A stretch of DNA of 64,000 nucleotides from an uncultured bacterium (GTDB lineage Bacteria; Eisenbacteria; RBG-16-71-46; CAIMUX01; WJJG01), in NCBI GenBank assembly GCA_964417675.1, contig CAYQJL010000282.1, positions 148,794 through 212,793 of the forward strand, read 5' to 3'. The notes under the pieces were generated by a model, which did no database searches, had not been told where the DNA came from, and was given only the letters and a program-made list of their open reading frames with translations. Within the stretch, counting starts at the first letter, position 1; the number at the start of each line of letters is the position of its first letter. Below are positions 1-64,000 of this stretch, one piece after another. The position numbers and the translations under genes are program-made.

Positions 1-203
1 GCACTCCCCGCCCAAAGGCGGCCACGATTCGCTCATGGAGGTCCGCATTGTGCCTCAGAAGGCCCCGCACGATCCGGTCTGCATCGATGTGGGCCACATC
101 CCCGTCGGCACGCATGAGGCGGCAGAAGGTCGACTTCCCCGACCCGATGCCACCCGTAACGACCACGGCCCGGACGGGCGCATCCCCGCCTCCCCGCGGC
201 ATC
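1..203 (-). CDS. coaE: dephospho-CoA kinase, N-terminal part (gene runs off the window start)
   Basis: Minus-strand translation from the ATG at 203 gives MPRGGGDAPVRAVVVTGGIGSGKSTFCRLMRADGDVAHIDADRIVRGLL... The P-loop GGIGSGKST and the DADRIV motif are typical of CoaE. The frame stays open to position 1. It is not in the ORF track because it is truncated, and the + ORF 35..289 is its antisense. Confidence 0.75.
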
Positions 204-221
204 GGTTCATGGCCCCGGCCC

Positions 222-3149
222 CTAGGCATGCGCGTCATACCAGGTCTTCCCCCAGCCGGCATCCACCTTCAGCGGAACCGCGAGCTTGAACACCGAGGAC
301 ATCTCATCCTCCACCAGGGCAGCCATCTCAGAGGCCTTTGCCTCGGGCAGCTCGAGCAAGAGTTCGTCGTGAACCTGCAGCAACAGGTGCACGTCCGGGT
401 GTTCCCGGGCCAGGCGCCGGTGAAGCCGGATCATGGCCCGTTTGATCAGATCGGCCGCCGAGCCCTGCACGGGCGTGTTCAGCGCCATTCGTTCGGCGGC
501 CGAACGATCCCCGTGGTGCCCCGACAGAAGATTGGGCAGATAACGCCGCCGCCCGAGCAGGGTCTCGGCGTACCCGCGCGATCGGCCTGTCTCGACACAG
601 GCGTCGATGTACACTTTCACGCCGGGGAGCTTGGCGAAGTACTCCTGGATGAAGGCCGCGGCCTCCTTCACGGGGATGCCCTGCTCGCGCGCCAAACGCT
701 GCGCGCCCATCCCGTAGAGGATTCCGAAATTGACCGTCTTGGCCCGCGAGCGCATCGCTGCATCCACCTGTTCCTCCCCGACCCCGAAAACCCGTGCCGC
801 CGTGGCGCGATGAATGTCGGCTCCCTGGCAGAACGCCCGGGTCAGATAGTCGTCCTGGGAAAGGTGGGCGAGAATTCGCAGTTCGATCTGCGAGTAGTCC
901 GCCGATAGCAGACAACGACCGGGCGGAGCCGCAAACGCCCGGCGGACCCTCCGTCCCAGGGGAGTGCGTATCGGGATGTTCTGCAGATTCGGATCTGAAG
1001 AGCTCAGCCGACCGGTCGCCGCCACGGTCTGGTGGAAATGGGCATGAATGCGGCCTGTACTCGGAGAGACCATTCTGGGCAGAGCTTCGACATAGGTGCT
1101 CTGTAGCTTGCTCAGTTGGCGGTACTCGAGGATCTTGGCGGGCAGGGGATGTTCAACGGCCAGCTCCTCGAGCACGTCCTGGCTGGTGGAGTAGCCGGTC
1201 TTGGTCTTTCGTTTCGCCGGTAGTTTCAACTGCTCGAACAGAATGACCTGAAGCTGCTTGGGGGAATTGATGTTGAAGACACCGCCCGCCAGATTGTGGA
1301 TCTGTGCGGAGAGTCTGCTCTGCTCAGCCTCCAGTTCCCCCGACATGGCCGCAAGCACCTGACGGTCGAGTCCAATCCCGGTCGACTCCATATCCAACAG
1401 CACCGGAAGCAACGGCATCTCGAGATCGAGAAACAGCTCGCGCGCATCCACGTCATCAAGATTGCGCGCCAGCAACGGCATCAGCCGCACGACGGCGTCG
1501 GCATCCTCACAGGCGTAGGGCGCCACAGCAGCCGGCGGTAGTGTTCCCATCGAGACCTGCTGACGGCCCGTTCCAATCAAGGCGTGAATCGGAATCATGG
1601 CGTGATCAAGAAACTCGGCAGCCAGCGCATCGAGACCGTGGCGCGTTTCCGGATCGCGCACATAGGACGCAACCATCGTATCCCACAAGGGACCCGCGAC
1701 GGGAAGTCCATGCCGTCGAAGCAGATGCAAGTCAAACTTCAGATTCTGCCCCATCTTGGTGACCTGCGCGTCGGCCAGCAACCGTCCAAGACTCTCACGC
1801 ACGGCCTCCAGCGGTAGGCGGGGCTCCTGATCGTGGCCCACGGGCACATACCAGGCCCGCCCGGCTTCCCACCCGAAACTGAGACCAACCAGCTTGGCTG
1901 TCAGGGGCGCGGTGGAGTCGGTCTCGGTATCGATGGAGAGTCCTGGGAGGCCCCCACCCCCGCCGGGAAACCGGCGAATCACCGCCTGGAGTTCACCGGG
2001 CGTGGTGATGAGCGTGTAGGCCACGTCCCAGCCGTCGGCGACCTGTATGCGCCTTGGCAGACCAGTGGCAGCCGCCCCGGAGGATCGATCTTCCGGCGCA
2101 GCACCCACCCCGGCCGCGTTTCCATCGCCGGCGCCCGCCCCGACCACGCTTCCATCGCCGGCGTCCCTCTCGGCGGCCGCCGCCGTCGCCGCGCCTGCCT
2201 GCGCGCCCAGAGCGCCGCCACTCGGCTGCTCCGATGGATCACCGAACACGCGCTGGGCGAGGGCGTGGAACTCCATCTCCTCCAGAAAATCTTGAAACGC
2301 CCCCTGCTCTGCCGGATCGGCAACCCTGAAGGCCTCCGCCGGCGCCACCTCCACATCGGTGCGAATGCTGACCAGGTCGCGGCTCAGATAAGCCTGCTCG
2401 CGGCCTTCCTCAAGCTTCCTGCGCATGCCGCCCGGTTCCACCTGGGCAAGATTCGCGTAGACTCGGTCGAGATTGCCGTGGACCTGGAGTAGCTTCGCGG
2501 CCGACTTCGGACCGATACCCTTGACCCCGGGCACGTTGTCCGAGCTATCCCCCGTGAGGGCGAGGAAGTCGATGAACTGCTCCGGCCGTACACCCCACTT
2601 CTCGACCACCTCCTCCGGACCCACCCACTCGGCCGGCTCCCGCCCTCGCGACGGAATGTACTGCGTGATGGCCCCGCCGATCAGTTGCGCGAAATCCTTG
2701 TCCCCCGAAACGATGACGGCGTCCCAGTCACGACCGGCGGCCTGGCGGGCCAACGAGCCGATCAGGTCGTCCGCCTCGAGGCCTTCCTGCAGCAAGGCCC
2801 GCCAGGAGAGCGAGTCGACCAGCCGGTGAGCCAGGGGAAACTGGCCCTTGAGTTCCGAGGGCATCTCGGGACGATGGGCCTTGTATTGAGGATAGATCTT
2901 GTGACGAAACGTTGGCCCGGGTGGGTCGAATACCACGGCGATGTACTCGGCCTTCTCGTCGCGTCGCAAGGCCAGGAGCGTGCTGGTGAAGCCGAACAGG
3001 GCCCCCACGTGCTGACCCCGGGATGTGGTCAGAGGCCGCCGGAGAAAGGCGAAGTGCGCCCGGTAGAGAAGGGCGGATCCGTCCACCAGAAAGAGGCGCC
3101 GCCGCTTCCGCCGGCGGCCGTCCGAATCGGGCGACTCGGGACCGTGCAT
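222..3149 (-). CDS. polA: DNA polymerase I
   Basis: 975-aa ORF. The N-terminal 5'-nuclease domain (LFLVDGSALLYRAHFA) is followed by 3'-5' exonuclease and polymerase domains with motifs RRAAKTVNFGILYGMG and VHDELLLE. A Gly/Ala-rich insertion of about 55 aa carrying a 30-bp tandem duplication lies at about 2105-2170. Confidence 0.97.
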   Translation of the reverse strand: MHGPESPDSDGRRRKRRRLFLVDGSALLYRAHFAFLRRPLTTSRGQHVGALFGFTSTLLALRRDEKAEYIAVVFDPPGPTFRHKIYPQYKAHRPEMPSELKGQFPLAHRLVDSLSWRALLQEGLEADDLIGSLARQAAGRDWDAVIVSGDKDFAQLIGGAITQYIPSRGREPAEWVGPEEVVEKWGVRPEQFIDFLALTGDSSDNVPGVKGIGPKSAAKLLQVHGNLDRVYANLAQVEPGGMRRKLEEGREQAYLSRDLVSIRTDVEVAPAEAFRVADPAEQGAFQDFLEEMEFHALAQRVFGDPSEQPSGGALGAQAGAATAAAAERDAGDGSVVGAGAGDGNAAGVGAAPEDRSSGAAATGLPRRIQVADGWDVAYTLITTPGELQAVIRRFPGGGGGLPGLSIDTETDSTAPLTAKLVGLSFGWEAGRAWYVPVGHDQEPRLPLEAVRESLGRLLADAQVTKMGQNLKFDLHLLRRHGLPVAGPLWDTMVASYVRDPETRHGLDALAAEFLDHAMIPIHALIGTGRQQVSMGTLPPAAVAPYACEDADAVVRLMPLLARNLDDVDARELFLDLEMPLLPVLLDMESTGIGLDRQVLAAMSGELEAEQSRLSAQIHNLAGGVFNINSPKQLQVILFEQLKLPAKRKTKTGYSTSQDVLEELAVEHPLPAKILEYRQLSKLQSTYVEALPRMVSPSTGRIHAHFHQTVAATGRLSSSDPNLQNIPIRTPLGRRVRRAFAAPPGRCLLSADYSQIELRILAHLSQDDYLTRAFCQGADIHRATAARVFGVGEEQVDAAMRSRAKTVNFGILYGMGAQRLAREQGIPVKEAAAFIQEYFAKLPGVKVYIDACVETGRSRGYAETLLGRRRYLPNLLSGHHGDRSAAERMALNTPVQGSAADLIKRAMIRLHRRLAREHPDVHLLLQVHDELLLELPEAKASEMAALVEDEMSSVFKLAVPLKVDAGWGKTWYDAHA

Positions 3150-3187
3150 CTACGAATCCTCCCGTCGAACTGCAGGGTAGGCGGGGC

Positions 3188-3790
3188 TCAGACCCGGCCG
3201 TACAGACCATGCCGCTCGATGTACTCACACACCGGATCCGGGACCAGGAAGCGTACCGGACGCCCTGCAGCAAGGTCCTCGCGCAGCTCGGAGGAGGACA
3301 CATCCACCTGCGGCCCCGCAATCCAATCGACCTGCGCCGCCAGCTTGCCGGCCACGGGGGCACCATACCCGGGCCGCGCGTAGACTGCCAGTCGCGAATG
3401 ACACAGGATCCGCTCGGGGTCTTTCCAGCCGGGAAGATCGTCGAGGCTATCGCGGCCCAGAAGCAGCCAGATGAGCAGATCGCTCCGTCCGCTGTGAAGC
3501 GCTTCGAGTGTATCCGCTGTGTAAGAAAGACCCGCGCGCGACTCCTCCAGGGCTGATACGGTGAACGGACGGATTCCCGCGATGGCCAGATGCACCATCT
3601 CCAAGCGATGCTGGAAGGCGCTCAGCTGGCGCTGTGTCTTGTGCGGGGGACGGTAGGCGGGAAGAAACCGTACTTCATCCAGCCGCAGTGCCGCGGCACA
3701 GCGCGAGGCCAGAACGAGATGTCCGACATGCGGCGGGTCGAACGTGCCGCCCAGAATACCCAGATTCACGAGTGCCCCCGGGATCCGCAA
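3188..3790 (-). CDS. nadD: nicotinate-nucleotide adenylyltransferase
   Basis: 200-aa ORF with GILGGTFDPPHVGHL (the (H/T)xGH nucleotidyltransferase motif) and NadD-like length and layout. Confidence 0.88.
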   Translation of the reverse strand: MRIPGALVNLGILGGTFDPPHVGHLVLASRCAAALRLDEVRFLPAYRPPHKTQRQLSAFQHRLEMVHLAIAGIRPFTVSALEESRAGLSYTADTLEALHSGRSDLLIWLLLGRDSLDDLPGWKDPERILCHSRLAVYARPGYGAPVAGKLAAQVDWIAGPQVDVSSSELREDLAAGRPVRFLVPDPVCEYIERHGLYGRV

Positions 3791-3793
3791 CGG

Positions 3794-4576
3794 TTAGCGA
3801 GGAAGCGCGGCGAGCTTCTCCCGGGCACGGGCAAGAAGATCACGACCGTCCTCGTAGCGCCCGGGATCCGGCTCGAGCAAGGTCACCAGCCGCTCGTAGT
3901 ACGCCGCGGCCGACTCCCAGGCCTGTTCCTGCTCGAAGGCGCGGGCAACGCCGTCCACCGCCTTGCCCGCCACGGAAGCCTGGGGCCACTGCTCATACGA
4001 CTTCAGGAAATAGCGTCTCGCGGCCTGCGTGCGGCCAAGCCGCAAATAGGTACGGCCGTTCAGATAGGCCTTCTCGGCCAGAGTGTCCTGGACATCGGCC
4101 ATCGCCGCGCGGGCCTCGTCCACATATTTGCCATTCGGATGGCGCTGGAGATAGTCGGCTAGTGCCTTGACGGCTTCCTCGGCCGGTTCTGGATCCAGCG
4201 CCGGACCCCGCATGCTCAGAAACCAGGAGCGGGCGACCTCGTAGAGCGCCTCTTCCCCAAAGGAGCTGCGTGGAAAGGCCGTAAGAATCCGTTCGAACGC
4301 CTGCCGGGCAAGTCGATGCTCCGAGTTTCCCTGGTGTGCCTTGCCCAGGTAGAAGAGCGCATCGTCGATGAACTGGCTGCCCGGGTACTGCCGCTCGAAG
4401 GCATCGAGCAGTTCGATGGCCTCCATGTACCGGCCACGGTCATAGGCTGTCTTGCCACGCTCGAACTGCCCCTGGGCCCCGGGCATCCCTGACGGACCGG
4501 ACGCCGAACTGCATCCGAGACAGGCCAGACCGATCAACCAGAGAAGACGGGTCGCAATGCGGATGGCATGGGTCAT
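3794..4576 (-). CDS. bamD: TPR-repeat outer-membrane assembly lipoprotein, BamD/YfiO-like
   Basis: The ORF-track entry 3794..4954 was trimmed to the internal start MTHAIRIATRLLWLIGLACLGCSS, which has a signal peptide and a Cys-containing lipobox-like site. TPR-like repeats (YDRGRYMEAIELL, ALFYLGKAH, YLRLGRTQAARRYF) follow. The ATG at 4576 was verified in the sequence. Confidence 0.6.
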   Translation of the reverse strand: MTHAIRIATRLLWLIGLACLGCSSASGPSGMPGAQGQFERGKTAYDRGRYMEAIELLDAFERQYPGSQFIDDALFYLGKAHQGNSEHRLARQAFERILTAFPRSSFGEEALYEVARSWFLSMRGPALDPEPAEEAVKALADYLQRHPNGKYVDEARAAMADVQDTLAEKAYLNGRTYLRLGRTQAARRYFLKSYEQWPQASVAGKAVDGVARAFEQEQAWESAAAYYERLVTLLEPDPGRYEDGRDLLARAREKLAALPR

Positions 4577-4806
4577 GATTGCCGTTTCTGTAATGGTTTC
4601 AAGGTCTCCTGGCCCCGCCTTTCGTATCGGCTGGCATCGGGTCCGCCCCACGGGCCGGCCTGCTCCCCATGCCCGTGTGTGTGCCTGCTCCGGGCCGTTA
4701 CCTACTCCCGCGCGTGCCTGCTCCGAACAGCTGCCTACTCGCTCGCGGGCTTGCTCCAGGCGCTCGTGCCTGTCCGTGCCAGAGCAGACATGGGATCGTC
4801 TGGCAG

Positions 4807-5880
4807 CTACTTCTGATTCTGATCGAACAGGTACACCAGACCACCGATGATGGCTGTGACGATCACCGGTTCGATGAGGCGGCGCAGCTGTGCCCCCTCG
4901 GGCCTCTCGATCGCAAAGGGATACCCGTTCCCCTCCGCGTAGGGCAACGCCCACCCCGGTAGCTCATCGATGTTGATGCGATCGCCGGCAGCTACAGCCG
5001 CCACGCGCCCACCCGGCTGCACCACCCGGCTTCCGCGCACCTTCACGCTGGCGTAGCGGCCGTAGCGGCGCGGTCCCACCAGCCAGTCGCGCTTGACCCA
5101 TGGATAGCTGACCCCGCATTCAAGAACCCGGAACGTAAGGATCTCCCCAGCCGGAGGCAGAATGAGCACCGGTTGGCCGGGCGTCTCGACACCCGTCTGA
5201 GCGCCAGCCTCCTGTTGCTTCTGCTGTTGCTGCAGCGCACGACGCCGGGCCGGCCGGATCGGTTCGAGGTCGGCCTCCTCCTCATCCTCTGCTTCCTCAC
5301 CCGTACCGCTGCCCGACCCCTCGGCCTCCTCGCCGAACTCCGACTCGTCGGCCTCGGCAAATGGATCATCAGCCTCCTGATCGGACTCCGGATCCTGATC
5401 GGACTCCGGATCCTGATCGGATTCGGCCTCCTGCCCAAGCGGCGATTGCGGCCCCGTCTCGGGTGGCTCGTCCCCCGGACCGACCGGTTGCGATTCCCCG
5501 CCGCGAGAGGCAGCCCCAGGCACACTGCTGGGAACAGACACCGCCGCCGGCGCCCCACCGGGCCCGGCCAAGGCCGGGCGGATGACTCCGTACCCGCGCT
5601 CCCGCAGGCCCCGCGCAAGAAGACCACCTACAAACCAGTTGGCCGGGTGCTCGGTCTCGGGAATCAAATGGACGTCCGTGCCGGGGGGGAAATCGAGCTG
5701 ATCGAGACACTCCACGACGGCGGCGCGGCCAAGTGACTCGAGGAGTGACAGGTGATCGGGGCGCTCCTCACCGGCACTCGCGGTCCGCAAAACGCAGCAG
5801 AAAGTCCCGAGCAGAAGCGCCCATCCCGCCAGTGCCAGCAGAAGCTGCCGGCCTACCTGGCTCTTCAGCACACGCGTCAT
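4807..5880 (-). CDS. hypothetical membrane-anchored protein with an acidic repeat region
   Basis: 357-aa ORF with an N-terminal hydrophobic segment and a central Asp/Glu-rich low-complexity stretch (ESDQDPESDQDPESDQ), encoded by an 18-bp x3 tandem repeat at 5378-5431. The C terminus is a hydrophobic helix (IEPVIVTAIIGGLVYLF). I recognise no family. Confidence 0.5.
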   Translation of the reverse strand: MTRVLKSQVGRQLLLALAGWALLLGTFCCVLRTASAGEERPDHLSLLESLGRAAVVECLDQLDFPPGTDVHLIPETEHPANWFVGGLLARGLRERGYGVIRPALAGPGGAPAAVSVPSSVPGAASRGGESQPVGPGDEPPETGPQSPLGQEAESDQDPESDQDPESDQEADDPFAEADESEFGEEAEGSGSGTGEEAEDEEEADLEPIRPARRRALQQQQKQQEAGAQTGVETPGQPVLILPPAGEILTFRVLECGVSYPWVKRDWLVGPRRYGRYASVKVRGSRVVQPGGRVAAVAAGDRINIDELPGWALPYAEGNGYPFAIERPEGAQLRRLIEPVIVTAIIGGLVYLFDQNQK

Positions 5881-5943
5881 CAGGGCTTGCCTCCCGTCAC
5901 CGAACTCGAGCAGCCGGACATGTGTGGCCCGCCCGGCACGCCC

Positions 5944-7320
5944 TTACTCACCGCGATCTCTCGAAGCGGGTACGGCCACCAAATCGTAGGCACCCGCACC
6001 GATCATCCGCGCCCAGACCCAGTCTCCAGGTTCGACACAACCCGCACGTACGAGATCCGGCGCCTTGTAATAAACGATGCCATCGATCCCAGGCGCCTCG
6101 CCGTAGCTGCGAGCCGTGGCATAGCCCTGATCGCGATGAACCCCTTCGATCAGGAGGTCACATTCCTGGCCCTTACGCCTCTGCTGCAGAAAAACCGCCT
6201 GCCCGCGCTGGAGTTCCAGCACCTGTTCCCGGCGTGCCTCGGCCCGAGCCCGAGGCACCGGATGGGGAATCGCATACGCCCGCGTACCGTCCACGGGACT
6301 GTAGGCAAACGCTCCAAGACGGTCAAAGGGAAATTCCTCCAGGAATCGTAGAAGCGACGTCAGGTCTTCCTCCCGTTCTCCCGGATGGCCAAGCAGAACG
6401 GTGGTGCGCAGGATGAGATTGGGAATGCGCGTGCGCAGGGCGCGTAGCAACGTCTCGAGCGCCGCACGCGTGTGCCCCCGCCCCATGGCCTTCAGCAGCC
6501 GGTCGCTGGCGTGCTGGATCGGCATGTCCACATAGGGAATCAGCCGGGCTGCCCCGGCATACAGCTCGATGAGTTCGTCGGTCCAGTGTTTCGGATGGGT
6601 GTACAGAACCCGAATCCAACGCGGCCCCTCCGTCAATCCCTCGAGATGGCGCAGAAGAGCCGCCAGCGACGGCCTGTCCGGCAGGTCACGTCCGTAGGCC
6701 GTGGTATCCTGCGCGATGAGAATCACCTCCTCGACGCCCTCGGAGGCCAGTTCAAGGACTTCCTCCCCGATGGCTTCCAGACGCCGGCTCCGTTGGGGAC
6801 CCCGCAGACGGGGAATCAAGCAGAAGCTGCAGCGGTGATCGCATCCCTCCGCGATCTTTACATACGCGCTGTGCGGGCTGCCGGTCGGCACGCGGATCGG
6901 CCGGTCGGGCTCGGGCTCGAAGCATCCGATCCATGCCATGCCGCGCTCGCCGGCCGTGACCTTCGAGACCAATTCGGGCAGGCGGCTCAGTTGTCCAGGT
7001 CCAAGCAGGGCATCGATCTCGGGGATCTCCTTCAGGAGTTCCCCGCCATATCGTTCAGCCAGGCACCCGGTAACGATCAGTGATCGCGATCGACCGGCCT
7101 GCTTCAGCTGCGCCAGCTCCAGGATCTGATCCACCGACTCACGAACGGCATCCTCGATGAAGGCGCAGGTGTTGACCAGGAGCACCGCGGCCTGTTGCGG
7201 ATCCGCGACCAGCCGGTAACCGGCCGCCTCCAGCGCGGCCAACATGCGTTCGCTGTCGACCTGGTTCTTGGGACAGCCCAGCATGAGCAGGCAGCAGCTC
7301 GTCCTCCAATCCTGGGGCAT
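5944..7320 (-). CDS. rimO: ribosomal protein S12 methylthiotransferase (radical-SAM MiaB family)
   Basis: Trimmed to the ATG at 7320 (MPQDWRTSCCLLMLGCPKN...). It has the MTTase N-domain, the radical-SAM CxxxCxxC motif (CDHRCSFC) and a TRAM-like C terminus. The start lies 2 nt after the stop of the upstream gene. Confidence 0.88.
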   Translation of the reverse strand: MPQDWRTSCCLLMLGCPKNQVDSERMLAALEAAGYRLVADPQQAAVLLVNTCAFIEDAVRESVDQILELAQLKQAGRSRSLIVTGCLAERYGGELLKEIPEIDALLGPGQLSRLPELVSKVTAGERGMAWIGCFEPEPDRPIRVPTGSPHSAYVKIAEGCDHRCSFCLIPRLRGPQRSRRLEAIGEEVLELASEGVEEVILIAQDTTAYGRDLPDRPSLAALLRHLEGLTEGPRWIRVLYTHPKHWTDELIELYAGAARLIPYVDMPIQHASDRLLKAMGRGHTRAALETLLRALRTRIPNLILRTTVLLGHPGEREEDLTSLLRFLEEFPFDRLGAFAYSPVDGTRAYAIPHPVPRARAEARREQVLELQRGQAVFLQQRRKGQECDLLIEGVHRDQGYATARSYGEAPGIDGIVYYKAPDLVRAGCVEPGDWVWARMIGAGAYDLVAVPASRDRGE

Positions 7321-7322
7321 GT

Positions 7323-8051
7323 TCAATCGACATCCAATCGCTCGAAGCCCTCGGGAATCGGGAAACCGAACAGGTCCTCCGGCACGCGGGCCAGCCACTC
7401 CCAACTCAGAAACTGGAAACGGACCCGGTTGCCCTCCTCATCCACATAGCGGTAGTAGGCCGGCGTGGCCCGTGTCGTCTCGAGGACGACCTCCAGCTCG
7501 TGTAGCCCCCACTCGGGCCTCGGAGGCAGTGCGATGTGGGCGAACTCGCGGCCTTGCTCATCACGCTCGATCCACGCCGTGGAATCCGCCGCTCGTTCGA
7601 GTCCTTCCCAGAAGAGCTCACCCAGACCGGTCGTGTGCCGGACAGCCGCGCGCAGTACCTGCCGCTCCTCGGGAATCACCGTATAGACATGCTCGCCGTC
7701 GCTGCCCACAACATGTCCGTCCGGCTCACTGTAGTCAAACCGGAACCGATCCGGCGGCGCCACCGTCAGCCGCCCCCGGGCCTGGTCGGGTTCATCGAAG
7801 GCGGCCCACCGATTGATCTGCTCGAACTCGGCTGCAAAGCCGACAGCGTCCTGCATGCGCCCAAGCACCTGCTCAACAACCTGTCCGGCCAGCTCCCTGT
7901 CCCGTGCGGCCGAACGGCTCGCGGCGGCACTCGGGTCGCCCCCTGCATCCATCTCCCCGGCAATCGCACTGGGGCCGAGTAGCAGCGCCGCGATCAACCC
8001 GGCCACGGCCGCCCACCCCGAACGCTCCGGCATCTCGCCCAGTACTCTCAC
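7323..8051 (-). CDS. LolA-like outer-membrane lipoprotein carrier family protein
   Basis: 242-aa protein with a signal peptide (AAVAGLIAALLLGPSAIAGE) and a LolA-like beta-rich body. The GTG start overlaps the ftsK stop by GTGA. Confidence 0.6.
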   Translation of the reverse strand: MRVLGEMPERSGWAAVAGLIAALLLGPSAIAGEMDAGGDPSAAASRSAARDRELAGQVVEQVLGRMQDAVGFAAEFEQINRWAAFDEPDQARGRLTVAPPDRFRFDYSEPDGHVVGSDGEHVYTVIPEERQVLRAAVRHTTGLGELFWEGLERAADSTAWIERDEQGREFAHIALPPRPEWGLHELEVVLETTRATPAYYRYVDEEGNRVRFQFLSWEWLARVPEDLFGFPIPEGFERLDVD

Positions 8052-10549
8052 GATGATATCGCCGCCTCCGTGCCGAGCAGCTCGGCGAGCTGATCCGGAC
8101 GGTAGAGCACCTCACGGGCCCGGCTTCCGTCAGGAGGGCCCACCACCCCGGCCCGTTCGAGCATGTCCATCAGGCGTCCCGCGCGGGTGTACCCCACCCG
8201 CAGCTTGCGCTGCAGCATCGAGGTCGAACCCTGGCCGCTGCTGACCACGATCTTGAGCGCCTCGCTGAAGAGCGGATCTTCCTGGTCATCTTCATCACCC
8301 AGGACGCCGCCGTCCTGTTCCGGCTGAATCAGTGATTCCGACTCGGGAAACTGCTGCAGGTAGGCCACGATCTGTTCGGTTTCCTCGTCGCTGATGAAAG
8401 CGCCATGAATGCGGTGAGCCTCGGCCTTACCGGGCGGAATGAAGAGCATGTCACCACGCCCGAGCAATGACTCGGCTCCATTCATGTCCAGGATCGTGCG
8501 CGAATCGGTCCGGCTCGCCACTTGGAAAGCAATCCGGGCCGGGAAGTTGGCCTTGATCACTCCGGTGATCACATCCACCGAGGGACGCTGGGTGGCCAGA
8601 ACCAGGTGAATGCCTACGGCCCGCGCCATTTGCGCGAGCCGGGCAATGGGAACCTCGACTTCCGAGGAATTCGAGAGCATCAGGTCCGCCAGCTCATCGA
8701 CCAGGACGACGATGTAGGGCATCGGCCGGCCCGCCTCTTCCGGGCCGGCCTTGGCCTGCCTCTGATGATAGCTGGCAATGTTGCGAACGCCGACTCCGGC
8801 CAGGATCCGGTAGCGACGTTCCATTTCGCGCGTGAGCCAACGCAGCGCCTTGGCGGCTTCCTTCGCCTCTGTCACTACCGGCTGGAGCAGATGAGGAATC
8901 CCGTTGTAGCCGGTGAACTCGAGCATCTTCGGATCGATCATCAGCAGCCGTAGACGGTCGGGTGCGTTCTGCATCAGCAAGGAGACGATCAGCGTATTCA
9001 TGCAGACGCTCTTGCCGGAACCGGTCGTGCCGGCCACCAGCAGATGGGGCATCTTCTCCAAGGCAGTGTAAAACGGCCGGCCGGCCACATCCTTGCCGAG
9101 CGCCACCACCAGTTCGCCTTTGCTCTCGAAGAACGCCCTGCGACCGGCCACTTCCTTGAAACCGATCAGCGCAGGCTCGCGATTGGGGATCTCGACACCC
9201 ACCGCGGCCTTTCCCGGAATCGGGGCCAGCATACGTACCCGCGGGGCGCGCATCGCCAAGGCCAGGTCCGTTTGCCGGCTTACGATCTGGCTGATCGTGA
9301 CCCCGACCCCGGGCGTGAACTCGTAGCGGGTGATCACCGGCCCCGGATGGACCTCACTGACCTCCCCCGCGATTCCGAAGCTGGCCAGCGTGTCTTTGAG
9401 GAGCTGCGCGTTGGCGTAGATCTCATCTTTCGAGACCTCGCTGCCGCCCCCGGCGTAGTCACGCAGCAGGTTCAGAGGCGCCACCGGCCGTGCGCCTCTG
9501 GGCACCTCCGGCGCCGGTCCACGCCGTTTGGATTTGCCCGCCGGTGCCTCCGACCCTACGCCCGTCCCGGTCATCGGTGCGATCGCCCCGGCGGCGGGCC
9601 GGGCTGACTCCACAGCGTCTCTGGAAAGCTCCGGCCGCCGCGTGCGTTCTTCCTGCAGGTCGCTCCCGCTTACGGCCAATTCGGGCATCCCTTGATCCCG
9701 ATCCACCTCCTCAACTCCAGCCGCCAAGTCGGGCTCCGCGCTGCCGCCGACGGTCACACCCCGACGGCGCTCCTCGCGCATCATGCGCGCGGCCTCCGAG
9801 GCCACCTCGTCTTCCACACCGTCCCGACCCCGTTCTCCCAGGCTTCTGACAGCACGGCCAAAGGCACCCGCGCCTGCTCGGAGGCCCCTGGCGCCCCAAC
9901 TTCCCGCGGGACAGAGCAGGCCCTGCCAGAGCGCCCGTGCAGCCGCGGCGCTCCCCGTGCCGAGGAAAGACACCAGCCCAGCGACCGCCTGCCCGATCCA
10001 ACCGCCCATCCGCGCCAGATTCTCCCCCACCGCGGCCGGCAGGCCGTAACGCAGGAGCAGGATCGTGGCGAAGAGCGACAACGCGCCCAGGGCCAGACCA
10101 TGTTGCATGGTGCCCTCGGCCCCGAAGAAGTTGCAGACCGCAAGATGAACCTGAGCGGCAATCCGGCCGTGGAGGGTCGGATGGGAGGCAGGCGAAACGA
10201 CGCCCTGCAGGAACGCGTCCCACAGAATGACGAACGGTCCGACGAACACCAGCTGACCCCAGAAGATCACTCGAGGAAGCCGAGCAAGCAGAGCGATGCC
10301 CCAGAGCGTGCCGACCAGCAGGATGAGTCCGAGTCCCGGAATCCCGAAGGCCTGTACCCAGAACTGGACCCAAACCTGCCCGAAGGGGCCTGTCATGCTG
10401 CCCCAACCGGGACCGGTCAGGCTCAAAGCAGTCAGGAGACTGACCGCCAGAAGGAGGAGACCGAGCACCCAACGCCGGGGAGGCTTGCGACGGCTACGAG
10501 CCATACCTTCCTCCACTGACCCACGAGCTGCCGGAGACAAGGAGCGCAC
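8048..10549 (-). CDS. ftsK: DNA translocase FtsK
   Basis: 833 aa with N-terminal TM helices, a proline/acidic linker, a motor domain with Walker A AGTTGSGKSV and the signature VLATQRPSVDVITG, and a gamma domain (LQRKLRVGYTRAGRLMDMLE). Confidence 0.95.
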   Translation of the reverse strand: MRSLSPAARGSVEEGMARSRRKPPRRWVLGLLLLAVSLLTALSLTGPGWGSMTGPFGQVWVQFWVQAFGIPGLGLILLVGTLWGIALLARLPRVIFWGQLVFVGPFVILWDAFLQGVVSPASHPTLHGRIAAQVHLAVCNFFGAEGTMQHGLALGALSLFATILLLRYGLPAAVGENLARMGGWIGQAVAGLVSFLGTGSAAAARALWQGLLCPAGSWGARGLRAGAGAFGRAVRSLGERGRDGVEDEVASEAARMMREERRRGVTVGGSAEPDLAAGVEEVDRDQGMPELAVSGSDLQEERTRRPELSRDAVESARPAAGAIAPMTGTGVGSEAPAGKSKRRGPAPEVPRGARPVAPLNLLRDYAGGGSEVSKDEIYANAQLLKDTLASFGIAGEVSEVHPGPVITRYEFTPGVGVTISQIVSRQTDLALAMRAPRVRMLAPIPGKAAVGVEIPNREPALIGFKEVAGRRAFFESKGELVVALGKDVAGRPFYTALEKMPHLLVAGTTGSGKSVCMNTLIVSLLMQNAPDRLRLLMIDPKMLEFTGYNGIPHLLQPVVTEAKEAAKALRWLTREMERRYRILAGVGVRNIASYHQRQAKAGPEEAGRPMPYIVVLVDELADLMLSNSSEVEVPIARLAQMARAVGIHLVLATQRPSVDVITGVIKANFPARIAFQVASRTDSRTILDMNGAESLLGRGDMLFIPPGKAEAHRIHGAFISDEETEQIVAYLQQFPESESLIQPEQDGGVLGDEDDQEDPLFSEALKIVVSSGQGSTSMLQRKLRVGYTRAGRLMDMLERAGVVGPPDGSRAREVLYRPDQLAELLGTEAAISS

Positions 10550-10710
10550 CCCCTCGAGCTCCCCAGAGAGAGGACCCTTGCCTGTCTATCAAGATCTGGC
10601 CTTCGTCAGCGTCGGCCCCCTCGGTTGGGCCGGGACCATCGTAGGCAACGAGACGGCGTATGGCAACTGCGCTTTGCCCGTTGGGTTCATGCGCGGGCCC
10701 CATCGCCGGC

Positions 10711-10743
10711 GGGCCGGGACCCCGCAATGACGCGTCCCGGCCC
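10711..10743 (-). terminator. GC-rich hairpin immediately downstream of the metK stop (candidate terminator, no U-tract)
   Basis: GGGCCGGGAC / GTCCCGGCCC is a perfect 10-bp inverted repeat with a 13-nt loop. It starts about 10 nt after the metK stop codon on the transcribed strand. Confidence 0.4.
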
Positions 10744-10752
10744 ACGGCAGAC

Positions 10753-11910
10753 CTAACCTTGTTGCAGGGCGGCGGCGCGGTCGATGCGCTCCCAGGTGAA
10801 CTCCGGCAGTTCCCTTCCGAAGTGCCCATAGTAGGCAGTCTTTTCATAGATCGGCCGGCGCAGGTCGAGCGCACCAATGATGCCGCGGGGCGTCAGGTCG
10901 AAGACCTTGCGAATGCGCGCCTCGATCTGCTCCTCGGGGATCTGATGCGTCCCGAAGGTCTCGACCGAGATGCTCACCGGCTCCGTGACCCCAATGGCAT
11001 AGCCGAGCTGCAGCTGGCAGCGCCGCGCCAAGCCCGCGGCAACGACGTTCTTCGCCACCCAGCGGGCCGCGTAGGTCGCTGAACGGTCAACCTTGGTGGG
11101 GTCCTTTCCGGAGAACGCCCCGCCGCCATGCGGCGCCATGCCACCATAGGTGTCCACAATCAGCTTGCGGCCGGTCAAGCCGGTGTCCGCCTGCGGCCCC
11201 CCGTTGACGAAGGCCCCGGTGGGATTGATGTGGATGTGCTTGGCAATCCGGTTGTAGTCGATCAACTCCGCGGGAATCGACTTCTTGATCACCTCTTCGA
11301 GGAGTCCCTCGCGGACCTTCGCAATGCCAATGTCCTTGTGCTGGGCCGAAAGCACGACGGCCTCGACCGAAACCGGACGGGCGTCCTCGTAGCGGATCGT
11401 GATCTGCCCCTTGCCGTCCGGGTACAAGAAGTCCAGATCCCCCTGCACGCGCACCTGTTCCAGTCGAATCATCATCTGATGCGCCAGGCCGATGGCCAGC
11501 GGCATCATCGTCTCGGTCTCATCGGTCGCGTAGCCGAACATGATGCCCTGGTCGCCGGCCCCCAGGGCACCACCCGCTTGCTCCACACCCTGGCCGATAT
11601 CGGGCGACTGCTCATCAATGGCCGGCAAGACCGCGCAGGTGGTCGCCTCGAAGCCGATGCGCGGATCGGTGTATCCGATGTGGGCAATCGTATCGCGCAC
11701 CACCCGGGGGATATCGACATAGGCCTCGCGGGCGGTGATCTCGGCCGACACCAACGCCAGCCCGGTCGTAACCAGCGTCTCACAGGCCACGTGCGCCGTG
11801 GGTTCCTGCGCCAGAAAGGCATCCAGGATCGCGTCTGAGATCTGGTCGGCCACCTTGTCAGGATGTCCCCGAGCCACCGACTCCGAGGTGAATATCGTGC
11901 TACGACCCAT
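10753..11910 (-). CDS. metK: S-adenosylmethionine synthetase
   Basis: Trimmed to [26 protein letters not shown]... with the MetK signatures GHPDK and GGGAFSGKD. The upstream SD GGAAAGGAG lies 7 nt before the ATG at 11910, which was verified. Confidence 0.97.
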
Positions 11911-12074
11911 GCCTTGCTCCTTTCCGGATCCGTGCGTTCGATGCACCCTACCTGCCTACTGCCCCATACGTCGCACCCTTGCGCCGTATGGCTCCACACT
12001 GGGTATCGAGACGGTGCGACATCCTAGCCCAATCCAAACCTGGATACAACCGCCCCCCCCCCACAGGCGTCCCC

Positions 12075-12164
12075 GCCGATCCTGTTCCCGCGGGGGATCG
12101 TCCCTCCGATCCTGTTCCCGCGGGATCGGCCCGTGGATCCTGTTCCCCGGGAGATCGCCCCACG
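12075..12164. repeat. 30-bp x3 tandem repeat with internal dyad symmetry (REP-like) between the nucleotidyltransferase and metK
   Basis: Three tandem units ccgatcctgttcccgcgggggatcgtccct, ccgatcctgttcccgcgggatcggcccgtg and gatcctgttccccgggagatcgccccacgg. Each contains GATCC...CCCGCGGG...GGATC palindromic arms. Confidence 0.6.
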
Positions 12165-12257
12165 GCTTGGACCGGAGGACCCTGCCGGATCAAACCGCTT
12201 GCGTCCCGGCCCTCGCCCGGACCATCCCCTGCGAGAGAAGCGCAGGGATCCGGCGGG

Positions 12258-13262
12258 CTACGGCCCGCTGTTCAGGACGACCTCGGAGGAGTCGCCCACA
12301 TTGAGTCTCTGGAAGGTGCCCCGGACAATGGCGCTCTCCCCGATCACGGAACGCTCGAGCAACATGTCCTCCACGAGGGCACTCTCATTGACAATCGTAT
12401 CCCGCACGATGGCGCGCCGAATGACGGCTCCGTCGGCCACAGACACGTTGGGACCGAGGATCGACTTCTCGATCCGGGCCGTCGGCGCGATGAAGACCGG
12501 CGGCACCAGGGTCACACCGGGGATGGGCGCCGGCTGCGGAACCATACGCAGGAGATGCTGATTCGTATCAAGCAGCGTTTCGGGTTTGCCGCAGTCGAAC
12601 CAGCCGTCCACGGTCGACACTCGCATAGGCATGCCATTCTCCAGGAGGCGCTGCAGGGCATCGGTCAGCTGGAATTCCCCCTTCGTCCGCCGGTTCTCCT
12701 CGATCAGGACATTCAGGCTCGCAAACAGCGGCGCCGCATCCGGGAAGTAGTACAGTCCTACGATGGCCAGATTGCTGGGCGGATCCTGAGGCTTCTCCAC
12801 CAGGCGCAACACCTTCTCGCCCTGAACCTCCACGACGCCGAACCGGCGCGGATCCTCGACCTCCTTCACGCCGATGACCGCCTCCGCGCCGCTCAGGTAG
12901 GCGTCCCAATCCGGTTCCACGATCGTATCCCCCAACACGATCAAGATGGGGCCGGATCGCACCTGCTTCTCGGTCACGGCGATCGCATGTCCCAGGCCAA
13001 GGCGCTCTGTCTGTTCCACGACCTCGATCTGATCGCCATAGCGTTCGCGCAGATACTCCCGAATGCGCTGCCCCATGTAGCCCACCACCACGACGATCCG
13101 CTCTACACCGCGGTCGCGCAGTGCATCCAGAATGTGCCCCAGAATGGGTTTGCCGGCCACATTCACCAGGGCCTTCGGTACGGTGTGGGTCTGTGGGCGC
13201 AGGCGCGTGCCCACGCCTGCGGCGGGCACGATGGCTGTGGGTCGGGTCTGGGCCTCCGGCAT
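12258..13262 (-). CDS. sugar-phosphate nucleotidyltransferase (NTP_transferase domain plus C-terminal left-handed beta-helix hexapeptide repeats)
   Basis: The ORF-track entry 12258..13868 is fused through ptsI. The real start MPEAQTRPTAIVPAAGVGTRLRP is the ATG at 13262, which forms an ATGA overlap with the ptsI stop (verified). It carries the G-x-G-T-R-L nucleotidyltransferase motif and a C-terminal hexapeptide-repeat region. Confidence 0.85.
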   Translation of the reverse strand: MPEAQTRPTAIVPAAGVGTRLRPQTHTVPKALVNVAGKPILGHILDALRDRGVERIVVVVGYMGQRIREYLRERYGDQIEVVEQTERLGLGHAIAVTEKQVRSGPILIVLGDTIVEPDWDAYLSGAEAVIGVKEVEDPRRFGVVEVQGEKVLRLVEKPQDPPSNLAIVGLYYFPDAAPLFASLNVLIEENRRTKGEFQLTDALQRLLENGMPMRVSTVDGWFDCGKPETLLDTNQHLLRMVPQPAPIPGVTLVPPVFIAPTARIEKSILGPNVSVADGAVIRRAIVRDTIVNESALVEDMLLERSVIGESAIVRGTFQRLNVGDSSEVVLNSGP

Positions 13263-15118
13263 CAATCCTCTCCCCCTTCTGTTGACTCCTCGACAGCGGC
13301 CGTGTCGACCGGGGGGCCATTGACATGCCACTGGCAGGTCAGACGCCCGTCCCGGCTCTCGATCACGAACTGCGAATAGCTCTTCAGTCCCTCGCGTATC
13401 GCCGTCCGGACAGCGTGGGCATCCGGCGCCGCGAGGCAGGCCCGGGCCATCGCTTCCAGATCGGCATGTTTCACCTGGCCGAGCAGGGTCTTGATGGTCG
13501 CGACCATCGGAGGCACAACACTGAGTTCCTCGACACCCAATCCGACCAACAGGAGCGCCCCAAGCAGGTCGCTCGATAGCTCGCCGCACGACCCCACCGG
13601 TATGCCCTGCTGCTTTGCTCCCCAGATGGCGCCGTCGATCGCCCGGATGACGGCGGGATCGAAACCATCGTAGAGGTGACCGACACGGGCATTGCCCCGG
13701 TCCACGGCCAGGATGTATTGAATCAGGTCGTTCGAACCGATGCTGAAGAAGTCGGCTTCCTGGGCCAACCATTCGCTGACCAGCACGGCCGAGGGCACCT
13801 CGATCATGACTCCCACCTGTATGTCGGCGGCGATCAGGATCCCCTCGTCGCGCAGCTGATTCGCACACTCCTCGATGATGCCGCGCGCCTCGCGCACCTC
13901 GGCCAGTGTGCTGACCATGGGCAGCAGGATGCGCGGCTGCCCCCCCGCGGTGGCGCGCAGGATGGCGCGCAACTGGATGCGAAAGAGTGCCGGGTGCCGC
14001 AGACAGAAGCGGATGCCACGCAGTCCCAGAAAGGCATTCTCCTCACTCGGAACGCCCATCAGAAAGGCAACCTTATCGCCTCCCAGGTCGGTCGTACGAA
14101 TCGTCACAGGTGAGTGGGGAAATGCCGCCACAACCTTGGCATAGGCCGCATGCTGTTGGTTCTCGTCCGGGAAGGCGGTCGCCCCCATGAAGAAGAACTC
14201 GGTGCGGTAGAGGCCGATGCCATCCGCACCGGCCTGGACCGCCATCGCGGCGTCCTCCGGCCGCTCGATGTTTGCACGCACGGGAATGGTAACTCCATCG
14301 GAGGTAACCGGCGAACGATTGACATCCCCGGCGAGAGCCACCATGCGTGCCTGGCGGCGCTCAGCCTGCTCGACACGCTCCAGGTCGGACTTATCCGGCG
14401 AGACAATGACTTCACCGCGGTCACCATCCACGATCAGGTCGGCGCCGTCCGGAATCTCGGTCATGGCACCCACCACGCCGAGGACGGCCGGCAAGCCTCG
14501 TGAACGGGCAACGATGGTCACATGCGACGCCAGGGTTCCGCGCTCGGTCACGAAGGCCAGCGTGCGCTCCGAGTCGAGTCCAATCGTGTCGGCCGGGCCG
14601 AGCTCATCGGCCACGACCACCGATCCGGGGGCCATGTGCCCAACCGCAGACGGCTCCTCGCCGAGCAGGCGCGCCAGAATGCGTCGTTCGACGTCCCGGA
14701 TGTCCGCCGCGCGCCCTCGAAAGAGCTCACTTGGCAGCGATTCGAGGTAGCGCGCCTTGGCCGCCAGGACCGTGCGCACGGCATTGGCCGCATTCATGCG
14801 CTCGGACTTGACGGCCGCAACGATCTCGCGCGTCAATTCCCGATCCTGAAGGAGCATCTCATGAGAGGCGAGGATCTGGTCGGCGGGATCCTCGACCGGA
14901 CGGTCGAGGCGTTTGCGCACGCTGGTTACCTCCTCGCGCGCCTCGCGAAGACACCGGCGCAAGCGACGGATCTCCCGGGCCTCCCCCCCAGGCTCGACCC
15001 GGTGTGCCGGTACGACGAAGTCGTGCGATGCCAATATGCTCGCGTTACCGCGCACGATGCCGGCGGAAGCACCGACCCCGTACAACACGGTGCGCCTTGG
15101 TCTACGGGATCGCGGCAT
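13262..15118 (-). CDS. ptsI: phosphoenolpyruvate-protein phosphotransferase (PTS Enzyme I)
   Basis: 618 aa with N-terminal HPr-binding, central PEP-utilising and C-terminal TIM-barrel regions (FFSIGSNDLIQY, GELSSD). The ATG at 15118 is verified and has an upstream AAGGAAAGG. Confidence 0.95.
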   Translation of the reverse strand: MPRSRRPRRTVLYGVGASAGIVRGNASILASHDFVVPAHRVEPGGEAREIRRLRRCLREAREEVTSVRKRLDRPVEDPADQILASHEMLLQDRELTREIVAAVKSERMNAANAVRTVLAAKARYLESLPSELFRGRAADIRDVERRILARLLGEEPSAVGHMAPGSVVVADELGPADTIGLDSERTLAFVTERGTLASHVTIVARSRGLPAVLGVVGAMTEIPDGADLIVDGDRGEVIVSPDKSDLERVEQAERRQARMVALAGDVNRSPVTSDGVTIPVRANIERPEDAAMAVQAGADGIGLYRTEFFFMGATAFPDENQQHAAYAKVVAAFPHSPVTIRTTDLGGDKVAFLMGVPSEENAFLGLRGIRFCLRHPALFRIQLRAILRATAGGQPRILLPMVSTLAEVREARGIIEECANQLRDEGILIAADIQVGVMIEVPSAVLVSEWLAQEADFFSIGSNDLIQYILAVDRGNARVGHLYDGFDPAVIRAIDGAIWGAKQQGIPVGSCGELSSDLLGALLLVGLGVEELSVVPPMVATIKTLLGQVKHADLEAMARACLAAPDAHAVRTAIREGLKSYSQFVIESRDGRLTCQWHVNGPPVDTAAVEESTEGGED

Positions 15119-15181
15119 ACCGAACCTTTCCTTTCGCGGCTAGCGCCCTGCACCACCTGCCAGTCTCATCCCAGCCGCACG

Positions 15182-15282
15182 TCCCATCCCGGTCGCACGC
15201 GGGCCGCATGCCCGCCGCACATCCGTCCCCCATGCCCGCCGCACGTTCGGCCCATCCTGGTCGCACGCGGGCCGCATGCCCG
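15182..15282. repeat. 34-bp direct repeat, 2 copies 33 nt apart, in the ptsH-ptsI spacer
   Basis: cccatcccggtcgcacgcgggccgcatgcccgcc at 15182-15215 and cccatcctggtcgcacgcgggccgcatgcccgcc at 15249-15282. Confidence 0.55.
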
Positions 15283-15369
15283 CCAACTGCCTGCCCGGGT
15301 GTGGTGCCACACAGGCCGGCTGCGGGGCGTGGGACGGCCATACTGTGTGGCATGTTCACCCGCGACTAC

Positions 15370-15633
15370 CTACTCATCGAATTGTGCCTCAATCAGCGCG
15401 ACCAGGGCGCCGACGGCTTCCTGCTCATCAGGCCCTTCCGCTCGGATCGTCAGCTCCGTGCCGGTTTCGGCTGCCAGCATCATGACCCCCATGATGCTTT
15501 TCGCATTGACCGTCAGCTGACCGGTCGCCAGAAAGATCTCTGCGGCGAAACTGCTGGCCTTCTGAACCAACAGGGCAGCCGGCCGGGCATGGATACCCGG
15601 CACATTCGTTACCAGAACACGTGCTTCGTGCAC
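15370..15633 (-). CDS. ptsH: phosphocarrier protein HPr
   Basis: 87 aa from a GTG start. His15 sits in GIHARPA and Ser46 in NAKSIMGVM, both at canonical positions. Ser46 is the HprK target, and hprK is present in the same locus. Confidence 0.95.
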   Translation of the reverse strand: MHEARVLVTNVPGIHARPAALLVQKASSFAAEIFLATGQLTVNAKSIMGVMMLAAETGTELTIRAEGPDEQEAVGALVALIEAQFDE

Positions 15634-15789
15634 TCGGATCCTCTCATCCTATCAGGCATGCCACCTTCGTCCGCCGGCCGGGTCAATCAGACTCGACCCC
15701 GGCACCCCGACATCCCAGGAAACTCGCTCCTGCGAACCGGCATCCCGGCTGCAGATCCCGGGGAATCCTGACACAACAAACGGAGCAGT

Positions 15790-17640
15790 TCATTGCCAGG
15801 GTGTCAGGCCCAGTGCCAATACGAGCGCACACGCCCAACCCCACAAAAGGGCCCGCCCTCCAACGAGCAGGCCCAAGGGAAGGCCCAGGATAAACCAAAC
15901 CAGCCCATGCCGGAAGAACGACATGACCCCTGATTCTGTTCCCACGGCAAACGGACCCAAATGCCTGGCGAGCACCAAACCGACCCACAGAGCCAGGAGC
16001 GGAATCAGCAACGCCAGCGCCGTTGGCAACCAATCCCACACCCAACCACGCCCCCCTCGAACGCAGTCCCACCCCTTGCGCCAGCCCCAGCGGTAGAGAC
16101 CCCACCGCATCACGACATGAAACAGCAGGCTGGCGCCCACATAGATAAGGAGTCCCAGCCAGGGACGAAGAACCGGAAGAACCGTCAGGCCCAACACCAT
16201 GAGGCTCAGAACAGGGCGCACGCCGCCCCACAGAACGCGGTCACCCCACTGGGCCAGCACCGCACCGCCCACCGTCAGCAAGCGGGCCGGGGCCCGCGGA
16301 AGCGAGCCCCGACCCGCCTCGGTCAGGACACGCTCGATGCCACCCGCCAGGGCCGCGGCCAATACGGGCTGAGTGTTGTACGTTCCCGTCTGGGCAATGT
16401 CAAACTCGGTCTGGCTGCGAATGGCTTCCGCGCCCCGCAAGCGCTCCTCAGGAATGGCGCGCACGATCCCAAGGAAGCCAGCCCGCTGAAGGTAGGCGAA
16501 GTTGAACGATGCCTGCAAGAGCAGGAAGGCCCGCCATTGGCGAAGCCGTGGGAACGGTGCGCCCGGGCTTCCAGAATGCACCTGGAACGTCTCCCCGCCG
16601 GGCGGCTTGCCCAGCGCGCCTGCCTTGCCAGTTACGGAACTTGCTGCGCCTGGGGCCGTTGCCCCGTCCCCGGACCGGCCTCGCTGCCAGCGATGCTTCA
16701 GTCGCTTGACTTCGATTCCCAGGCCCAGGGCCCGCTGCCCGAGCACGCCGCCCAAGGCGAACAGCAGAAGGGCACCTAGCGGCGCCCCCCGCAACCCGCC
16801 GTGCAAATCCACCTGTCCCAAGCCGGCCAGGCCCCACCAGGTCTCTGCTGCCCCGATGCGGGATTCGAATCCCAAGGCAAGGTCACTGACCCACAGCAGA
16901 ATCATGGCAGGCATCAGCACCAGGCTCAGGAGCAGGAGCGGGCCCACCAGGGACGCCTCGATCCCTCCGCTGGCCAGGAGTCCCTCCACCCGCACACCGC
17001 TGGCGCATGTCGCCTCCGCGTACACGACGCGCTCGCGCCGCTCGTTGCGCCGGCGCAACCGATTCTCCGTCCACTCACCGACCGTGGCAGCCAGCAACGC
17101 CAACACCACCGCCACGCTTGCGTCCCAGGGAGTGGCCAGCGGGGAGAGCAAACACAACCAGGCGGTCCCGATCACAGCGGCCGGTCCCACGGCCGGCTGC
17201 CGGGACCCACCCATGGGGAGCAGACCGGGCCAGACCGCCTGAAGAGCGAAGCCCATGCCCAGCCCGGCGAGTGGATTGCCGAGGAGCACTCCGGCCATCG
17301 AAGCGGCCACCAGCGGCTGGTGCAGGAACAGAGGTCCCACTGCGCGTTCGTCCGCGGCCACGAGGGCGGCCCACATCGCGAGAAGCGCCCATCGGAGACC
17401 GCTGCCGAACTCGGCGCACAGTGCATGGAAGGTCACGCCGAATGCTCCACCGGACGCTCCCATTGCCGCGCTGACGACTGTCCCCGCGCACCTCTCGGCG
17501 GACACCCCGGCGGCCACCATCGCCCCCACGGCGATCACCGGGGGGAGCCATGCAAACCGAAGCCCGGTCCCGACAGCCGTCCGGCGGAACCCGGGAGCCG
17601 GTCCAGTGCCCGAGCCATCCGGTACGGTCGCCCCCCCCAC
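15790..17640 (-). CDS. PTS mannose/fructose/sorbose-family fused IIC-IID permease
   Basis: 616-aa polytopic membrane protein. The N-terminal half is IIC-like. The C-terminal half has the IID signature region WRAFLLLQASFNFAYLQRAGFLGIV (compare IID FWRSFFIQASWNYERMQNLGF). Its GTG start lies 9 nt after the GH57 stop. Confidence 0.75.
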   Translation of the reverse strand: MGGATVPDGSGTGPAPGFRRTAVGTGLRFAWLPPVIAVGAMVAAGVSAERCAGTVVSAAMGASGGAFGVTFHALCAEFGSGLRWALLAMWAALVAADERAVGPLFLHQPLVAASMAGVLLGNPLAGLGMGFALQAVWPGLLPMGGSRQPAVGPAAVIGTAWLCLLSPLATPWDASVAVVLALLAATVGEWTENRLRRRNERRERVVYAEATCASGVRVEGLLASGGIEASLVGPLLLLSLVLMPAMILLWVSDLALGFESRIGAAETWWGLAGLGQVDLHGGLRGAPLGALLLFALGGVLGQRALGLGIEVKRLKHRWQRGRSGDGATAPGAASSVTGKAGALGKPPGGETFQVHSGSPGAPFPRLRQWRAFLLLQASFNFAYLQRAGFLGIVRAIPEERLRGAEAIRSQTEFDIAQTGTYNTQPVLAAALAGGIERVLTEAGRGSLPRAPARLLTVGGAVLAQWGDRVLWGGVRPVLSLMVLGLTVLPVLRPWLGLLIYVGASLLFHVVMRWGLYRWGWRKGWDCVRGGRGWVWDWLPTALALLIPLLALWVGLVLARHLGPFAVGTESGVMSFFRHGLVWFILGLPLGLLVGGRALLWGWACALVLALGLTPWQ

Positions 17641-17649
17641 CGGTGCCTC

Positions 17650-20088
17650 CTAGCGCTTCGACTTCACCAAGCGGATCGGCCGCCTGCCTCGGGCCAACTC
17701 TCCCGCGGGCACACGCAAGTCGGGTTGGCCGTCACGCATCTCTGCCCGGTACCCGAACCGGTGCTCCCCACCCGGCACCAGGTGCAGCGGGAAATAGAAG
17801 AGAATCGCCAGCCCCTGATCATTGCTTTCAGCGCCCCCTTCCGACAGGCTCACCGTCCTGACCGGATAGCGGCAATAGGCGGCCGGCGCTGACAGAGAGA
17901 ACTCGATATGCCAGTTGGCCCATCCCTCGACCAGATGCAGGGAGTCCACGGCGGGGGCCTGTCCCACTGCCCCCAGATAGGCTGGCTTCGCACGCTGTCC
18001 GTTTACCACCAGGAAACGGTCATCCGCCTTGGCTGCCAGCAGATTGGCATGGTTCTCGATCGCCGCCCACGCACGCATCTCATGGTCCGACTGATTGCGG
18101 AAACGGTAGTCGACGCTATAGCCCCTTTCTCCAGACTGAACGCTGATCGTCTTCTCAACCTGCAGCGGCTGGCAGTTCCCCCCACGCCATAGCCCCCCGG
18201 TCCGTCGCAGCCGCACCTGGACCCGATCCTTCTCCTCGATCACGTCGGCCTCATACGGCTGGTTGACGAAATCACCGATCTCGTGCTGACTCTGCAGCAT
18301 CTGGCGGACCGGATCCGGTTCCTCATCGAAGAATCGATCGGTGAGCGCGGCCCGATCGTACCAATCATAGGTCAGCAGTTCACGCAGCCCGTCTTCCTTC
18401 GAGGTGATCCCCCCGTGAATGCTCGCGGCCTGTTCCTGGGAGGAATCCACCGCCGCCGCGTTCGGCGTCTCGGGGGCCGCATCGGCGCCCGCCGTGGATC
18501 GGGCCGCGTCCGGCGTCTCAGGGCCCGCGTTGGCGCCCGCCGCGAATCGGACCGCGTCCGGCGTTCCTGGGTCCGCATCGGCGCCCGACGCAGATCCGGC
18601 CGCGTCCGACCCCTCGGGCTCCAGCGAATCGGCCGCCTGCTCGGCGGCACTCCCGGTCACCTTGCGATGGTAGTATTCCTCGCGGCGACTGATCACATTG
18701 ATCAGATTGTAGCCCGCAGAACGGTCATCCCATTCCAGCAAGCGCCCACCGCCATTCGGATCGAGGAACAGCGCAAGCTGATCGTTCTCGAGGACAATCT
18801 CATTGTGGCCGTCGATGTCCAGATCCGCGGCTCGCATCGCCACCCAGGGCTCGCGACCATGCAGCCCGCGGGCCAACAGCGCCTCCCCCCTGATCAGCTC
18901 TGCGTAGACGCCATGGCGCAGATGCGGCAGGTACATTCCGCCGAACACACCGTGCCAGTACGCGCAATTGCATTGCGCCCGCCACAGGTGATCCCGGCAA
19001 TTCTCCCACGCCTCTCGCCGCATCGTGCTGCGGAAGGCGCGGCAGCGCCCGGAGGCCTCGAGCGCGCGCATGTGCATCCAACTGCTCTCCGGATAGCGCG
19101 CGAAGAAGTTTCGCCAGAAGCCACCCCGCACAAACAGGCGCCCCTCATCCTCGAGGCCCGCCTCGGACAGCGTCTCGCGCAGCTGCTCACAGACGGCCTG
19201 ATGATGCGCCGGCAATGACCAGTCGCCCATCTCGGCATAGGATCCGGTGGGCAGATAGGCCAGTCCAACCGGATCCTGTTCGCGCGCCTCCCGCGCGAAG
19301 GTCGTCGGCAGGATCGCGTCACCGGCGGCCTCGAGCGCGCTCAGAAAGCGATCGAGCCATCGCCGTTGGTAGACCAGCTTGTGCGTGCCGGGCCATGTTC
19401 CGAACTTCTCGCCGTCATCAGCATAGACGGCCAGTCCATCCCCACCGCCTGGGAAGGGGTTCCTCAAGAACCGGACCACTTCATCCGGATCCGCGAACGG
19501 AATCCGATAGCGCAAGCTCATCAGCGCCGGGAACAGGCGCAGGCTGCGGCCGGCGCTCTCGGTCAGGAAACTGCCACGAATCCGCTCCGCGCCCACGCCG
19601 ATCTGCTGGAGCTGCGTATCGTCAATCGGCAAGTACGAGATCCCGGCATCCACGAGATCCAGTGGCAAATCCGGTTCCCACACGCGTTCGGTCAGCCAGA
19701 TGCCACGGGCATCGACATCGAAGCGCGAGGTCAGGTACTCCCTCATCTTCTCAACTTGACCGCGCCGGTCCTCCGGCGTCAGCGCCGGCAGGACCGGTTC
19801 GTAGAACCCGCCCCCGAGGATCTCAAGACGGCCGCTTCGAACCGCACCCGCAATGCGATCAAGATACTCGGGATGGTTCTCCTCCAACCATTCCCACAGA
19901 CAACCGGAGTTGTGCAAGACCCACGGGATCGCGGGGTGACGTTCCATCACCTCGAGGAACGGCAGGTACGCCCTTTGATAGGCATCCTCGATCACATGAT
20001 CGAAGTTGCCCACCGGCTGATGATTGTGAACGCAGAAGACAAAACGGATCGGCGCCAATTCGACCTCCTTGTCGCGGACAGTCCCCAC
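17650..20088 (-). CDS. glycoside hydrolase family 57 (alpha-amylase / 4-alpha-glucanotransferase / branching-enzyme type) with C-terminal extension
   Basis: 812 aa with the GH57 conserved regions FVFCVHNHQP, WLTERVW, YADDGEKFGTWP and AQCNCAYWHGVFGG. A 48-bp x3.3 in-frame tandem repeat at 18453-18625 encodes a Pro/Ala/Asp-rich insert. Confidence 0.85.
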   Translation of the reverse strand: MGTVRDKEVELAPIRFVFCVHNHQPVGNFDHVIEDAYQRAYLPFLEVMERHPAIPWVLHNSGCLWEWLEENHPEYLDRIAGAVRSGRLEILGGGFYEPVLPALTPEDRRGQVEKMREYLTSRFDVDARGIWLTERVWEPDLPLDLVDAGISYLPIDDTQLQQIGVGAERIRGSFLTESAGRSLRLFPALMSLRYRIPFADPDEVVRFLRNPFPGGGDGLAVYADDGEKFGTWPGTHKLVYQRRWLDRFLSALEAAGDAILPTTFAREAREQDPVGLAYLPTGSYAEMGDWSLPAHHQAVCEQLRETLSEAGLEDEGRLFVRGGFWRNFFARYPESSWMHMRALEASGRCRAFRSTMRREAWENCRDHLWRAQCNCAYWHGVFGGMYLPHLRHGVYAELIRGEALLARGLHGREPWVAMRAADLDIDGHNEIVLENDQLALFLDPNGGGRLLEWDDRSAGYNLINVISRREEYYHRKVTGSAAEQAADSLEPEGSDAAGSASGADADPGTPDAVRFAAGANAGPETPDAARSTAGADAAPETPNAAAVDSSQEQAASIHGGITSKEDGLRELLTYDWYDRAALTDRFFDEEPDPVRQMLQSQHEIGDFVNQPYEADVIEEKDRVQVRLRRTGGLWRGGNCQPLQVEKTISVQSGERGYSVDYRFRNQSDHEMRAWAAIENHANLLAAKADDRFLVVNGQRAKPAYLGAVGQAPAVDSLHLVEGWANWHIEFSLSAPAAYCRYPVRTVSLSEGGAESNDQGLAILFYFPLHLVPGGEHRFGYRAEMRDGQPDLRVPAGELARGRRPIRLVKSKR

Positions 20089-20189
20089 GGATCACGCGCT
20101 GACCGGACCTGTGGGCCCGGACGGAGCCTTCCCGCCCCTCGTGGCTCGAGTACGAATCGTACAAGTCGAACCACAGATAGCGGACAACA

Positions 20190-20726
20190 TCAAGGCCGGA
20201 GTAATCTTCTCAAACCATCTCCGGCAACCCGCGGCGAACTGGGTAGATCCTGGGCGAACAAGAACAGGCCCCGGTCCAGTAGATCGAGGAGAGATGCTCG
20301 GTCCGTTTCGGTAAGGTGAAGGTAGGAGATGTACTCGATTGTACCCGGTCGATCATGAAGCCCGCCGAGGTTGACGCCACCTCCCGGCCGGAATCCGGCG
20401 TCATACAGCCGCGCAAGTGTATCCACACTCCGCAACAAGACGATCACCCGGCTGGCCTCCGTCCGTGCCGCCCCGGCCGCTGCCGACAGGAACTCCGCAA
20501 CCGCCTCGATGCCCACCGACACCTCCGGAGGGGCCGCCGAGAGGAAGGCCTCCCGCTCCCAGTCATCGCCCGCAACTTCATCATCCACAATCAGGTACCC
20601 GCGCGGATCGAGCGCCTGCGCCCATCCATAGACAACTTGCCCGTGCAACAGGCGGTCATCGACGCGCACCAGCGCAAAGCGGGTCGCTCGATCCCAATGA
20701 CCGGCCGCTTCATCCAAGTTGCACAT
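20190..20726 (-). CDS. PTS mannose-family IIB component
   Basis: FALVRVDDRLLHGQVVYGW matches the IIB-Man phospho-histidine motif (IVLARIDDRLIHGQV). The N-terminal 17 nt overlap the IIA stop, so the true start may lie slightly downstream. Confidence 0.82.
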   Translation of the reverse strand: MCNLDEAAGHWDRATRFALVRVDDRLLHGQVVYGWAQALDPRGYLIVDDEVAGDDWEREAFLSAAPPEVSVGIEAVAEFLSAAAGAARTEASRVIVLLRSVDTLARLYDAGFRPGGGVNLGGLHDRPGTIEYISYLHLTETDRASLLDLLDRGLFLFAQDLPSSPRVAGDGLRRLLRP

Positions 20727-21129
20727 CGTTCCATCCCCGACACTCTATACTCTCGCGGCCCCGCCGGCGCAGGCGTTCGCACAGCTCGGCTCGGGTAACC
20801 CGCGAGCGATGATACAGAAACTCGATCAGCATGGGGAGATTGACGCCGCAGGCCACCAGCAATTCGGGATGTTCCAGGCCGATCCGATGGCAGGCATGAC
20901 CGCAACTCCCCGCTGCCAGATCCACGAAGATCACCGCGGGACTGCCGGGCGGATCGCGGCGCGCCAGGGCCTGGTCAAGGGTCTCCACCAGCGCCCTGTG
21001 AGAGACCCCGAGATTCGACACACACATGAGGTTCTCTTGCGGACCCAGGATCGCCTCGGCGGTCCGCTTGAGTTCCTCCCCCAGCCGGCCATGCGTGACA
21101 AGGACCCCGAGCATGGACGCCCCGCTCAC
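20710..21129 (-). CDS. PTS mannose-family IIA component
   Basis: GVLVTHGRLGEELKRTAEAILGPQEN... and AVIFVDLAAGSCGHA match IIA-Man, with the phospho-His in the GxLVTHG motif. The GTG start overlaps the hprK stop by GTGA, and an alternative ATG lies at 21114. Confidence 0.82.
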   Translation of the reverse strand: MSGASMLGVLVTHGRLGEELKRTAEAILGPQENLMCVSNLGVSHRALVETLDQALARRDPPGSPAVIFVDLAAGSCGHACHRIGLEHPELLVACGVNLPMLIEFLYHRSRVTRAELCERLRRRGRESIECRGWNDVQLG

Positions 21130-22094
21130 TCCTGATCCCCCTCGGCCAGGCGAGACAGCGTACGCTTGCGCCGGATGGTCTCGAGCAGATTCTCACTGAA
21201 GCGGGCTGCCGGATGATATCCATAGGCTTTGACCAGGTAGTTCAGCGCGATCGTCTCGGCGATGACCGTGATGTTCTTTCCCGGGAAGATCGGAATCGCA
21301 ATCAACGGAATCTCGGTGCCAAGAATCGTGGTTCTCTGTTCCTCGATTCCCAGGCGTTCATAGCTCTCGTCGCTGCTCCAATCCCGGAGATTGACTTCGA
21401 CTTCGAGACGCTTGAACGCCCGGATGGCCCGAATCCCGAAGATGCTTTGCACGTCGATCACCCCGATGCCGCGAATCTCCATGCAGTGGCGCAGCAGCTC
21501 GTTGCCCGAGCCAATCAGAATGTTGGGATAGCGGCGCCGAATCGTGACGATATCGTCGGCGACCAGACGGTGCCCACGTTCGACCAGGTCGAGCGCGGTT
21601 TCGCTCTTTCCGATCGCGCTGCGGCCCGTGAAGAGCAGTCCCACACCGTAGACATCGACCAGCGAACCATGCACCCGTGTTCGCGGGGCAAACGCCTCCT
21701 GCAGGAACGCGGTCAGCTCATGCTGAAAGTGCGTGGTATCCATCTCGGTACCCAGAAGGGGCACCTCATTCTGCGAGGCAATCCGGGGCATGTCGGGCGG
21801 CGGATCGAGGCCTTTGGTCACAACGATACAGGGAATCGCGAACCCCATGATCTGGGAGAGGACGGTTCCGCGCCGGTTCTCATCCAAGGTACCAAGGTAG
21901 CGGATCTCAGTCTCGCCAATGATCTGCAGGCGGTCCCAGAGGAAGTTCTCCATGAAGCCGGTCAGCGCCAGCTGCGGACGGTTGATGTCACTCGTAATCA
22001 GGCGGCTGCGGGAGTGAAGGCTCTGGCTGAGCAACCGCAGTCCCAATCGCTCACGGGTCTGTTCAAAGAACTCGGCTACGGTCATTCCGACCAT
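21126..22094 (-). CDS. hprK: HPr kinase/phosphorylase
   Basis: Trimmed to MVGMTVAEFFEQ... It has the P-loop GRSAIGKSETALDLV and the HprK signature region LIGSGNELLRHCMEIRGIGVIDV. Confidence 0.92.
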   Translation of the reverse strand: MVGMTVAEFFEQTRERLGLRLLSQSLHSRSRLITSDINRPQLALTGFMENFLWDRLQIIGETEIRYLGTLDENRRGTVLSQIMGFAIPCIVVTKGLDPPPDMPRIASQNEVPLLGTEMDTTHFQHELTAFLQEAFAPRTRVHGSLVDVYGVGLLFTGRSAIGKSETALDLVERGHRLVADDIVTIRRRYPNILIGSGNELLRHCMEIRGIGVIDVQSIFGIRAIRAFKRLEVEVNLRDWSSDESYERLGIEEQRTTILGTEIPLIAIPIFPGKNITVIAETIALNYLVKAYGYHPAARFSENLLETIRRKRTLSRLAEGDQE

Positions 22095-22297
22095 GTGAAC
22101 CCTCACCCCTCCAGTAGATCCCCTCCACTCCGTTCGGCAACCGCTCTCAGAAACCTCGTCGAACCACGCCGCAGCACCCCGCGCCCTCTTCTTCTCCCGC
22201 TCGCACCCTGAGAGCAAGGGCGCCGGGAGATCGCCGCACCGCACGAGTCAAGCGCCTCGATGACCACGCCGCCTCGATGACCACGCCGCCTCGATGA

Positions 22298-22882
22298 TCA
22301 GGGCGCCTCGATGAGGCAATAATTGCCATCTTCGCGCAAGTGGATCAAGTTGACCTTGTTGGTGCCCTTGTTGCGGAAAAGCAAGAAATCGCGATCGGAT
22401 GCATGCAGCGCCTCGATGGCCGACTCCACCGAGACGGGATCCGGGTGGAAGGAGTCATCCCGCACGACCACCGGCGCGAAATCCTCTTCCGCGAACTCCA
22501 GCCCCAGCTCTTCCTCGGCCGCAGTCGGTTCATCCTCGTCCACCGGCTCCGGAACAGCCGGGATCGTCGGCTGATCCTTGAGGCTGCGTCTGTTTTTCCG
22601 ATCCCGCTGGCGCGCCATGATCCGTTTGATCTGGCGCTCGATCCGGTCCACCACCTTGTCCACCGACGTTGTCATCTCGTCCGACTCACCGCGGCTCACG
22701 ATCTCGGTGCCCCGGGCACGAACAGAAATCTCCGCTATCTGACGGTACTTCTCGGTCGTGAGGACGATGTGCACCTCCTCTTGCTTCCCGAGATAGCGGC
22801 CCAGCCGGTCGAGCCGCTTCTCCAGATAGTCGCGCAGTTCGGGGGTCATGTCGAAATGACGGGCGGTGGTGATGATGTCCAT
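22298..22882 (-). CDS. hpf: ribosome hibernation promoting factor (long form)
   Basis: MDIITTARHFDMTPELRDYLEKRL... is a canonical HPF/RaiA N-domain, followed by a linker and a C-terminal dimerisation domain. A strong SD AAGGAGGAG lies 6 nt before the verified ATG at 22882. Confidence 0.93.
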   Translation of the reverse strand: MDIITTARHFDMTPELRDYLEKRLDRLGRYLGKQEEVHIVLTTEKYRQIAEISVRARGTEIVSRGESDEMTTSVDKVVDRIERQIKRIMARQRDRKNRRSLKDQPTIPAVPEPVDEDEPTAAEEELGLEFAEEDFAPVVVRDDSFHPDPVSVESAIEALHASDRDFLLFRNKGTNKVNLIHLREDGNYCLIEAP

Positions 22883-22938
22883 TCTCTCCTCCTTGCTAAC
22901 CCGCGATCGGCCCGGTTGGGGACGATCATCGTTGGGTG

Positions 22939-24312
22939 TCAAGCACCCCGACGAAAGGACGCCTTGGGGATCCTGAGCTGATCCCGATACTTGGCCACGG
23001 TCCGCCGCGAGATGAGGATCCCCTCGGCCAGCAGGGCCGTGGTCAGATCCTGATCTGTAAGCGGTGCCCGGGGCGGCTCATCCCCAATCAACTCCACAAT
23101 GCGCTGCCGGATGTACGCGGGAGAGCGATCCATTCCCGCCACAGCCGGCAGCCCCTTGGAGAAAAAGAAACGCAAGGGAAACAGTCCCCTTGGTGTCTGA
23201 ACGTACTTCCCCCTGACGGCCCGGGCAATGGTAGACTCATGCAAGCCCAATCTACCCGCTACATGCCTGTACACCAATGGCTTCAGCCCGGAAGAACCCT
23301 CTCGAAAGAAAGCCGCCTGTTCCTCCACGATGAGTCGCATGAGCCCCACCAATGTTCGCCGGCGAGCCGCCAGGCTCCCAAGGAACCATCTGGCGGAGGA
23401 CATGTGGCGGTGCACGAAAGCGCGGGTGGCGTTCTGCCTTGAATGCAACAGCGCCGGGGGCGGGGGCACCAGCCGAACCGCCGGCAGGTGCTCTTCATTG
23501 GCCATCACTTCCCAGCTGTCCCCCGCCTCGACCACCGTGAGATCCGGCAGAATGCTGTGCGCCTGGGTCGCTGGGACGCCCCGCAAGGGGCGGGGCGTCA
23601 TTCGGGCGATGCGCTCGGCCGAACGCTGGACATCTTCCACCGTTGCGCCGAGTTTGCGCGCCATGAGTTCGAAGTTGCGCTGGGCCAACAGCGGCAGCAG
23701 CCCTTTCTTGAGAAGGCGACGAGTCAGCGGATCGGCCTCGCCCCGCTCCTCGAGCTGAACAAGCAGGCATTCGGTGACATCCCGGGCCCCCACGCCCACG
23801 GGACACAAACGCAGGATCACCTGACGTACATCCTCCACCGACCTGCGCGCCACGGACAGCTCGCGGGCGATCTTGGCCACGGAAACGGCCAGGTAGCCGC
23901 GGCCGTCCAAACACCCAATCAAATATTCGGCAATGCCGGCGCCGTCGGCCACTTCCGTTTGCAGCCGGTACTGCTGGAGAAGATCCCAGCGCCAGGAGGC
24001 GCTCGCCTTGCGGGGCCGCTCACCATACCCGCGCCTCTCCTGCCCCCAGGGCTCAACCGGAACGTCCCCATCTCCCGGAGACGCTTCCTCGGACGCCTCC
24101 CTGGGCCCCTCGGCCGCCGTCTGGCCATCCACGAGCGCCCCTTCCGCCGGAGCGGGATCGGAATCCAGGAAGGGATGCTCGGCCAGAACCTCACGCATCT
24201 GCGCCGATAGCTCCGCGACGGGAGCCTGCAAGATCGCCAGGGACTGCTGCATCTGCCTCGACAGAACAAGCTGCTGGCGTCCGCTTACTTCAAGCTCGGC
24301 TCTTATCTCCAT
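22939..24312 (-). CDS. rpoN: RNA polymerase sigma-54 factor
   Basis: The C-terminal RpoN box ARRTVAKYRDQLRIP and the N-terminal Gln-rich region I (LVLSRQMQQSLAILQ) identify it. Trimmed to the MEIRAELEV ATG at 24312, which was verified. Confidence 0.95.
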   Translation of the reverse strand: MEIRAELEVSGRQQLVLSRQMQQSLAILQAPVAELSAQMREVLAEHPFLDSDPAPAEGALVDGQTAAEGPREASEEASPGDGDVPVEPWGQERRGYGERPRKASASWRWDLLQQYRLQTEVADGAGIAEYLIGCLDGRGYLAVSVAKIARELSVARRSVEDVRQVILRLCPVGVGARDVTECLLVQLEERGEADPLTRRLLKKGLLPLLAQRNFELMARKLGATVEDVQRSAERIARMTPRPLRGVPATQAHSILPDLTVVEAGDSWEVMANEEHLPAVRLVPPPPALLHSRQNATRAFVHRHMSSARWFLGSLAARRRTLVGLMRLIVEEQAAFFREGSSGLKPLVYRHVAGRLGLHESTIARAVRGKYVQTPRGLFPLRFFFSKGLPAVAGMDRSPAYIRQRIVELIGDEPPRAPLTDQDLTTALLAEGILISRRTVAKYRDQLRIPKASFRRGA

Positions 24313-24437
24313 TCGACATGGCTTCCCCCGGTGCGTGGGTGAATCGGCATCCGGCCCTGCCAGTGGCGCTGGCAGCGCCGGGTTCCTCCTCCATGACGGC
24401 GTGACTCCATCCAGAGGCATGAAGATGAAGCCAGGCG

Positions 24438-25184
24438 CTACAGCCGAAAATCCTTCCCGAGATAGATTTCGCGGGCCTCCGGGTTGTCAGCCAACTCCCG
24501 GGCATTGCCCTCAATTCGAATGCGACCCTCGTACATCAGATACACCCGATCGGTGGCCATCAATGTCTCGCGGACACTGTGATCCGTGATCAGGATCCCC
24601 AGACCCCGGGCTTTCAGACGCAAGATGTTCTCTTGGATCTCTGCCACGGCAATCGGGTCGATTCCCACAAAAGGTTCATCCAGGAGCATGAACGACGGCC
24701 TGGTCACCAGCGCGCGCGTGATCTCGACCCGGCGCCGTTCCCCACCCGACAGATTGTAGCCGCGGCGGGAGGCGATGTGGGTGATGTCGAGCTCCTCGAG
24801 CAATTGCGCACAGCGTTCATCGCGTTCTCGGCTGGGAAGAGCGAGGGTTTCCAGAACGGCCATGATGTTGTCGCGCACGGTCATGCGCCGGAAGATACTG
24901 GGCTCTTGCGAGAGGTAGCCGATGCCCATCCGCGCCCGCTTGTGCATCGGCAGGCCGGTGATCTGCTTGCCGTCCAGCAGAATCTCTCCGGAGGAGGGCC
25001 GCAGCAGACCCGTGATCATATAGAAGGTGGTCGTCTTGCCCGCACCGTTGGGGCCGAGCAGACCCACGACCTCACCCTGCCGCACCGACAAGCTCACACC
25101 ACCCACGACCTGGAACTTGCCGTAGAAGCGCACCAGATTCCTGGTCTCGAGTACACGCCCGGAGGGCACCGAACTGGATCGCAT
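24438..25184 (-). CDS. lptB: LPS export ABC transporter ATP-binding protein
   Basis: GLLGPNGAGKTTTFYMITGL Walker A, LSGGERRRVEI signature and LLDEPF Walker B. It sits directly upstream of rpoN as in the conserved lptCAB-rpoN-hpf arrangement. The start is uncertain: the longest ORF reaches 25313 through a 30-bp x3 repeat (25191-25280) that encodes PEPTRP repeats. Confidence 0.88.
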   Translation of the reverse strand: MRSSSVPSGRVLETRNLVRFYGKFQVVGGVSLSVRQGEVVGLLGPNGAGKTTTFYMITGLLRPSSGEILLDGKQITGLPMHKRARMGIGYLSQEPSIFRRMTVRDNIMAVLETLALPSRERDERCAQLLEELDITHIASRRGYNLSGGERRRVEITRALVTRPSFMLLDEPFVGIDPIAVAEIQENILRLKARGLGILITDHSVRETLMATDRVYLMYEGRIRIEGNARELADNPEAREIYLGKDFRL

Positions 25185-25296
25185 CCGAGAGGATGCTTCC
25201 TGCCCGGATGGCTCCGGATGGGATGCTCCCGGCCGAGTTGGCTCCGGATGGGATGCTTCCGGCCGAGTTGGCTCAACAGACGACTTCTGCACTGGC

Positions 25297-25827
25297 TCAG
25301 GGTGCCTTCTCATCCAAGACGCTCCCCCCGTCGTAGAACTCCCCCTTCACATGGGACTGGATGGTGTACTCCTTCAGCTCGGGATCGCTCTCGATTCCCA
25401 CTCCCTTCAGTACATTGTCCCCGTCGGTCAGTCGCACGAAGTGATTGGAACGGACCTTACCGCTCTCATTGTCCCACCAGAGCACCTGTGTTTCCAGCCG
25501 CTGGCCTTCCCGGGTACGAATGAGTACATCGCCCCGCGCGGTCAAGTCATGCGAGGCCGGATCGATCTCTCCCTCCAGCGCGGTAAGCCAAGAGCGAATC
25601 GTATCTCCTCCCGCATTGTAGAAGTCGACATCCACGCCCATCAACAGGGTCCGATCCTCATCGCCGTAACTGCGGGCTGAGTCAGCGCGCAGGACCCAGC
25701 GCAACTTCCCGGCGGCACTCTCCCGGAGCAGGATCCGCTGGAGGGTTTGCACCGGTCCTCCTTCCTCGCCCACCGAGACCGGTCTGTCGCCATCGCCGGC
25801 ACAACTGAGCAGGACCAGCGAGCCCAC
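25297..25827 (-). CDS. LptC/LptA (OstA-like) family periplasmic LPS-transport protein, probable lipoprotein
   Basis: The beta-jellyroll OstA-like body (RLETQVLWWDNESGKVRSNHFVRLTDGDNVLKGVGIE) lies just upstream of lptB. A GTG at 25827 is preceded by GGAGGG (9-nt spacer) and gives MGSLVLLSC with a lipobox-like LLSC. The ORF-track entry 25297..26202 instead reads through a 15-bp repeat array, so the start is uncertain. Confidence 0.6.
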   Translation of the reverse strand: MGSLVLLSCAGDGDRPVSVGEEGGPVQTLQRILLRESAAGKLRWVLRADSARSYGDEDRTLLMGVDVDFYNAGGDTIRSWLTALEGEIDPASHDLTARGDVLIRTREGQRLETQVLWWDNESGKVRSNHFVRLTDGDNVLKGVGIESDPELKEYTIQSHVKGEFYDGGSVLDEKAP

Positions 25828-25854
25828 CAGGAGGAACCCTCCACGGAGCCCCCC

Positions 25855-26020
25855 CCCGAGAAAAGCCGCCCGACAGAGAGAACCCCCACGGAGAAAACCC
25901 CCACGGAGAAAACCCCCACGAAGAAACCCTCTTCGCAGACACCCTCCATCGAGGGGCCCTCCACGAAGAAACCATCCACGAAGAGGCCCTTCATGAAGGG
26001 GCCCTCTGCAAAGAGGCGTT
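25855..26020. repeat. 15-bp periodic tandem repeat, about 11 units
   Basis: Units are cccccacggagaaaa, ccccacggagaaaac, ccccacgaagaaacc, ... ctccacgaagaaacc, atccacgaagaggcc, cttcatgaaggggcc. It lies between the acyltransferase stop (26166) and the lptC-like signal peptide. If translated on the minus strand it would give (R)GGFL pentapeptide repeats. Confidence 0.75.
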
Positions 26021-26165
26021 TCCCCGAGACAACCTCCCCCGAGATGCCTTAGCCATTTAGGTGCCAAAGCCTTCATACATCCCCGTCCGTTTGCGGCCCT
26101 ACCGTGCCTGTGCGCCTGCTCTCCAGATACACCCTCCCGGGACCGGGCGGTTTCCCGGGCCCTGG

Positions 26166-27071
26166 TTAGCGCACGTCCCATCTCGGGTGCACCCACGCCC
26201 ACTGCTCGATGTTCTCCTCCAGCAGCTTGCCGAGCACTTCATTGCAGCGCGCTGTATTTTCTTCTTCCGCACGCCGGACCTCCTCTCGGTCGGCATGCGG
26301 CCTGGGACGAAGAATCGCTACCTCCTCCCCTGCCCGGAAGCTGTGCCGTCCATCGGGGCGCATGTGGCCCAGGATCGGCACGACCGGTGCGCCGGTGCGC
26401 ATTGCCAAGCGAGCCGCGCCCAGCGGCGTCCAGGCTGGGTGCCCAAGAAAGGGGACCTTGACCGAATCGACCCTTGTCCGGACATCGATGAGGATGCCCA
26501 CAATCGCATTCGATTGGAGCTTTCTGAGGATTCCGCGCGCGTCGGCATCCCGGTCATGGGTGGTCACCCCCATCCTTTGCCGGCGGCTCGTGATGTAGCG
26601 CTCAAGAAGGGGATCCGACGAACGCCGGTAGACAACCCCGATCTCGAATCCCTCCGCCCTCAGCAGGAGTGGAACCAGCTCCCAGCAACCCATGTGCGCA
26701 CTCAGTCCGATCACGCCTTTGCCCTTCTCCAGGCAGCGTCGGAGGCGGTCGGAACCCTCGAAATCCGCGATCGTGCCGATGTCCCCTGGAGTGTAGCGCG
26801 GCAGGCGGACGAAATCGATCGCGTTGCGTCCGATGCTGCGCATGACCCGCCGCGCGAACTTGGTCCGTTCCTCCTCGGCCCAATCCGGGTAGATGAGCCG
26901 GGTGTTGGCGATGATCTGGTCGCGCGGCCCCGGCAAGAATCGGAAGGCATGATCTCCCAGAAAGCCGAAGATCCCCAATCCCCAGCGGCGCGGCAGAAGG
27001 GAGATGGTTCCGAAGAGGGCACGCAGGATGTGAAACCGCACCCAGCGCTTGACTGGCTTCAGGCAACCCAC
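26166..27071 (-). CDS. lipid A biosynthesis acyltransferase (LpxL/HtrB lysophospholipid acyltransferase family)
   Basis: 301 aa with an N-terminal membrane anchor and an HX4D-type acyltransferase core (LSAHMGCWELV). Its placement between kdsD and lptC is consistent with LPS synthesis. Confidence 0.78.
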   Translation of the reverse strand: MGCLKPVKRWVRFHILRALFGTISLLPRRWGLGIFGFLGDHAFRFLPGPRDQIIANTRLIYPDWAEEERTKFARRVMRSIGRNAIDFVRLPRYTPGDIGTIADFEGSDRLRRCLEKGKGVIGLSAHMGCWELVPLLLRAEGFEIGVVYRRSSDPLLERYITSRRQRMGVTTHDRDADARGILRKLQSNAIVGILIDVRTRVDSVKVPFLGHPAWTPLGAARLAMRTGAPVVPILGHMRPDGRHSFRAGEEVAILRPRPHADREEVRRAEEENTARCNEVLGKLLEENIEQWAWVHPRWDVR

Positions 27072-27074
27072 GCG

Positions 27075-28082
27075 CTACCCCTTGTTGACTTTGAGGCAGT
27101 CATGGATGTGCACGACCCCTGCGGGGCGCCCGGCCTCATCGACGATCACCAGGGATGTGATGGCACCGGGTTGATTCGCCTCCATCTGGTGCAATGCGGT
27201 GACGAGCAAGGCGTCCGGATCGATCGTCCGAGGGGAAGGGTTCATCGCCTCGCCGGCGGTCATGTTCTGAATGCTGCCCCCTGTCCGATGCAGAATCCTC
27301 TTGAAGTCGCCATCCGTCAGGACGCCGACCAGAACCCCTTGCGCGTCGACGACGGTCGTCATGCCCAACCGCTTCGCCATGATCTCACCCAGTGCATCAG
27401 CCAACTGGGTCTCTCGACTGACGATGGGCACGGAGGCGCCGCTGTGCATGACATCGGCCACCCGGTAGGTGACCTGCCGGCCGAGAATGCCTCCGGGATG
27501 CAGAAACGCGAAATCATCCGAGGTGAATCCCTTCAAGCGGCACAGCAATACGGTCAAGGCATCCCCGACGACCTGGAAGAGCGTCGTGCTCACGGTTGGG
27601 ACCTCTGTGAGCGGGGGGATCTCCTCGACCGGCCCCAGGCTGAGGACCAGGTCCACCGACCGGGCCAGCTCAGACTCCGGCGCCGTGGTCAGTCCGATGA
27701 TCGTCACGCCCATCCGCCGAAAGGTGGGGATCAGCGCGCTTACCTCGCTGTTTTCCCCGCTCTTGCTGATCAGGAGCGCGACATCCTCGGGGGCTACGAT
27801 CCCCAGATCCCCATGCAGCGCTTCGACCGGATGAACGTAGAGCGACGGTGACCCGGTAGAGCGCAGGGAAGCGGCGATGCGCTGTCCGGCGAGACCCGAC
27901 TTGCCCAACCCGAAGATCAGGATGCGACCGCGGCAAGCGTACAGCACCCCGGCGGCGCGCCGGAATGCCTCAGAGCAAAGCAACGGCTCGAGCGACGCAA
28001 TCCCACGCATTTCCGCGCCGATCACCGCCCGCGCGGTTTCCTGAACGATACCGGAATCCGGCAGGCACTCTCCCACGGTCAT
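27075..28082 (-). CDS. kdsD: arabinose-5-phosphate isomerase (SIS domain plus tandem CBS domains)
   Basis: Trimmed to the MTVGECLP ATG at 28082 (verified), preceded by SD GGGAGAGGA. The SIS motif is ILIFGLGKSGLAGQRIAASL, and two CBS domains sit at the C terminus. Confidence 0.86.
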   Translation of the reverse strand: MTVGECLPDSGIVQETARAVIGAEMRGIASLEPLLCSEAFRRAAGVLYACRGRILIFGLGKSGLAGQRIAASLRSTGSPSLYVHPVEALHGDLGIVAPEDVALLISKSGENSEVSALIPTFRRMGVTIIGLTTAPESELARSVDLVLSLGPVEEIPPLTEVPTVSTTLFQVVGDALTVLLCRLKGFTSDDFAFLHPGGILGRQVTYRVADVMHSGASVPIVSRETQLADALGEIMAKRLGMTTVVDAQGVLVGVLTDGDFKRILHRTGGSIQNMTAGEAMNPSPRTIDPDALLVTALHQMEANQPGAITSLVIVDEAGRPAGVVHIHDCLKVNKG

Positions 28083-28274
28083 CGAATCCTCTCCCGAACA
28101 GCGTCCCCCGGAAAGCGCAACCTCCTGACGCACAACCACTCCAGCGGATTGTATTTGGAGTCTCTCCTTGCCCGCCATGTTCTCCCCCGGGCCGCGGTGC
28201 CCGGTCAGGTGGCCAAGTCCTGTCTTGGTCAGGCACCTTGTCCCGTCTTGGTCAGGCGCCATGCCGCATCTTGG

Positions 28275-29162
28275 TCAGGTGGCCGCTTCCAGCCCCGGCC
28301 AGCTGTCGGCTTCCAGGACCGGGCTGTGCTCCTCGATCTCGGCAATCAGGGCCCCCACCCGAACCCACTCGTCCAGCAGTGCCGGCATGATCTCCAGCGG
28401 AAACTGCGTGGTCGAGTCGCTGAGGGCCCGCGCGGGATCCGGATGGACCTCCGCGAAGATGCCCTCGGCCCCGGCCGCCAGCGCCGCCCGCGCCAGCGCC
28501 GGGCCGAAGCGGCGATCCCCACCCGCCCCGGGACGCTGCAACGCATGCGTGGCATCGAATACCACCCGGCCACCGAGTGAGCGCATCAGGGCCACGGCCC
28601 GCATGTCCACCACCAAATCGCGGTATCCGAAGCAGCTGCCCCGCTCGGTCAGCAGAATCTCGGCGTCGGGCCGCGCCTCGCGCACCTTGGCGACCGCGTG
28701 CGCCATATCGGCCGGCGCCAGGAACTGGCCCTTCTTGATATTGATGGTCCGGCCGGTCTGCGCGGCCGCGGTCAAGAGCCGGCTCTGCCGGCAGAGAAAG
28801 GCCGGAATCTGCAGGACATCGACCACTTCGGCCACGGCCGCCACTTCCTCGCGGCAGTGGATGTCGGTCAGGACCGCAACCCCGATCCGCTCACGGACAG
28901 CGGCCAGGGTCGCCAGCCCCTCTTCCATCGCCGGGCCCGTATAGGAAGCCGCCGCCGTGCGGTTGTCCTTGCGATAGGAGGCCTTGAACACATAGGTCAG
29001 GCCCCGTTCCCGTGCCAGCGCGGCCATGGTCCCAGCGACATCGAGGGCCATGGCTTCCCCCTCCAGGACACACGGCCCGGCGATCAGGAAGGGCCGTTTG
29101 GCGTTCGGGGGAATCACGAATCCCGATCCCCCAGGCGGGGCGCTCCCGTTCGACAGGCTCAT
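28275..29162 (-). CDS. kdsA: 2-dehydro-3-deoxyphosphooctonate aldolase (KDO-8-P synthase)
   Basis: FLIAGPCVLE, YVFKASYRKDNRTA and DATHALQ motifs, at KdsA length. Confidence 0.95.
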   Translation of the reverse strand: MSLSNGSAPPGGSGFVIPPNAKRPFLIAGPCVLEGEAMALDVAGTMAALARERGLTYVFKASYRKDNRTAAASYTGPAMEEGLATLAAVRERIGVAVLTDIHCREEVAAVAEVVDVLQIPAFLCRQSRLLTAAAQTGRTINIKKGQFLAPADMAHAVAKVREARPDAEILLTERGSCFGYRDLVVDMRAVALMRSLGGRVVFDATHALQRPGAGGDRRFGPALARAALAAGAEGIFAEVHPDPARALSDSTTQFPLEIMPALLDEWVRVGALIAEIEEHSPVLEADSWPGLEAAT

Positions 29163-30865
29163 CGGACGACCTCCCGGCTGGTGGGCTTCTCCAGCCCGGG
29201 CAACGCGGGCTGCCCCAACGCATAGTCGCGGGCAGCCCGCACGAAATCCCGAAACAGCGGCGCCGGACGCTGCGGGCGGCTCTTGAACTCAGGATGAAAC
29301 TGGCAGGCCAGAAACCACGGGTGTCCGGGCAATTCAATCGTCTCTACCAACTCCCGGTCCCGGTTGACCCCGGTGATGCGCAATCCGCCCGCCTCGAGCT
29401 TCGCCCGGTAGGTGTTGTTGAGTTCCAGGCGGTGGCGGTGGCGCTCCGAGATGATCTCAGCGTTGTAGGCCTTGCGCAGGAGGCTGCCTTCCTTGGTCTC
29501 GCAGTCATAGGCCCCCAGGCGCATGGTCCCGCCCTTGGGCACCTGCCCGCGTTGGTCCGGCAGCAGGTCGATGACCGGATAGGGGGTCGTCGAGTCGAAC
29601 TCGGTCGAGTGCGCGCCCTCCAGGCCGCACTCGTCTCGGGCATGCTGGACCACCGCGCAGTGGAGTCCCAGGCATATGCCGAAGAAGGGCACCTCGTGAC
29701 GGCGCGCGTAGCGGACAGCCGCCAGCATGCCCTCAATCCCGCGCACTCCGAACCCCCCCGGCACGAGAACCCCATGGACACCGCGCAGGTATTCCTTGGT
29801 ATCCTTCGTTTCCAGGACGCTCGACTCGATCCAGCGGACCTTGACCCGGCACCGGTTGGCCACGCCAGCATGGGTGAAGGCCTCCAGGATGCTCTTGTAC
29901 GAATCGTGCAGATGGGTGTACTTGCCCACGATCGCGATCTCGATCTCGCGGGGGGGACTCTTGATCAACTCGACCATCTTGCGCCAATTCGTGAGGTCGG
30001 CTTCCTGGTTGTTTTCGAGACGCAGTATCGAGAGGACATTTTTGTCCAACCCGCCGGCCTGCAGCCGGAGGGGCACCTCGTAGATCGTGTCGCAATCGAT
30101 TCCCTCAATGACACACTCATGCGAAACATTGCAGAAGAGGGCAATCTTCTTGCGCAGTTCCGCGCCAAGGGGCATTTCGCAGCGACACACCAGGATATCG
30201 GGCTGAATCCCGATTTCCGTCAGGCGCCGGACACTGTGCTGGGTAGGCTTGGTCTTCAGTTCGCGCGCGGCCTTCACATACGGCACCAATGTCAAATGCA
30301 CGAAGATCACCCGGTCGCGGCCCAGCTGCAGGCGCAACTGTCGGATGGCCTCGAGGAAGGGCAAGCCTTCGATGTCGCCCACCGTCCCACCAATCTCGAT
30401 GATATTGATGTCCGCATCCTGGGCGTGTGGGGTTGTGAGCATCTGGCGAGCGATTTCCTCGGTGACGTGCGGAATGACCTGCACGGTCTTGCCCAGAAAC
30501 TCACCGCGGCGCTCCTTGGAAATGATCTTGTCATAGATCTGCCCCGAGGTGACACAATTGCGCCCCTTGAGATTCGAATCGGTGAAGCGTTCATAGTGCC
30601 CGAGATCCAGGTCGGTCTCGGCCCCATCGTCGGTGACGAACACCTCGCCATGCTGGAATGGGCTCATGGTGCCCGGATCGACGTTCAGGTAGGGATCGAA
30701 CTTCTGCAGGGTCACCCGGAACCCGCGTTCCTTCAACAACAGGCCCAAGGATGCCGCTACGATGCCCTTGCCGAGCGAGGAACAGACACCACCGGTCACG
30801 AACACATGGCGGCGCTGCTCTTCATTGATCGCTGCAATCCCCTGTGCGAAGCTCGACTGGCTCAC
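29159..30865 (-). CDS. pyrG: CTP synthase
   Basis: 568 aa with VFVTGGVCSSLGKGIVAASLG and a glutamine amidotransferase C domain (GICLGLHCAVV). It has an ATGA overlap with kdsA. Confidence 0.97.
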   Translation of the reverse strand: MSQSSFAQGIAAINEEQRRHVFVTGGVCSSLGKGIVAASLGLLLKERGFRVTLQKFDPYLNVDPGTMSPFQHGEVFVTDDGAETDLDLGHYERFTDSNLKGRNCVTSGQIYDKIISKERRGEFLGKTVQVIPHVTEEIARQMLTTPHAQDADINIIEIGGTVGDIEGLPFLEAIRQLRLQLGRDRVIFVHLTLVPYVKAARELKTKPTQHSVRRLTEIGIQPDILVCRCEMPLGAELRKKIALFCNVSHECVIEGIDCDTIYEVPLRLQAGGLDKNVLSILRLENNQEADLTNWRKMVELIKSPPREIEIAIVGKYTHLHDSYKSILEAFTHAGVANRCRVKVRWIESSVLETKDTKEYLRGVHGVLVPGGFGVRGIEGMLAAVRYARRHEVPFFGICLGLHCAVVQHARDECGLEGAHSTEFDSTTPYPVIDLLPDQRGQVPKGGTMRLGAYDCETKEGSLLRKAYNAEIISERHRHRLELNNTYRAKLEAGGLRITGVNRDRELVETIELPGHPWFLACQFHPEFKSRPQRPAPLFRDFVRAARDYALGQPALPGLEKPTSREVVR

Positions 30866-30969
30866 CTGCTCTCACCTCCTGTGATCTTGACCACCGATCC
30901 GCCATCGCCCCGCGCGCCGGCGCCCTGCGTCTCCTCCCCGGTCCCATGCCGCGTACCGCGCAGCTCGCG

Positions 30970-31833
30970 TCATTCGCCGCCCGCGGCTTGGTGCTGCCCG
31001 CCCGCGGCTTCGCGCTGCCCGGCCGCGGCTTCGTGCTGCCCGGCCGCCATCGCCCGTTCTCGTTCCCGTTCCAAGAGCGGCCTCACCCGCTCGAGGTCCG
31101 CGGGCGTGTCGACCCCGCCGACCGCGGCCGCGAACTCGATCACGCGGATCGGGATCCCCATCTCGAGGGCCCTCATCTGTTCCAGCGACTCAAGCCTCTC
31201 GAGCGCCGACCGGGGCGCGGCCACGATCCGCTGCAGCAGGTCAAACGGATATCCGTACAGGCCGATGTGGGAAAGAACATGGTTCTGGACGGATCGGAAC
31301 TGCATCTGGAGAGCATCATCCCGGCTAAAGGGAATCGGCGCACGGGAAAAATAGAGCGCCCGTCCCTCCGTAGTGCAGACGACCTTGACCACGCCGGGAT
31401 CCCGCCAATCCTGCTCCGATTGGAAGCGGGCGCCGCCGGTTACGATCTCAGGAGAAACGGTGTCCGGATTCTCCAGGGCGGCACACACCCGGGTGATCAG
31501 CGCCGGATCGATGAGCGGTTCGTCCGCTTGAAGGTTGATGACCGCCTGGGGCTGTGGCCAGAGTTGGGTCGCCGCGGCTGCGACCCGATCGCTGCCGCTG
31601 GCATGTTCTCCGGTGTGGACGACGCTGGCGCCGAATCGAGAGGCCACCTGTGCAATCTCGGGACTGTCCGTGGCGATCCAGACGCCGCAGGGACCGGTCG
31701 CGGCCCTTGCCCGTCGGTAGCTCCATTCGAGCAGGCTGCGGCCGGCGACCTCGTGGAGAAGCTTCCCGGGGAAGCGGGTCGAGAGCAGCCGCGCCGGAAT
31801 GATCACAGCTGTGCCCCCGCGCGAGGGTCCCAT
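30970..31833 (-). CDS. kdsB: 3-deoxy-manno-octulosonate cytidylyltransferase (CMP-KDO synthetase)
   Basis: Trimmed to MGPSRGGTAVIIPARLLSTRFPGKLL (ATG at 31833 verified). The C terminus carries a 21-bp x3 tandem repeat (30978-31040) encoding AAGQHEAAAGQREAAGGQ. Confidence 0.88.
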   Translation of the reverse strand: MGPSRGGTAVIIPARLLSTRFPGKLLHEVAGRSLLEWSYRRARAATGPCGVWIATDSPEIAQVASRFGASVVHTGEHASGSDRVAAAATQLWPQPQAVINLQADEPLIDPALITRVCAALENPDTVSPEIVTGGARFQSEQDWRDPGVVKVVCTTEGRALYFSRAPIPFSRDDALQMQFRSVQNHVLSHIGLYGYPFDLLQRIVAAPRSALERLESLEQMRALEMGIPIRVIEFAAAVGGVDTPADLERVRPLLERERERAMAAGQHEAAAGQREAAGGQHQAAGGE

Positions 31834-31956
31834 CGCCAGATGCCTCCTGTCCGCTACAAAGCTCTCCGCGGCAATCCTTTGGCGAACATAGGTCGCCCCT
31901 GTCACAGGGGTCAACCTAAGAGTCCAACGAAAGGGAGGTGGAATCCGGGAACGCGG

Positions 31957-32217
31957 TTACGATCCGATGGGAACGATGCTGACGCGCTTTCGGTTCTTGC
32001 CCTTGCGCTCAAACAGGACGGTGCCGTCGATCAAGGCGAAGAGCGTGTCATCCTTGCCGCGCCCGATATTGTCGCCGGGCAAAATGCGCGTTCCGCGCTG
32101 ACGGATGACGATGCAACCGGCCGTGACCTTCTCGCCGCCGAAGCGCTTCACACCCAGGAACTGGGGATTCGAATCGCGGCCGTTCCTGGAACTGCCGACA
32201 CCCTTCTTATGAGCCAT
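31957..32217 (-). CDS. rpmA: 50S ribosomal protein L27
   Basis: [28 protein letters not shown] is the canonical L27 sequence. SD GGGAGG lies upstream. Confidence 0.97.
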
Positions 32218-32244
32218 GACTGCCTCCCAAATCGGTGGCGGGCA

Positions 32245-32559
32245 CTACGGCCGCACGATGTCCTTGATCTTGAGTTCGACCAGATCGGCGCGGTGACCCC
32301 GCTTGCGACGATAGTCCTTCCGGCGCTTGTACTTGCCGATGAGAACCTTGGGGCCGCGAAGATGGCCGAGGATCTCGGCCTTCACGGCGGCATTCTCGAT
32401 CGACGGGCTGCCGACGAGCACCTGATCCCCGTCGGCAATCAGGCGGACATCGCCGATCGTCACCTCCGACCCCGCTTCGCCGTCGAAGGTTGGGACCTGA
32501 AGGACGGCGTCCTTGGCCACCCGATATTGGAATCCTTGAAGCGAGACGATCGCGTACAC
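32245..32559 (-). CDS. rplU: 50S ribosomal protein L21
   Basis: Trimmed to the GTG at 32559, giving (M)YAIVSLQGFQYRVAKD..., canonical L21. The ORF-track N-terminal extension was rejected. Confidence 0.92.
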   Translation of the reverse strand: MYAIVSLQGFQYRVAKDAVLQVPTFDGEAGSEVTIGDVRLIADGDQVLVGSPSIENAAVKAEILGHLRGPKVLIGKYKRRKDYRRKRGHRADLVELKIKDIVRP

Positions 32560-32703
32560 TGCTCCCTCCAGAGCTGCAAACAACTTGGCTCTAATTGCGC
32601 AAAGCCGAGAGTATACCCAGATTAGCCTGAGGACGTCAAGCCTTTCGCCGCGCTCCAACGCACGAGGCACCCATCTGCCCCCCCCACCTTGCCGCCGACG
32701 GAC

Positions 32704-34233
32704 TCATCCCTGGAATTCGGCCGTCACGTCCTTCTTCGTGTGCGGGAAATAGATCCGCACCTCATCACGTCTGATCCGCGGATCTTCTTGTATATCAAGG
32801 CGATACCCGTATTGCCGCTCCAACCGCTCCAGTCGGTGGCCGCGATGGTCGAAGACAAAGGCCGCCAGATCCGGCTCCAAGGTGACTCGGACATCCTTCT
32901 CCTTCGACTTGGCCCCCAGCCGTTGGAGGCTCCTCTCCAAACGCATCGCCGCTGCCGGGAGACTCAGAATCTTGCCCATTCCCCGGCAGCACGGACACTC
33001 CTCGCTGAAGTAATTCAACAGCGGCTCGCCTTCTCGCTGGCGGGTCATCTCGACCAGCCCCAGGCTGCTCACCGGGTAGATGCGCGTGCGGGCTCGATCC
33101 GGCGCGAGCGCGTTTCGCAGGGTTTCGAAGATGGCCTGGCGGTGGCGCTCGTCCTCCATGTCGATGAAGTCCACCACGACGATGCCACCGAGATCGCGCA
33201 GGCGCAGCTGACGAGCCACCTCCTTGGCCGCCTCGATGTTCGTCTTTAGAATCGTGTCGGCCTGCGACTTCTTTCCCGTGAACCGGCCGGTGTTGACATC
33301 GATGGTGACCATCGCCTCGGTCGACTCGATGACGATGTAGCCCCCCTTCTTGAGCCAGACCTTCCGTTCGAAGCTCTTCGAGATCTCGCTCTCGATACCG
33401 TACTCATCGAAGATCGGTCCTTCTCCGGTGTACAGCTTGACGCGCGACTTGAGCTCCGGGGCGTCGGTCTTCAGATACCGCAGTATCTCTTTGTAGACCT
33501 CTTTCGAATCCACCACGACCCGGTCGACCTGTTGTGTGAAGATGTCGCGCATCAGGCCCGTGGCCAGGCCCATATCCCGATGGACCGCCAGGGGGGCGGG
33601 CTCGGCCGCGGCACGTCTCTCGATCTCCCCCCACATGTCGGTAAGATACTTGATGTCGGTAATGAAGTCTTTCTTCGACCGCTTCTCCCCCACAGTGCGG
33701 CAGATCACACCCGCATTGCGCGGCCTGAGCTCACGCAGGATCTTCTTCAGGCGGAGGCGCTCCTCCCGGTCCGCGATCTTGCGAGAGACACCGATGCGAT
33801 CCAGGCCCGGCATCAGGACCAGATAACGCCCGGGCAAACTGATGCGACCAGAGACCTTGGATCCCTTGGTGCCAATCGGCTCCTTGATGACTTGCACCAG
33901 GATCTCCTGCCCCTTCTGCAAGAGCTTGTCGATGGAAACGTCCCGATGGCGGGGGCCGTGTCGATCGCCTTCGTCATCGAGGTCGAAGGCGTCCAGGTCG
34001 AGAATCGACGCCAGCATGTCCGAGACGTGCAGAAAGGCGGCCCGCTCCAGCCCGATGTCCACGAACGCGGCCTGCATGCCCGGAAGCACCTTCTCGACAC
34101 GCCCCTTGTATACGTCACCTACGCGACGCCGGGCCTCTTCACGGTCTACGAAGAACTCCACCAGGGAGGCATCTTCGAGAACCGCCACCCGAGTCTCACT
34201 CGGGTCGGCATTGACTACGATTTCGCGAAACAT
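32704..34233 (-). CDS. rng: ribonuclease G (RNase E/G family)
   Basis: MFREIVVNADPSETRVAVLED, an S1 domain, and the catalytic domain of the RNase E/G family. The 509-aa length fits RNase G. Confidence 0.9.
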   Translation of the reverse strand: MFREIVVNADPSETRVAVLEDASLVEFFVDREEARRRVGDVYKGRVEKVLPGMQAAFVDIGLERAAFLHVSDMLASILDLDAFDLDDEGDRHGPRHRDVSIDKLLQKGQEILVQVIKEPIGTKGSKVSGRISLPGRYLVLMPGLDRIGVSRKIADREERLRLKKILRELRPRNAGVICRTVGEKRSKKDFITDIKYLTDMWGEIERRAAAEPAPLAVHRDMGLATGLMRDIFTQQVDRVVVDSKEVYKEILRYLKTDAPELKSRVKLYTGEGPIFDEYGIESEISKSFERKVWLKKGGYIVIESTEAMVTIDVNTGRFTGKKSQADTILKTNIEAAKEVARQLRLRDLGGIVVVDFIDMEDERHRQAIFETLRNALAPDRARTRIYPVSSLGLVEMTRQREGEPLLNYFSEECPCCRGMGKILSLPAAAMRLERSLQRLGAKSKEKDVRVTLEPDLAAFVFDHRGHRLERLERQYGYRLDIQEDPRIRRDEVRIYFPHTKKDVTAEFQG

Positions 34234-34301
34234 CTGACCTGCTCTCTCCTGGGTGGGTTTGTGACCGGACGCACGCTACCACAGCACCCAATTTCCTTCA
34301 A

Positions 34302-35099
34302 TCAGTACGAGACACCTTCACCCGGCCGGGGCGTCCGAGCCACGGTGATCAAATCGACACCCTCGGCCCCCGCCTCCAGCAACAGCCCGCGGGCCAGACG
34401 CAGGGTCGTTCCGGTCGTAGCCACATCGTCGAGCAGCAGAAGCGCGCCGTCGGCGCGACCCCGGACTGTCATGGCACAAGCCAGCAGGCGCCTTCGTTCG
34501 GCCGCCCGGCGGCCGGTCAGGGGTGGGTTGTACCTGGCCCGCACCAGGAGGGGCACAACCGGAAGCCCGATCTCGCGAGCCAACCCCGCGGCCAGGCGCT
34601 CCACGGCTGCAAACCCACGCTCACGCACCCGCACCGGATGCGTGGGAACCGGCACTACCGCACACCACCCTCGATGGCGGCCGACCGCGTGGATCAGCTG
34701 CCGGACCAGCAGACGTTCGGCAAACGGATCCTCTCGGTACTTGTAGGCATGAACCATCTCTCGCAAGGTGGCCTCGAACGGGCCGCCCGACAGGACCAGG
34801 TATGCCCCCGCCCGATCGGCGCGCAGCTGCCGGATGACCTTGCCGCGATCAGGCAGCCGGCATCTACGGCATGCACAGGGCCCACCCGTGGCGTGGCCGC
34901 AAACCGGACAGCTCACCGGAGCCGCCAGCTCCAGCAGAGCGTGGAGCACCGCCCGCAGGACAGCACCCGCAGGCCGGACGGCCCGCCGAACCCCATCCAA
35001 CTGGCCGCGGCCAGACCGATCTAGGCGAGTCCCAGCCAATGTCGCGAGGCGCTGCCCAAGGCGCGCACCCCCGGCAAGGAGCCGATCGAGACGATTCAT
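34302..35099 (-). CDS. ComF/GntX family phosphoribosyltransferase-domain protein
   Basis: An N-terminal Cys cluster (CPVCGH...CACRRC) and a C-terminal PRTase fold with the VLLLDDVATTGTTL PRPP-binding motif. Confidence 0.75.
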   Translation of the reverse strand: MNRLDRLLAGGARLGQRLATLAGTRLDRSGRGQLDGVRRAVRPAGAVLRAVLHALLELAAPVSCPVCGHATGGPCACRRCRLPDRGKVIRQLRADRAGAYLVLSGGPFEATLREMVHAYKYREDPFAERLLVRQLIHAVGRHRGWCAVVPVPTHPVRVRERGFAAVERLAAGLAREIGLPVVPLLVRARYNPPLTGRRAAERRRLLACAMTVRGRADGALLLLDDVATTGTTLRLARGLLLEAGAEGVDLITVARTPRPGEGVSY

Positions 35100-35245
35100 G
35101 TCCGACTGAGAAAGCAGCTCTCATGCCACGACCCCGCCATCCAGATGCGATCCAGGCCATGCCAGGACCTCATACGATGCCAATGTTCATCCCGCGTCCG
35201 GGCCCACACCGGGCCTGCGTTCGGCGCTCACCCTGCGGCCCACGC

Positions 35246-36049
35246 TCACCCCTGCGGCCGCGGCCCGTGCTTCGGTTGCGGCGCGTGCGGCGCTCCCCAC
35301 CACAGCCAGGCGGCCAGCGCCAGGAAGCCCAGCATGAACCACTGGCTGTGCACAAGGTGCAGCCCGCCAACGGAGACCCCGTCCTCGGCCGCATAGTAGC
35401 GTGTGAAATCGACCAGGAAACGGATTACGGACGAGGCCGCCAGGTAGGCCGCCAGCAGCCGTCCGGAACGGCGCAGCGGAACGGACACGCGCGCGAGCGC
35501 GAAGAAGAGCAAGAAGCTCGCCACACTCAAGTAGAGCTGCGAGGGATGAATCGCCGCATCTCCCAGAACCCAGTGCGCGTGCGAACCGGGTGGAAATCGA
35601 ACCGCCCAGGGAAGACTGCACGATTGCCCAAAGCAGCATCCATTGAAGAAGCACCCGATGCGGGTGATGCCCTCCCCCAGCGCGATGGCCGGCGCGGTCA
35701 GATCACCCACCTCACGAAACGCCCAACCCTTCGAGCGTATGTAGAGGGCACCCACAATGATGGCTGCGATCACACCACCGTATTGGGTCAAGCCGCCCCG
35801 CCACACGCGGAAGAGCTCGGCCCAGTCAGCCTCGAACTCGCCCGGATGCTGCAAGGCATAGTAGAGACGTGCGCCGATGAGCGCGCTCGCGAGCACCCAC
35901 CAGGCCATCTTCATCAAGTCCTCATCCTGATACCCCAGCGGCCGGGCGCGACGGCTGAGCCACAGACTACCGAACAGGAAGGCCAGCGCCAGGCCTAGGC
36001 CGTACGCATGAACTTTCAAAGGCCCCAGTTCAAACAAAATCGGCTTCAA
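35246..36049 (-). CDS. lgt: prolipoprotein diacylglyceryl transferase
   Basis: MKPILFELGPLKVHAYGLGLALAFLFG and the Lgt signature GARLYY...GGLTQYGG. Confidence 0.93.
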   Translation of the reverse strand: MKPILFELGPLKVHAYGLGLALAFLFGSLWLSRRARPLGYQDEDLMKMAWWVLASALIGARLYYALQHPGEFEADWAELFRVWRGGLTQYGGVIAAIIVGALYIRSKGWAFREVGDLTAPAIALGEGITRIGCFFNGCCFGQSCSLPWAVRFPPGSHAHWVLGDAAIHPSQLYLSVASFLLFFALARVSVPLRRSGRLLAAYLAASSVIRFLVDFTRYYAAEDGVSVGGLHLVHSQWFMLGFLALAAWLWWGAPHAPQPKHGPRPQG

Positions 36050-36071
36050 AGATGATCACCTTCCCCCGAGG

Positions 36072-37295
36072 TCATTGATACTCGTTCCTTCGGGCAGTCA
36101 CGCCCACAAGCAGACCGGTCGCCGCCAGTATGGTTACCATGAACGAACCCCCGAAGCTCAAGAACGGCAACGGCAGACCGGTCACCGGCGCCAGTCCCAG
36201 GGTCATGGCCACATTGACGGTCGTGTGGTAGAAGATCAACATGACGATTCCGGTGGCCACCACACTCCCGAAACGCGATCGTACCCGGCGCGCCAGGATC
36301 AGTCCACGAATCATCAATAGGCCGAAAAGACCGAGCACGGTCACGCCACCCGCGAAACCGTACTCCTCGCCGACGACCGAGAAGACGAAGTCGGTGTGCT
36401 GTCTCGGCAGAAATGCCAGACCTGTCTGGGAACCCCTCCCCGGTCCCTTCCCCACGCCCTGTCCTGATCCGATGGCGATCTTCGACTGGATGACCTGATA
36501 GCCAGCACCGGCCGGCTCTCGCTCCGGATGCAGGAAGGAGCTGATTCGGGTTCGCTGGTACGGCGCGAGGCTATTCCACAGGCGGGGCGTCTGGAGGCCG
36601 ATTCCGATCTGCAGCACCGCGAACAGGCCCACCAGAAGCCAGTTCACCCGCCGCCAACGCAACAGCGCGCAGCTTCCCAGAAGAAAGGGAACCCACAAGA
36701 GGATCTGCCCCGAAAGAACCGCGGTCAGTGCTGGCGAGGCCAGCACGAACAATACCAGCCACGGCAGACCGGCCCACAACAGCATGACGACCGCGATGGC
36801 GGGATAGCTGAGCGAGGTTCCCAGGTCCGGTTCGCGCAGGACCAGGAGAAAGGGCAGGCTCGTGAGCAGCAGAGCGCCGGCCAAAGACCAGAACCGGGAC
36901 AAATCGCACCGTTTGCGGGCCACGAAATGGCCCAGGAACAGGATGAACGCCAGCTTGGCCGGTTCCGAGGGTTGCACACGGATCGGCCCCACGACCAGCC
37001 ACCGGCGCGCGCCGTAGTGCGCCTGTCCGGCGAAGAGCACCAGCAGGAGCAACAGAACGGCCAGGAAGAAGAGCAAGGGTGAAATGTCTTCCAGGAATCT
37101 AGGCGGCAACCATGCAAGCAGGCCGGCCGCCATGATGCCCAACAGGATGGAGGCAATGTGTCGTGTGAACTGCTCGGCGTCACCACTCGGCGAGATGACG
37201 GTTGCCGAGTACACGGCGGCCGAACCGGCGATCAGCAGCCCGATGACCGGAAGGATCAGCAGTGGCTCCCAGAAGTAGGTCTGCTTACGTACCAT
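36072..37295 (-). CDS. rodA: SEDS-family peptidoglycan glycosyltransferase RodA
   Basis: Trimmed to the MVRKQTYFWEPLLILPV ATG at 37295 (verified). The C-terminal SEDS motif is PVTGLPLPFLSFGGSFM. It is adjacent to mrdA, and the ORF-track extension is in fact the overlapping mrdA 3' end. Confidence 0.88.
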   Translation of the reverse strand: MVRKQTYFWEPLLILPVIGLLIAGSAAVYSATVISPSGDAEQFTRHIASILLGIMAAGLLAWLPPRFLEDISPLLFFLAVLLLLLVLFAGQAHYGARRWLVVGPIRVQPSEPAKLAFILFLGHFVARKRCDLSRFWSLAGALLLTSLPFLLVLREPDLGTSLSYPAIAVVMLLWAGLPWLVLFVLASPALTAVLSGQILLWVPFLLGSCALLRWRRVNWLLVGLFAVLQIGIGLQTPRLWNSLAPYQRTRISSFLHPEREPAGAGYQVIQSKIAIGSGQGVGKGPGRGSQTGLAFLPRQHTDFVFSVVGEEYGFAGGVTVLGLFGLLMIRGLILARRVRSRFGSVVATGIVMLIFYHTTVNVAMTLGLAPVTGLPLPFLSFGGSFMVTILAATGLLVGVTARRNEYQ

Positions 37296-37296
37296 G

Positions 37297-39405
37297 TCAG
37301 AGCGCCCCCGGCGCTCGAAGAAGGCCGCCGCCCCCCTCATCCGCCGGCTCTCTGGACCGAACGGGATCTGCCGGGGGGGGGCATGCCGGGGGGGAACCGA
37401 AGTATGGGTCGCGCGGCCGATCCAGGTGCGCGCCCAGCTCGTCTGCCCCGCCCCGTTTCGAGTCGGGAGAGACGCCGCGGCCAAGGTTGGGAGAGACGCC
37501 GCGGCCGAGGTCGGGAGAGACGCCCCGGCCGAGGTCGGGAGAGACGCGCGGGTGGAGTTGGTGGTCGAGCGCGAGAGGATCTTCACGCAGAAAAACCTCC
37601 AGCACCTGCTGAACCAAGGGGGCCGCCACCACCCCCCCGTGGCCGGCTTCCTCCACGATTGCCAGCACGACAATACGCGGCTCATCGATCGGCGCTACCG
37701 CCAGGAAGAGAGCGTGATCCTCACCGTGAGAGTTCTGAGCTGTTCCCGTCTTACCTCCAATACGGAATCCCGGTACGCGAGCCCGGTGCCCAGTGGCCCG
37801 CTCACTCTCGACCGCATGCTCCAGCAGCTCCCTGACCAGGCGCCGCGTCTCCGGCGTGCTGTCGATGACCCGGCTGCCGGCATCCCGATCCGCGCTCCAG
37901 GTCACGGTGCCATCCCGCAATACGGCCCGGCGAGCCAGATGCGGCCGGCGCTGTACCCCATCGCTGACGAGCGCCCCTATGTACACCGCTACCTGTAAAG
38001 GAGTTAGTATGATCTCCCCCTGTCCGATCGAGAGATTCAAGGCGATTCCTTCCGGCGGCGTCGTTCCCAGACGCCGGCGATACCATTCCATGTCAGGAAT
38101 CAGTCCCTCGCGCTCATCGGGTACGTCGATGCCGGCTGGCCGATCAAGACCCAAGGAGTTCATGTAGCGCAGGAGCCGGCGCAGCCCCATCTCACGCGCG
38201 AGCTGATAGTAGTACACGTCGCAGGACTGCCCGAAGGCCTCGAACAGATCCACACGCCCATGGCCGGTCTCCTTCCAACAACCGAACGTGCGATTCCCGA
38301 ATGTGTAGCTTCCGTTGCATGCATCAAACCGAGTAGTCCGCGAAATCACCTGGGCATCGATGCCCGCCAGCGTCGACACGACCTTGAACAGCGACGCCGG
38401 CGGATAGCCGGCCTGAATCACCCGATTCAGAAGAGGCCGGTCCTCGGCATTGAGTGCCGCCCATTCTTCGCCGGAAAGTCCATGAGCGAACCCGTTCGGA
38501 TCGAAGGACGGGCTGCTTGCGCAGGCGAGAATCTCTCCGGTCCACGGGTCGATCGCCACAAGCGATCCCTTGATCGGCAGGCCGCGCCGCCGGGCCAGTG
38601 CGTCCGGCTGGAGTTGGGTACGGGCAAGGGCCTCTTCCGCCACGGACTGGAGCTGCGCGTCGATGCAAAGATGCAGATCCGCTCCAGGCTCAGGAGGCTG
38701 GGGAGGCAGATCGGGAAACAGGTCGGTAACTCGTCCGAATGCATCGACCCGGACATAGGTTTCGCCGCCGCGGCCCCTCAGGATAGACTCATACTGGCGT
38801 TCGAGACCGGATCGCCCGATCAGCTCCCCGCGGCGGTACTTGTGATCGGTGCGCAGCAACTCCTGCTCGCTGACCTCCCCCATGTACCCCAGGATGTGGG
38901 CCGCCAGATGCCCCTGCGGATACCAGCGCAGCGGCACTTCCGCGATTGTGATGCCCGGAATCGGCTCGAGCCGCTCGAAGAAGGGACCCAATGCGGTGGG
39001 GTCCACATCGCGGTCGAGCAGCAGCGGTTCAAAGCGGTTGCGATACAGCCGGGCACGCTGCGCCAAATCCTCTGCATCGCGGCCGAGCAAACGGGCCACT
39101 TCCTCGATGGCTTCGCCAAGATAGCGGGCACGCTTGTAGGCCGGATGCCCGGCCTCCAGACTGAGGTTGAAGCTCACCCGGTTGCCGGCCAGCAGCCGGC
39201 CCTCTCGGTCGAAGATCCGGCCGCGCAGGGCCGGGATCGGCTCACTGCGAACCATATTCTCGCGGGCCAACTCCGCGTAATGGGATCCGCGCGTGATCTG
39301 TAAGAAGAAGAGCCTCCCCCCCAGCAACAGCATCAGGGCCGCGACGCTCAGGGTCAGCGCCAGCGCACGGGATCTGCGCGCGCGCAGATTCTCAGGAAAC
39401 GGCAC
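37297..39405 (-). CDS. mrdA: penicillin-binding protein 2 (elongasome transpeptidase)
   Basis: TM anchor, dimerisation domain, transpeptidase with SxxK (ASLFKVV) and KTGT motifs (GGKTGTAQ). The C-terminal tail carries a 24-bp x4 tandem repeat (37463-37558) encoding RVSPDLGRGVSPDLG repeats. The start is placed at the GTG at 39405, preceded by SD AAGGGGG. Confidence 0.88.
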   Translation of the reverse strand: MPFPENLRARRSRALALTLSVAALMLLLGGRLFFLQITRGSHYAELARENMVRSEPIPALRGRIFDREGRLLAGNRVSFNLSLEAGHPAYKRARYLGEAIEEVARLLGRDAEDLAQRARLYRNRFEPLLLDRDVDPTALGPFFERLEPIPGITIAEVPLRWYPQGHLAAHILGYMGEVSEQELLRTDHKYRRGELIGRSGLERQYESILRGRGGETYVRVDAFGRVTDLFPDLPPQPPEPGADLHLCIDAQLQSVAEEALARTQLQPDALARRRGLPIKGSLVAIDPWTGEILACASSPSFDPNGFAHGLSGEEWAALNAEDRPLLNRVIQAGYPPASLFKVVSTLAGIDAQVISRTTRFDACNGSYTFGNRTFGCWKETGHGRVDLFEAFGQSCDVYYYQLAREMGLRRLLRYMNSLGLDRPAGIDVPDEREGLIPDMEWYRRRLGTTPPEGIALNLSIGQGEIILTPLQVAVYIGALVSDGVQRRPHLARRAVLRDGTVTWSADRDAGSRVIDSTPETRRLVRELLEHAVESERATGHRARVPGFRIGGKTGTAQNSHGEDHALFLAVAPIDEPRIVVLAIVEEAGHGGVVAAPLVQQVLEVFLREDPLALDHQLHPRVSPDLGRGVSPDLGRGVSPNLGRGVSPDSKRGGADELGAHLDRPRDPYFGSPPACPPPADPVRSREPADEGGGGLLRAPGAL

Positions 39406-39886
39406 GGCGAACCCCCTTGCGGAACAGGCGGGGCAAGAGCGCCGCCGCCAAAGGAACGACGACTCCAGTATAGGCGGCCGTTGCGGGGGAGACCGCCAGC
39501 CACACGAGAAGATTGCGCCAAACCCCTCCGCTGCCAACCACCAGGACCCTGACGAGATCATGCGCCAGCAGCAGCAGGGCGATCAGCACGGCTTGGACCA
39601 GTGGATGCTCCCGGTTGACCATGGGCGATGCGCCGGCCGCTGCGAAACCCACGCAGGCCAGCAGGAGGCTCTCCAGACCAAGGTAGGCTGGCTCGGCGCA
39701 ACCGCGCAGCAGTCCCACCGCGAATCCGATGATCACGCCTCCCCGCCCTCCGCCGTAGAGCCCTGCATACACGACCAGTGCCAGGGATAGGTCAAGGTGG
39801 ACCGTTCCCAGAACCAGACGCTGACCGACTGTAGATTCGAGCAGAGTAATCCCAAAGAGGAGAAAGAGATAGCGTAGATAGAACAT
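39392..39886 (-). CDS. mreD: rod shape-determining protein MreD
   Basis: Trimmed to MFYLRYLFLLFGITLLESTV (ATG verified), a small polytopic membrane protein immediately after mreC. Confidence 0.8.
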   Translation of the reverse strand: MFYLRYLFLLFGITLLESTVGQRLVLGTVHLDLSLALVVYAGLYGGGRGGVIIGFAVGLLRGCAEPAYLGLESLLLACVGFAAAGASPMVNREHPLVQAVLIALLLLAHDLVRVLVVGSGGVWRNLLVWLAVSPATAAYTGVVVPLAAALLPRLFRKGVRRAVS

Positions 39887-39888
39887 GC

Positions 39889-40731
39889 TCAATCCCCCCG
39901 CCGGACGCCTTCGTCCCCACTGCCCGGGAGGCGGACCGAATCGGCCGCGGCGACCAGCAAGAAGAGCTCCTCGGTCTGGTCCAGATCCACGAAGGGCCGC
40001 AGCGCCACACGTTTGACGAGTCCGGTGCTGTCGTCCTCTGTACTCACAACCTCGCCAATGGGAATGCCAGATGGGAAGACACCCCCATACCCCGAGGTCA
40101 CCACCCACTCGCCCTCGCCGACCTGACTCTGCAGCGGAATGCCCTCGAGGCGCAGAACCCGCTGCCGCCGGTCCCAGTGAAGGCGACCCACGTAGCGAGA
40201 GTCCTGGAGCATTCCGCTGATGGTGAGGCCATCGTGACGCCATGTGCGGACGAAGCTGATCTGCGGATCACACATCGTGATCACACCGACCAGCCCGGCC
40301 ACGTCCAGAACGGTCTGCCCGACCGCCACTCCCGATTCGCTCCCCCCCGCCAGGGTCAAGACCTCTCCAAAACGGTCCACACTGCGCCCGATGACCTCCC
40401 GGGGCATCAGGCTCTGCAGTGAACGCTCGGCGAATCCCAGGAGGTTGCGTAGCCGGGCATTTTCGCGCATGGCCTCCCGCCAGGCGGCCCGGTCCAGGGC
40501 GCAGAGCGCATTCTGCTCCCGTCGGAGGACATCCCCAGCCGCACGATCGAATCGGGCCGGCACGTACTCACTCGCCAAACAGAAGGGCGCCAATACCGTG
40601 CGGCGCAGGAAGGTCGCACTGCTGGCGCGAAACGAGGACCCGGCCAAGAGCAGGATGAGCGAGAATCCCACGGCAAGTCCCAGGATGATCCCATCACCGA
40701 TCCCTGGATGAGCCGGACCCTTGCGCATCAT
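39889..40731 (-). CDS. mreC: rod shape-determining protein MreC
   Basis: Trimmed to MMRKGPAHPG..., a single TM helix followed by a coiled-coil and beta domain (MreC-like). Confidence 0.88.
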   Translation of the reverse strand: MMRKGPAHPGIGDGIILGLAVGFSLILLLAGSSFRASSATFLRRTVLAPFCLASEYVPARFDRAAGDVLRREQNALCALDRAAWREAMRENARLRNLLGFAERSLQSLMPREVIGRSVDRFGEVLTLAGGSESGVAVGQTVLDVAGLVGVITMCDPQISFVRTWRHDGLTISGMLQDSRYVGRLHWDRRQRVLRLEGIPLQSQVGEGEWVVTSGYGGVFPSGIPIGEVVSTEDDSTGLVKRVALRPFVDLDQTEELFLLVAAADSVRLPGSGDEGVRRGD

Positions 40732-40876
40732 CAACTGCCACTCCGCCCGTCGCAGAACCATCTTGGAAAGATCGGGGCCTCGCCCGCACCGCCGCCTGAC
40801 CCGCCAGACCGGCTAGCGGCCGGCACACCGGGACACGCCACGGAACGAGCCATGAACCGAACCATGGGACGAGCCG

Positions 40877-41911
40877 CTAGACGTTGCTCTTCATGAGGAC
40901 CTTCTCATAGGTCTCGATCTGATCGAGGATTTTCCCGCAACCCAGCACGACACATAGCAGCGAGTCCTCGGCTACCGTAATGGGCAGGTTCGTCGCCTCC
41001 CGCAGGAGCATGTCCAGGCCGCGGAGCAGGGCGCCGCCCCCAGTCATCACAATCCCCCGGTCGACAATATCAGAGGCCAGTTCGGGCGGGGTCTGCTCGA
41101 GTGATTGTTTCAGGCCCTCGACAATGGCGCTGATCGGCTCCTGCAGCGCCTCGCGGATCTCGACCGAGGTCACCTTGATGGTCTTGGGAATCCCCCCGAT
41201 CAGATCGCGGCCCTTGATCTCGAGTTCGAGCTCCTCTTCCAGAGGAAAGGCGCTGCCGATTTCCATCTTGATCCGCTCGGCCGTGCGATCGCCGATCAGG
41301 AGGTTGTAGGCACGCTTGACGTACTGCTGGATCGCTTCGTCCATCTTGTCGCCGGCGACCCGGAGACTGGTGTCGTGAACGATGCCAAAGAGCGTCATCA
41401 CCGCGATCTCAGTGGTGCCGCCACCGATATCGATCACCATGTTGCCGAGCGGCTTATCGACAGGCAACCCAACCCCGATCGCCGCAGCAATCGGCTCGGC
41501 CACCAGAAACACCTCCCGGGCGCCGGCCCGCTCGGCCGAATCGCGTACCGCCCGCTTCTCCACCTCGGTGATGCCCGAAGGAACGCTGACGATGATGCGC
41601 GGATGCACGAGGAAGCGGTGCCGCTGAACCTTGGAGATCAGCTTGCGCAGCAGCTCCTCGGTCATCTCGAAGTCGGCGATCACACCGTCCTTCAGCGGCC
41701 GAACCGCCTCGATCGCCTGAGGCGTGCGGCCCAGCATCTCCTTGGCCTCGCCCCCGACCGCCAACACCTTGCGGGTGGCCTTCTCGACGGCCACGACCGA
41801 GGGTTCGTTGAGCACGATCCCTCTGCTCTTGACGTAGACCAACGTGTTCGCCGTGCCCAGGTCGATGGCCACGTCGTTCGACATGTAGCCGATTAGCTTG
41901 CTCAAGAACAT
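40877..41911 (-). CDS. mreB: rod shape-determining protein MreB (actin homologue)
   Basis: Trimmed to MFLSKLIGYMSNDVAIDLGTANTLVYV (ATG verified). Phosphate-1 DLGTANT and the adenosine motif VIDIGGGTTE are present. Confidence 0.97.
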   Translation of the reverse strand: MFLSKLIGYMSNDVAIDLGTANTLVYVKSRGIVLNEPSVVAVEKATRKVLAVGGEAKEMLGRTPQAIEAVRPLKDGVIADFEMTEELLRKLISKVQRHRFLVHPRIIVSVPSGITEVEKRAVRDSAERAGAREVFLVAEPIAAAIGVGLPVDKPLGNMVIDIGGGTTEIAVMTLFGIVHDTSLRVAGDKMDEAIQQYVKRAYNLLIGDRTAERIKMEIGSAFPLEEELELEIKGRDLIGGIPKTIKVTSVEIREALQEPISAIVEGLKQSLEQTPPELASDIVDRGIVMTGGGALLRGLDMLLREATNLPITVAEDSLLCVVLGCGKILDQIETYEKVLMKSNV

Positions 41912-42094
41912 GCTCAGCCTCGCCAGATCGGGCATCCCTGCCCACGCGGAGCGGAGAACTCGCGCTATTTTGCTGATTTCCAGGGAATTAGGCTCTTCTC
42001 TGAATGTGCTCGGGCGCAAAGTAGCAAAAGGAGGTGCCGCGCGCAAGTATTATGGTGGTTTTGCACTTGGCGCGATGGGGCGAACTGAAGACAC

Positions 42095-42200
42095 TTGACC
42101 GGTGTAGGGGGGATTGGTAGCTTCTCTATCAAATTGCGTATATTCACCTATACTCTCCCCGATATCGTGGAGAGTGGGTCGGGACGGAGGAGGGAAACTC
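42095..42200. promoter_or_regulatory. divergent, comparatively AT-rich promoter region between mreB (-) and the small secreted protein gene (+)
   Basis: TTGACC at 42095-42100 has TAGCTT 17 nt downstream, with further TATATT and TATACT hexamers at 42139-42154. SD GGAGGAGGG lies 10 nt before the GTG at 42201. Calling hexamers by eye only. Confidence 0.35.
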
Positions 42201-42665
42201 GTGAAGAAGTTGCGACTGACAACCCTGGTTCTGGCCGCTGGCCTTCTCTGGCCGATGGCCGCCGGCGGGCAGGCAACCGACGCTCCCGGGCGCACCCGCG
42301 GCGTCATGTCCGGCGTGGTCAGCGACGCCTCCGGTACAGGCCTTGCCGGAGTCAGCGTGAAGATCTTCGAGGAGGGCTTCATCCTGGCTGAGACCCAGAC
42401 TGAGGCCGACGGCGGTTACCGACTGGAATTCATGTACTTACCCGATATCGATTGGTCTCTCATCGCCTGGTTCGTACCCCTCTCCGACGATCTCATTCCC
42501 GAGATCGTGATTCTGAGGGAGAGCCTCAAGTCGAAGGATAAGGAACTCTGGAGTCGCTGCTTGCCACGCATTGAACTCCAGGCGCGCGTGAAGCAAGATG
42601 TCACGCTGCTCAATGAGAGTGACAAGCTCGCTCAGATGTCCCAGCTCGATTGCATGGAGAACTAG
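42201..42665 (+). CDS. small secreted protein with carboxypeptidase-regulatory-like (CarbopepD_reg) beta-sandwich domain
   Basis: A GTG start gives (M)KKLRLTTLVLAAGLLWPMAAGGQA, a signal peptide. GVVSDASGTGLAGVSVKIFE...TEADGGYRLEF matches the CarbopepD_reg-like pattern. Confidence 0.65.
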   Translation: MKKLRLTTLVLAAGLLWPMAAGGQATDAPGRTRGVMSGVVSDASGTGLAGVSVKIFEEGFILAETQTEADGGYRLEFMYLPDIDWSLIAWFVPLSDDLIPEIVILRESLKSKDKELWSRCLPRIELQARVKQDVTLLNESDKLAQMSQLDCMEN

Positions 42666-42755
42666 CAACGTGCGGCAGGAGGCTCCGCCGGGACACCATG
42701 CCGTGGTCGACGCGCCCTGGGCGCAGCCGTTTTGAGGGAACCGGAGGGATCAGTC

Positions 42756-44333
42756 ATGAAGCGCGGACGCCTGGCGGCGGTGTCGCTCTTGTTGGTGCTC
42801 GTGGTGTGGGTCGTCAGCTGCAGCGATGACAACCCTGTTCGGCCGACCCTTGCAAGCGGCCCTCGGCCGCCAAGCTGGCTCTATGTGTCGGCCACGGCCA
42901 ATGACAGAATCACCTTGCGCTGGGACGATGTCAGCGTTCAGGAAGCCGGCTACCAGGTTGAGCGCTCACCGAGCGGGTCGGACGGATCCTGGACCGTGAT
43001 CGACTCGGTCGCCTTGGACACGGATGTCTACATGGACCGTACCGTGACCGATTCTTCGCTCTACTACTATCGCCTCCTGGCCTTCGACAACATCGGCCGA
43101 ACGGGAGACCCCACCGAGCCCGTATGGGCTCGCGCGCTGGACAACCATACGCCCACTATCCCCAGTGCACCCTTTCCGCCCAGCGACTCGACCCGCATCG
43201 AAGGACCGAGCATCACGTTGGGATGGACCTCAACCGACAGCGATGCCGGCGACACGATCGAATACGACGTGTACTTCGGCCAGTCGCAGACCGGACTCAC
43301 CAAGGTGGCCGCCGGCATCCTGGAATCATCCTACGTTCCCCCGGATGAACTCATCCTCACGCGCGCCTATTTCTGGCGCGTCGTAGCCCGCGATGACAAG
43401 GGAGCCACGGCCCTCTCGCCCATCTGGAATTTCGGAACCCGGATCGAGCAGGTCGACGTTCCCGCCGGGTACTTCTTCTATGGAGATTGCGGCCGTTTCT
43501 ATCCTGAAGAGCCCGCGCGCTTCTGCAGCGATCAGAACCCGGTGTACCTGGACGCCTTCAACATCGATCGCTTCGAGGTCTCCAATCAGCTCTATGCGCG
43601 GTTTCTGCAGTCCCTGCTCGACAGCCTCAAGTTGCGCGTCGAGGAGGGCGTTGTCATGCATCGCACCGACAACATCGTCTTCGCCGAGGTCTACCCGGAC
43701 GGTGACAGCGATTCGGGTATCGAGTTCTTCCCCCACGAGGGCCAGCGGGGCCTGTTTGTGCCGCGGCCCGGGAAGGAGAATCATCCCGCCGTGGAGGTCA
43801 GCTGGTACGGCGCCCAACGGTACGCCCAGTTCATGGGCCGGGAGCTGCCCACTCAGTATCAGTGGGAGAAAGCCGCCCGCGGTACATCCACGCTCCTGGG
43901 GGACTCCACCTTCACCATCATAGGCCCGGGCGATACGACCACAGTGACGGTCGGACTCGGATTTCCCTATCCCTGGGGCGAGGTCTTGGACAGCCACCGC
44001 TGCAACTACCGCAACAGCGGCGACCCCTTCGAATCAACCGTCGGCGTTGCAACCACGCCCGGTGGCTTCTATGACGGTTCCTCACACAGTGGCTACAGCA
44101 CCGGCAGCAATGAGAGCCCCTATGGGATCTTCGACATGGCCGGCAATGTAGCGGAATGGTGTCGTGACCAGGCATTTCCGAATGCCAATCAGAAAGTGGT
44201 CCGTGGCGGTGGCTGGAGATCGCGGGCCACCGCTTGCCTCACGTTCTGGCGGCAAGAGAGCGGAACCGACTCAACGGACAATGCCCTTGGCTTCCGCACA
44301 GTGGGAACACCCACAATGGGAGAAGAGAAGTAA
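42756..44333 (+). CDS. lipoprotein with two fibronectin type III domains and a C-terminal FGE-sulfatase (SUMF1/DUF323) domain
   Basis: MKRGRLAAVSLLLVLVVWVVSCSDD gives a lipobox VVSC. FN3-like segments (RITLRWDDV...YQVERS and ITLGWTSTD...YDVYFG) follow, then the FGE-family motifs HPAVEVSWYGAQRYAQFMG, GNVAEWCRD and VVRGGGWRS. Confidence 0.8.
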   Translation: MKRGRLAAVSLLLVLVVWVVSCSDDNPVRPTLASGPRPPSWLYVSATANDRITLRWDDVSVQEAGYQVERSPSGSDGSWTVIDSVALDTDVYMDRTVTDSSLYYYRLLAFDNIGRTGDPTEPVWARALDNHTPTIPSAPFPPSDSTRIEGPSITLGWTSTDSDAGDTIEYDVYFGQSQTGLTKVAAGILESSYVPPDELILTRAYFWRVVARDDKGATALSPIWNFGTRIEQVDVPAGYFFYGDCGRFYPEEPARFCSDQNPVYLDAFNIDRFEVSNQLYARFLQSLLDSLKLRVEEGVVMHRTDNIVFAEVYPDGDSDSGIEFFPHEGQRGLFVPRPGKENHPAVEVSWYGAQRYAQFMGRELPTQYQWEKAARGTSTLLGDSTFTIIGPGDTTTVTVGLGFPYPWGEVLDSHRCNYRNSGDPFESTVGVATTPGGFYDGSSHSGYSTGSNESPYGIFDMAGNVAEWCRDQAFPNANQKVVRGGGWRSRATACLTFWRQESGTDSTDNALGFRTVGTPTMGEEK

Positions 44334-44419
44334 CCGGCGGGGCCACCCAGGGCTTCGGTCACGATCCGACACGCGACACCCCCCCTGGAGGGCGGCCCCT
44401 TTTGAGGGAGATCCGCAGT

Positions 44420-46333
44420 ATGCCGAACATCACCTTGCCCGACCACAGCGTGCGGGAGGTTCCGGAAGGCACCTCCTTGCTGGAGGTCGCCGCCCGCATC
44501 TCCAAAGGACTTGCCAAGCGCGCCGTCGCCGCCTTGGTCGACGGCGATCTCACCGACCTGTCCGTGTGCCCCAACCGCGATGTCGAGGTCCGCTTCGTCA
44601 CCTTCGCCGACCCTGAGGGACTCGACGTCTTCCGGCATTCCTCGGCGCACCTGATGGCTGAGGCGGTGGTCGCGCTGTTCCCCGAAGCCAAGCCGACGAT
44701 CGGGCCCGTGGTCGAGGAAGGCTTCTACTACGACTTCGACCATGCCCCTTTCTCCGAGGAAGATCTCGAGCGCATCGAGCAGAAGATGCAGGCGATCGTG
44801 CGCGAGGGACGGCCGCTCGCGCGTCTCGAACTGTCACGGCAGGAGGCCCTCGAGCTCTTCAAGGGAAACCCCTACAAGGCAGAGATGATCTCCGAGATGG
44901 ATGCTGGGGAAATCATCTCGGCGTATCGGCAGGGCGACTCCTTTGTCGATCTCTGCCGCGGCCCGCACGTCCCGGACATGAATCGCATCCGGGCGTTCAA
45001 GCTTCTCAAGGTGGCCGGAGCCTACTGGCGCGGGGATTCTCAGAACCGGATGCTTCAGCGCATCTATGGCATCAGCTTCGATGATCCCAAGGAACTCCGC
45101 GCCCATCTGAAGATGCTCGAGGAGGCCAAGAAGCGCGATCACCGCAAGCTGGGCAAGGAGCTCGACCTGTTCTCCTTCCACGAGGAGGGGCAGGGATTCC
45201 CCTTCTGGCATGACAAGGGAACGATCATCTACAACGAGCTCTCCGACTACATTCGGGAGGAGTGCCGCCGACGCGGGTATACCGAGGTGCGCACGCCGAT
45301 CATCCTCAACCAGGATCTCTGGCTGCGTAGCGGGCACTGGGACCACTACGCCGAGTCGATGTACTTCTGCGAGATCGACAAGAAACCCCACGCGGTCAAA
45401 CCGATGAACTGCCCCGGCGGCCTGCTCGTCTATAAGAGCCGCATGCATTCCTATCGCGACTTGCCGGTTCGTCAGGCGGAGTTGGGACTGGTCCATCGCA
45501 ATGAGCTCTCGGGCGTGCTGCATGGGCTCTTCCGGGTGCGTGCGTTCACTCAGGATGATGCTCATGTCTTCTGCACGGAAGAGCAGCTCACCGACGAGGT
45601 CGTGAAGCTGATCGAGTTCTGTATCGACGTCTACAGAACCTTTGGCTTCCCGGATCCTGAAATCAAGCTGTCGACCAAGCCGGAGAAGTACATCGGCAGC
45701 GATGAGATCTGGGAGCTGGCCACGCGGGCGTTGCACGACGGTCTCGAACGGCTGGGACTGCCTTTCGCTGTCAATGAAGGCGACGGGGCATTTTATGGAC
45801 CCAAGATCGACTTTGACATCCGCGATTCCCTGCGACGCAGCTGGCAGTGCGGTACCGTCCAGGTCGATTTCTCGATGCCGAGCCGTTTCGACCTGACGTA
45901 TGAGGGCGCCGACGGGCAGTCCCACCGGCCGGTCATGCTCCATCGCGCCATCCTCGGCAGCCTGGAGCGCTTCATCGGCGTGCTACTCGAGCACACCGCC
46001 GCGAAGCTGCCGCTGTGGATCGCCCCGGTGCAGGTGCGAGTCATCCCCGTGACCGACGGCCATCTGCCCTATGCCGAGTCGGTCGCTGACCAGTTGCGGG
46101 CTGGCGGCCTACGCACCGAGATCGACCGGCGCAATGAATCGGTGAGCAAGAAGGTCCGCGCGGCGCAGCTCGAGCAGATCAACTACATCTTGGTCGTGGG
46201 CGACAAGGAGGTTGAGGCCGGCACCGTGAATGTACGCACGCGCGACAATGTCGTCCATGGCCCGTCCGAAGTGAGCGCATTCTTGGAGAAGCTGCACGGC
46301 GAAATCCGCACGCGCGCCCTCGCGCCCGAGTAA
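44420..46333 (+). CDS. thrS: threonine--tRNA ligase
   Basis: Trimmed to MPNITLPDHSVREVPEGTS (TGS domain), then the editing domain, the class II core (FRHSSAHLMAEAV, HRNELSGVLHGLFRVR) and an anticodon-binding domain. SD GAGGGAG lies upstream, and the ATG at 44420 was verified. Confidence 0.97.
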   Translation: MPNITLPDHSVREVPEGTSLLEVAARISKGLAKRAVAALVDGDLTDLSVCPNRDVEVRFVTFADPEGLDVFRHSSAHLMAEAVVALFPEAKPTIGPVVEEGFYYDFDHAPFSEEDLERIEQKMQAIVREGRPLARLELSRQEALELFKGNPYKAEMISEMDAGEIISAYRQGDSFVDLCRGPHVPDMNRIRAFKLLKVAGAYWRGDSQNRMLQRIYGISFDDPKELRAHLKMLEEAKKRDHRKLGKELDLFSFHEEGQGFPFWHDKGTIIYNELSDYIREECRRRGYTEVRTPIILNQDLWLRSGHWDHYAESMYFCEIDKKPHAVKPMNCPGGLLVYKSRMHSYRDLPVRQAELGLVHRNELSGVLHGLFRVRAFTQDDAHVFCTEEQLTDEVVKLIEFCIDVYRTFGFPDPEIKLSTKPEKYIGSDEIWELATRALHDGLERLGLPFAVNEGDGAFYGPKIDFDIRDSLRRSWQCGTVQVDFSMPSRFDLTYEGADGQSHRPVMLHRAILGSLERFIGVLLEHTAAKLPLWIAPVQVRVIPVTDGHLPYAESVADQLRAGGLRTEIDRRNESVSKKVRAAQLEQINYILVVGDKEVEAGTVNVRTRDNVVHGPSEVSAFLEKLHGEIRTRALAPE

Positions 46334-46372
46334 TCCAATCCCGGCTCCGTCACAGACCCCCGCCCTTGCCCC

Positions 46373-46397
46373 GCAGGATCCCATCCAGGGATCCTGC
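46373..46397 (+). terminator. perfect 10-bp stem / 5-nt loop hairpin 40 nt downstream of thrS (candidate terminator, no U-tract)
   Basis: GCAGGATCCC ATCCA GGGATCCTGC. Confidence 0.4.
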
Positions 46398-46440
46398 TCA
46401 AGGCCAGCCGGCTCGACCGATGGGGACCTCTGGACGGCTG

Positions 46441-46628
46441 ACCCGCCCGGGATGACTGCGCGGCCCGGCCGTTGGGACACCTGGACGAACAACCCGCCCA
46501 GGATGACTGCGCGGCCCGGCCGTTGGGACACCTGGACGAACAACCCGCCCGGGATGACTGCGCGGCTCGACCGTTGGGACTCCTGGACGAACAACCCACC
46601 CGGGATGACTGCGCGGCTCGACCGACTC
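46441..46628. repeat. 51-bp tandem minisatellite, about 3.6 copies
   Basis: The unit cccgcccgggatgactgcgcggcccggccgttgggacacctggacgaacaa repeats with a few substitutions per copy. It generates the spurious overlapping ORFs on both strands seen in the track. Confidence 0.85.
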
Positions 46629-46725
46629 GGCTTGATCGATGAATGCCCACCTGTCCCGAGTAGCGCTCAGATCAAGTCGCATGGGACCGTCCCCACGACG
46701 GCATGCGACTGTCTCCCTCTCCCGT

Positions 46726-46800
46726 ACCCTCCGGCACACTCCCGCGCCCTCCCGAGCCCTCCGGCGCACTCCCATGCCCTCCGGCGCACTCCCGCGCACT
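46726..46800. repeat. about 20-bp tandem repeat, about 3.5 copies
   Basis: ccctccggcacactcccgcg, ccctccggcgcactcccatg, ccctccggcgcactcccgcg. Confidence 0.7.
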
Positions 46801-46835
46801 TCACCCGCCTCGTTGCCTGGCCTGCCGCAACATGG

Positions 46836-46862
46836 CATGTGAATTGCTACAGAATTCACATG
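46836..46862. promoter_or_regulatory. perfect 10-bp inverted repeat with 7-bp spacer in an AT-rich spacer (candidate operator)
   Basis: CATGTGAATT gctacag AATTCACATG. It lies about 345 bp upstream of the HNH gene in the lowest-GC stretch of the window. Confidence 0.3.
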
Positions 46863-47207
46863 AGCACGGGCGCACAATTCATACGAGAGATGTAGTTTAG
46901 ACTTGTATCCCGATAGTGCATGTCGTAGAGTTGACTAGTTATCCTGTAATGCTCGCCTGAACGCACCAACAACTGAATCCATCGTCCGGTCGATGCTTTC
47001 TTGCTCAATCCCGTGGCGGTGCGAACTCCATAGCGGACAATCGGAAGTGTGCATCGCCACCGCCGCCGGCATCGGGAGCTGTGGCAAGGCTCACCTGGCA
47101 GGGGCGCCCGAGGAGCCGGGGCTGGGACCTCAACAGCCACGCCGTGGTTCTGAGGACCACTCCCTATCCCGGCGCAGGAACAGAAATTCCATACAAGGAG
47201 GTGGAAC

Positions 47208-48842
47208 GTGGCGCATCTCTATATGGTTCATGAATCGCAGGCCGGAATCGTCGCCGAGTCGACACGCTCTGATTCCGCCAGGCATCGTGCCTGGCGGCCG
47301 GGACCTTCGCCCGAGTCGGGAGAAACACCGTCACAAGCCGTACAGCCAAGATCGGGCCGCGCGCCACGGAAGCCTCATGCCAGGCTCTTTCGTGGGCGTC
47401 GGCACATGTCCGCAAACGAAGTGGTCGGCCATCTGCGAGAAGCCGTTCACAACATGTACAACGCGGAGATGAGCGCCTGTGTGTGGTTCAGTGAGATTCT
47501 CCGCCGGGAGCTGTATCGCACATACGGCTATGCTTCGATTCACGCCTTCGCCTCCGAGGAACTCGACTTCACTCCCAACCGAATCGCCCGCTATCTGCGG
47601 TTGATCGAGGATCTCAGGGACTTACCCCGCACCCGCAGCGCCCTCTATTCGGGCCGGATCGAGTGGACGAAGGTGCGCGAGATTGCCAAAGTGGCAAGTG
47701 CCCGCAACGAGCGGAGTTGGCTGAAGTGTGCATCCCGATGCAGCCGCCGCGAACTGGAAGCCCTGGTCAGACGCGCCAAGAGGAAGAATGACCTCGCTGC
47801 CCGCCAGAACGATCAGCAGCCCAACCTCCAGGCCCTTCCGTTGCCATCGACGCAACCCGGGACTCAAGTCGCAAGAGGAGAGCAAACACCGGCGGCGTCA
47901 ATATCCGTGGCTGGCGCCCCCGCCGGATCGCCCAGCGCCTCCGCCGGGGCTGTCGCCCCCGACGGCCCGCCCGGCGATCTCAGTGCCGCTGAGAGCAGTG
48001 TCCCCGACGGCCCGTCCGGCGATCTCGGTGCCGCTGAGAGCAGTGTCCCCGACGGATTCCTTGGTTCTGCCGACGTCTTCGGGCACGGTGAGGTACAAGG
48101 TTCTGAGGAGCTGGCTGCCGACGGACCCGTGTCGGTCCTCCTTCGCCTGCTTCCCGTGGAGGCTGCCCAGTTCGAGGCGCTGCTTGCCAATGCCAGAAAG
48201 CAAGGGCTGTTCCCACCCAACACGACGAAGGCCCAGATCGTCTTGCAGGCACTGCATGCGTTCGTCGCATCGGCCTCGCGGCCGCGGTCGATCGGAACCC
48301 ACGCCCCCGCCGTCGATGAACGCACCACAGGGACCGTGACACCCGATGCGTTCTCCCCGCCTGAAGATGACGGCATCCAGTCTTCGGATGACAACCCTGG
48401 CCGCGTGCCGAACCGAACCGACTCTCTCCCGAGCCCCGGGAGTCCCTTGCCCCGGGGCACAGGATCAACTCCTTATCAAATAGTCATTTACAAGTGCGAA
48501 GCGTGCCAGAAAGCGACGGTCCAGACTCAGTTGGGCCCTCGACGAGTGGGCCGCCCTGTTCTCGAAGCGGCCCACTGTGATGCCGTCCTGATCAAACCCG
48601 GGAGCCGGAATCGCTCATCTATACCTCCCTCGGTACGGAGGAAGGTCATGGTACGCGACGGACACCGATGCAGAGCTAGGGGATGCCAGAATACGCAGTT
48701 CCTTGAGGTTCACCACATCGTCCCCCGGGACCGGGGTGGATCGAACCACCCTGACAACCTTGTCGTGCTCTGTAGCATCTGCCATCGGCTGTGGCATGAG
48801 AAGAACCTCGACGAGCGGTTTCTGAAGCTGACCACGCAATAG
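47208..48842 (+). CDS. DUF222-like N-terminal domain protein with C-terminal HNH endonuclease
   Basis: GTG start with a strong SD AAGGAGG 6 nt upstream. The C-terminal HNH motif is RCRARGCQNTQFLEVHHIVPRDRGGSNHPDNLVVLCSICHRLWH. The N-terminal helical region (ILRRELYRTYGYASIHAFASEEL...RIARYLRLIEDLRDLP) resembles the DUF222 domain that typically precedes HNH in this family. An internal 45-bp x2.2 tandem repeat sits at 47958-48055. Confidence 0.8.
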   Translation: MAHLYMVHESQAGIVAESTRSDSARHRAWRPGPSPESGETPSQAVQPRSGRAPRKPHARLFRGRRHMSANEVVGHLREAVHNMYNAEMSACVWFSEILRRELYRTYGYASIHAFASEELDFTPNRIARYLRLIEDLRDLPRTRSALYSGRIEWTKVREIAKVASARNERSWLKCASRCSRRELEALVRRAKRKNDLAARQNDQQPNLQALPLPSTQPGTQVARGEQTPAASISVAGAPAGSPSASAGAVAPDGPPGDLSAAESSVPDGPSGDLGAAESSVPDGFLGSADVFGHGEVQGSEELAADGPVSVLLRLLPVEAAQFEALLANARKQGLFPPNTTKAQIVLQALHAFVASASRPRSIGTHAPAVDERTTGTVTPDAFSPPEDDGIQSSDDNPGRVPNRTDSLPSPGSPLPRGTGSTPYQIVIYKCEACQKATVQTQLGPRRVGRPVLEAAHCDAVLIKPGSRNRSSIPPSVRRKVMVRDGHRCRARGCQNTQFLEVHHIVPRDRGGSNHPDNLVVLCSICHRLWHEKNLDERFLKLTTQ

Positions 48843-48871
48843 CGTGGCCTTCGCCAGTCATCGCGCTACAT

Positions 48872-48947
48872 CATCACCTGGGACAAGCGGCATCACCTGG
48901 GACAGGCGGCATCATCTGGGACAGGCGGCATCACCTGGGACAAGCCG
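48872..48947. repeat. 19-bp x4 tandem repeat immediately downstream of the HNH gene
   Basis: catcacctgggacaagcgg, catcacctgggacaggcgg, catcatctgggacaggcgg, catcacctgggacaagccg. A further 16-bp x2.3 repeat gccgccccaggatgat lies at 49064-49104. Confidence 0.8.
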
Positions 48948-49254
48948 CCTGAGTAGGCATTACACCGGATCGATCGGGGCCTTCACGCATCGCTGTGGAT
49001 TGCTCACATTTGGATCTCCGCGGACCGCCGCCACCCGGGCGGGTCCGCGACACTCGGGTATTGCCGCCCCAGGATGATGCCGCCCCAGGATGATGCCGCC
49101 ACCCCCTCGGGTGTCGTCTGTCCTGGGTGGTACCGTCGTCGACTCGTGCGGTGGCCCTGGCTGGTTGGGGAACGTGCATCCGTTCGTGATAGGGGAGCTG
49201 ACCCGAGATAGCTAATGCTGGACGGATGCAATATCCAACGGTAGGGTTTGTCCC

Positions 49255-49830
49255 ATGAAACACCACGACGATGGCAATTCCATCTTGGAAGCTGGAGTCG
49301 GCCACCGGTCCTCTTCCCGCGGCCATGTGCCGGTCACCGCGCTGTCGGGACAGCGCGAGCCTGCAATCGACGTGCACAGAAGAGATGCAAGACCGATCCT
49401 CGTCCCGGACCTGGAGGCATTGTCGTTTCGGAACCAGGCGTGCTCCCCTGTGAGTGCGGCGCGGCGCATCGAACGCACCGGCGAATGGCGCAAGGGCCTG
49501 GTCCGGCCGACTCCCATTGGACACCTCGGACACAATGCGATGCGCTCAGGGCTTGTGCTGTTTGCGCGGTGTCACGCTATCCGTCATCGCCACGGCCGCT
49601 GGGACTCTGGAGCCCAGATCCTGGTGACGCCGAAGGACACTGCGGCCATGCTTCCCCAAGCCACTGACCAACCAGTTGGTTCCTTCAAAGATCCTCCGCC
49701 GCCAGCCCGGCAGAGAAGTTGTCTCGATCCGACCCCAGGAAGGGCCACCAATCCCGGCCAAGGCCCTCCCTATCGGTCTGACAACCTGGGCTTCATCCAC
49801 CGTCAGGCAGGCCAGGCGGAGCTGTCATGA
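49255..49830 (+). CDS. hypothetical protein (weak call)
   Basis: 191-aa ORF whose stop overlaps the glycosyltransferase start by ATGA. There is no recognisable domain. The Arg/His/Pro-rich composition and mixed third-codon positions make it a doubtful gene. Confidence 0.25.
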   Translation: MKHHDDGNSILEAGVGHRSSSRGHVPVTALSGQREPAIDVHRRDARPILVPDLEALSFRNQACSPVSAARRIERTGEWRKGLVRPTPIGHLGHNAMRSGLVLFARCHAIRHRHGRWDSGAQILVTPKDTAAMLPQATDQPVGSFKDPPPPARQRSCLDPTPGRATNPGQGPPYRSDNLGFIHRQAGQAELS

Positions 49831-51308
49831 GTGATGCGGAGACGTCCGGGACCCAGAGTACGTGGTCCCCGGAAGGTGGGCCCGGTTCGTGGGATCGGGA
49901 TGTTCGCTCGGATCGGCCGCGAGCGATCCTTTGCTTCGCCTCTTCAGACTTCGAGGCCCCGCAGTGGGTCAATGCGCAGCACCTCATGTGGCGCCTTTCC
50001 CAGCAACGCCGGGTGCTGTATGTCAATAGTCTCGGATTGCGCACCCCCCGCTTTGATCGGCGCGATCTTTCGAAGGTTCTCCGCCGACTACGGGGATTGG
50101 CACGACTCACCTACCAGCCGGACGCAAGCCACGACCTCCATGTATTTTCTCCGGTCAGCCTTCCGCCCAGACCCGAGCCCCGCTGGCAGGCTGCTTCGGC
50201 GTGGCTGCTTCTGTTTCGTCTGCGCCGCGCCCTGCATCAGCTGCACATGTCAGACCCCATCGTATGGACCTTCCTGCCCAGCGCTGAACCGATTCTTGCC
50301 AGCCTGGATGCTCGCTCGGTCGTCTATCACTGCGTCGATGCCTACGATGCAAATCCGGATGTCGATCAGGCCCTGATCCGGGCCCTCGAGGAAAAGGTTC
50401 TCAGTCGCGCCGACCGGGTCATCGCCACATCCCGGCCACTCCACGAGCGCCTGCGGGTGCGACATCGCCGCGTGCATCTCATGCCAAACGTTGCTGACTT
50501 GAGTGCGTATCCTCCTCCAGGGTGCCCGCCGCCCCAGCCGGGTGATCTAGCACAGGTGCCGGCCCCAAGACTCATCTACGTGGGAAACCTGGCGGCATAC
50601 AAGTGTGACATCCCCGTGCTTGAAGCAACGGCCCGCGCACACCCCAGCTGGTCTTGGATCTTTGTTGGGCCGGCAGGCCTTGGAGAGCGGAAGACACCGC
50701 TCGAGACGCTTCGTCGACTGCCGAACGTCCATCTACTGGGCCCCCGACGGAGGGAAGATCTGGCCGCGTACATTCATCACTGCGATGTAGGTCTCATTCC
50801 GTTCGTGCGCAGTTCCTCTACGAGGCACAGCTTTCCCATGAAGTTCTTCGAGTACCTGGCCTGCGGCAAGCCCGTGGTCTGCTCGAATCTGGCCAGCCTT
50901 CAGGAACACCTGCGACCGGGAATCGCCTATGCGTACGGTCCCGACGAAGGGCTCCCCTCCTTGGCGGAGTGCATCGAGGCCGCCCTGTTTCTGGGTGAGA
51001 CTGCGCGTGCCCAGGCAGGTCGCGGGGCTCTGGGCGCACGCGGAGCCGAGGGGACCGGCGGAGCCGAGGGGACCGGCGGAGCCGAAGGGACCGGCGGAGC
51101 CGGCAGGGCCGAGGATCCCGGGGAGGATGCCATGCTGCCCGAAGGCGCCGGTGCGCTCATGAACGGACCCGCTCTGATGGGGACAGGTCCGCTTGTGGCT
51201 CCTGCGGGCGTGGAGACACCGTGTTCTCGACGGGTTATGGCGGAAGCTCACAGCTGGGATCGACGAATGGCCGAAATCGCAGATCTAGTTGCTCAGATCG
51301 AGCGGTGA
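49827..51308 (+). CDS. glycosyltransferase family 1 (GT4-like) protein
   Basis: The C-terminal GT-B half (LIYVGNLAAYKCDIPVLE...IPFVRSSSTRHSFPMKFFEYLACGKPVV) carries the E-x7-E-like sugar-donor motif region. An 18-bp x3.5 in-frame repeat at 51044-51115 encodes GAEGTG repeats. Confidence 0.78.
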   Translation: MSDAETSGTQSTWSPEGGPGSWDRDVRSDRPRAILCFASSDFEAPQWVNAQHLMWRLSQQRRVLYVNSLGLRTPRFDRRDLSKVLRRLRGLARLTYQPDASHDLHVFSPVSLPPRPEPRWQAASAWLLLFRLRRALHQLHMSDPIVWTFLPSAEPILASLDARSVVYHCVDAYDANPDVDQALIRALEEKVLSRADRVIATSRPLHERLRVRHRRVHLMPNVADLSAYPPPGCPPPQPGDLAQVPAPRLIYVGNLAAYKCDIPVLEATARAHPSWSWIFVGPAGLGERKTPLETLRRLPNVHLLGPRRREDLAAYIHHCDVGLIPFVRSSSTRHSFPMKFFEYLACGKPVVCSNLASLQEHLRPGIAYAYGPDEGLPSLAECIEAALFLGETARAQAGRGALGARGAEGTGGAEGTGGAEGTGGAGRAEDPGEDAMLPEGAGALMNGPALMGTGPLVAPAGVETPCSRRVMAEAHSWDRRMAEIADLVAQIER

Positions 51309-51473
51309 TGCGGCCCACCTCGCAACGCGCCTGCCGGAACGAGCTGCCGGGAGGGGGTTGGGGGATTGGGGGGAAGAGAGATCTGAACCTCGGGAGGTTT
51401 GGCACCAGAGGCGCCATACCGCTGGGCACTCCTGGGCAGGCAGGGAGAGCTGAAGTCGGAGAGCAGGAAGTGG

Positions 51474-51522
51474 GCGCAAGAAAATTCCCGCTGGACCCGA
51501 AGGCCCAGCGGGAAAATTCCAG
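51474..51522 (-). terminator. rho-independent terminator of the PPC-domain protein gene
   Basis: On the minus strand the stem CCCGCUGG / CCAGCGGG (8 bp, 10-nt loop) is followed by AAUUUUCUU. It lies 17 nt after the stop at 51539 and is the only terminator in the window with a clear U-tract. Confidence 0.7.
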
Positions 51523-51538
51523 CAATACACCGATACGA

Positions 51539-52099
51539 CTACTTGAACATACCCTTGATGGTACCCCAAGTCGGCGACTCGGTGGGCGAGCCACCCTGGT
51601 CACCATACATGTCGATCGTGTAGTAGCCGCAGTCGCCGCCGTAACCGTCAACCACGATGTAGTACGTGTGGCCGAGGTTCAGCTGGAGACCCATGATTTC
51701 GGAAACCCAACCGGGGCACTCGTCGTCGTTGCAGGCGAACGGGGCACCAGGGGTAACTTCATCTTCGTACAGATACAGCTTGGTGTCATACGTCGAGGCA
51801 CCACAGAGTGTGATGTCAACCAGGCCGTCACCCGTCGGGGTGTACTGGTAAACGACGTCAGGCGAGGTCGAGCCGGTGTAAGGGCAAACCTCATCGTAGT
51901 CATCCAGGAACCCGCAGGTGTCGCCATCGTCCGCGAAAGGCAGCTCCATGATGACAACTGCATTCGCAACGTCTTCACCACCGACGCGCTCGCCACTGTA
52001 GACGGGCGTGCCAGGCACGTAGTCAATCGGCCACTTTTCAGCATTGGCCGTCGCGCCAAACACGAGACCCAACACCGCTAGAAGCGCCAAGAACCTCAT
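51539..52099 (-). CDS. small Cys-rich secreted protein with PPC (bacterial pre-peptidase C-terminal)-like domain
   Basis: Trimmed to MRFLALLAVLGLVFGATANA, a signal peptide. DVVYQYTPTGDGLVDITL...YDTKLYLYED matches the PPC-domain pattern (D.DLYLYD). A perfect SD AAGGAGG lies 7 nt before the verified ATG. Codon usage is T-ending-rich, unlike its neighbours. Confidence 0.72.
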   Translation of the reverse strand: MRFLALLAVLGLVFGATANAEKWPIDYVPGTPVYSGERVGGEDVANAVVIMELPFADDGDTCGFLDDYDEVCPYTGSTSPDVVYQYTPTGDGLVDITLCGASTYDTKLYLYEDEVTPGAPFACNDDECPGWVSEIMGLQLNLGHTYYIVVDGYGGDCGYYTIDMYGDQGGSPTESPTWGTIKGMFK

Positions 52100-52613
52100 T
52101 TGAACCTCCTTACAAGATGCACATTGGACATACCTGGGCTTCTGGAGTGGCACGCACCAGAAACCACCAGATGCTCCATGCGGAGGATTGTCACACTCCC
52201 GCTGCGGGTGGGTTCGTCCGCAATCGGACCTGCTCCAATCAGAGATAATTCTAGCACAACAGCGCTGTTCATGCGAATCCGTTTATTGGACACACGGAAG
52301 TTCCTGCCAACCGATGGTTCTTCTCGTCCATTGCAGACCCCTCCCCACGCGACCATCGCCCGTAACAGTATTTATGGCAATGCGTTACAGGACAGCGCCC
52401 CTCGGTCTTGTTTCGCGCTCGCTTCGCGGGGACGAACTCGAAGGCCGAGTGAGGGACACCGATCGAGGCCTCCAGACCCACGACCCAATCCAAGAGACCA
52501 CTTGCCTGCCAGACAATCAGCCGTCATCAGCGATGATCACTTCGATCGGTGCCGCCTTGGCCAGACAGGTTCTCGCATCGTCACCAGCCCTGGGCAGACA
52601 GGTTCTTGCATCG

Positions 52614-53984
52614 TCACCAGCCTTGAGGCACCAATTCGAAGTCGCCGTAACCATTTCGATCCACGAACACGAACCTCCGGCCAAGACGATCGTAGAACCA
52701 CACCTCGAGGGTGCGGCCGTAGTAGCTGTGGCGATCTCGAGTGATCTCGTCCGGAGCCCCATACGTGATGTAGATCTCACCGCGGTCGGTCTGCCAGCCG
52801 GGCCGCATGACACCGAAACTTCGGTTGGCGAAGTTCACACGCTGGATGAATTCCTCTTTGAACTCGTTGACCTCGCTCTCCGGGGTGGGGTCCCGCTTCT
52901 TCCAGAACTCGCGCCAGAGAGCCCACCGTTCCTCTGGAGGGGCGGCGCGCAGGGGATCGATCTCATCGTCATGGGCGATGAGGTTGAGCACATCAATCGA
53001 CTCGCGCAAGAAGCGCGCCAAGGCTTCCGGCGACTCTGCCAGAAGGCTGACCGACGTCTGCGCCTCAAGGGTGTACTCACTCACTCGAGCGTTAACGTCC
53101 AGGAGATAGGCATCCAGCCATAAGTCCGCGACTGGGATCGGCCAGCACAGGGACGACAAGTCTCGTTCGCCACGGACACCCGCTTCTCCCTCTCGGACCA
53201 TTCGTCCGCCAGAGTCGGTAAGCCTCCACCTCAGTTCTATCTCAGGATACTCAAGCCCCTGATGGTACAACTCGGCATACACGCACAGCGTGTCTCTGGG
53301 CTCTGCGAACTCGCGGTGCAGGAGTCCGTCCTGCCGCAGAGACGTCAGACCCGCGGTGTGGCCACACTCCCCGAGCAGTACCTCCGAGAGGAAGGGCCGG
53401 CCAGGGACTCGAATGGGCAGCTTGCCCCCCACGCATACCTGGCCTTCCTGGCCGGAGTTGGGCTCCGAAACCCGCACGCTGAACCCATACCGCCCGGGTG
53501 TCAGCCGGAAGACAATGTCTTTCTCGAAGCGGGCACCCCGGCGGTGAATCTCGCCCCGATCGGGGATCTGTAGGCTCACGGGCCAAAGGTCCCCGGCCAC
53601 CTGACGGTCTTCCTGGAAGGCATGCACGATGATTTCGAATTCGGCCCGATACCCGCTCTCCCCTTTGCGAAAGCAGAGCTCAGTGTAGGGAACCGTCACG
53701 TGAAGCAGCGCACATGTGCTGTCATCCTGAACCGCGGCACTGACCTCAGCGCGGAAGCGGGGACGCTGGAGGTTCTCCGCCCGGGCGGGAGCATCGTGAC
53801 GGCATGGCGCCGCCATGGCGGGCCACGAGAAGCAAGCAGCCGAAGCCAAGCAGGCAGCCCAAACCAGCCCAATTGGCCATGCCGAGCGGCGGAGTCCGCG
53901 GCAACTCGGACGTAAGCTCTGGAGCTCCCCCAGCTGGTTGGAGGCACGCGCCGATGTCCTGGTTCGCCTTGGCATGATGCCCAT
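52614..53984 (-). CDS. GWxTD-domain protein
   Basis: A signal peptide (IGLVWAACLASAAC) and a C-terminal GWQTDRGEIYITYGAPDEI...WFYD core match the GWxTD family as I recall it. Confidence 0.75.
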   Translation of the reverse strand: MGIMPRRTRTSARASNQLGELQSLRPSCRGLRRSAWPIGLVWAACLASAACFSWPAMAAPCRHDAPARAENLQRPRFRAEVSAAVQDDSTCALLHVTVPYTELCFRKGESGYRAEFEIIVHAFQEDRQVAGDLWPVSLQIPDRGEIHRRGARFEKDIVFRLTPGRYGFSVRVSEPNSGQEGQVCVGGKLPIRVPGRPFLSEVLLGECGHTAGLTSLRQDGLLHREFAEPRDTLCVYAELYHQGLEYPEIELRWRLTDSGGRMVREGEAGVRGERDLSSLCWPIPVADLWLDAYLLDVNARVSEYTLEAQTSVSLLAESPEALARFLRESIDVLNLIAHDDEIDPLRAAPPEERWALWREFWKKRDPTPESEVNEFKEEFIQRVNFANRSFGVMRPGWQTDRGEIYITYGAPDEITRDRHSYYGRTLEVWFYDRLGRRFVFVDRNGYGDFELVPQGW

Positions 53985-54157
53985 ACTCTCTCGTGATCGG
54001 CGGCCAACGCACGCCTCTCGCCGGCCGACCGCAGCCGCATTCGGATGTGGCCGGTCCGGAAGGCTTCGGTGGGACCCACCGGAGCGTCCCCTCCGAGGGG
54101 ACCCACCGGAGTGACCTTCGGCGGTGCCGCCCTCCGCCCGGGAAGGTGCCGGATCGC

Positions 54158-55252
54158 CTACTCGTCGCCGAAACGCGTGCCGACCATGCGGGCCACGTCG
54201 ACGATCTCGGACTCGGGATCAACGAGTCTCAAGGACTCCACGGCCTCAGCGATCGGGACTTGCGTGATCTCCGTCCCTCTCAGTGAAACCATGACATCCT
54301 GCATACCCAAGGCGGCACACTTTGCTGCATGAACCCCGTAGCGTGTCCCCAGGATGCGATCATGGGCCGTTGGGCTTCCGCCCCGCTGCAGGTGACCCAG
54401 AACGGTAACGCGCACCTCATCGTCGAGTTGCCGCTCGAGCTCCGCGGCCAGCCAGTGTCCGATCCCCCCCAGCCGGACGGCATCGGTCGAGTCCTCCACC
54501 CGTTTGGCCACCACCAGATCGCCGTCCTGCGTCTTGGCACCCTCCGCCACCACAATCAGGGTGTAGTCGCGGCCCTGGAATTTGCGGTCTTTGATCGCGC
54601 TCACGACGCCGTTTACGGTGAAAGGGATCTCCGGCACGAGAATGATGTCGCCTCCGCCCGCCAATCCGGCCTCGAGGGCGATCCAGCCGGCGTAGCGCCC
54701 CATGACCTCGAGAACCATGACCCGGCCGTGGGATTCGGCAGTAGTGTGGAGTTTGTCGAGGGCCTCGCATGCTGTTGTGACGGCTGTATCGAACCCGAAG
54801 GTCACGTCGGTCGCCGCAAGATCGTTGTCGATTGTCTTGGGGATTCCGATGACCGGCATGCCACGCTTGCCCAGATCCCTGGCAATCGAAAGACTCCCAT
54901 CCCCACCAATGACCACGAGCACATCGAGCCCGTAACGCTCGAAGGTCCGCATCGCCTCCTCGGAACGATCCTCGTACTCGATCTTGCCGTTCACCTTCAC
55001 AGGAACGCGGAAGGGATTGTCCTTGTTCGAAGAACCGAGAATCGTTCCGCCGCGATGCAGGACGCCGGACACCGCATCCGAATCCAACCGAGTCATACGA
55101 TCCCGAATCAGCCCGGCAAATCCGTTGAGAAACCCCACGACGTGCATGTCGTGACGAAAGGAGGCCGTCTTGACCAATGCTCGCAGTACAGCGTTCAGCC
55201 CCGGGCAATCACCCCCACCGGTGAGCACCCCCACTCGTTTGACCTTGCCCAT
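54158..55252 (-). CDS. pfkA: 6-phosphofructokinase
   Basis: MGKVKRVGVLTGGGDCPGLNAVLRA, IGGDGSLSIA and the PKTIDNDL fructose-6-P site. A strong SD AAGGAGGA lies upstream. Confidence 0.93.
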   Translation of the reverse strand: MGKVKRVGVLTGGGDCPGLNAVLRALVKTASFRHDMHVVGFLNGFAGLIRDRMTRLDSDAVSGVLHRGGTILGSSNKDNPFRVPVKVNGKIEYEDRSEEAMRTFERYGLDVLVVIGGDGSLSIARDLGKRGMPVIGIPKTIDNDLAATDVTFGFDTAVTTACEALDKLHTTAESHGRVMVLEVMGRYAGWIALEAGLAGGGDIILVPEIPFTVNGVVSAIKDRKFQGRDYTLIVVAEGAKTQDGDLVVAKRVEDSTDAVRLGGIGHWLAAELERQLDDEVRVTVLGHLQRGGSPTAHDRILGTRYGVHAAKCAALGMQDVMVSLRGTEITQVPIAEAVESLRLVDPESEIVDVARMVGTRFGDE

Positions 55253-55491
55253 TCGTCGCCTCCTCCTTGAGACTGTGCCTCTGATCCTACGCGGACATGG
55301 CGCAAATGCGCCACCCCGGGGTCAACGATCCGCCGCCCGGGTGGGATGCCACGCTCAGGATGAATCCTAGCCGATGGATGGCTGAAGAGCTAGAACGGCT
55401 AGATGCTCACAATCAACCTCGGCTTTCCGCGTGCCGATCTAAAGGGAGCCGGCGGTTCTGGCTCTCCGTCGGGGGGAAGGAGTACACCAGA

Positions 55492-56883
55492 ATGAAACGC
55501 GTGAGACCCTCGCGCAAGCAGCCACGAACCGCGGCTTCAAGGTCTCGGATCCCACGGTCGCCTGCAGGGACGGCCACACCCTCGAAGCGTCAGAACCTTG
55601 GCACGGAGCAAGCACCTTCCAGGGGCAAGAGAGGCTCAGAGGAGGGAACGCTGTCCAGGGAGCGCAGGCGCGCCGCGGAGCAAGCTCCCGCCAAGACTCC
55701 TTCCCGGAAGCGCACGCCGAAGGAAAGCCAGAAGCCGTCCAGGAAGGTTTCCGGCAAGAGTGGGCCGGCCAAGAGCGGTCGGCCTGCCAGTGGGGTGCCT
55801 GCGGACCACAAGGGGCGTGCCGGCAGCAAGGGCGCTGCACGGCAGGCCGATCGCGCCGGTCGGGCCGGGGACGCCACTTCGCTCTCCCAGAACGCGTCGC
55901 AGCGCAAGCGGGCCGCCAGGAAGGCACGCGGCAGGCGGCAACCGCTAGTCCGACCCGAGACCGAAACACTCCTTCACCTGGAAGACCTCTTGAAGAGCCG
56001 CATTGTCGGCAAGGACGAGGCGATCCAACGCGTGGCCGATTCGATTCGGATCCGCAGAACCAATCTTGACTTCCGACCGCAGCGCCCAGACGGCAGCTTC
56101 CTCTTGGTGGGTCCTCCAGGTGTCGGGAAGTCCGAATTCGCGCATGCCGTGGCCGAAGTTCTGTTGGGAAATGAGAGTCTCGTCGTTGACCTCGACATGG
56201 CAGACTACACCGAGGAAGAGGATGTGGAGGATCTCCTGGTCACGGCCTATCCCGGTGTCGAGGGGCTGCTGGTCGAGGGCGCTCTCACCACGCCGATGCG
56301 CAAGAATCCCCGCTCCGTGATTCTCTTCCACGGCATCGAGCGGGCCCATCCGGCCGTGCTGCGCCTCATGATGCACGTACTCGAACGGGGTGTGATCTCG
56401 GACGCTCAGGGCGAAGTTGTGTTCAACGAAGCCATCGTCTTCGCAACGACGCGCCTGCTGTTCGAAGACGGCGAGGTGGTGCAGCAGATCGGTTTCAAGC
56501 GTTCGACAGCCCCTCACGAGGACAGGGTGCGCAGGATGCTGGAAGATCAGTTCTCACCGGAGTTGGTCAGCGCCTTCAACGAAGTGCTCTTCTTCAAGGC
56601 GCTGACTCCGGAGGATGTCCGTCTCATCGCGCGGTTCAAGGTCAGCACTGTCCTTGAGCGGCTCAAGAAGCAGAAGCGCGGCGTGGTTATCAGCGACCGC
56701 GTATGGGACACATTCATCTGGGAGGACGAGGTCAGAAGGACAGGGGCCCGCTATCTGAATCGGGCTCTTGAGGAACGGTTGTTCACGCCGCTGTCGAAGT
56801 ACCTGCTTGAGCACTCCACTGCCCGGAGCATTCTCGTGGACGTTCGCGATCGCAAGTTGGTGATCCGCCACGACGAGTCATGA
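55492..56883 (+). CDS. standalone ClpA/ClpB D2-like AAA+ domain protein with a degenerate Walker B and a basic N-terminal tail of about 200 aa
   Basis: SD AAGGAG lies 10 nt before the ATG at 55492 (verified). The first roughly 200 residues are K/R/S/P/A-rich low complexity. After that, LEDLLKSRIVGKDEAIQRVADSIRIRR...FLLVGPPGVGKSEFAHAVAEVL (Walker A intact) aligns with the Clp D2 domain. The Walker-B position reads SVILFHGIERAHPAV, where Clp has SVILLDEVEKAHPDV. Confidence 0.8.
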   Translation: MKRVRPSRKQPRTAASRSRIPRSPAGTATPSKRQNLGTEQAPSRGKRGSEEGTLSRERRRAAEQAPAKTPSRKRTPKESQKPSRKVSGKSGPAKSGRPASGVPADHKGRAGSKGAARQADRAGRAGDATSLSQNASQRKRAARKARGRRQPLVRPETETLLHLEDLLKSRIVGKDEAIQRVADSIRIRRTNLDFRPQRPDGSFLLVGPPGVGKSEFAHAVAEVLLGNESLVVDLDMADYTEEEDVEDLLVTAYPGVEGLLVEGALTTPMRKNPRSVILFHGIERAHPAVLRLMMHVLERGVISDAQGEVVFNEAIVFATTRLLFEDGEVVQQIGFKRSTAPHEDRVRRMLEDQFSPELVSAFNEVLFFKALTPEDVRLIARFKVSTVLERLKKQKRGVVISDRVWDTFIWEDEVRRTGARYLNRALEERLFTPLSKYLLEHSTARSILVDVRDRKLVIRHDES

Positions 56884-57005
56884 TCGGCAGCAGCAGAAGC
56901 CGTTCGCGGTCACCGGGAGCTGTGGTCGGGAACCGCCGGATCATGCCCGCCGGGGATCCGGGCAAGGCCCCCGAGTAGGCGCTCGGGAGCGAATCCGATC
57001 CGAAG

Positions 57006-57971
57006 CTAGTCCCGGTCATCGGGTATCCAACCCGCAACCAGTTGTGCGATACCCGCCGCGAACTGCGGGCCGATCTGCTCGGCCATCAGCATCACCTCTT
57101 CGTGTGACAGCGGTCTGGCGGACAGACCCGTACCGAGGTTGGTGATCAGTGAGGCGGCCACTGCATCGACACCGCAGCGAGCCGCCTCCTCGACTTCCAC
57201 AACCGTTGACATACATGCGGCTTGCGCTCCCACGCGCCGCGCCATCTCCACCTCGGCGGCCGTTTCGTAGGCCGGGCCCAGACACCCCATCAGTACCCCG
57301 CGAACCGTCCGGAGGCCCGCCGCGCTGAGCACGCGATAGAATTCTTCCGTGCGACCGGGGTGATAGGGCGTCCCGCGCCCGGCATCAGCCTTGACAATGC
57401 CCTGGAGGGGACCTGCTCCGAGGAGCAGGATGCGAATGTGGTCCTCGACCACCATGATCGTGCCAGGCGTGATGTTGGGATCGAGCGAGCCGGCGGCATT
57501 GGTGAAGATCATCCACCCGGCTCCAAGCGCCGCGGCCAGGCGAACGGCAAAGGTGACATCCGGCCGTTCGTAGCCCTCATAGAAGTGCACCCGGCCCTGG
57601 AACACCAACCCCACATGCTGACCGGAGATCCTGTCGCTCCCTCGCCGGGCCTCGATCTCGCCTGGAGCGTGGCAGCCCGTCACATCCTGGCCGCCGGTGT
57701 CAGCCTCGCTGCCACCGGCACGCAGGGCTCCGTCCGCGCCCGACCCATCCCATCGCACGACTGCCATGCGGCCAGCGTGCCCCGCCACTGTCGATCTCGG
57801 GTATCCCGGTATATCCGCGCCCTGCAGGGTCGTGACCGTGGGCCATGTCTCAAGCAGGCTGCCGAGGCCCGACCCCAGCACGATGCCCCCCACCACCTGT
57901 GCATCCCCTATCGCACGCTGAAGATGCGCGAGGGTTTCTGCGGAAATGCCGAAGCGATCGCCAAGAGTCAT
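57006..57971 (-). CDS. purine nucleoside phosphorylase (PNP/MTAP family)
   Basis: Trimmed to MTLGDRFGISAETLAHLQRAIGD (ATG verified). VLGSGLG phosphate-binding motif, HFYEGY, and a C-terminal MSTVVE..ASLITN region. A Gly/Asp-rich insert sits after the first beta-strands. Confidence 0.85.
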   Translation of the reverse strand: MTLGDRFGISAETLAHLQRAIGDAQVVGGIVLGSGLGSLLETWPTVTTLQGADIPGYPRSTVAGHAGRMAVVRWDGSGADGALRAGGSEADTGGQDVTGCHAPGEIEARRGSDRISGQHVGLVFQGRVHFYEGYERPDVTFAVRLAAALGAGWMIFTNAAGSLDPNITPGTIMVVEDHIRILLLGAGPLQGIVKADAGRGTPYHPGRTEEFYRVLSAAGLRTVRGVLMGCLGPAYETAAEVEMARRVGAQAACMSTVVEVEEAARCGVDAVAASLITNLGTGLSARPLSHEEVMLMAEQIGPQFAAGIAQLVAGWIPDDRD

Positions 57972-58133
57972 GTTCCCACCCGCGTCATCGTTTCCACCCG
58001 CATCGTCGCTCCCACCGGTATTGTCGGTCGTACCGCTCCCATGAACCCGTCTTGCGAAACCCACAGCGGCCATCGAATCCAATCACATTCAACCCAGCAG
58101 CAGCTTCCTCCGTTCCACAAGAGGCCGCGGCGG

Positions 58134-58228
58134 CCGTCCGCCGCATGCGCCCGGGGCGTCCGTCCACCGCATGCGCTCGGGGCGGCCATCCACCGCATGC
58201 GCTCGGGGCGGCCGTCCGCCACGTGGTC
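58134..58228. repeat. about 27-bp x3.5 tandem repeat in the PNP-upstream spacer
   Basis: ccgtccgccgcatgcgcccggggcgt, ccgtccaccgcatgcgctcggggcgg, ccatccaccgcatgcgctcggggcgg, ccgtccgcc. An additional 18-bp x3 repeat (cccacccgcgtcatcgtt...) lies at 57972-58030. Confidence 0.8.
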
Positions 58229-58246
58229 AACTTGAGCTATCCCCGC

Positions 58247-59206
58247 TTACTCGACCTTCTCCGGGTCATAGGGACGCCCCACGGCCGCGGGAGCCACCGA
58301 CCGCCCCACCCATAGCACCAAGACGAGCATAGTCAATGCAAACGGCAACATTTGCAGGAGTTGCGTGGGCGCCCCGCTGCCCTGCAGTCGGATCTGCAGC
58401 GTCTCCGCTGCCCCGAACAGCAGGCAGGCGGCCCCCGCTCCCCAGGGGTGCCACTTTCCGACGATCATGGCGGCCAGGGCGATGTACCCACGCCCACCCG
58501 ACATCTGGTCGGTGAATGAGTGCTGGACGAACGCCAGATACGCCCCCCCCAGCCCCCCCAACAACCCACTCGCCAGCACGCCCACCCAGCGAAGCTGGGC
58601 AACCGAGAAACCGGCCGAATGGGCAGCCTCGGGATGCTCCCCCGCGCAGCGCAAGGCGAGCCCGTAGCCGGATCGTTTCAGGAACCAGACGGCACCCATC
58701 AGCAAGCAGATCGTAAGCAAGAAGAGGGGATCGAAGAAGACCTGCACCAACGGCGAGCCGCTGGCCGGCCAGGCGGCCGGGTAGAGGGCGTCCGGACCGG
58801 GAATCCGTGCGGAATTGCTCGCGCTGTTGAACAGCACTCTCAGGCCGGCACGGGTGAAACCGTAGGCGATTATATTGATCGCCAGACCGGACACGATCTG
58901 GTCGGCCTTGCCTGTCACGGTAACCAGGGCATGCAGGGCTGCGGTCGCCAGTCCGCCCGTCATGGCCATCAGGATTCCGATGTAGGGAGATCCGGTGAAA
59001 TGCGTCCCCACAACTGCAAAAAATGCGCCGTTTAGAAGGATTCCTTCAAGTGCGATATTCACCACGCCGGAGCGTTCCGATAGAACGCCACCGGCGGATG
59101 CCAATGCGTACGGAACACTGATCCGCAACACCTGAGCCAGGATCGAGAGCATGACGGCCAGCTCCATCAGGCCCTCCCCCACAGCTGCATCTGCTTCCGG
59201 CGCCAA
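58247..59206 (-). CDS. ABC transporter permease (BMP/nucleoside-type uptake system, second permease)
   Basis: 319-aa polytopic membrane protein of the branched-chain/ribose-like permease superfamily. It overlaps the upstream permease by 40 nt. Confidence 0.82.
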   Translation of the reverse strand: MAPEADAAVGEGLMELAVMLSILAQVLRISVPYALASAGGVLSERSGVVNIALEGILLNGAFFAVVGTHFTGSPYIGILMAMTGGLATAALHALVTVTGKADQIVSGLAINIIAYGFTRAGLRVLFNSASNSARIPGPDALYPAAWPASGSPLVQVFFDPLFLLTICLLMGAVWFLKRSGYGLALRCAGEHPEAAHSAGFSVAQLRWVGVLASGLLGGLGGAYLAFVQHSFTDQMSGGRGYIALAAMIVGKWHPWGAGAACLLFGAAETLQIRLQGSGAPTQLLQMLPFALTMLVLVLWVGRSVAPAAVGRPYDPEKVE

Positions 59207-60195
59207 CGTTCGGCCACGATGAAGATGAGCAGGATCACCCCGGTCAGGATCTCCACCACCTCACGGGGCAGAAGGGTGTTGATCGTCAGGCCGGCGTGCG
59301 ACAGGAACCCGAAGAGGAGTGCGGCGGGGAAAATCGCCAGCGGTTCATTCCGGGCGATCAGGGCCACGGCGATGCCCATGTAACCGATTCCACCCGTGAA
59401 GCCGTCTTCATAGTAGTGCTTGTACCCCAGCACGAAGTTCGTCCCCACCAGGCCGGCCAGCCCACCCCCCAGGACAAACGCACCGACCAGATACCGCCCC
59501 GTGCGGATCCCGGCTGACTGTGCTTGCCGCAATCCCTCTCCCACGGCCCTGAGTTCGAATCCGGCCGGCGTGTGATGCAGGAACCAGAAGACGCCCGCGG
59601 CGGCCAGCAGAGCCACCAACAGGCTGGTGTTGGCCGCCGATCCTTGCATCGCGGGAACCCATCGATCGAGGCGGGGCAACTCCGCGGCGACGGTCGCGGT
59701 CCGGACCGACTCGGGCAGGGCGAGGTAGCGGGCCATGAGGAAGTTGGAGGCGGCAATCGCAATGAAGTTGAGCATGATGGTGTTGATCACTTCATGCGTC
59801 CCGAAGCGGGCCTTCAGGACCCCGGGGATGAACCCCCACAGGGCCCCACCCGCGAAGGCGGCCAGAATGGCAATCAGCAGGGAGGCCGGCGCCGGCCATC
59901 CGGCTGTAGCCAAGCCCGCCAGGGCGCAGGCAAGCGAGCCGGCGACCGCCTGGCCTTCCGCGCCGATGTTGAAGAGACCCGCGCGAAACACCAGAGCCAC
60001 CGATAACCCCGTGAAGGTCAGAAAGGTGGCGTTGAACAGCACCTGCCCCCAGGCATAGGGCCCGAATCGCGACGCGAGCGTCTCGGCGACCGCGCCCGGG
60101 GCAACCCCCAGGCCGACACTGATCAAGGCGCCCAGCGCGATCGCAGCCACCACCGCAGTGAGCATGGGCAGGATCTTGAGGAACCACCTTTGCAT
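59167..60195 (-). CDS. ABC transporter permease (first permease)
   Basis: Trimmed to MQRWFLKILPMLTAVVAAIALGAL. The start region contains a 15-bp direct duplication (gcatagggttgctac x2), giving MRSNPMQ / alternative starts at 60210 and 60195. Confidence 0.82.
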   Translation of the reverse strand: MQRWFLKILPMLTAVVAAIALGALISVGLGVAPGAVAETLASRFGPYAWGQVLFNATFLTFTGLSVALVFRAGLFNIGAEGQAVAGSLACALAGLATAGWPAPASLLIAILAAFAGGALWGFIPGVLKARFGTHEVINTIMLNFIAIAASNFLMARYLALPESVRTATVAAELPRLDRWVPAMQGSAANTSLLVALLAAAGVFWFLHHTPAGFELRAVGEGLRQAQSAGIRTGRYLVGAFVLGGGLAGLVGTNFVLGYKHYYEDGFTGGIGYMGIAVALIARNEPLAIFPAALLFGFLSHAGLTINTLLPREVVEILTGVILLIFIVAERWRRKQMQLWGRA

Positions 60196-60202
60196 AGGGT
60201 TG

Positions 60203-61843
60203 CTACGCATAGGGTTGCTCCGCCGACGCTCGCGGATCATCGGACGGCATGTTCTCGGCAGCTGGCGCAGAACCCGTCGTGCAGTCCGCGCCGGCTTCGG
60301 CGGCCGCCATTCCCACCATTTCACGGCCGATCTGCTCACGGCTCCAGCGATCCCGCGGACAGGGCTCGCCAAGCCGGCCACGGTACATCACTGCAACCCG
60401 ATCGGACAAGGCGAGCACCTCCTCGAGGTCGGTCGATATCAGGACAACAGCGGCGCCCCGTCCGGCATACTCCCGCAGGAGAGCATGCAGGAAAGCTGTG
60501 CTCTCGAGGTCGATGCCGCGGGTGGGTTGACAGGCCACCAAGATCCGCCGATCTCGCGACATCTCCCGCCCGCAAAGCAGCTTCTGCTGATTGCCGCCAC
60601 TGAGGGCCGATACGCGTAGGTGTGCACCGGCCGGCTTGACCCGATAGCGCTCCAGAAGCGGGTGTGCCCACTCCTGGGCGTCCCGGTGGCCATACCATGC
60701 CGCTCGCATGAACGGGGTCTCCCGGCATCGTCCCAGAAGGAGGTTTTCCCAGAGGCGGAAGGTCCCAATGAGGCCCTCTTGATGGCGATCTTCCGGAATG
60801 AGCGCGGGACGCCGCGACTCCGGAATCAACTCCCCGCGTGCAACCGGATGTCCGTCGATCATCAGATCGCCGCCCGTGGCCGCTTGCCGGCCCGCGAGAA
60901 CCTGAGCCAGTTCGCTCTGCCCATTGCCCGCGACGCCGGCGATGCCGAAAATCTCCCCCGCCGCCACGTCGAATGTGACCTGCTCGAACCGGCGGCGGCC
61001 GTCGCGGTCAACCAGTGACAGATCCTGCGACGAGATCGCCACCGTCGGCGCGCAGCCCTGCTCGGGCGCACGCTCCGAGGTCGGAGGTTGACCGGGGTGC
61101 CGATCGCGCGATGCGCCGGGCGAATCGCCAACGATCCAGCGAACCAGGCGGTCATGGTCGATCTCGGACCGGGGCGCCGCGCCGGCCACGCGGCCGTGGC
61201 GCAAGACGGTTACCTCGTCGGCAACCCTGAGCACCTCCGAGAGCTTGTGGGTCACCAACACCACGGAACGACCCTCGTCGCGGAACCGGCGCAAGACGTC
61301 CAGGAACGCGGAAACCTCCGGCGGCGCGAGAACCGCCGTGGGTTCGTCGCAGATCAGGACGCGCGCACCCCGGTAGAGCAACCTGGCGATCTCCACACGC
61401 TGGCGTCCTCCCACCCCGAGTCGGTCGATGCGATCCTCCGGGCTGAGATCGAACCCGTATCGCATGAACAGGTCCCGCAAGCGGCCGGACAGCTCACGGC
61501 GTGGAATGGATCGCAGGCCCCTGGCTCCGGGCGTGCCGAGGACGATGTTCTCGAGCACCGTCATCACCGGCACGAGCATGAAATGTTGGTGAATCATCCC
61601 GATGCCGTGAGCCAGGGCCGCCGCCGGAGAGGAAATGGGCGTGGGCCGACCGTCGATCAGAATGCGTCCCTCGTCCGGACGCAAGAGACCGTAGAGAATT
61701 CGCATCAGGGTGGACTTGCCGGCACCGTTCTCTCCCACGAGGGCGTGCACGGTTCCAGGTTGCAGGCGAAGATCCACCCGGTCATTGGCGACCGAATCGC
61801 CGAAGTGGCGCGTGATCTGCTCGAGGCGCACCTCGGGGGTCAT
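60203..61843 (-). CDS. ABC transporter ATP-binding protein with two fused nucleotide-binding domains
   Basis: Trimmed to MTPEVRLEQITRHFG. NBD1 has GENGAGKST, LSGGQ-like and LILDEPT motifs. NBD2 has GVAGNGQSEL and LSGGNQQK. Duplicated NBDs are typical of BMP/ribose-type uptake systems. Confidence 0.9.
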   Translation of the reverse strand: MTPEVRLEQITRHFGDSVANDRVDLRLQPGTVHALVGENGAGKSTLMRILYGLLRPDEGRILIDGRPTPISSPAAALAHGIGMIHQHFMLVPVMTVLENIVLGTPGARGLRSIPRRELSGRLRDLFMRYGFDLSPEDRIDRLGVGGRQRVEIARLLYRGARVLICDEPTAVLAPPEVSAFLDVLRRFRDEGRSVVLVTHKLSEVLRVADEVTVLRHGRVAGAAPRSEIDHDRLVRWIVGDSPGASRDRHPGQPPTSERAPEQGCAPTVAISSQDLSLVDRDGRRRFEQVTFDVAAGEIFGIAGVAGNGQSELAQVLAGRQAATGGDLMIDGHPVARGELIPESRRPALIPEDRHQEGLIGTFRLWENLLLGRCRETPFMRAAWYGHRDAQEWAHPLLERYRVKPAGAHLRVSALSGGNQQKLLCGREMSRDRRILVACQPTRGIDLESTAFLHALLREYAGRGAAVVLISTDLEEVLALSDRVAVMYRGRLGEPCPRDRWSREQIGREMVGMAAAEAGADCTTGSAPAAENMPSDDPRASAEQPYA

Positions 61844-61860
61844 CGTGATTCCGACTCCGG

Positions 61861-62010
61861 CCTCACCGCCAGCTCCAACCATGCCGCCCGCCTCAGCTCA
61901 CCGCCAGCTCCCACCCACGCCGCCCGCCTCAGCTCACCGCCAACTCCAACCACGCCGCCCGCCTCAGCTGACCGCCAACTCCAACCACGCCGCCCGCCTC
62001 AGCTCACTCC
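61861..62010. repeat. about 35-bp x4 tandem repeat between the substrate-binding-protein and ATPase genes
   Basis: cctcagctcaccgccaactccaaccacgccgcccg and variants. It produces overlapping spurious ORFs in the track. Confidence 0.85.
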
Positions 62011-62105
62011 CGATTCGGGTCCACACTGTCCCCCCGGGATCAGCGCCCATCCAGGTCGCCGTCAGTGCCTGGATCAGCACCCACCGGAGTGCTGCCCGCA
62101 CGGCA

Positions 62106-63137
62106 TCACTCCTTCGGCACGTCGATCTGGCCCGCGATGATCTCTGCCCTGAGACGATCGAGCGTGGCATTGATCTCGGGGGTGAAATGAGCTTCGTTGC
62201 CCGTGTTCCGAATGAATCCAACCGCGCCCTCCGCGAGCCCCATCACATGTACCCCGCCCTCGAATTCACCCGAATGAACATCTCTAATTTGCTCATATAC
62301 AGTTACATCGACGTTCTTGACCATGCTGGTCATGATCAGACCAGGCGCTTCAGACGCCTGATCTGAATCCACGCCGATCGCCAGCTTCTGCTTCTCTCGC
62401 GCCGCCTCAAACACACCCAATCCGGTCGAGCCGGACGCGTGGAAGATGATATCGGCCCCCTGCTCGTACTGTGAGAGGGCCAACTCCTTCCCCTTCGTCG
62501 GGTTCTTGAACGCCTCGCCGGTGACACCCGCGTAGTTGACCAGGACGCGGCTGTCTGGCCGCACATGCTTAGCGCCGGCCCGAAAGCCGGCCTCGAACTT
62601 GTGAATCAGCGGAATGTCCATCCCGCCGACGAATCCAAGCGTGCCGGTCTGGCTGACCATGGCGGCCAGGGCCCCCACGAGGAATGATCCCTGCTCCTCG
62701 CGGAACTTGATGCCCACCAGGTTGGGGGGTACCGAATCCCCTTCACTCCAGGTGTAATCGATGCAAACGAACCGCTTACTAGGAAAATCGTGGCAGACGG
62801 CACGAATGTCATCACTGAAGAGAAACCCCACTCCGATGATCAGGTCGGCATCACCCTGGGCGAACAGCCGCAGCGCCGCTTCACGCTCCGAACTCTGCAT
62901 GGGCTCGAAGTACTCGAAGCTGATGCCGAACTCCTCACGCGCCCGAAGCAGCCCTGCATACGCCAAGTCATTGAAGGACTTGTCACCAAGCCCGCCGACA
63001 TCGAACACCAAACCCACGTGGAGGGCACCTTTGCTGCCCTGCTGTTTCTCGCCCCCACATCCCGCACAGACCCCCATGATGAGGGCAAGCGCGATCGTCA
63101 TGCCGAGCAGGAGCCCACCGCGCCGGTCGTTGCCCAT
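62106..63137 (-). CDS. BMP-family ABC transporter substrate-binding lipoprotein (nucleoside/purine-binding type)
   Basis: Trimmed to MGNDRRGGLLLGMTIALALIMGVCAGCGG, a signal peptide with Cys. VGLVFDVGGLGDKSFND and GSTGLGVFEAA are typical of the BMP/PnrA family. Confidence 0.82.
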   Translation of the reverse strand: MGNDRRGGLLLGMTIALALIMGVCAGCGGEKQQGSKGALHVGLVFDVGGLGDKSFNDLAYAGLLRAREEFGISFEYFEPMQSSEREAALRLFAQGDADLIIGVGFLFSDDIRAVCHDFPSKRFVCIDYTWSEGDSVPPNLVGIKFREEQGSFLVGALAAMVSQTGTLGFVGGMDIPLIHKFEAGFRAGAKHVRPDSRVLVNYAGVTGEAFKNPTKGKELALSQYEQGADIIFHASGSTGLGVFEAAREKQKLAIGVDSDQASEAPGLIMTSMVKNVDVTVYEQIRDVHSGEFEGGVHVMGLAEGAVGFIRNTGNEAHFTPEINATLDRLRAEIIAGQIDVPKE

Positions 63138-63317
63138 CGCATGGTCCGCTCCGTCACTCACCCGGACGAGCATGGTCCCTCCGTTCCTACGTACGGCCCC
63201 CAAACTCTTGAGACGCCACTTCATGAAAGCCCTCCAGAACGATGCCCTCTAAACACGTAGGGCAAAGGATTCCGGCGTCATCCCGGTCGTGGCTGCCTCT
63301 GCACAGTCTGCACAGCG

Positions 63318-63383
63318 CATCACCCGGTTGCCGCATCCCCATCACCCGGTTCCCGCATCCCCATCACCCGGTTGCCGCATCCC
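63318..63383. repeat. 22-bp x3 tandem repeat between tdk and the substrate-binding-protein gene
   Basis: catcacccggttgccgcatccc, catcacccggttcccgcatccc, catcacccggttgccgcatccc. Confidence 0.85.
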
Positions 63384-63405
63384 CTACCGTCCGCCCTCTC
63401 TCCGA

Positions 63406-64000
63406 TCAGGACGGATCATCGCGCTCCGATTCCCGGGCTTGCTCGGAATCCGCGCCGGGCGACGCCTCCGCGCTGGAAGAGCCAGTGTCCCCCGGCGGCA
63501 CAGATCTCGATGGGAGCGCGTCCTCGTTCCACGCCGGCGGCGACGCCGGAAACAGTTCGCCCGATTCTGTCTGGGGCGGTTCGTAATGCTTCCGGCAACG
63601 CGGCTCGTAGGCTTCATCCCCACCGACCAGAATCCGATCGCCGCCCCGAACGACGCGTTGGGTACGGCATGCCGGTCCACCGCAGACCACGCAAACCGCG
63701 TGCGTCTTGGTCACGTATTCGGCCACCGCCATCAATTCGGGAACCGGTTCGAACGGCTTTGCCCGGTAGTCGGTATCGAGCCCCGCCACGATCACACGAA
63801 CGCCACAATCCGCCAGCTCCTGACAGACACGAACGATAGACCGGTCGAAGAACTGGACCTCGTCGATCCCGACAACCTGCGACCCTCGCCCCAAATCGAA
63901 GATCTCCCGCGGATGGCGCACCGGTTGCGACAAGAGGCTTTTGCGGTCATGGGTGACGATTTCGCGCTTGGCGTAGCGGTCATCCACCAAGGGCTTGAAG
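63406..64000 (-). CDS. tdk: thymidine kinase, C-terminal part (N terminus with the P-loop lies beyond the window end)
   Basis: ...LVDDRYAKREIVTHDRKSL...VGIDEVQFFD...AVCVVCGGPACRTQR...CRKHY matches Tdk, including the Zn-ribbon CxxC...CxxH. The frame is open to position 64000. Confidence 0.85.
   Translation of the reverse strand, partial: FKPLVDDRYAKREIVTHDRKSLLSQPVRHPREIFDLGRGSQVVGIDEVQFFDRSIVRVCQELADCGVRVIVAGLDTDYRAKPFEPVPELMAVAEYVTKTHAVCVVCGGPACRTQRVVRGGDRILVGGDEAYEPRCRKHYEPPQTESGELFPASPPAWNEDALPSRSVPPGDTGSSSAEASPGADSEQARESERDDPS

Follow-up and report, generated by a model that had tools for sequence, protein, structure and literature searches.

A solitary HNH nuclease gene in the variable interval next to thrS of an Eisenbacteria genome

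Gene content of the thrS-GWxTD interval

Between thrS and a gene for a GWxTD-domain protein, the window (the 64-kb stretch of DNA analysed here at its full length) carries tandem arrays, non-coding spacers, a solitary HNH nuclease gene, a short reading frame (ORF191), a glycosyltransferase (GT) gene and, on the opposite strand, a small gene for a secreted protein (Table 1). Almost all of the individual features that an earlier note had read in this DNA are recovered: thrS as left neighbour, the hairpin that follows it (which has no U-tract), the 51-bp minisatellite, the 20-bp repeat, the 19-bp and 16-bp arrays, the strong Shine-Dalgarno (SD) sequence of the HNH gene and the family-1 glycosyltransferase, together with the textbook SD, the rho-independent terminator and the T-ending codon bias of the secreted-protein gene, in which T occupies 22.6% of third positions as opposed to 11-17% in its neighbours.

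Table 1. Position, strand and supporting evidence of features in the thrS-GWxTD interval and its flanks (window coordinates)
Feature	Position	Strand	Evidence and remarks
thrS, threonyl-tRNA synthetase	44420..46333	+	Pfam TGS/tRNA_SAD/tRNA-synt_2b/HGTP_anticodon; left flank, conserved
Perfect hairpin, 10-bp arms, 5-nt loop	46373-46397	+	inverted-repeat scan; 40 nt past thrS stop
51-bp x3.6 tandem array, 95% matches	46441-46624	.	TRF, repeat search; non-coding
10/20/30-bp periodic array, CTCCCGCGCA-like	46719-46800	.	TRF, repeat search
Inverted repeat CATGTGAATT-N7-AATTCACATG, 10-nt arms	46836-46862	.	inverted-repeat scan
SD AAGGAGGT of HNH gene	47195-47202		
Solitary HNH nuclease gene, 544 aa	47208-48842	+	Pfam HNH E 1e-9
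In-frame 45-bp x2.2 array	47957-48055		within HNH gene (linker)
Composite inverted structure	48872-49104	.	TRF, repeat search; starts 30 nt past HNH stop
19-bp x3.9 array	48872-48945	.	TRF, repeat search
16-bp x2.4 array	49062-49104	.	TRF, repeat search
ORF191	49255..49830	+	tblastn E 1.5e-6, alignment; lies 5' of GT
GT-B glycosyltransferase	49827-51308	+	Pfam Glyco_trans_1_4 56.6 bits, Glycos_transf_1 41.6 bits
In-frame 18-bp x3.5 array	51040-51102		within GT gene (loop)
Intrinsic terminator of secreted-protein gene	51485..51514	-	13-bp stem, 9 GC pairs, then TTTTCTT
Secreted-protein gene, 186 aa, signal peptide	51539-52099	-	homology, model, Foldseek; GGAGG 6 nt ahead of ATG
GC-poor spacer, 514 bp	52100..52630	.	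ends in 33-bp x2.3 array 52554-52630
Promoter-like site in 514-bp spacer	52277-52248	-	
GWxTD-domain protein	52614..53984	-	Pfam, NCBIfam; right flank, conserved, syntenic in all relatives

Upstream of the HNH gene the DNA is non-coding. A 147-aa ORF across the 51-bp array matches no family, and its GC content by codon position is atypical (GC2 > GC1). What had been described as a perfect 10-bp palindrome in the GC-poor spacer 5' of the HNH gene (46801-47100) is an inverted repeat with 10-nt arms, but these are split by seven nucleotides rather than contiguous; contiguous palindromes of at least 10 bp number 106 in the window, and are thus common, and none falls within this spacer, a possible operator or promoter region.

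The protein encoded by the HNH gene combines a helical, DUF222-like HTH domain resembling that of ParB/Noc (residues ~56-200 of the AlphaFold model), a disordered linker, a helical hairpin and, at residues ~424-544, a Zn-ribbon and a McrA-type HNH domain, and its Foldseek matches are EcoKMcrA/ScoMcrA and ParB/Noc DNA-binding domains. The earlier designation as a DUF222-HNH endonuclease therefore holds for its HNH part, whereas the DUF222 match is partial (profile positions 24-114 of 306) and, at 21.5 bits, falls short of the gathering score (24.4). The residues invariant in the family alignment (C488, C493, H502, H503, N517, C525, H526, H530) are catalytic and Zn-binding, and the protein is presumably an active nuclease.

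Over its first ~57 aa, ORF191 resembles the SAM-binding N-terminus of a Methyltransf_11 protein whose gene, in the relative L092, lies directly upstream of the orthologous GT. Beyond that point the frame is unrecognisable and it has no Pfam or NCBIfam match, but it keeps an ATGA overlap with the GT start; judging from this alignment, it is probably a decayed remnant of a methyltransferase gene. The GT itself is of the CAZy GT4 type, with a sub-threshold NCBIfam match to TuaH-like proteins.

The secreted protein had been assigned a PPC domain, an assignment that stands at the level of fold (Foldseek to 5sv5, E 1.7e-4) but not of sequence, since no Pfam match, PPC included, is obtained even at E=10, and PF04151 is matched by only two of its 99 homologs. 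Its AlphaFold model (pLDDT 78.6) also resembles the ColG collagen-binding domain (TM 0.6-0.8) and 4hpk/1nqj, and there is a weak profile match to the PPC domain 2luw, so that a beta-sandwich of the PPC (pre-peptidase C-terminal, PF04151) or clostridial collagenase collagen-binding kind is predicted. As opposed to those domains, which are C-terminal appendages of proteases, it stands alone; additional cysteines are conserved in it, and its C-terminus forms a WGxIK-like tail. In the GC-poor spacer beyond it, the terminal 33-bp array overlies the 3' end of the GWxTD gene.

Synteny and composition of the locus

The interval was compared with that of six Eisenbacteria relatives, whose ThrS proteins are 70-86% identical. 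In all six, thrS is followed by a variable cassette and then by the GWxTD gene, pfkA and an AAA_2 ATPase gene, the order also found in the window, where the interval adjoins the mreBCD-PBP2-RodA cell-wall cluster. The genes of the cassette encode a MurJ/Wzx flippase, between one and three GT4 glycosyltransferases and, in some cases, a methyltransferase; in each relative the flippase (with any extra GT) begins at the thrS stop or overlaps it. Each lineage compared has its own set of genes in the thrS-GWxTD interval, in agreement with the earlier suggestion of a fast-evolving region. By contrast, the proposal that the segment replaces infC-rpmI-rplT fails: this operon lies within 10 kb of thrS in none of the six relatives and is absent from the window, although it accompanies thrS in Firmicutes control loci. 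Hence, nothing usual has been displaced here.

Compared with L086, the nearest relative, the DNA is colinear except between window positions 46262 and 49923. The C-terminus of ThrS is intact when aligned with the relatives, and the left break therefore falls immediately after its stop codon. The part specific to this genome spans ~46334-49254 (2.9 kb, HNH gene included) and is absent from the relatives. The right half, on sequence evidence, is ancestral and syntenic: the GT is orthologous to the last cassette GT, in the same position, of four of the six relatives (L086, L092, L093 and L094; 54-60% identity, tblastn), and the secreted protein is 85.6% identical to the 187-aa protein encoded at the equivalent place in L086, close to the 86% of ThrS between the same genomes. 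The earlier idea of an acquired island thus survives for the 2.9-kb HNH stretch, found only in this genome, but not for the syntenic right half. No remnant of MurJ or Polysacc_synt is present in any frame of the interval, and no tRNA, integrase, convincing flanking direct repeats or att-like duplication was found at the segment borders. Taken together, the interval is probably the variable envelope-glycan cassette of this lineage, and a largely ordinary one.

The composition of the segment is uniform with that of the window, and not foreign, contrary to its earlier description as atypical. GC content in 1-kb windows ranges from 0.58 to 0.64 (window mean 0.644), with the minimum of the whole window (0.584) at 52001-53000. 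The supposed lowest-GC stretch, 46801-47100, has a GC content of 0.547, but shares this value with the 300-bp windows at 41901 and 52101. Third positions of the HNH gene (GC3 0.692), the GT (0.674) and the secreted-protein ORF (0.707 as listed, 0.727 counted from the ATG at 52099) are indeed less G/C-saturated than those of thrS and mreB, but they lie near the mean of the 45 long ORFs of the window (0.737, SD 0.052), the GT deviating by ~1.2 SD and the other two by at most one. Tetranucleotide distance in 3-kb windows covering 46-50 kb gives z-scores from -1.9 to +0.3, the only mildly deviant zone being 50.5-54.5 kb (z 1.4-2.2). With such host-like composition, any transfer would have to be ancient or from a close relative. 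Uniform composition is one of the two observations that the earlier note had itself named as contrary to its reading.

The HNH family and the tandem arrays

In the library searched, the HNH protein has 224 representative homologs at E<=1e-30, a number that rises to 1,926 at E<=1e-10. The top named matches are Candidatus Eisenbacteria proteins, and homologs match HTH_ParB below threshold. Elsewhere the homologs occur as solitary genes in four contexts, each unlike the others (L085, L095/96, L097 and L098), one of them in the MAG GCA_964585945.1, where thrS is followed by MurJ-GT-MT-GT. These differing contexts could also reflect old paralogs rather than mobility. The multicopy occurrence raised earlier is not seen at the scale of the 64-kb window, which holds one copy and neither a target-site duplication nor a terminal repeat around it.

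We infer that this is a selfish nuclease gene of REP13E12/DUF222 type, one that relocates from time to time. REP13E12/DUF222-HNH proteins of Mycobacterium and other Actinobacteria (PF02720 + PF01844), whose biochemical function is not established, share the two-part architecture of a helical DUF222-type N-terminus and a Zn-binding HNH C-terminus, and are likewise encoded by solitary genes scattered over varying loci; a passage of PMC10589994, citing Gordon et al. 1999, treats REP13E12 of M. tuberculosis as a repeated or mobile-like element. The window protein differs in that its sub-threshold DUF222 match is confined to the first third of the profile, in its long disordered linker and extra Zn-ribbon, and in being present as one copy in 64 kb, in another phylum, with no repeated DNA element around the gene.

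Minisatellites had been taken to mark the segment, and they are indeed ~3.5-fold denser there (seven arrays in 6.3 kb; Poisson p ~0.013), but 25 are spread over the window. The resulting density (0.39/kb, and 0.54/kb in L086) is about five times that of 51 control loci (0.073/kb), and minisatellite richness is a genome-wide trait of the lineage. Bacterial minisatellites are familiar as VNTR loci, such as the MIRU-VNTR of M. tuberculosis; the arrays of the window are similar in their 10-51-bp units, mainly intergenic location and in-frame arrangement within genes, but are far denser, lineage-specific and built of mutually unrelated units, so that no dispersed repeat family is involved. They would be local products of a genome-wide tendency to tandem duplication, concentrated in the segment because it is unusually rich in non-coding DNA. 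Passive accumulation, however, leaves unexplained that, in the window and in other loci, array density beside HNH genes is ~4 times that of other non-coding DNA.

Alternative readings and proposed history

That the whole block from 46334 to 52613 is a horizontally acquired island displacing infC-rpmI-rplT seems very improbable. Its repeats (seven of the 25 arrays) and abundant non-coding DNA, the GC minimum, the reduced GC3 relative to thrS and mreB and the absence of the HNH segment from relatives would all agree with it; the gene order of the relatives, the syntenic GT, secreted-protein gene and methyltransferase remnant, the unremarkable GC3 and tetranucleotide values and the lack of a tRNA, integrase or att-like repeats at the borders do not, and synteny and composition largely refute it. 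It is barely credible that the arrangement stems from assembly errors, with wrong joins made at tandem repeats. Short-read Logan contigs do stop inside the arrays (L002 starts at 48904 and L084 spans ~46521-48926), but a separate JGI assembly, MLSed_10000029 (L001, 117.6 kb), is colinear over 41539-55262 at 99.985% identity, with two mismatches, both in pfkA, and at NCBI the same two proteins, HNH and ThrS, are encoded on a 213,652-bp contig.

Two further alternatives concern the HNH gene. It might form one functional unit with its flanking arrays. In one version this would be a mobile or homing element, and the N-terminal HTH domain would bind the arrays as its ends or immunity sites; in the other, the nuclease would cause tandem duplications around its own gene by successive rounds of cutting in cis and repair. 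Arrays do lie on both sides of the gene; the 19-mer and 16-mer units downstream are related in opposite orientation (p ~0.003), with a GC palindrome between their arrays, and as RNA the composite would fold into a single long hairpin (z = -4.7); an array begins 30 nt past the HNH stop in both the window and L098, and spans the stop in L180; the N-terminal domain is modelled as ParB/Noc-like; and in 14 other family loci HNH-adjoining non-coding DNA holds 1.39 arrays/kb against 0.17/kb elsewhere (binomial p ~0.006, with a crude coding mask). Nonetheless, two loci, L097 and L098, account for five of the six near arrays outside the window, about two thirds of family loci lack an adjacent array, units are unrelated between loci and, bar the 19/16 pair, within them (51-mer against 16-mer, a marginal p of 0.07), flanking DNA is not conserved across HNH loci, and most long spacers of this genome carry arrays regardless. 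We regard such a unit as unlikely. It is quite doubtful, too, that the protein, instead of being selfish, defends its host as a type IV/McrA-like restriction enzyme placed in a variable surface-glycan and defence hotspot. Variable regions often harbour both surface-polysaccharide loci and defence genes, the HNH core is closest in structure and sequence to EcoKMcrA (6ghc) and ScoMcrA (5zmm), two homologs are named McrA by JGI, and PADLOC gives a weak mREase_IV match (E 2e-6) to the HNH domain. Every match is limited, however, to the ~60-residue HNH core; whereas McrA enzymes read modification through their N-terminal domains, no SRA, SBD or similar domain was found here, the N-terminus being ParB-like HTH/DUF222-like; no partner genes or PADLOC system-level match were detected; and viral contigs yield relatives of the HNH domain alone, plasmids none.

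The best explanation, and probably the correct one, is an eroded glycan cassette that has received a lineage-specific selfish-nuclease gene. The usual cassette would have encoded GT4 glycosyltransferases together with a MurJ/Wzx-type flippase of the MOP superfamily and, in some cases, a methyltransferase. In this genome it would have been eroded from the thrS-proximal side, the flippase being lost without trace and the methyltransferase left as the degenerate ORF191, while the terminal GT, the PPC-fold secreted-protein gene and the right flank were kept. Host-like DNA, 2.9 kb long and comprising the stand-alone HNH gene and non-coding spacers, would have taken up the gap, the gene presumably arriving with, or after, the flippase deletion. 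This direction of events is suggested by parsimony over the six relatives and, since L088/L090 form a lineage whose cassette is of another make-up, the ancestral state derives from only four of them. Variable surface-polysaccharide cassettes (O-antigen/EPS, Wzx-dependent) likewise combine conserved flanks, here thrS and GWxTD-pfkA, with a lineage-varying set of flippase, GT4 enzymes and methyltransferase. The window interval departs from them in having no flippase, a degenerate methyltransferase and no sugar-nucleotide synthesis genes. With its flippase missing and its methyltransferase degenerate, the glycan cassette of this bacterium may be partly defunct.

The thrS-GWxTD interval in the Eisenbacteria

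The gene order thrS-infC-rpmI-rplT has been learned from Proteobacteria and Firmicutes, and the earlier note relied on it when it read the segment following thrS (46334-52613) as an island that replaces the usual continuation. With E. coli IF3, L35 and L20 as tblastn queries, infC, rpmI and rplT were found neither in the window nor within 10 kb of thrS in any of the six Eisenbacteria loci encoding ThrS relatives (0/6), whereas the same search placed them directly 3' of thrS in the Firmicutes loci L011, L012 and L021. The infC premise is hence inapplicable to this phylum, and the island call that was based on it is wrong.

The loci compared are the contigs encoding six relatives of the window ThrS (86, 83, 83, 78, 77 and 70% identical), which were reached through a ThrS protein search and contig look-ups; the best match among those listed in an earlier ThrS scan of genome contigs was only 57% identical. 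The window protein is up to 86% identical to metagenomic relatives and 70-74% to proteins named Candidatus Eisenbacteria at NCBI. Among the named non-Eisenbacteria matches listed, the most similar (52-62% identity) include sequences from Clostridia/Bacillota, Deltaproteobacteria and DPANN archaea (Nanoarchaeota, Woesearchaeota and Micrarchaeota).

On the left side, the six relatives share the order RNase G ... RodA-PBP2-MreD-MreC-MreB, CarboxypepD_reg, fn3/FGE-sulfatase and thrS, with the CarboxypepD_reg protein absent in L094 and unrecognised in L093. On the right side, they continue with GWxTD and PFK on the minus strand (PFK is missing in L094), the AAA_2 ATPase, PNP_UDP and ABC permeases. 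Between these flanks lies a variable set of genes: a MurJ-GT fusion and a 187-aa gene in the nearest relative (L086), Polysacc_synt and two GT4 genes in L088-L091, MurJ, GT4, Methyltransf_11 and GT in L092, MurJ, GT4 and GT in L093, and MurJ with three GTs, inverted, in L094. The AAA_2/ClpB-D2 ATPase of the window carries a basic, low-complexity N-terminal extension of ~230 aa; its length is 528 aa, while the orthologs of the relatives measure 349-470 aa.

Much of the flagged segment is shared with these loci. The window glycosyltransferase (GT) is 54-60% identical to the last GT of L086, L092, L093 and L094; as the earlier note had proposed, it is a GT4-type enzyme, with GT-B domains above the Pfam thresholds (Glyco_trans_1_4, 56.6 bits against a cut-off of 27; Glycos_transf_1, 41.6 against 26.4) and an N-terminal Glyco_transf_4 match (26.1 bits) slightly below its cut-off of 28.5. 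For the secreted gene, identity to its L086 counterpart in the corresponding position is 85.6%, so that the two have diverged as much as the ThrS pair. Residues 1 to ~57 of ORF191, the frame preceding the GT gene, align with the SAM-binding N-terminus of the L092 methyltransferase, whose gene directly precedes that of the orthologous GT and likewise overlaps it by ATGA; since the remainder is unrecognisable, we read ORF191 as a decayed methyltransferase remnant. No remnants of the flippase, the MurJ/Wzx-type gene of this cassette in the relatives, were found in any frame. DNA colinearity with L086 is broken only between 46262 and 49923, and the ThrS C-terminus is intact, so that the left break lies immediately past the thrS stop codon. 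Taken together, sharing, colinearity and the ThrS C-terminus bound the genome-specific part to ~46334-49254.

The thrS-HNH-GT arrangement is backed by a separate assembly, because JGI contig MLSed_10000029 (sample 3300001533) matches window positions 41539-55262 at 99.985% identity, with both mismatches in pfkA; a Logan contig of SRR2989655 is also 100% identical to 48904-54934. Arrays limit assembly, and their copy numbers are provisional: Logan short-read contigs of SRR2989655 end within the 51-mer array (~46521) and the 19-mer array (48904-48926). On the identical DNA (L001, 3955-5429), JGI annotates the GT gene as a 180-aa ORF in another frame and a 156-aa C-terminal piece; the Logan gene call is a 493-aa ORF, the one with Pfam support.

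Features of the thrS-GWxTD interval and related window positions
Feature	Position	Strand	Remark
thrS	44420-46333
11-nt repeat, first copy	46335-46345		2 nt past thrS stop
Hairpin	46373-46397		perfect
51 bp x3.6 array	46441-46624		TRF and repeat search
10/20/30-bp array	46719-46800		TRF and repeat search
Inverted repeat	46836-46862		10-nt arms, 7-nt spacer
HNH gene	47208-48842	+	544 aa
45 bp x2.2 array	47957-48055		inside HNH gene; not listed by the earlier note
19 bp x3.9 array	48872-48945		TRF and repeat search
16 bp x2.4 array	49062-49104		TRF and repeat search
ORF191	49255-49830	+	putative methyltransferase remnant
11-nt repeat, second copy	49748-49758		78 nt upstream of GT start
GT gene	49827-51308	+
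18 bp x3.5 array	51040-51102		inside GT gene; not listed by the earlier note
Secreted gene	51539-52099	-	186 aa
GWxTD gene	52614-53984	-	right flank of variable interval
33 bp x2.3 array			3' end of GWxTD gene; not listed by the earlier note
AAA_2/ClpB-D2 ATPase	55297-56883
tRNA	58375		single tRNA in window
Other intragenic arrays	18455-18608, 30977-31047, 37462-37551

The solitary HNH gene and the secreted protein

The identification of an HNH endonuclease stands (PF01844 at 38.8 bits, cut-off 21.4), and the family alignment keeps invariant the zinc-binding and catalytic residues C488, C493, H502, H503, N517, C525, H526 and H530. Its assignment to DUF222 falls short: PF02720 scores 21.5 bits against a gathering score of 24.4, over profile positions 24-114 of 306, and for this reason we use the name DUF222-like and do not count the protein as a member. 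Close homologs are also below the PF02720 threshold, while the distant P0006 and P0007 exceed it. Among known kinds, the REP13E12/DUF222-HNH proteins of Actinobacteria come closest, from which the protein differs by this sub-threshold match to the defining domain; they are regarded as a repeated element, mobile-like and of unknown mechanism (PMC10589994).

The AlphaFold model comprises a confident helical N-terminal domain (56-200), a disordered linker, within which the 45-bp repeat falls, then a helical hairpin and a module of zinc ribbon and HNH. By Foldseek, this module resembles EcoKMcrA and ScoMcrA, and the N-terminal domain matches ParB/Noc DNA-binding domains with weak E-value and TM 0.68-0.75, in agreement with sub-threshold HTH_ParB and DUF222 matches in homologs. 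A word-indexed search with 7 matches had made the protein look rare, an impression overturned by an exhaustive HMMER search, in which 224 representatives pass E<=1e-30 and 1,926 pass E<=1e-10. The named close matches are Eisenbacteria proteins annotated as HNH endonucleases. In other Eisenbacteria the homologs also stand alone, in four contexts that are unrelated to one another, and one sits in the same MAG whose thrS precedes an intact MurJ-GT-MT-GT set. A free-standing gene with homologs at different loci is suggestive, though only suggestive, of a homing or mobile HNH element. Neither a second HNH copy nor a repeat of the segment occurs within the 64-kb window, no conserved DNA was found flanking the homologs, and viral contigs and plasmids yielded no full-length relatives. 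An exact 35-mer of the gene had no match in metagenome contigs, a collection evidently without this population.

The secreted protein has no Pfam family match even at E<=10, so the PPC domain proposed for it is not recovered by profile. A PPC-type beta-sandwich fold is nonetheless borne out by its AlphaFold model (pLDDT 78.6, 40-sequence alignment) and by Foldseek, whose top matches are 5sv5, the PPC domain of a Bacillus collagenase, and the clostridial collagen-binding domains of ColG/ColH (probability 1.0, TM by target 0.6-0.8). The Shine-Dalgarno sequence and terminator of the gene are as described. The protein ends in ...SPTWGTIKGMFK (window 51539-51570), and a C-terminal G..K motif is kept in the family consensus, possibly as a signal for sorting or anchoring.

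Minisatellites and the HNH family

Every repeat listed for the segment was recovered, and the hairpin after thrS is confirmed; the proposed perfect 10-bp palindrome does have 10-nt arms, but these are separated by a spacer. Counting merged arrays of period >=9 and score >=50, the window holds 25 in 64 kb (0.39/kb), compared with 0.073/kb over 51 pooled loci of other phyla. Among Eisenbacteria, L086 reaches 0.54/kb and L088, L090 and L093 have none. Minisatellite richness is thus lineage-wide and no mark of an island. Most long intergenic spacers in the window hold an array. With 7 arrays over 6.3 kb, the flagged region has ~3.5x the density of the rest of the window, which we ascribe mainly to its large non-coding share. 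Intragenic arrays, one of them in L086 (7554-7615), have periods of 45, 18, 48, 21 and 24 bp, multiples of three that keep the frame, and the GT loop holding the 18-bp array is repeat-expanded in the L086 ortholog too.

The idea that the minisatellites of the window form a dispersed, related family was rejected, since unit-against-unit scores are no higher than those of shuffled sequences. Only the neighbouring 19-mer and 16-mer arrays depart from this: their units are related in inverted orientation (p ~0.003), and the two fold into one long hairpin (z -4.7). This relation is all that shuffled controls leave of a core motif common to the three HNH-flanking arrays; CCCRGGATGA occurs exactly in the 51-mer and 16-mer arrays. 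Rfam gave no family match over the window.

Across 14 further loci of the family, array density is 1.39/kb in the non-coding DNA next to the HNH gene and 0.17/kb in the remaining non-coding DNA, under a crude coding mask and with 5/6 of the near arrays from two loci. Non-coding DNA beside family genes has ~4-8x the array density of other non-coding DNA, in a small sample dominated by three loci. This enrichment, from few loci, is suggestive. Besides the 19-mer array of the window, such neighbouring arrays lie at 7568-7934 in L097, 7569-7995 and 9710-9840 in L098, and 668-728 in L180. The distance from the HNH stop codon to the start of an array is 30 nt in two unrelated loci, the window and L098.

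Origin of the segment

The reading of the flagged block as a horizontally acquired foreign island is largely refuted. Its 46334-49254 part is missing from relatives with conserved flanks; the rest is shared, with a GT ortholog in four of the six relatives, the secreted gene in the nearest one, and a match for the methyltransferase remnant. Composition does not deviate, with the 64-kb window as sole reference. Across 46-52 kb, the GC of the six 1-kb windows lies at 0.624-0.642, where the mean of the whole window is 0.644, and within the 46-53 kb span only 52001-53000 is low (0.584); the supposed lowest-GC stretch (46801-47100) is indeed at 0.547, but ties with two other 300-bp windows. GC3 values of HNH (0.692), GT (0.674) and the listed form of the secreted ORF (0.707, or 0.727 counted from the ATG at 52099) are about 1 SD or less from the mean of 45 long window ORFs (0.737 +/- 0.052), among which several distant genes stand at 0.67-0.68. 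By tetranucleotide distance, the 3-kb windows over 46-50 kb rank with those that deviate least (z -1.9 to +0.3), and a mild excess (z 1.4-2.2) is restricted to 50.5-54.5 kb. Among the genes of that stretch are the GWxTD gene, which every relative conserves, and the secreted gene, which the nearest relative also has. No tRNA lies near the segment, and Pfam and NCBIfam detect no integrase or transposase domains in the ORFs. In place of an att-like duplication, the flanks offer only the 11-nt direct repeat CCAATCCCGGC, which is compatible with chance; it was considered as a target-site duplication and judged likely fortuitous; as such a duplication, it would put the apparently ancestral ORF191 inside the insert.

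The reading best supported, and one we hold to be probable, is that of a variable envelope-glycan cassette from which, in this lineage, the flippase and most of the methyltransferase have been lost and which now has a solitary, probably selfish HNH nuclease gene, its product predicted to bind DNA, amid spacers with many tandem duplications. That the nuclease serves in defence is a minor possibility; PADLOC, PHROGs and NCBIfam return matches at the level of the HNH domain only. A functional link of the HNH gene to the arrays is likewise a minor possibility. A causal tie of ParB-HTH/DUF222-like HNH genes to neighbouring minisatellites, either as binding or immunity sites or through breaks in cis that seed duplications, appears improbable to us; if true, the family would help explain the ~5x minisatellite load of the window lineage, L086, L097 and L098 relative to other bacteria.

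The Eisenbacteria depart from the thrS order of Proteobacteria and Firmicutes, which corrects an annotation reflex. New for the phylum is the thrS-GWxTD interval, beside the Rod-complex genes, as a hotspot of envelope-glycan gene turnover, and in one lineage the interval has lost its flippase and now houses a solitary nuclease gene of the HNH type, with predicted DNA binding. Two leads follow, namely the lineage-specific richness in minisatellites and their possible tie to the HNH family.

Follow-up and report, generated by a model that had tools for sequence, protein, structure and literature searches.

The window, meaning the whole 64-kb stretch of DNA analysed (64,000 nucleotides), carries on its plus strand an open reading frame at positions 55492-56883, which is a genuine conserved gene of the uncultured phylum Eisenbacteria. 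The following features were located at this locus, with positions counted in the window and the basis of each assignment in brackets:

55477-55482, plus strand: Shine-Dalgarno-like AAGGAG, 9 nt 5′ of the ATG at 55492-55494 (read directly)
55492-56883, plus strand: coding sequence, 463 aa plus stop, one ClpC-type D2 AAA+ module with a basic tail fused in front of it (ORF listing, Pfam, PDB matches, about 52 orthologues)
55492-55941, plus strand: disordered polycationic tail, residues 1-150, rich in K/R/S/P/A/G/T (composition, AlphaFold)
55945-56595, plus strand: large alpha/beta AAA+ subdomain of D2 type, residues 152-368 (Pfam AAA_2, pLDDT >90, Foldseek to ClpC D2 and ClpB NBD2)
56110-56133, plus strand: Walker A or P-loop, G207-P-P-G-V-G-K213-S214 (alignment, census)
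56248-56268, plus strand: pore-loop-1 position, Y253-P-G-V-E-G-L259 instead of PPGYVGY (alignments, census)
56317-56340, plus strand: degenerate Walker B, V276-I-L-F-H280-G281-I-E283, canonical hhhhDE-x-E (PDB alignment, family alignment, AlphaFold)
56452-56454, plus strand: sensor-1 position, R321, canonical Asn (alignment, census)
56488-56496, plus strand: I333-G334-F335, aligned with the [hydrophobic]-G-F loop by which ClpC/ClpX/ClpA dock on ClpP (alignments, census, AlphaFold)
56572-56574, plus strand: arginine-finger position, A361, canonical Arg of F-R-P-E-F-x-N-R-I-D-E (alignment, census)
56602-56880, plus strand: D2-small (lid) subdomain and C-terminal strands, residues 371-463 (Pfam ClpB_D2-small, pLDDT 89-97)
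56743-56751, plus strand: sensor-2 G418-A419-R420, retained (alignment)

The gene had been predicted to possess its own ribosome-binding site and to be transcribed divergently from pfkA, and the AAGGAG preceding its ATG is in agreement with the first of these claims. A longer alternative frame is open from an ATG at 55297; the start at 55492 is favoured by the orthologues and by P0001 (463 aa, 99% identical), which begin MKR.RPS. The upstream gene on the opposite strand is indeed PFK (54158-55252, E 5e-104), and the gene under study stands alone between divergent and convergent neighbours. However, the divergent arrangement has no evident meaning; pfkA lies between this gene and a GWxTD-domain gene in only some lineages, and it is the latter that was kept as a neighbour in 8/8 genomic contexts. 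A literature search on GWxTD returned no papers. No ClpP, ClpX or ClpS gene was found within about 10 kb in the eight genomic contexts or anywhere in the 64-kb window, nor was a Clp ATPase gene adjacent in any context examined. A tblastn search with an E. coli ClpP query gave no match in the window or in loci L001-L067, a result that is uninformative for the rest of the genome. Scanning the locus for promoters and terminators revealed nothing recognisable, and no CIRCE or CtsR-type heat-shock operators could be recognised in the upstream regions.

About 55 orthologues were collected, all attributable to Candidatus Eisenbacteria. When the family alignment was used to scan GTDB genomes, the matches listed included one Eisenbacteria locus (L007, 61% identity), the rest being canonical ClpC/ClpB at 32-38%; the scan pattern was a back-translated Walker A that also matched generic Clp genes, and its output is thus no measure of gene frequency in Eisenbacteria. 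Short proteins from other phyla among the top 150 profile matches were considered as D2-only relatives and discarded as fragments or canonical proteins with DE, Tyr and the arginine finger. The near active relative P0082, considered as an eisenbacterial ClpC ancestor, is annotated as Chloroflexota, and this search gave no lead to the origin of the family. A role as a defence AAA+ protein was rejected because the PADLOC matches were partial and to generic AAA only (≤60 bits); the genomic context is of housekeeping type and syntenic across the phylum.

The folded part of the protein gives above-gathering Pfam matches to AAA_2 at residues 198-360 (97.7 bits, cutoff 27) and to ClpB_D2-small at residues 371-443 (33.3 bits, cutoff 21.9). 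The top PDB sequence matches, covering query residues 152-459, are the D2 domains of ClpC and ClpB (E 6e-48 to 4e-46), which are not separated by overall sequence similarity (6e-48 versus 1e-46). The AlphaFold model, with core pLDDT >90, matched ClpC in Foldseek at E 3e-29 and reached target-normalised TM-scores (TMt) of up to 0.85, this value being obtained with T. thermophilus ClpB NBD2 (4lj7) at about 34% identity. The predicted fold is therefore that of a ClpC/ClpB D2. Only one AAA+ module is present (residues 152-463), and the two modules and N-domain by which class-I Clp proteins are defined are not found; likewise, no folded part precedes residue 152 in the AlphaFold model, which indicates that the M-domain is absent. 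The stand-alone Clp-D2-type module lacking N-domain, D1 and middle domain that had been proposed was thereby recovered, although its proportions had to be revised, the homologous C-terminal part extending over about 310 aa rather than 260, and the basic tail over about 150 aa rather than 200. The view that no described family covers the protein also held. NCBIfam equivalogs scored 115-200 bits against cutoffs of 885-1900, missing them about 6-12-fold (ClpB, the highest score, 200/1232; ClpV 169/885; ClpA 148/993; ClpK 155/1900; ClpG 137/1900), and no paper on this protein family was found in the literature search.

The N-terminal tail is as basic and as low in complexity as had been described. 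Residues 1-158 contain 15 K and 29 R versus 3 D and 8 E, corresponding to a net charge of +33 and a pI of 12, with KRSPAGT accounting for 79% of the residues; AlphaFold predicts disorder, with pLDDT of about 50 and no secondary structure. A tail is present in all full-length orthologues, where it is unalignable and ranges from 44 to 162 aa, with a net charge of +9 to +52, K+R of 25-41%, KRSPAGT of 76-93% and a pI of about 12. One apparently tail-less member, P0042, proved to be a gene-calling artefact, as its open frame continues further upstream, where a short, Arg-rich tail is encoded. The tails are always basic and acid-poor, and in several members they are Lys-rich although the sampled loci all have 62-69% G+C, which argues that the charge is selected and is not a product of composition drift. 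Within the tail, a tandem repeat search (TRF) detected only a 9-nt repeat of 2.7 copies, and Pfam gave no match, not even to a DNA-binding domain when E values as high as 1 were allowed.

The nucleotide pocket was compared residue by residue in a family alignment of 46 sequences and in a census of 56 family members versus 266 canonical relatives. Walker A is intact (GPPGVGKSE), with G207, G210, V211, G212, K213 and E215 invariant in 46/46 sequences; the P-loop Lys is followed by T, S, N or A, depending on the family member, Asn or Ala occurring in 13/55 relatives in the census. At Walker B the protein reads S-V-I-L-F-H280-G281-I-E versus SVVLLD(E/A)IEKAHP in ClpC, so that H280-G281 takes the place of both acidic residues, as originally noted; the corresponding codons lie at 56329-56334, and not within the 56300-56320 interval first given for them. 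The register is confirmed by the AlphaFold strand 276-280, which ends on H280. The substitution is also conserved in orthologues, the pair being [R/H/Q][G/A/W] in all 55-56 members (RG 45, HG 6, QG 3, RA 1 and RW 1, n=56) and DE in the 266 canonical relatives, and it thus reflects selection rather than error.

Three further losses had not been listed. The sensor-1 Asn, found in 243/266 canonical relatives, is replaced in the family by R in 47 members (46 plus P0071), T in 4, H in 3, Q in 1 and S in 1. The arginine-finger position, which is R in 264/266 canonical relatives, is A in 52 members and other residues in 4, Arg occurring in none. At pore-loop-1, G-V-E-G is found versus G-Y-V-G, and the Tyr present in 240/266 canonical relatives, the aromatic residue that grips the substrate, occurs in 0 family members. 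The acidic stretch E241-D247 precedes this loop; its first Glu is common in canonical Clp proteins too, giving the stretch little weight as a family innovation. On the other hand, E283, A285 and H286 vary little or not at all across the family, and the sensor-2 GAR is retained in the main clade, the deep clade reading GAS, GAG or GAK. Because the deep clade lacks the sensor-2 Arg and has Asn or Ala following the P-loop Lys, nucleotide binding may not be universal in the family. In ClpB NBD2, hydrolysis needs the Walker-B Glu, the sensor-1 Asn and the sensor-2 Arg, and nucleotide binding is possible without sensor-1 (PMC3940203). As judged from the alignments, all elements for ATP hydrolysis or polypeptide pulling, namely the Walker-B Asp and Glu, the sensor-1 Asn, the trans arginine finger and the pore-loop Tyr, are replaced family-wide, and the earlier prediction of a pseudo-ATPase is strengthened accordingly by the three additional losses.

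One element outside the pocket has resisted this decay. The tripeptide I333-G334-F335 is invariant in 46/46 sequences of the alignment and 56/56 of the census. The Walker-A Ser/Thr and the sensor-2 Arg are less well conserved than this tripeptide, having been eroded in the deep clade. ClpP partners are recognised by a tripeptide of the form [L/I/V/A/M]-G-[F/L] that tips a flexible loop following sensor-1, and the IGF agrees with this form; the loop columns flanking it are variable (1.4-3.1 bits entropy), with a loop pLDDT of about 63. Two independent pairwise alignments match it to a ClpC tripeptide, one to the VGF of the B. subtilis protein and the other to V673-G674-F675 of a Bacillus ClpC. 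The same columns are VGF, LGF, IGF or MGF in about half of the 266 active relatives, and a [hydrophobic]-G-F is present in all nearest active relatives inspected (P0081, P0082, P0085, P0086 and P0160). In known systems, the loop-tip motif docks in the H-sites of ClpP, and its mutation abolishes binding (PMC12521514; bioRxiv 10.1101/2022.09.15.508104). In S. aureus ClpC, it is the AGF 671-673 loop that docks in these sites, and E620 and K621, the pair following Walker B, contact the ClpP hairpins (PMC12521514); at the equivalent pair the present family has E283, which is invariant, and then R, K, H or Q. It was also demonstrated that the ClpP gate opens when IGF loops or ADEPs occupy the H-sites (PMC9035409). 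The likeness to a ClpA/ClpB D2 originally proposed stands as regards the Clp-D2 type, but the invariant IGF places the module with the ClpP-binding ClpC/ClpA type and not with the ClpB type. The IGF had gone unmentioned in that description.

Taken together with the retained pocket and IGF loop, the losses point to a protein that probably caps or regulates ClpP without using energy. The reading that we prefer, at a probability of about 45%, is that of a nucleotide-binding protein which would neither hydrolyse ATP nor thread substrates, would still dock on ClpP, and would use its basic tail for targeting or capture. A nucleotide or other phosphate ligand would be bound as a structural cofactor without turnover, Mg2+ possibly being replaced by the sensor-1 Arg and by the Arg or His found in place of the Walker-B Asp, and substrate threading would be impossible. 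Docking would take place via the IGF loops, as a monomer or an oligomer. H-site ligands, i.e., IGF loops and acyldepsipeptide (ADEP) activators, order the N-terminal gate of ClpP and open its axial pore, so that docking would either give an open energy-independent cap or block a ClpP face. In the first option, preferred at roughly 60:40, the cap would admit unstructured polypeptides; in the second, occupancy of the face would create competition with active unfoldases. The polycationic tail would take over targeting from the lost N-terminal domains, tethering the complex to polyanions (nucleoid, RNA/ribosomes, polyphosphate) or capturing acidic or disordered clients. We infer ClpP binding from the homology of only three residues. 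Moreover, hexamer assembly of ClpA and ClpB rests largely on D1 and arginine-finger contacts; a D2-only protein without the finger may form no ring, and the single IGF loop of a monomer would give only weak binding to ClpP. The most elaborate version of this reading seems rather unlikely: it would make the protein the first natural ATP-hydrolysis-independent ClpP cap, either the fossil of an unfoldase ring or monomers clustered by a polyanion, fixed in a nucleotide-bound state, with IGF loops holding the gate open and histone-like tails placing the protease on nucleoid, RNA or polyphosphate.

The alternative that survives best, unlikely as it also is, follows the original prediction of a nucleic-acid- or polyanion-binding regulator. 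Here the dead D2 would be a nucleotide-sensing oligomerisation platform displaying several histone-like tails, and the protein a nucleoid-associated factor or RNA chaperone with no link to ClpP. The disordered H1-like tails with the composition given above, the invariant P-loop and the solitary position of the gene in a neighbourhood without a protease gene are all consistent with it. However, the binding idea, drawn from composition only, is at best half the story, because the module carries an invariant IGF of the ClpP-docking type, whose presence in an exposed flexible loop with drifting flanks would be left unexplained. The tail, for its part, has no conserved motif and no Pfam DNA-binding domain, and its length varies fourfold.

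It is less probable still that the protein acts as a non-catalytic subunit or regulator, mixing into or stacking on hexamers of the host ClpC, ClpA or ClpB and tuning them, in analogy to Torsin with LAP1/LULL1 or to the inactive subunits of other AAA+ rings. Its D2 fold, including the lid, is the same as in such partners, the nucleotide pocket is conserved, and the partner-dependent Torsins provide a precedent for a lost arginine finger and pore loop (PMC4999309). Nevertheless, an arginine finger supplied by a partner could not substitute for the absent Walker-B Glu, the sequence indicates no specific partner, and none of the contexts has a Clp ATPase gene next to this one. The IGF would be invariant without a direct role, unless the mixed ring itself docks on ClpP.

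A still-active ATPase or unfoldase with non-canonical catalysis, using E283 two positions downstream or a His/Arg chemistry, is very improbable. Although the P-loop is intact and E283, A285 and H286 are (nearly) invariant, five separate functional elements have been lost together, and the canonical Mg-ATP geometry does not accommodate Arg or His in place of the Asp that coordinates Mg2+ (PMC3940203). The downstream Glu is common to canonical Clp proteins and does not rescue catalysis, since the double Walker-B mutant of ClpC in the PDB, which reads LLDAIEK, retains that Glu. Finally, an artefactual origin, whether by pseudogene decay, by faulty sequencing or assembly, or as a chance frame in GC-rich DNA (where many long spurious ORFs arise and several overlap 55492-56883), has practically negligible probability and is ruled out by the orthologue set, whose members are 39-75% identical and come from independent assemblies (NCBI, JGI, ENA, Logan), with the frame intact, 48 core columns invariant and the genomic position conserved; in addition, three nucleotide changes would be needed to restore DE from CAC GGC.

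ClpP is thought to depend on ATP-burning unfoldases, and the only energy-independent activators of it known to us are small molecules, the ADEP-type antibiotics that mimic the IGF loop. A family which discarded its catalytic and threading residues and kept the IGF and P-loop invariant across a phylum suggests, on the strength of its alignments, a natural motor-less ClpP partner. Such a cap or regulator would probably be a kind of protein not described so far. If the docking reading is true, it would introduce a new regulatory principle in bacterial proteolysis, that of gate control or occupancy without unfolding, would allow docking and gating in Clp proteases to be studied cleanly apart from translocation, and would provide a first functional handle on proteostasis in the uncultured phylum Eisenbacteria. 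If the IGF loop instead binds something other than ClpP, it would have a new partner. Either way, the family represents a clear bacterial case of a conserved AAA+ pseudo-enzyme.

Among known systems, the closest are the D2 domains of ClpC, ClpE and ClpA, which include the top PDB sequence matches and share with the eisenbacterial protein the fold (AAA_2 and the D2-small lid), the P-loop, the sensor-2 GAR, the IE[K/R]AHP after Walker B and a flexible loop with [hydrophobic]-Gly-Phe at its tip, which occupies the same place in the alignment. Unlike them, it has one AAA+ module without N-domain, D1 or M-domain, its Walker-B DE, sensor-1 Asn, arginine finger and pore-loop Tyr are replaced, and a polycationic disordered tail stands where they have folded N-terminal parts. 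With NBD2 of ClpB/Hsp104 it likewise shares the fold (TMt 0.85, about 34% identity), whereas those proteins have an M-domain and two active rings, and the eisenbacterial family has IGF and no M-domain. ClpB itself has no ClpP-docking loop and binds ClpP only when engineered, as in the BAP variant (PMC4023160). Human CLPB/SKD3, which appeared in the PDB search at E of about 1e-19, is built in a comparable way, with a single ClpB-D2-type AAA+ module behind a non-AAA+ N-terminal region (PMC9934407). Unlike the eisenbacterial protein, SKD3 is active as a disaggregase, carries ankyrin repeats and canonical motifs, and lacks a ClpP loop.

Torsins are eukaryotic members of the same HCLR clade, single AAA+ modules without arginine finger or pore-loop motif, and their sensor-2 is Gly-Cys-Lys (PMC4999309). 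A Lys at sensor-2 is shared with the deep clade, where G-A-K occurs. The deep-clade Walker-A G-K-N likewise resembles the GKN of Torsins. However, Walker B and sensor-1 are retained in Torsins, which hydrolyse ATP when a partner (LAP1/LULL1) provides the finger; the eisenbacterial protein has lost both motifs. In addition, Torsins are ER-luminal and lack a ClpP-docking loop or basic tail, whereas the eisenbacterial protein is bacterial and cytoplasmic, with no hydrophobic N-terminal signal segment. The resemblance is thus one of convergence and not of membership, finger and pore loop having been lost in both, which shows that this path of decay was followed twice.

Disordered tails of H1-like type, rich in Lys, Arg, Ala, Pro and Ser, occur in chlamydial Hc1/Hc2, in Pseudomonas AlgP and in the C-tail of mycobacterial HupB. 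The eisenbacterial tail is similar to these in composition, with no sequence similarity or repeat motif detected between them. As regards function, the proteasome caps Bpa/PafE (bacterial), PA26/PA28 and PA200/Blm10 are non-ATPases; they place a short hydrophobic motif in pockets of the protease ring, and the gate then opens to unstructured substrates. We know of no natural protein of this ATP-independent kind for ClpP. The ADEP-type ClpP activators are non-ATPase ligands that occupy the ClpP pockets and open the gate (PMC9035409). If the preferred model is right, both the caps and the ADEPs are functional analogues only, unrelated to the eisenbacterial protein in sequence and fold. As a ClpP cap, this protein would be the counterpart of PA28 or Bpa in the bacterial Clp system, and a natural experiment on what a ClpP partner can be once its motor is taken away.

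The Clp-D2-like gene is monocistronic and encodes a 463-aa product. An alternative longer frame starts at 55297; the start was set at 55492, since the closest orthologues and P0001, which comes from a different assembly and is 99% identical, begin with MKR.RPS. The resulting layout is as follows.

55477-55482, AAGGAG, 9 nt before the ATG
55492-56883, + strand, open frame of the Clp-D2-like gene
Residues 1 to ~150, low-complexity N-terminal tail (AlphaFold pLDDT ~50, no secondary structure)
Residues 152-463, AAA+ module (Pfam AAA_2 and ClpB_D2-small; AlphaFold pLDDT above 90, confident)

Some 45-95 nt before the start codon, a stretch reading AATCAAC.TCGGC...TGCCGATCT..AGGG is shared by window positions 55395-55450 and ~9905-9960 of L003, the locus of a 71%-identical orthologue. 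This stretch is a candidate promoter or 5'-UTR element; a promoter/terminator scan upstream of the gene found no sigma-70-like and no terminator-like site.

Residues 152-459 align with the second AAA+ module (D2) of ClpC and ClpB (phmmer against PDB sequences; E 6e-48 to 4e-46), and an identical register was obtained by BLASTP against a Bacillus ClpC and by MAFFT alignment with canonical relatives. The AlphaFold model also supports this register, with the Walker-B strand at 276-280. The elements of the window protein are given below with a residue census over 330 aligned sequences.

Functional elements in the window protein, the family (n=56) and canonical relatives (n=266)
Walker A: GPPGVGKS, intact
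Walker B: V-I-L-F-H280-G281 in place of hhhhDE; pair in family RG 45, HG 6, QG 3, RA 1, RW 1; canonical DE 266
Pore loop: G-V-E-G in place of G-Y-V-G; aromatic position in family never Y; canonical Y 240
Sensor-1: R321 in place of Asn; family R 47, others 9; canonical N 243
Arginine finger (Arg of N-R-I-D-E): A361; family A 52, never R; canonical R 264
Sensor-2: G-A-R, kept

The loss of the Walker-B acidic pair, as stated in the original prediction, was thus confirmed, although that account was incomplete, four separate functional elements being gone in total. In ClpB NBD2, hydrolysis requires the Walker-B Glu, the sensor-1 Asn and the sensor-2 Arg, while binding without sensor-1 is possible (PMC3940203). 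Additionally, PDB structures of a ClpC mutated in both Walker-B motifs show the sequence LLDAIEK and therefore retain the Glu found two residues downstream (E283 here), indicating that this Glu does not rescue catalysis. The window protein does not qualify as an active AAA+ ATPase or as a threading unfoldase and scores below the cutoff of every NCBIfam Clp equivalog; it does have the fold and the ClpP loop.

A word-indexed protein search returned ~52 single-module proteins (258-470 aa; E 6e-293 to 6e-50), separated by a clear gap in the ranking from the two-module Clp proteins. All available source names were Candidatus Eisenbacteria, with one contig labelled Eisenbacteria (the phylum is Candidatus Eiseniibacteriota at NCBI). 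Among the best 150 matches inspected from a HMMER scan of the family profile against 1.84 billion cluster representatives, only five were full-length family representatives and four were fragments, the rest being canonical Clp. Core identity within the family is 39-75%, with 48 invariant columns, and the Gly-x-x-Gly-Val-Gly-Lys of the nucleotide P-loop is invariant across the aligned members. A deep clade (P0041-P0050 and P0071-P0074) is eroded further, with Asn after the P-loop Lys and the sensor-2 Arg replaced by Ser, Gly or Lys. This amounts to strong purifying selection on a protein unable to work as a conventional ATPase. The Walker-B substitution is conserved in 56/56 family sequences. 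Sequencing error as its source was rejected, given a conserved family in which no member carries DE.

The original prediction had overlooked a flexible loop (residues 321-341, AlphaFold pLDDT ~63) between the sensor-1 strand and the former arginine-finger helix. Its tripeptide Ile333-Gly334-Phe335 does not vary among the aligned members (46/46) or in the wider census (56/56), is flanked by columns of 1.4-3.1 bits entropy and is better conserved than parts of the family's own nucleotide pocket. In both pairwise alignments it falls on the VGF of ClpC (V673-G674-F675 in Bacillus ClpC). In S. aureus ClpC, the corresponding AGF (671-673) sits at the tip of the 'P-loop' docking in the hydrophobic ClpP H-sites, and its mutation abolished ClpP binding (PMC12521514). 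B. subtilis ClpC carries VGF and ClpX carries IGF, which binds more tightly (bioRxiv 10.1101/2022.09.15.508104). Canonical relatives showed VGF, LGF, IGF or MGF in these columns or were gapped, the latter presumably being ClpB-type proteins. ClpB binds ClpP only with an engineered loop, the BAP variant being an example (PMC4023160). With IGF at the ClpC docking-loop position, the module is of the ClpP-partner type (ClpC/ClpA/ClpE) and not of the ClpB type. In S. aureus ClpC, the pair after Walker B, E620 and K621, touches the ClpP hairpins (PMC12521514); the family keeps this pair too, with E283 invariant and R, K, H or Q next to it.

Residues 1-158 of the window protein contain 15 Lys and 29 Arg versus 3 Asp and 8 Glu (net +33, pI 12), K/R/S/P/A/G/T making up 79%. 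In all full-length members the tail is basic (44-162 residues, net charge +9 to +52, K+R 25-41%, few acidic residues, pI ~12) and precedes a mildly acidic core (pI 5.3-6.8 in most, up to 8.8 in a few). Tails of different members do not align, and the searches of the tail for tandem repeats and Pfam domains gave no repeat and no match. Several tails are Lys-rich despite 62-69% G+C at all sampled loci, so that selection acts on the positive charge. Clp homology starts at Q-P-L-V-R-P-E-T-E-T-L-L, which corresponds to the D1-D2 linker I-P-V-x-K-L-x-x-x-E-x-x-x-L-L, which puts the cut in the ancestral protein precisely at the junction with the first module (D1). The one member that seems to have no tail, P0042 (308 aa, JGI gene call), is a gene-calling artefact: at its locus (L091 7884-8000) the frame is open for >110 codons upstream of the called start and encodes the Arg-rich segment MTRDEASASGAGRTGSRKGGPRAPRTRRKPARSPGPRQT, so that the call is truncated.

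The genes around the Clp-D2-like gene are the following.

52614-53984, - strand, GWxTD-domain gene beyond pfkA (TIGR04514 108 bits, Pfam PF20094)
54158-55252, - strand, PFK (pfkA), divergent neighbour
57006-58082, - strand, PNP/UDP phosphorylase, convergent neighbour and first gene of a nucleoside ABC-transporter and salvage cluster

Eight orthologous contexts share a common backbone with varying downstream genes, and of the neighbours the GWxTD gene alone is retained in 8/8, upstream of the AAA gene and divergent from it; pfkA sits between the two in the window, the P0006 loci (L003/L004) and L091. The literature search returned no paper on GWxTD proteins, which are uncharacterised. No ClpP, ClpX, ClpS or other Clp gene was found nearby in the window or at the orthologous loci, and the synteny was read as vertical inheritance within the phylum and not as a functional clue. 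The phosphorylase ORF is listed with 358 aa versus 281-291 aa at orthologous loci; its Pfam match begins only at residue 152, after a Gly/Asp/Ala-rich low-complexity N-terminal part (GGSDDAGGNDDAGGN), and an extra Gly/Ala/Asp-rich segment follows 'VVRWDG', which suggests a start called too far upstream together with a lineage-specific insertion. Elsewhere, between a ThrRS-like region and glycosyltransferase genes, lies a 544-aa ORF (47208-48842, + strand) whose sole recognised domain is an HNH endonuclease at the C-terminus (Pfam E 1e-9). Its resemblance to RNA-guided IscB is weak and partial (53 bits against a cutoff of 175). The ORF is not listed at the equivalent place in L001 and L003 and may therefore be a mobile insertion.

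From the observed fold, lost motifs, invariant P-loop, invariant IGF and basic disordered tail, we tentatively propose a dead ClpC-type D2 module that works with ClpP and uses its tail for targeting (probability about 0.45). The protein would bind a phosphate ligand without hydrolysing it, ATP or ADP being the simplest choice. The Arg/His at the Walker-B Asp position and the sensor-1 Arg would place positive charge where Mg2+ normally sits; considering that a different Arg, R621, can take the Mg2+ site in ClpB NBD2 (PMC3940203), Mg-independent nucleotide locking is conceivable, the R621-equivalent residue not being Arg in the family. Substrate threading would be absent due to the loss of the pore-loop Tyr. 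Docking on ClpP would occur via IGF, a predicted binding that rests on three residues. Because IGF loops or ADEPs in the H-sites order the ClpP N-terminal hairpins and open the pore (PMC9035409), the protein could act as an energy-free open cap admitting unstructured polypeptides, or could occupy a ClpP face and compete with active unfoldases. The tail would stand in for N-terminal targeting domains, binding polyanions or acidic clients. Without D1 and arginine fingers, a ring may not assemble.

The pure polyanion-binding scaffold originally suggested accommodates the tail and leaves the IGF conservation aside, and seems a clearly weaker candidate. The protein could instead serve an active Clp ATPase as its regulator or as a subunit without catalytic activity, in the manner of Torsin/LAP1, which is rather unlikely. 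A non-canonical active ATPase would have the P-loop in its favour against the missing catalytic residues and is very improbable. An artefact is practically out of the question in a family of this extent.

A second, separate degenerate Clp-like family has two modules and ~620-650 aa (P0054-P0059, also P0121 and P0138; L087-L089 8001-9914, L090 8001-9890). Its D2 Walker B reads E-Q, E-N, E-H or D-G, and E-Q is what the classic E-to-Q trap mutation creates artificially; Gly or Ala stands at the arginine-finger position and the pore loop has no Tyr, with the VGF ClpP-type loop, sensor-1 Asn and GAR mostly kept. Its D1 is likewise degenerate (GPHGVGKR; VVLFLDN), and its locus is conserved (cvpA, degenerate Clp gene, aldehyde dehydrogenase, infC, rpmI, rplT, pheST). 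One of the active proteins most closely related to the single-module family's D2 is P0082 (Chloroflexota, 728 aa; tblastn 191 bits versus 132 for Bacillus ClpC), which combines a degenerate D1 (Walker A GEPGLGRR, Walker B FVDGLQ) with a canonical D2 carrying an LGF loop.

Database labels of the single-module family are generic ('AAA domain-containing protein', 'ClpA/B/C'), and within the library searched no paper described an Eisenbacteria single-D2 family. It represents a conserved, phylum-wide AAA+ pseudo-enzyme with the protease-docking motif retained; among known entities, the D2 of ClpC/ClpA/ClpE comes nearest to it. Torsins, members of the same clade, are a convergent parallel: they similarly have neither arginine finger nor pore loop and carry Lys at sensor-2 (PMC4999309). 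However, Torsins keep Walker B, unlike this family.
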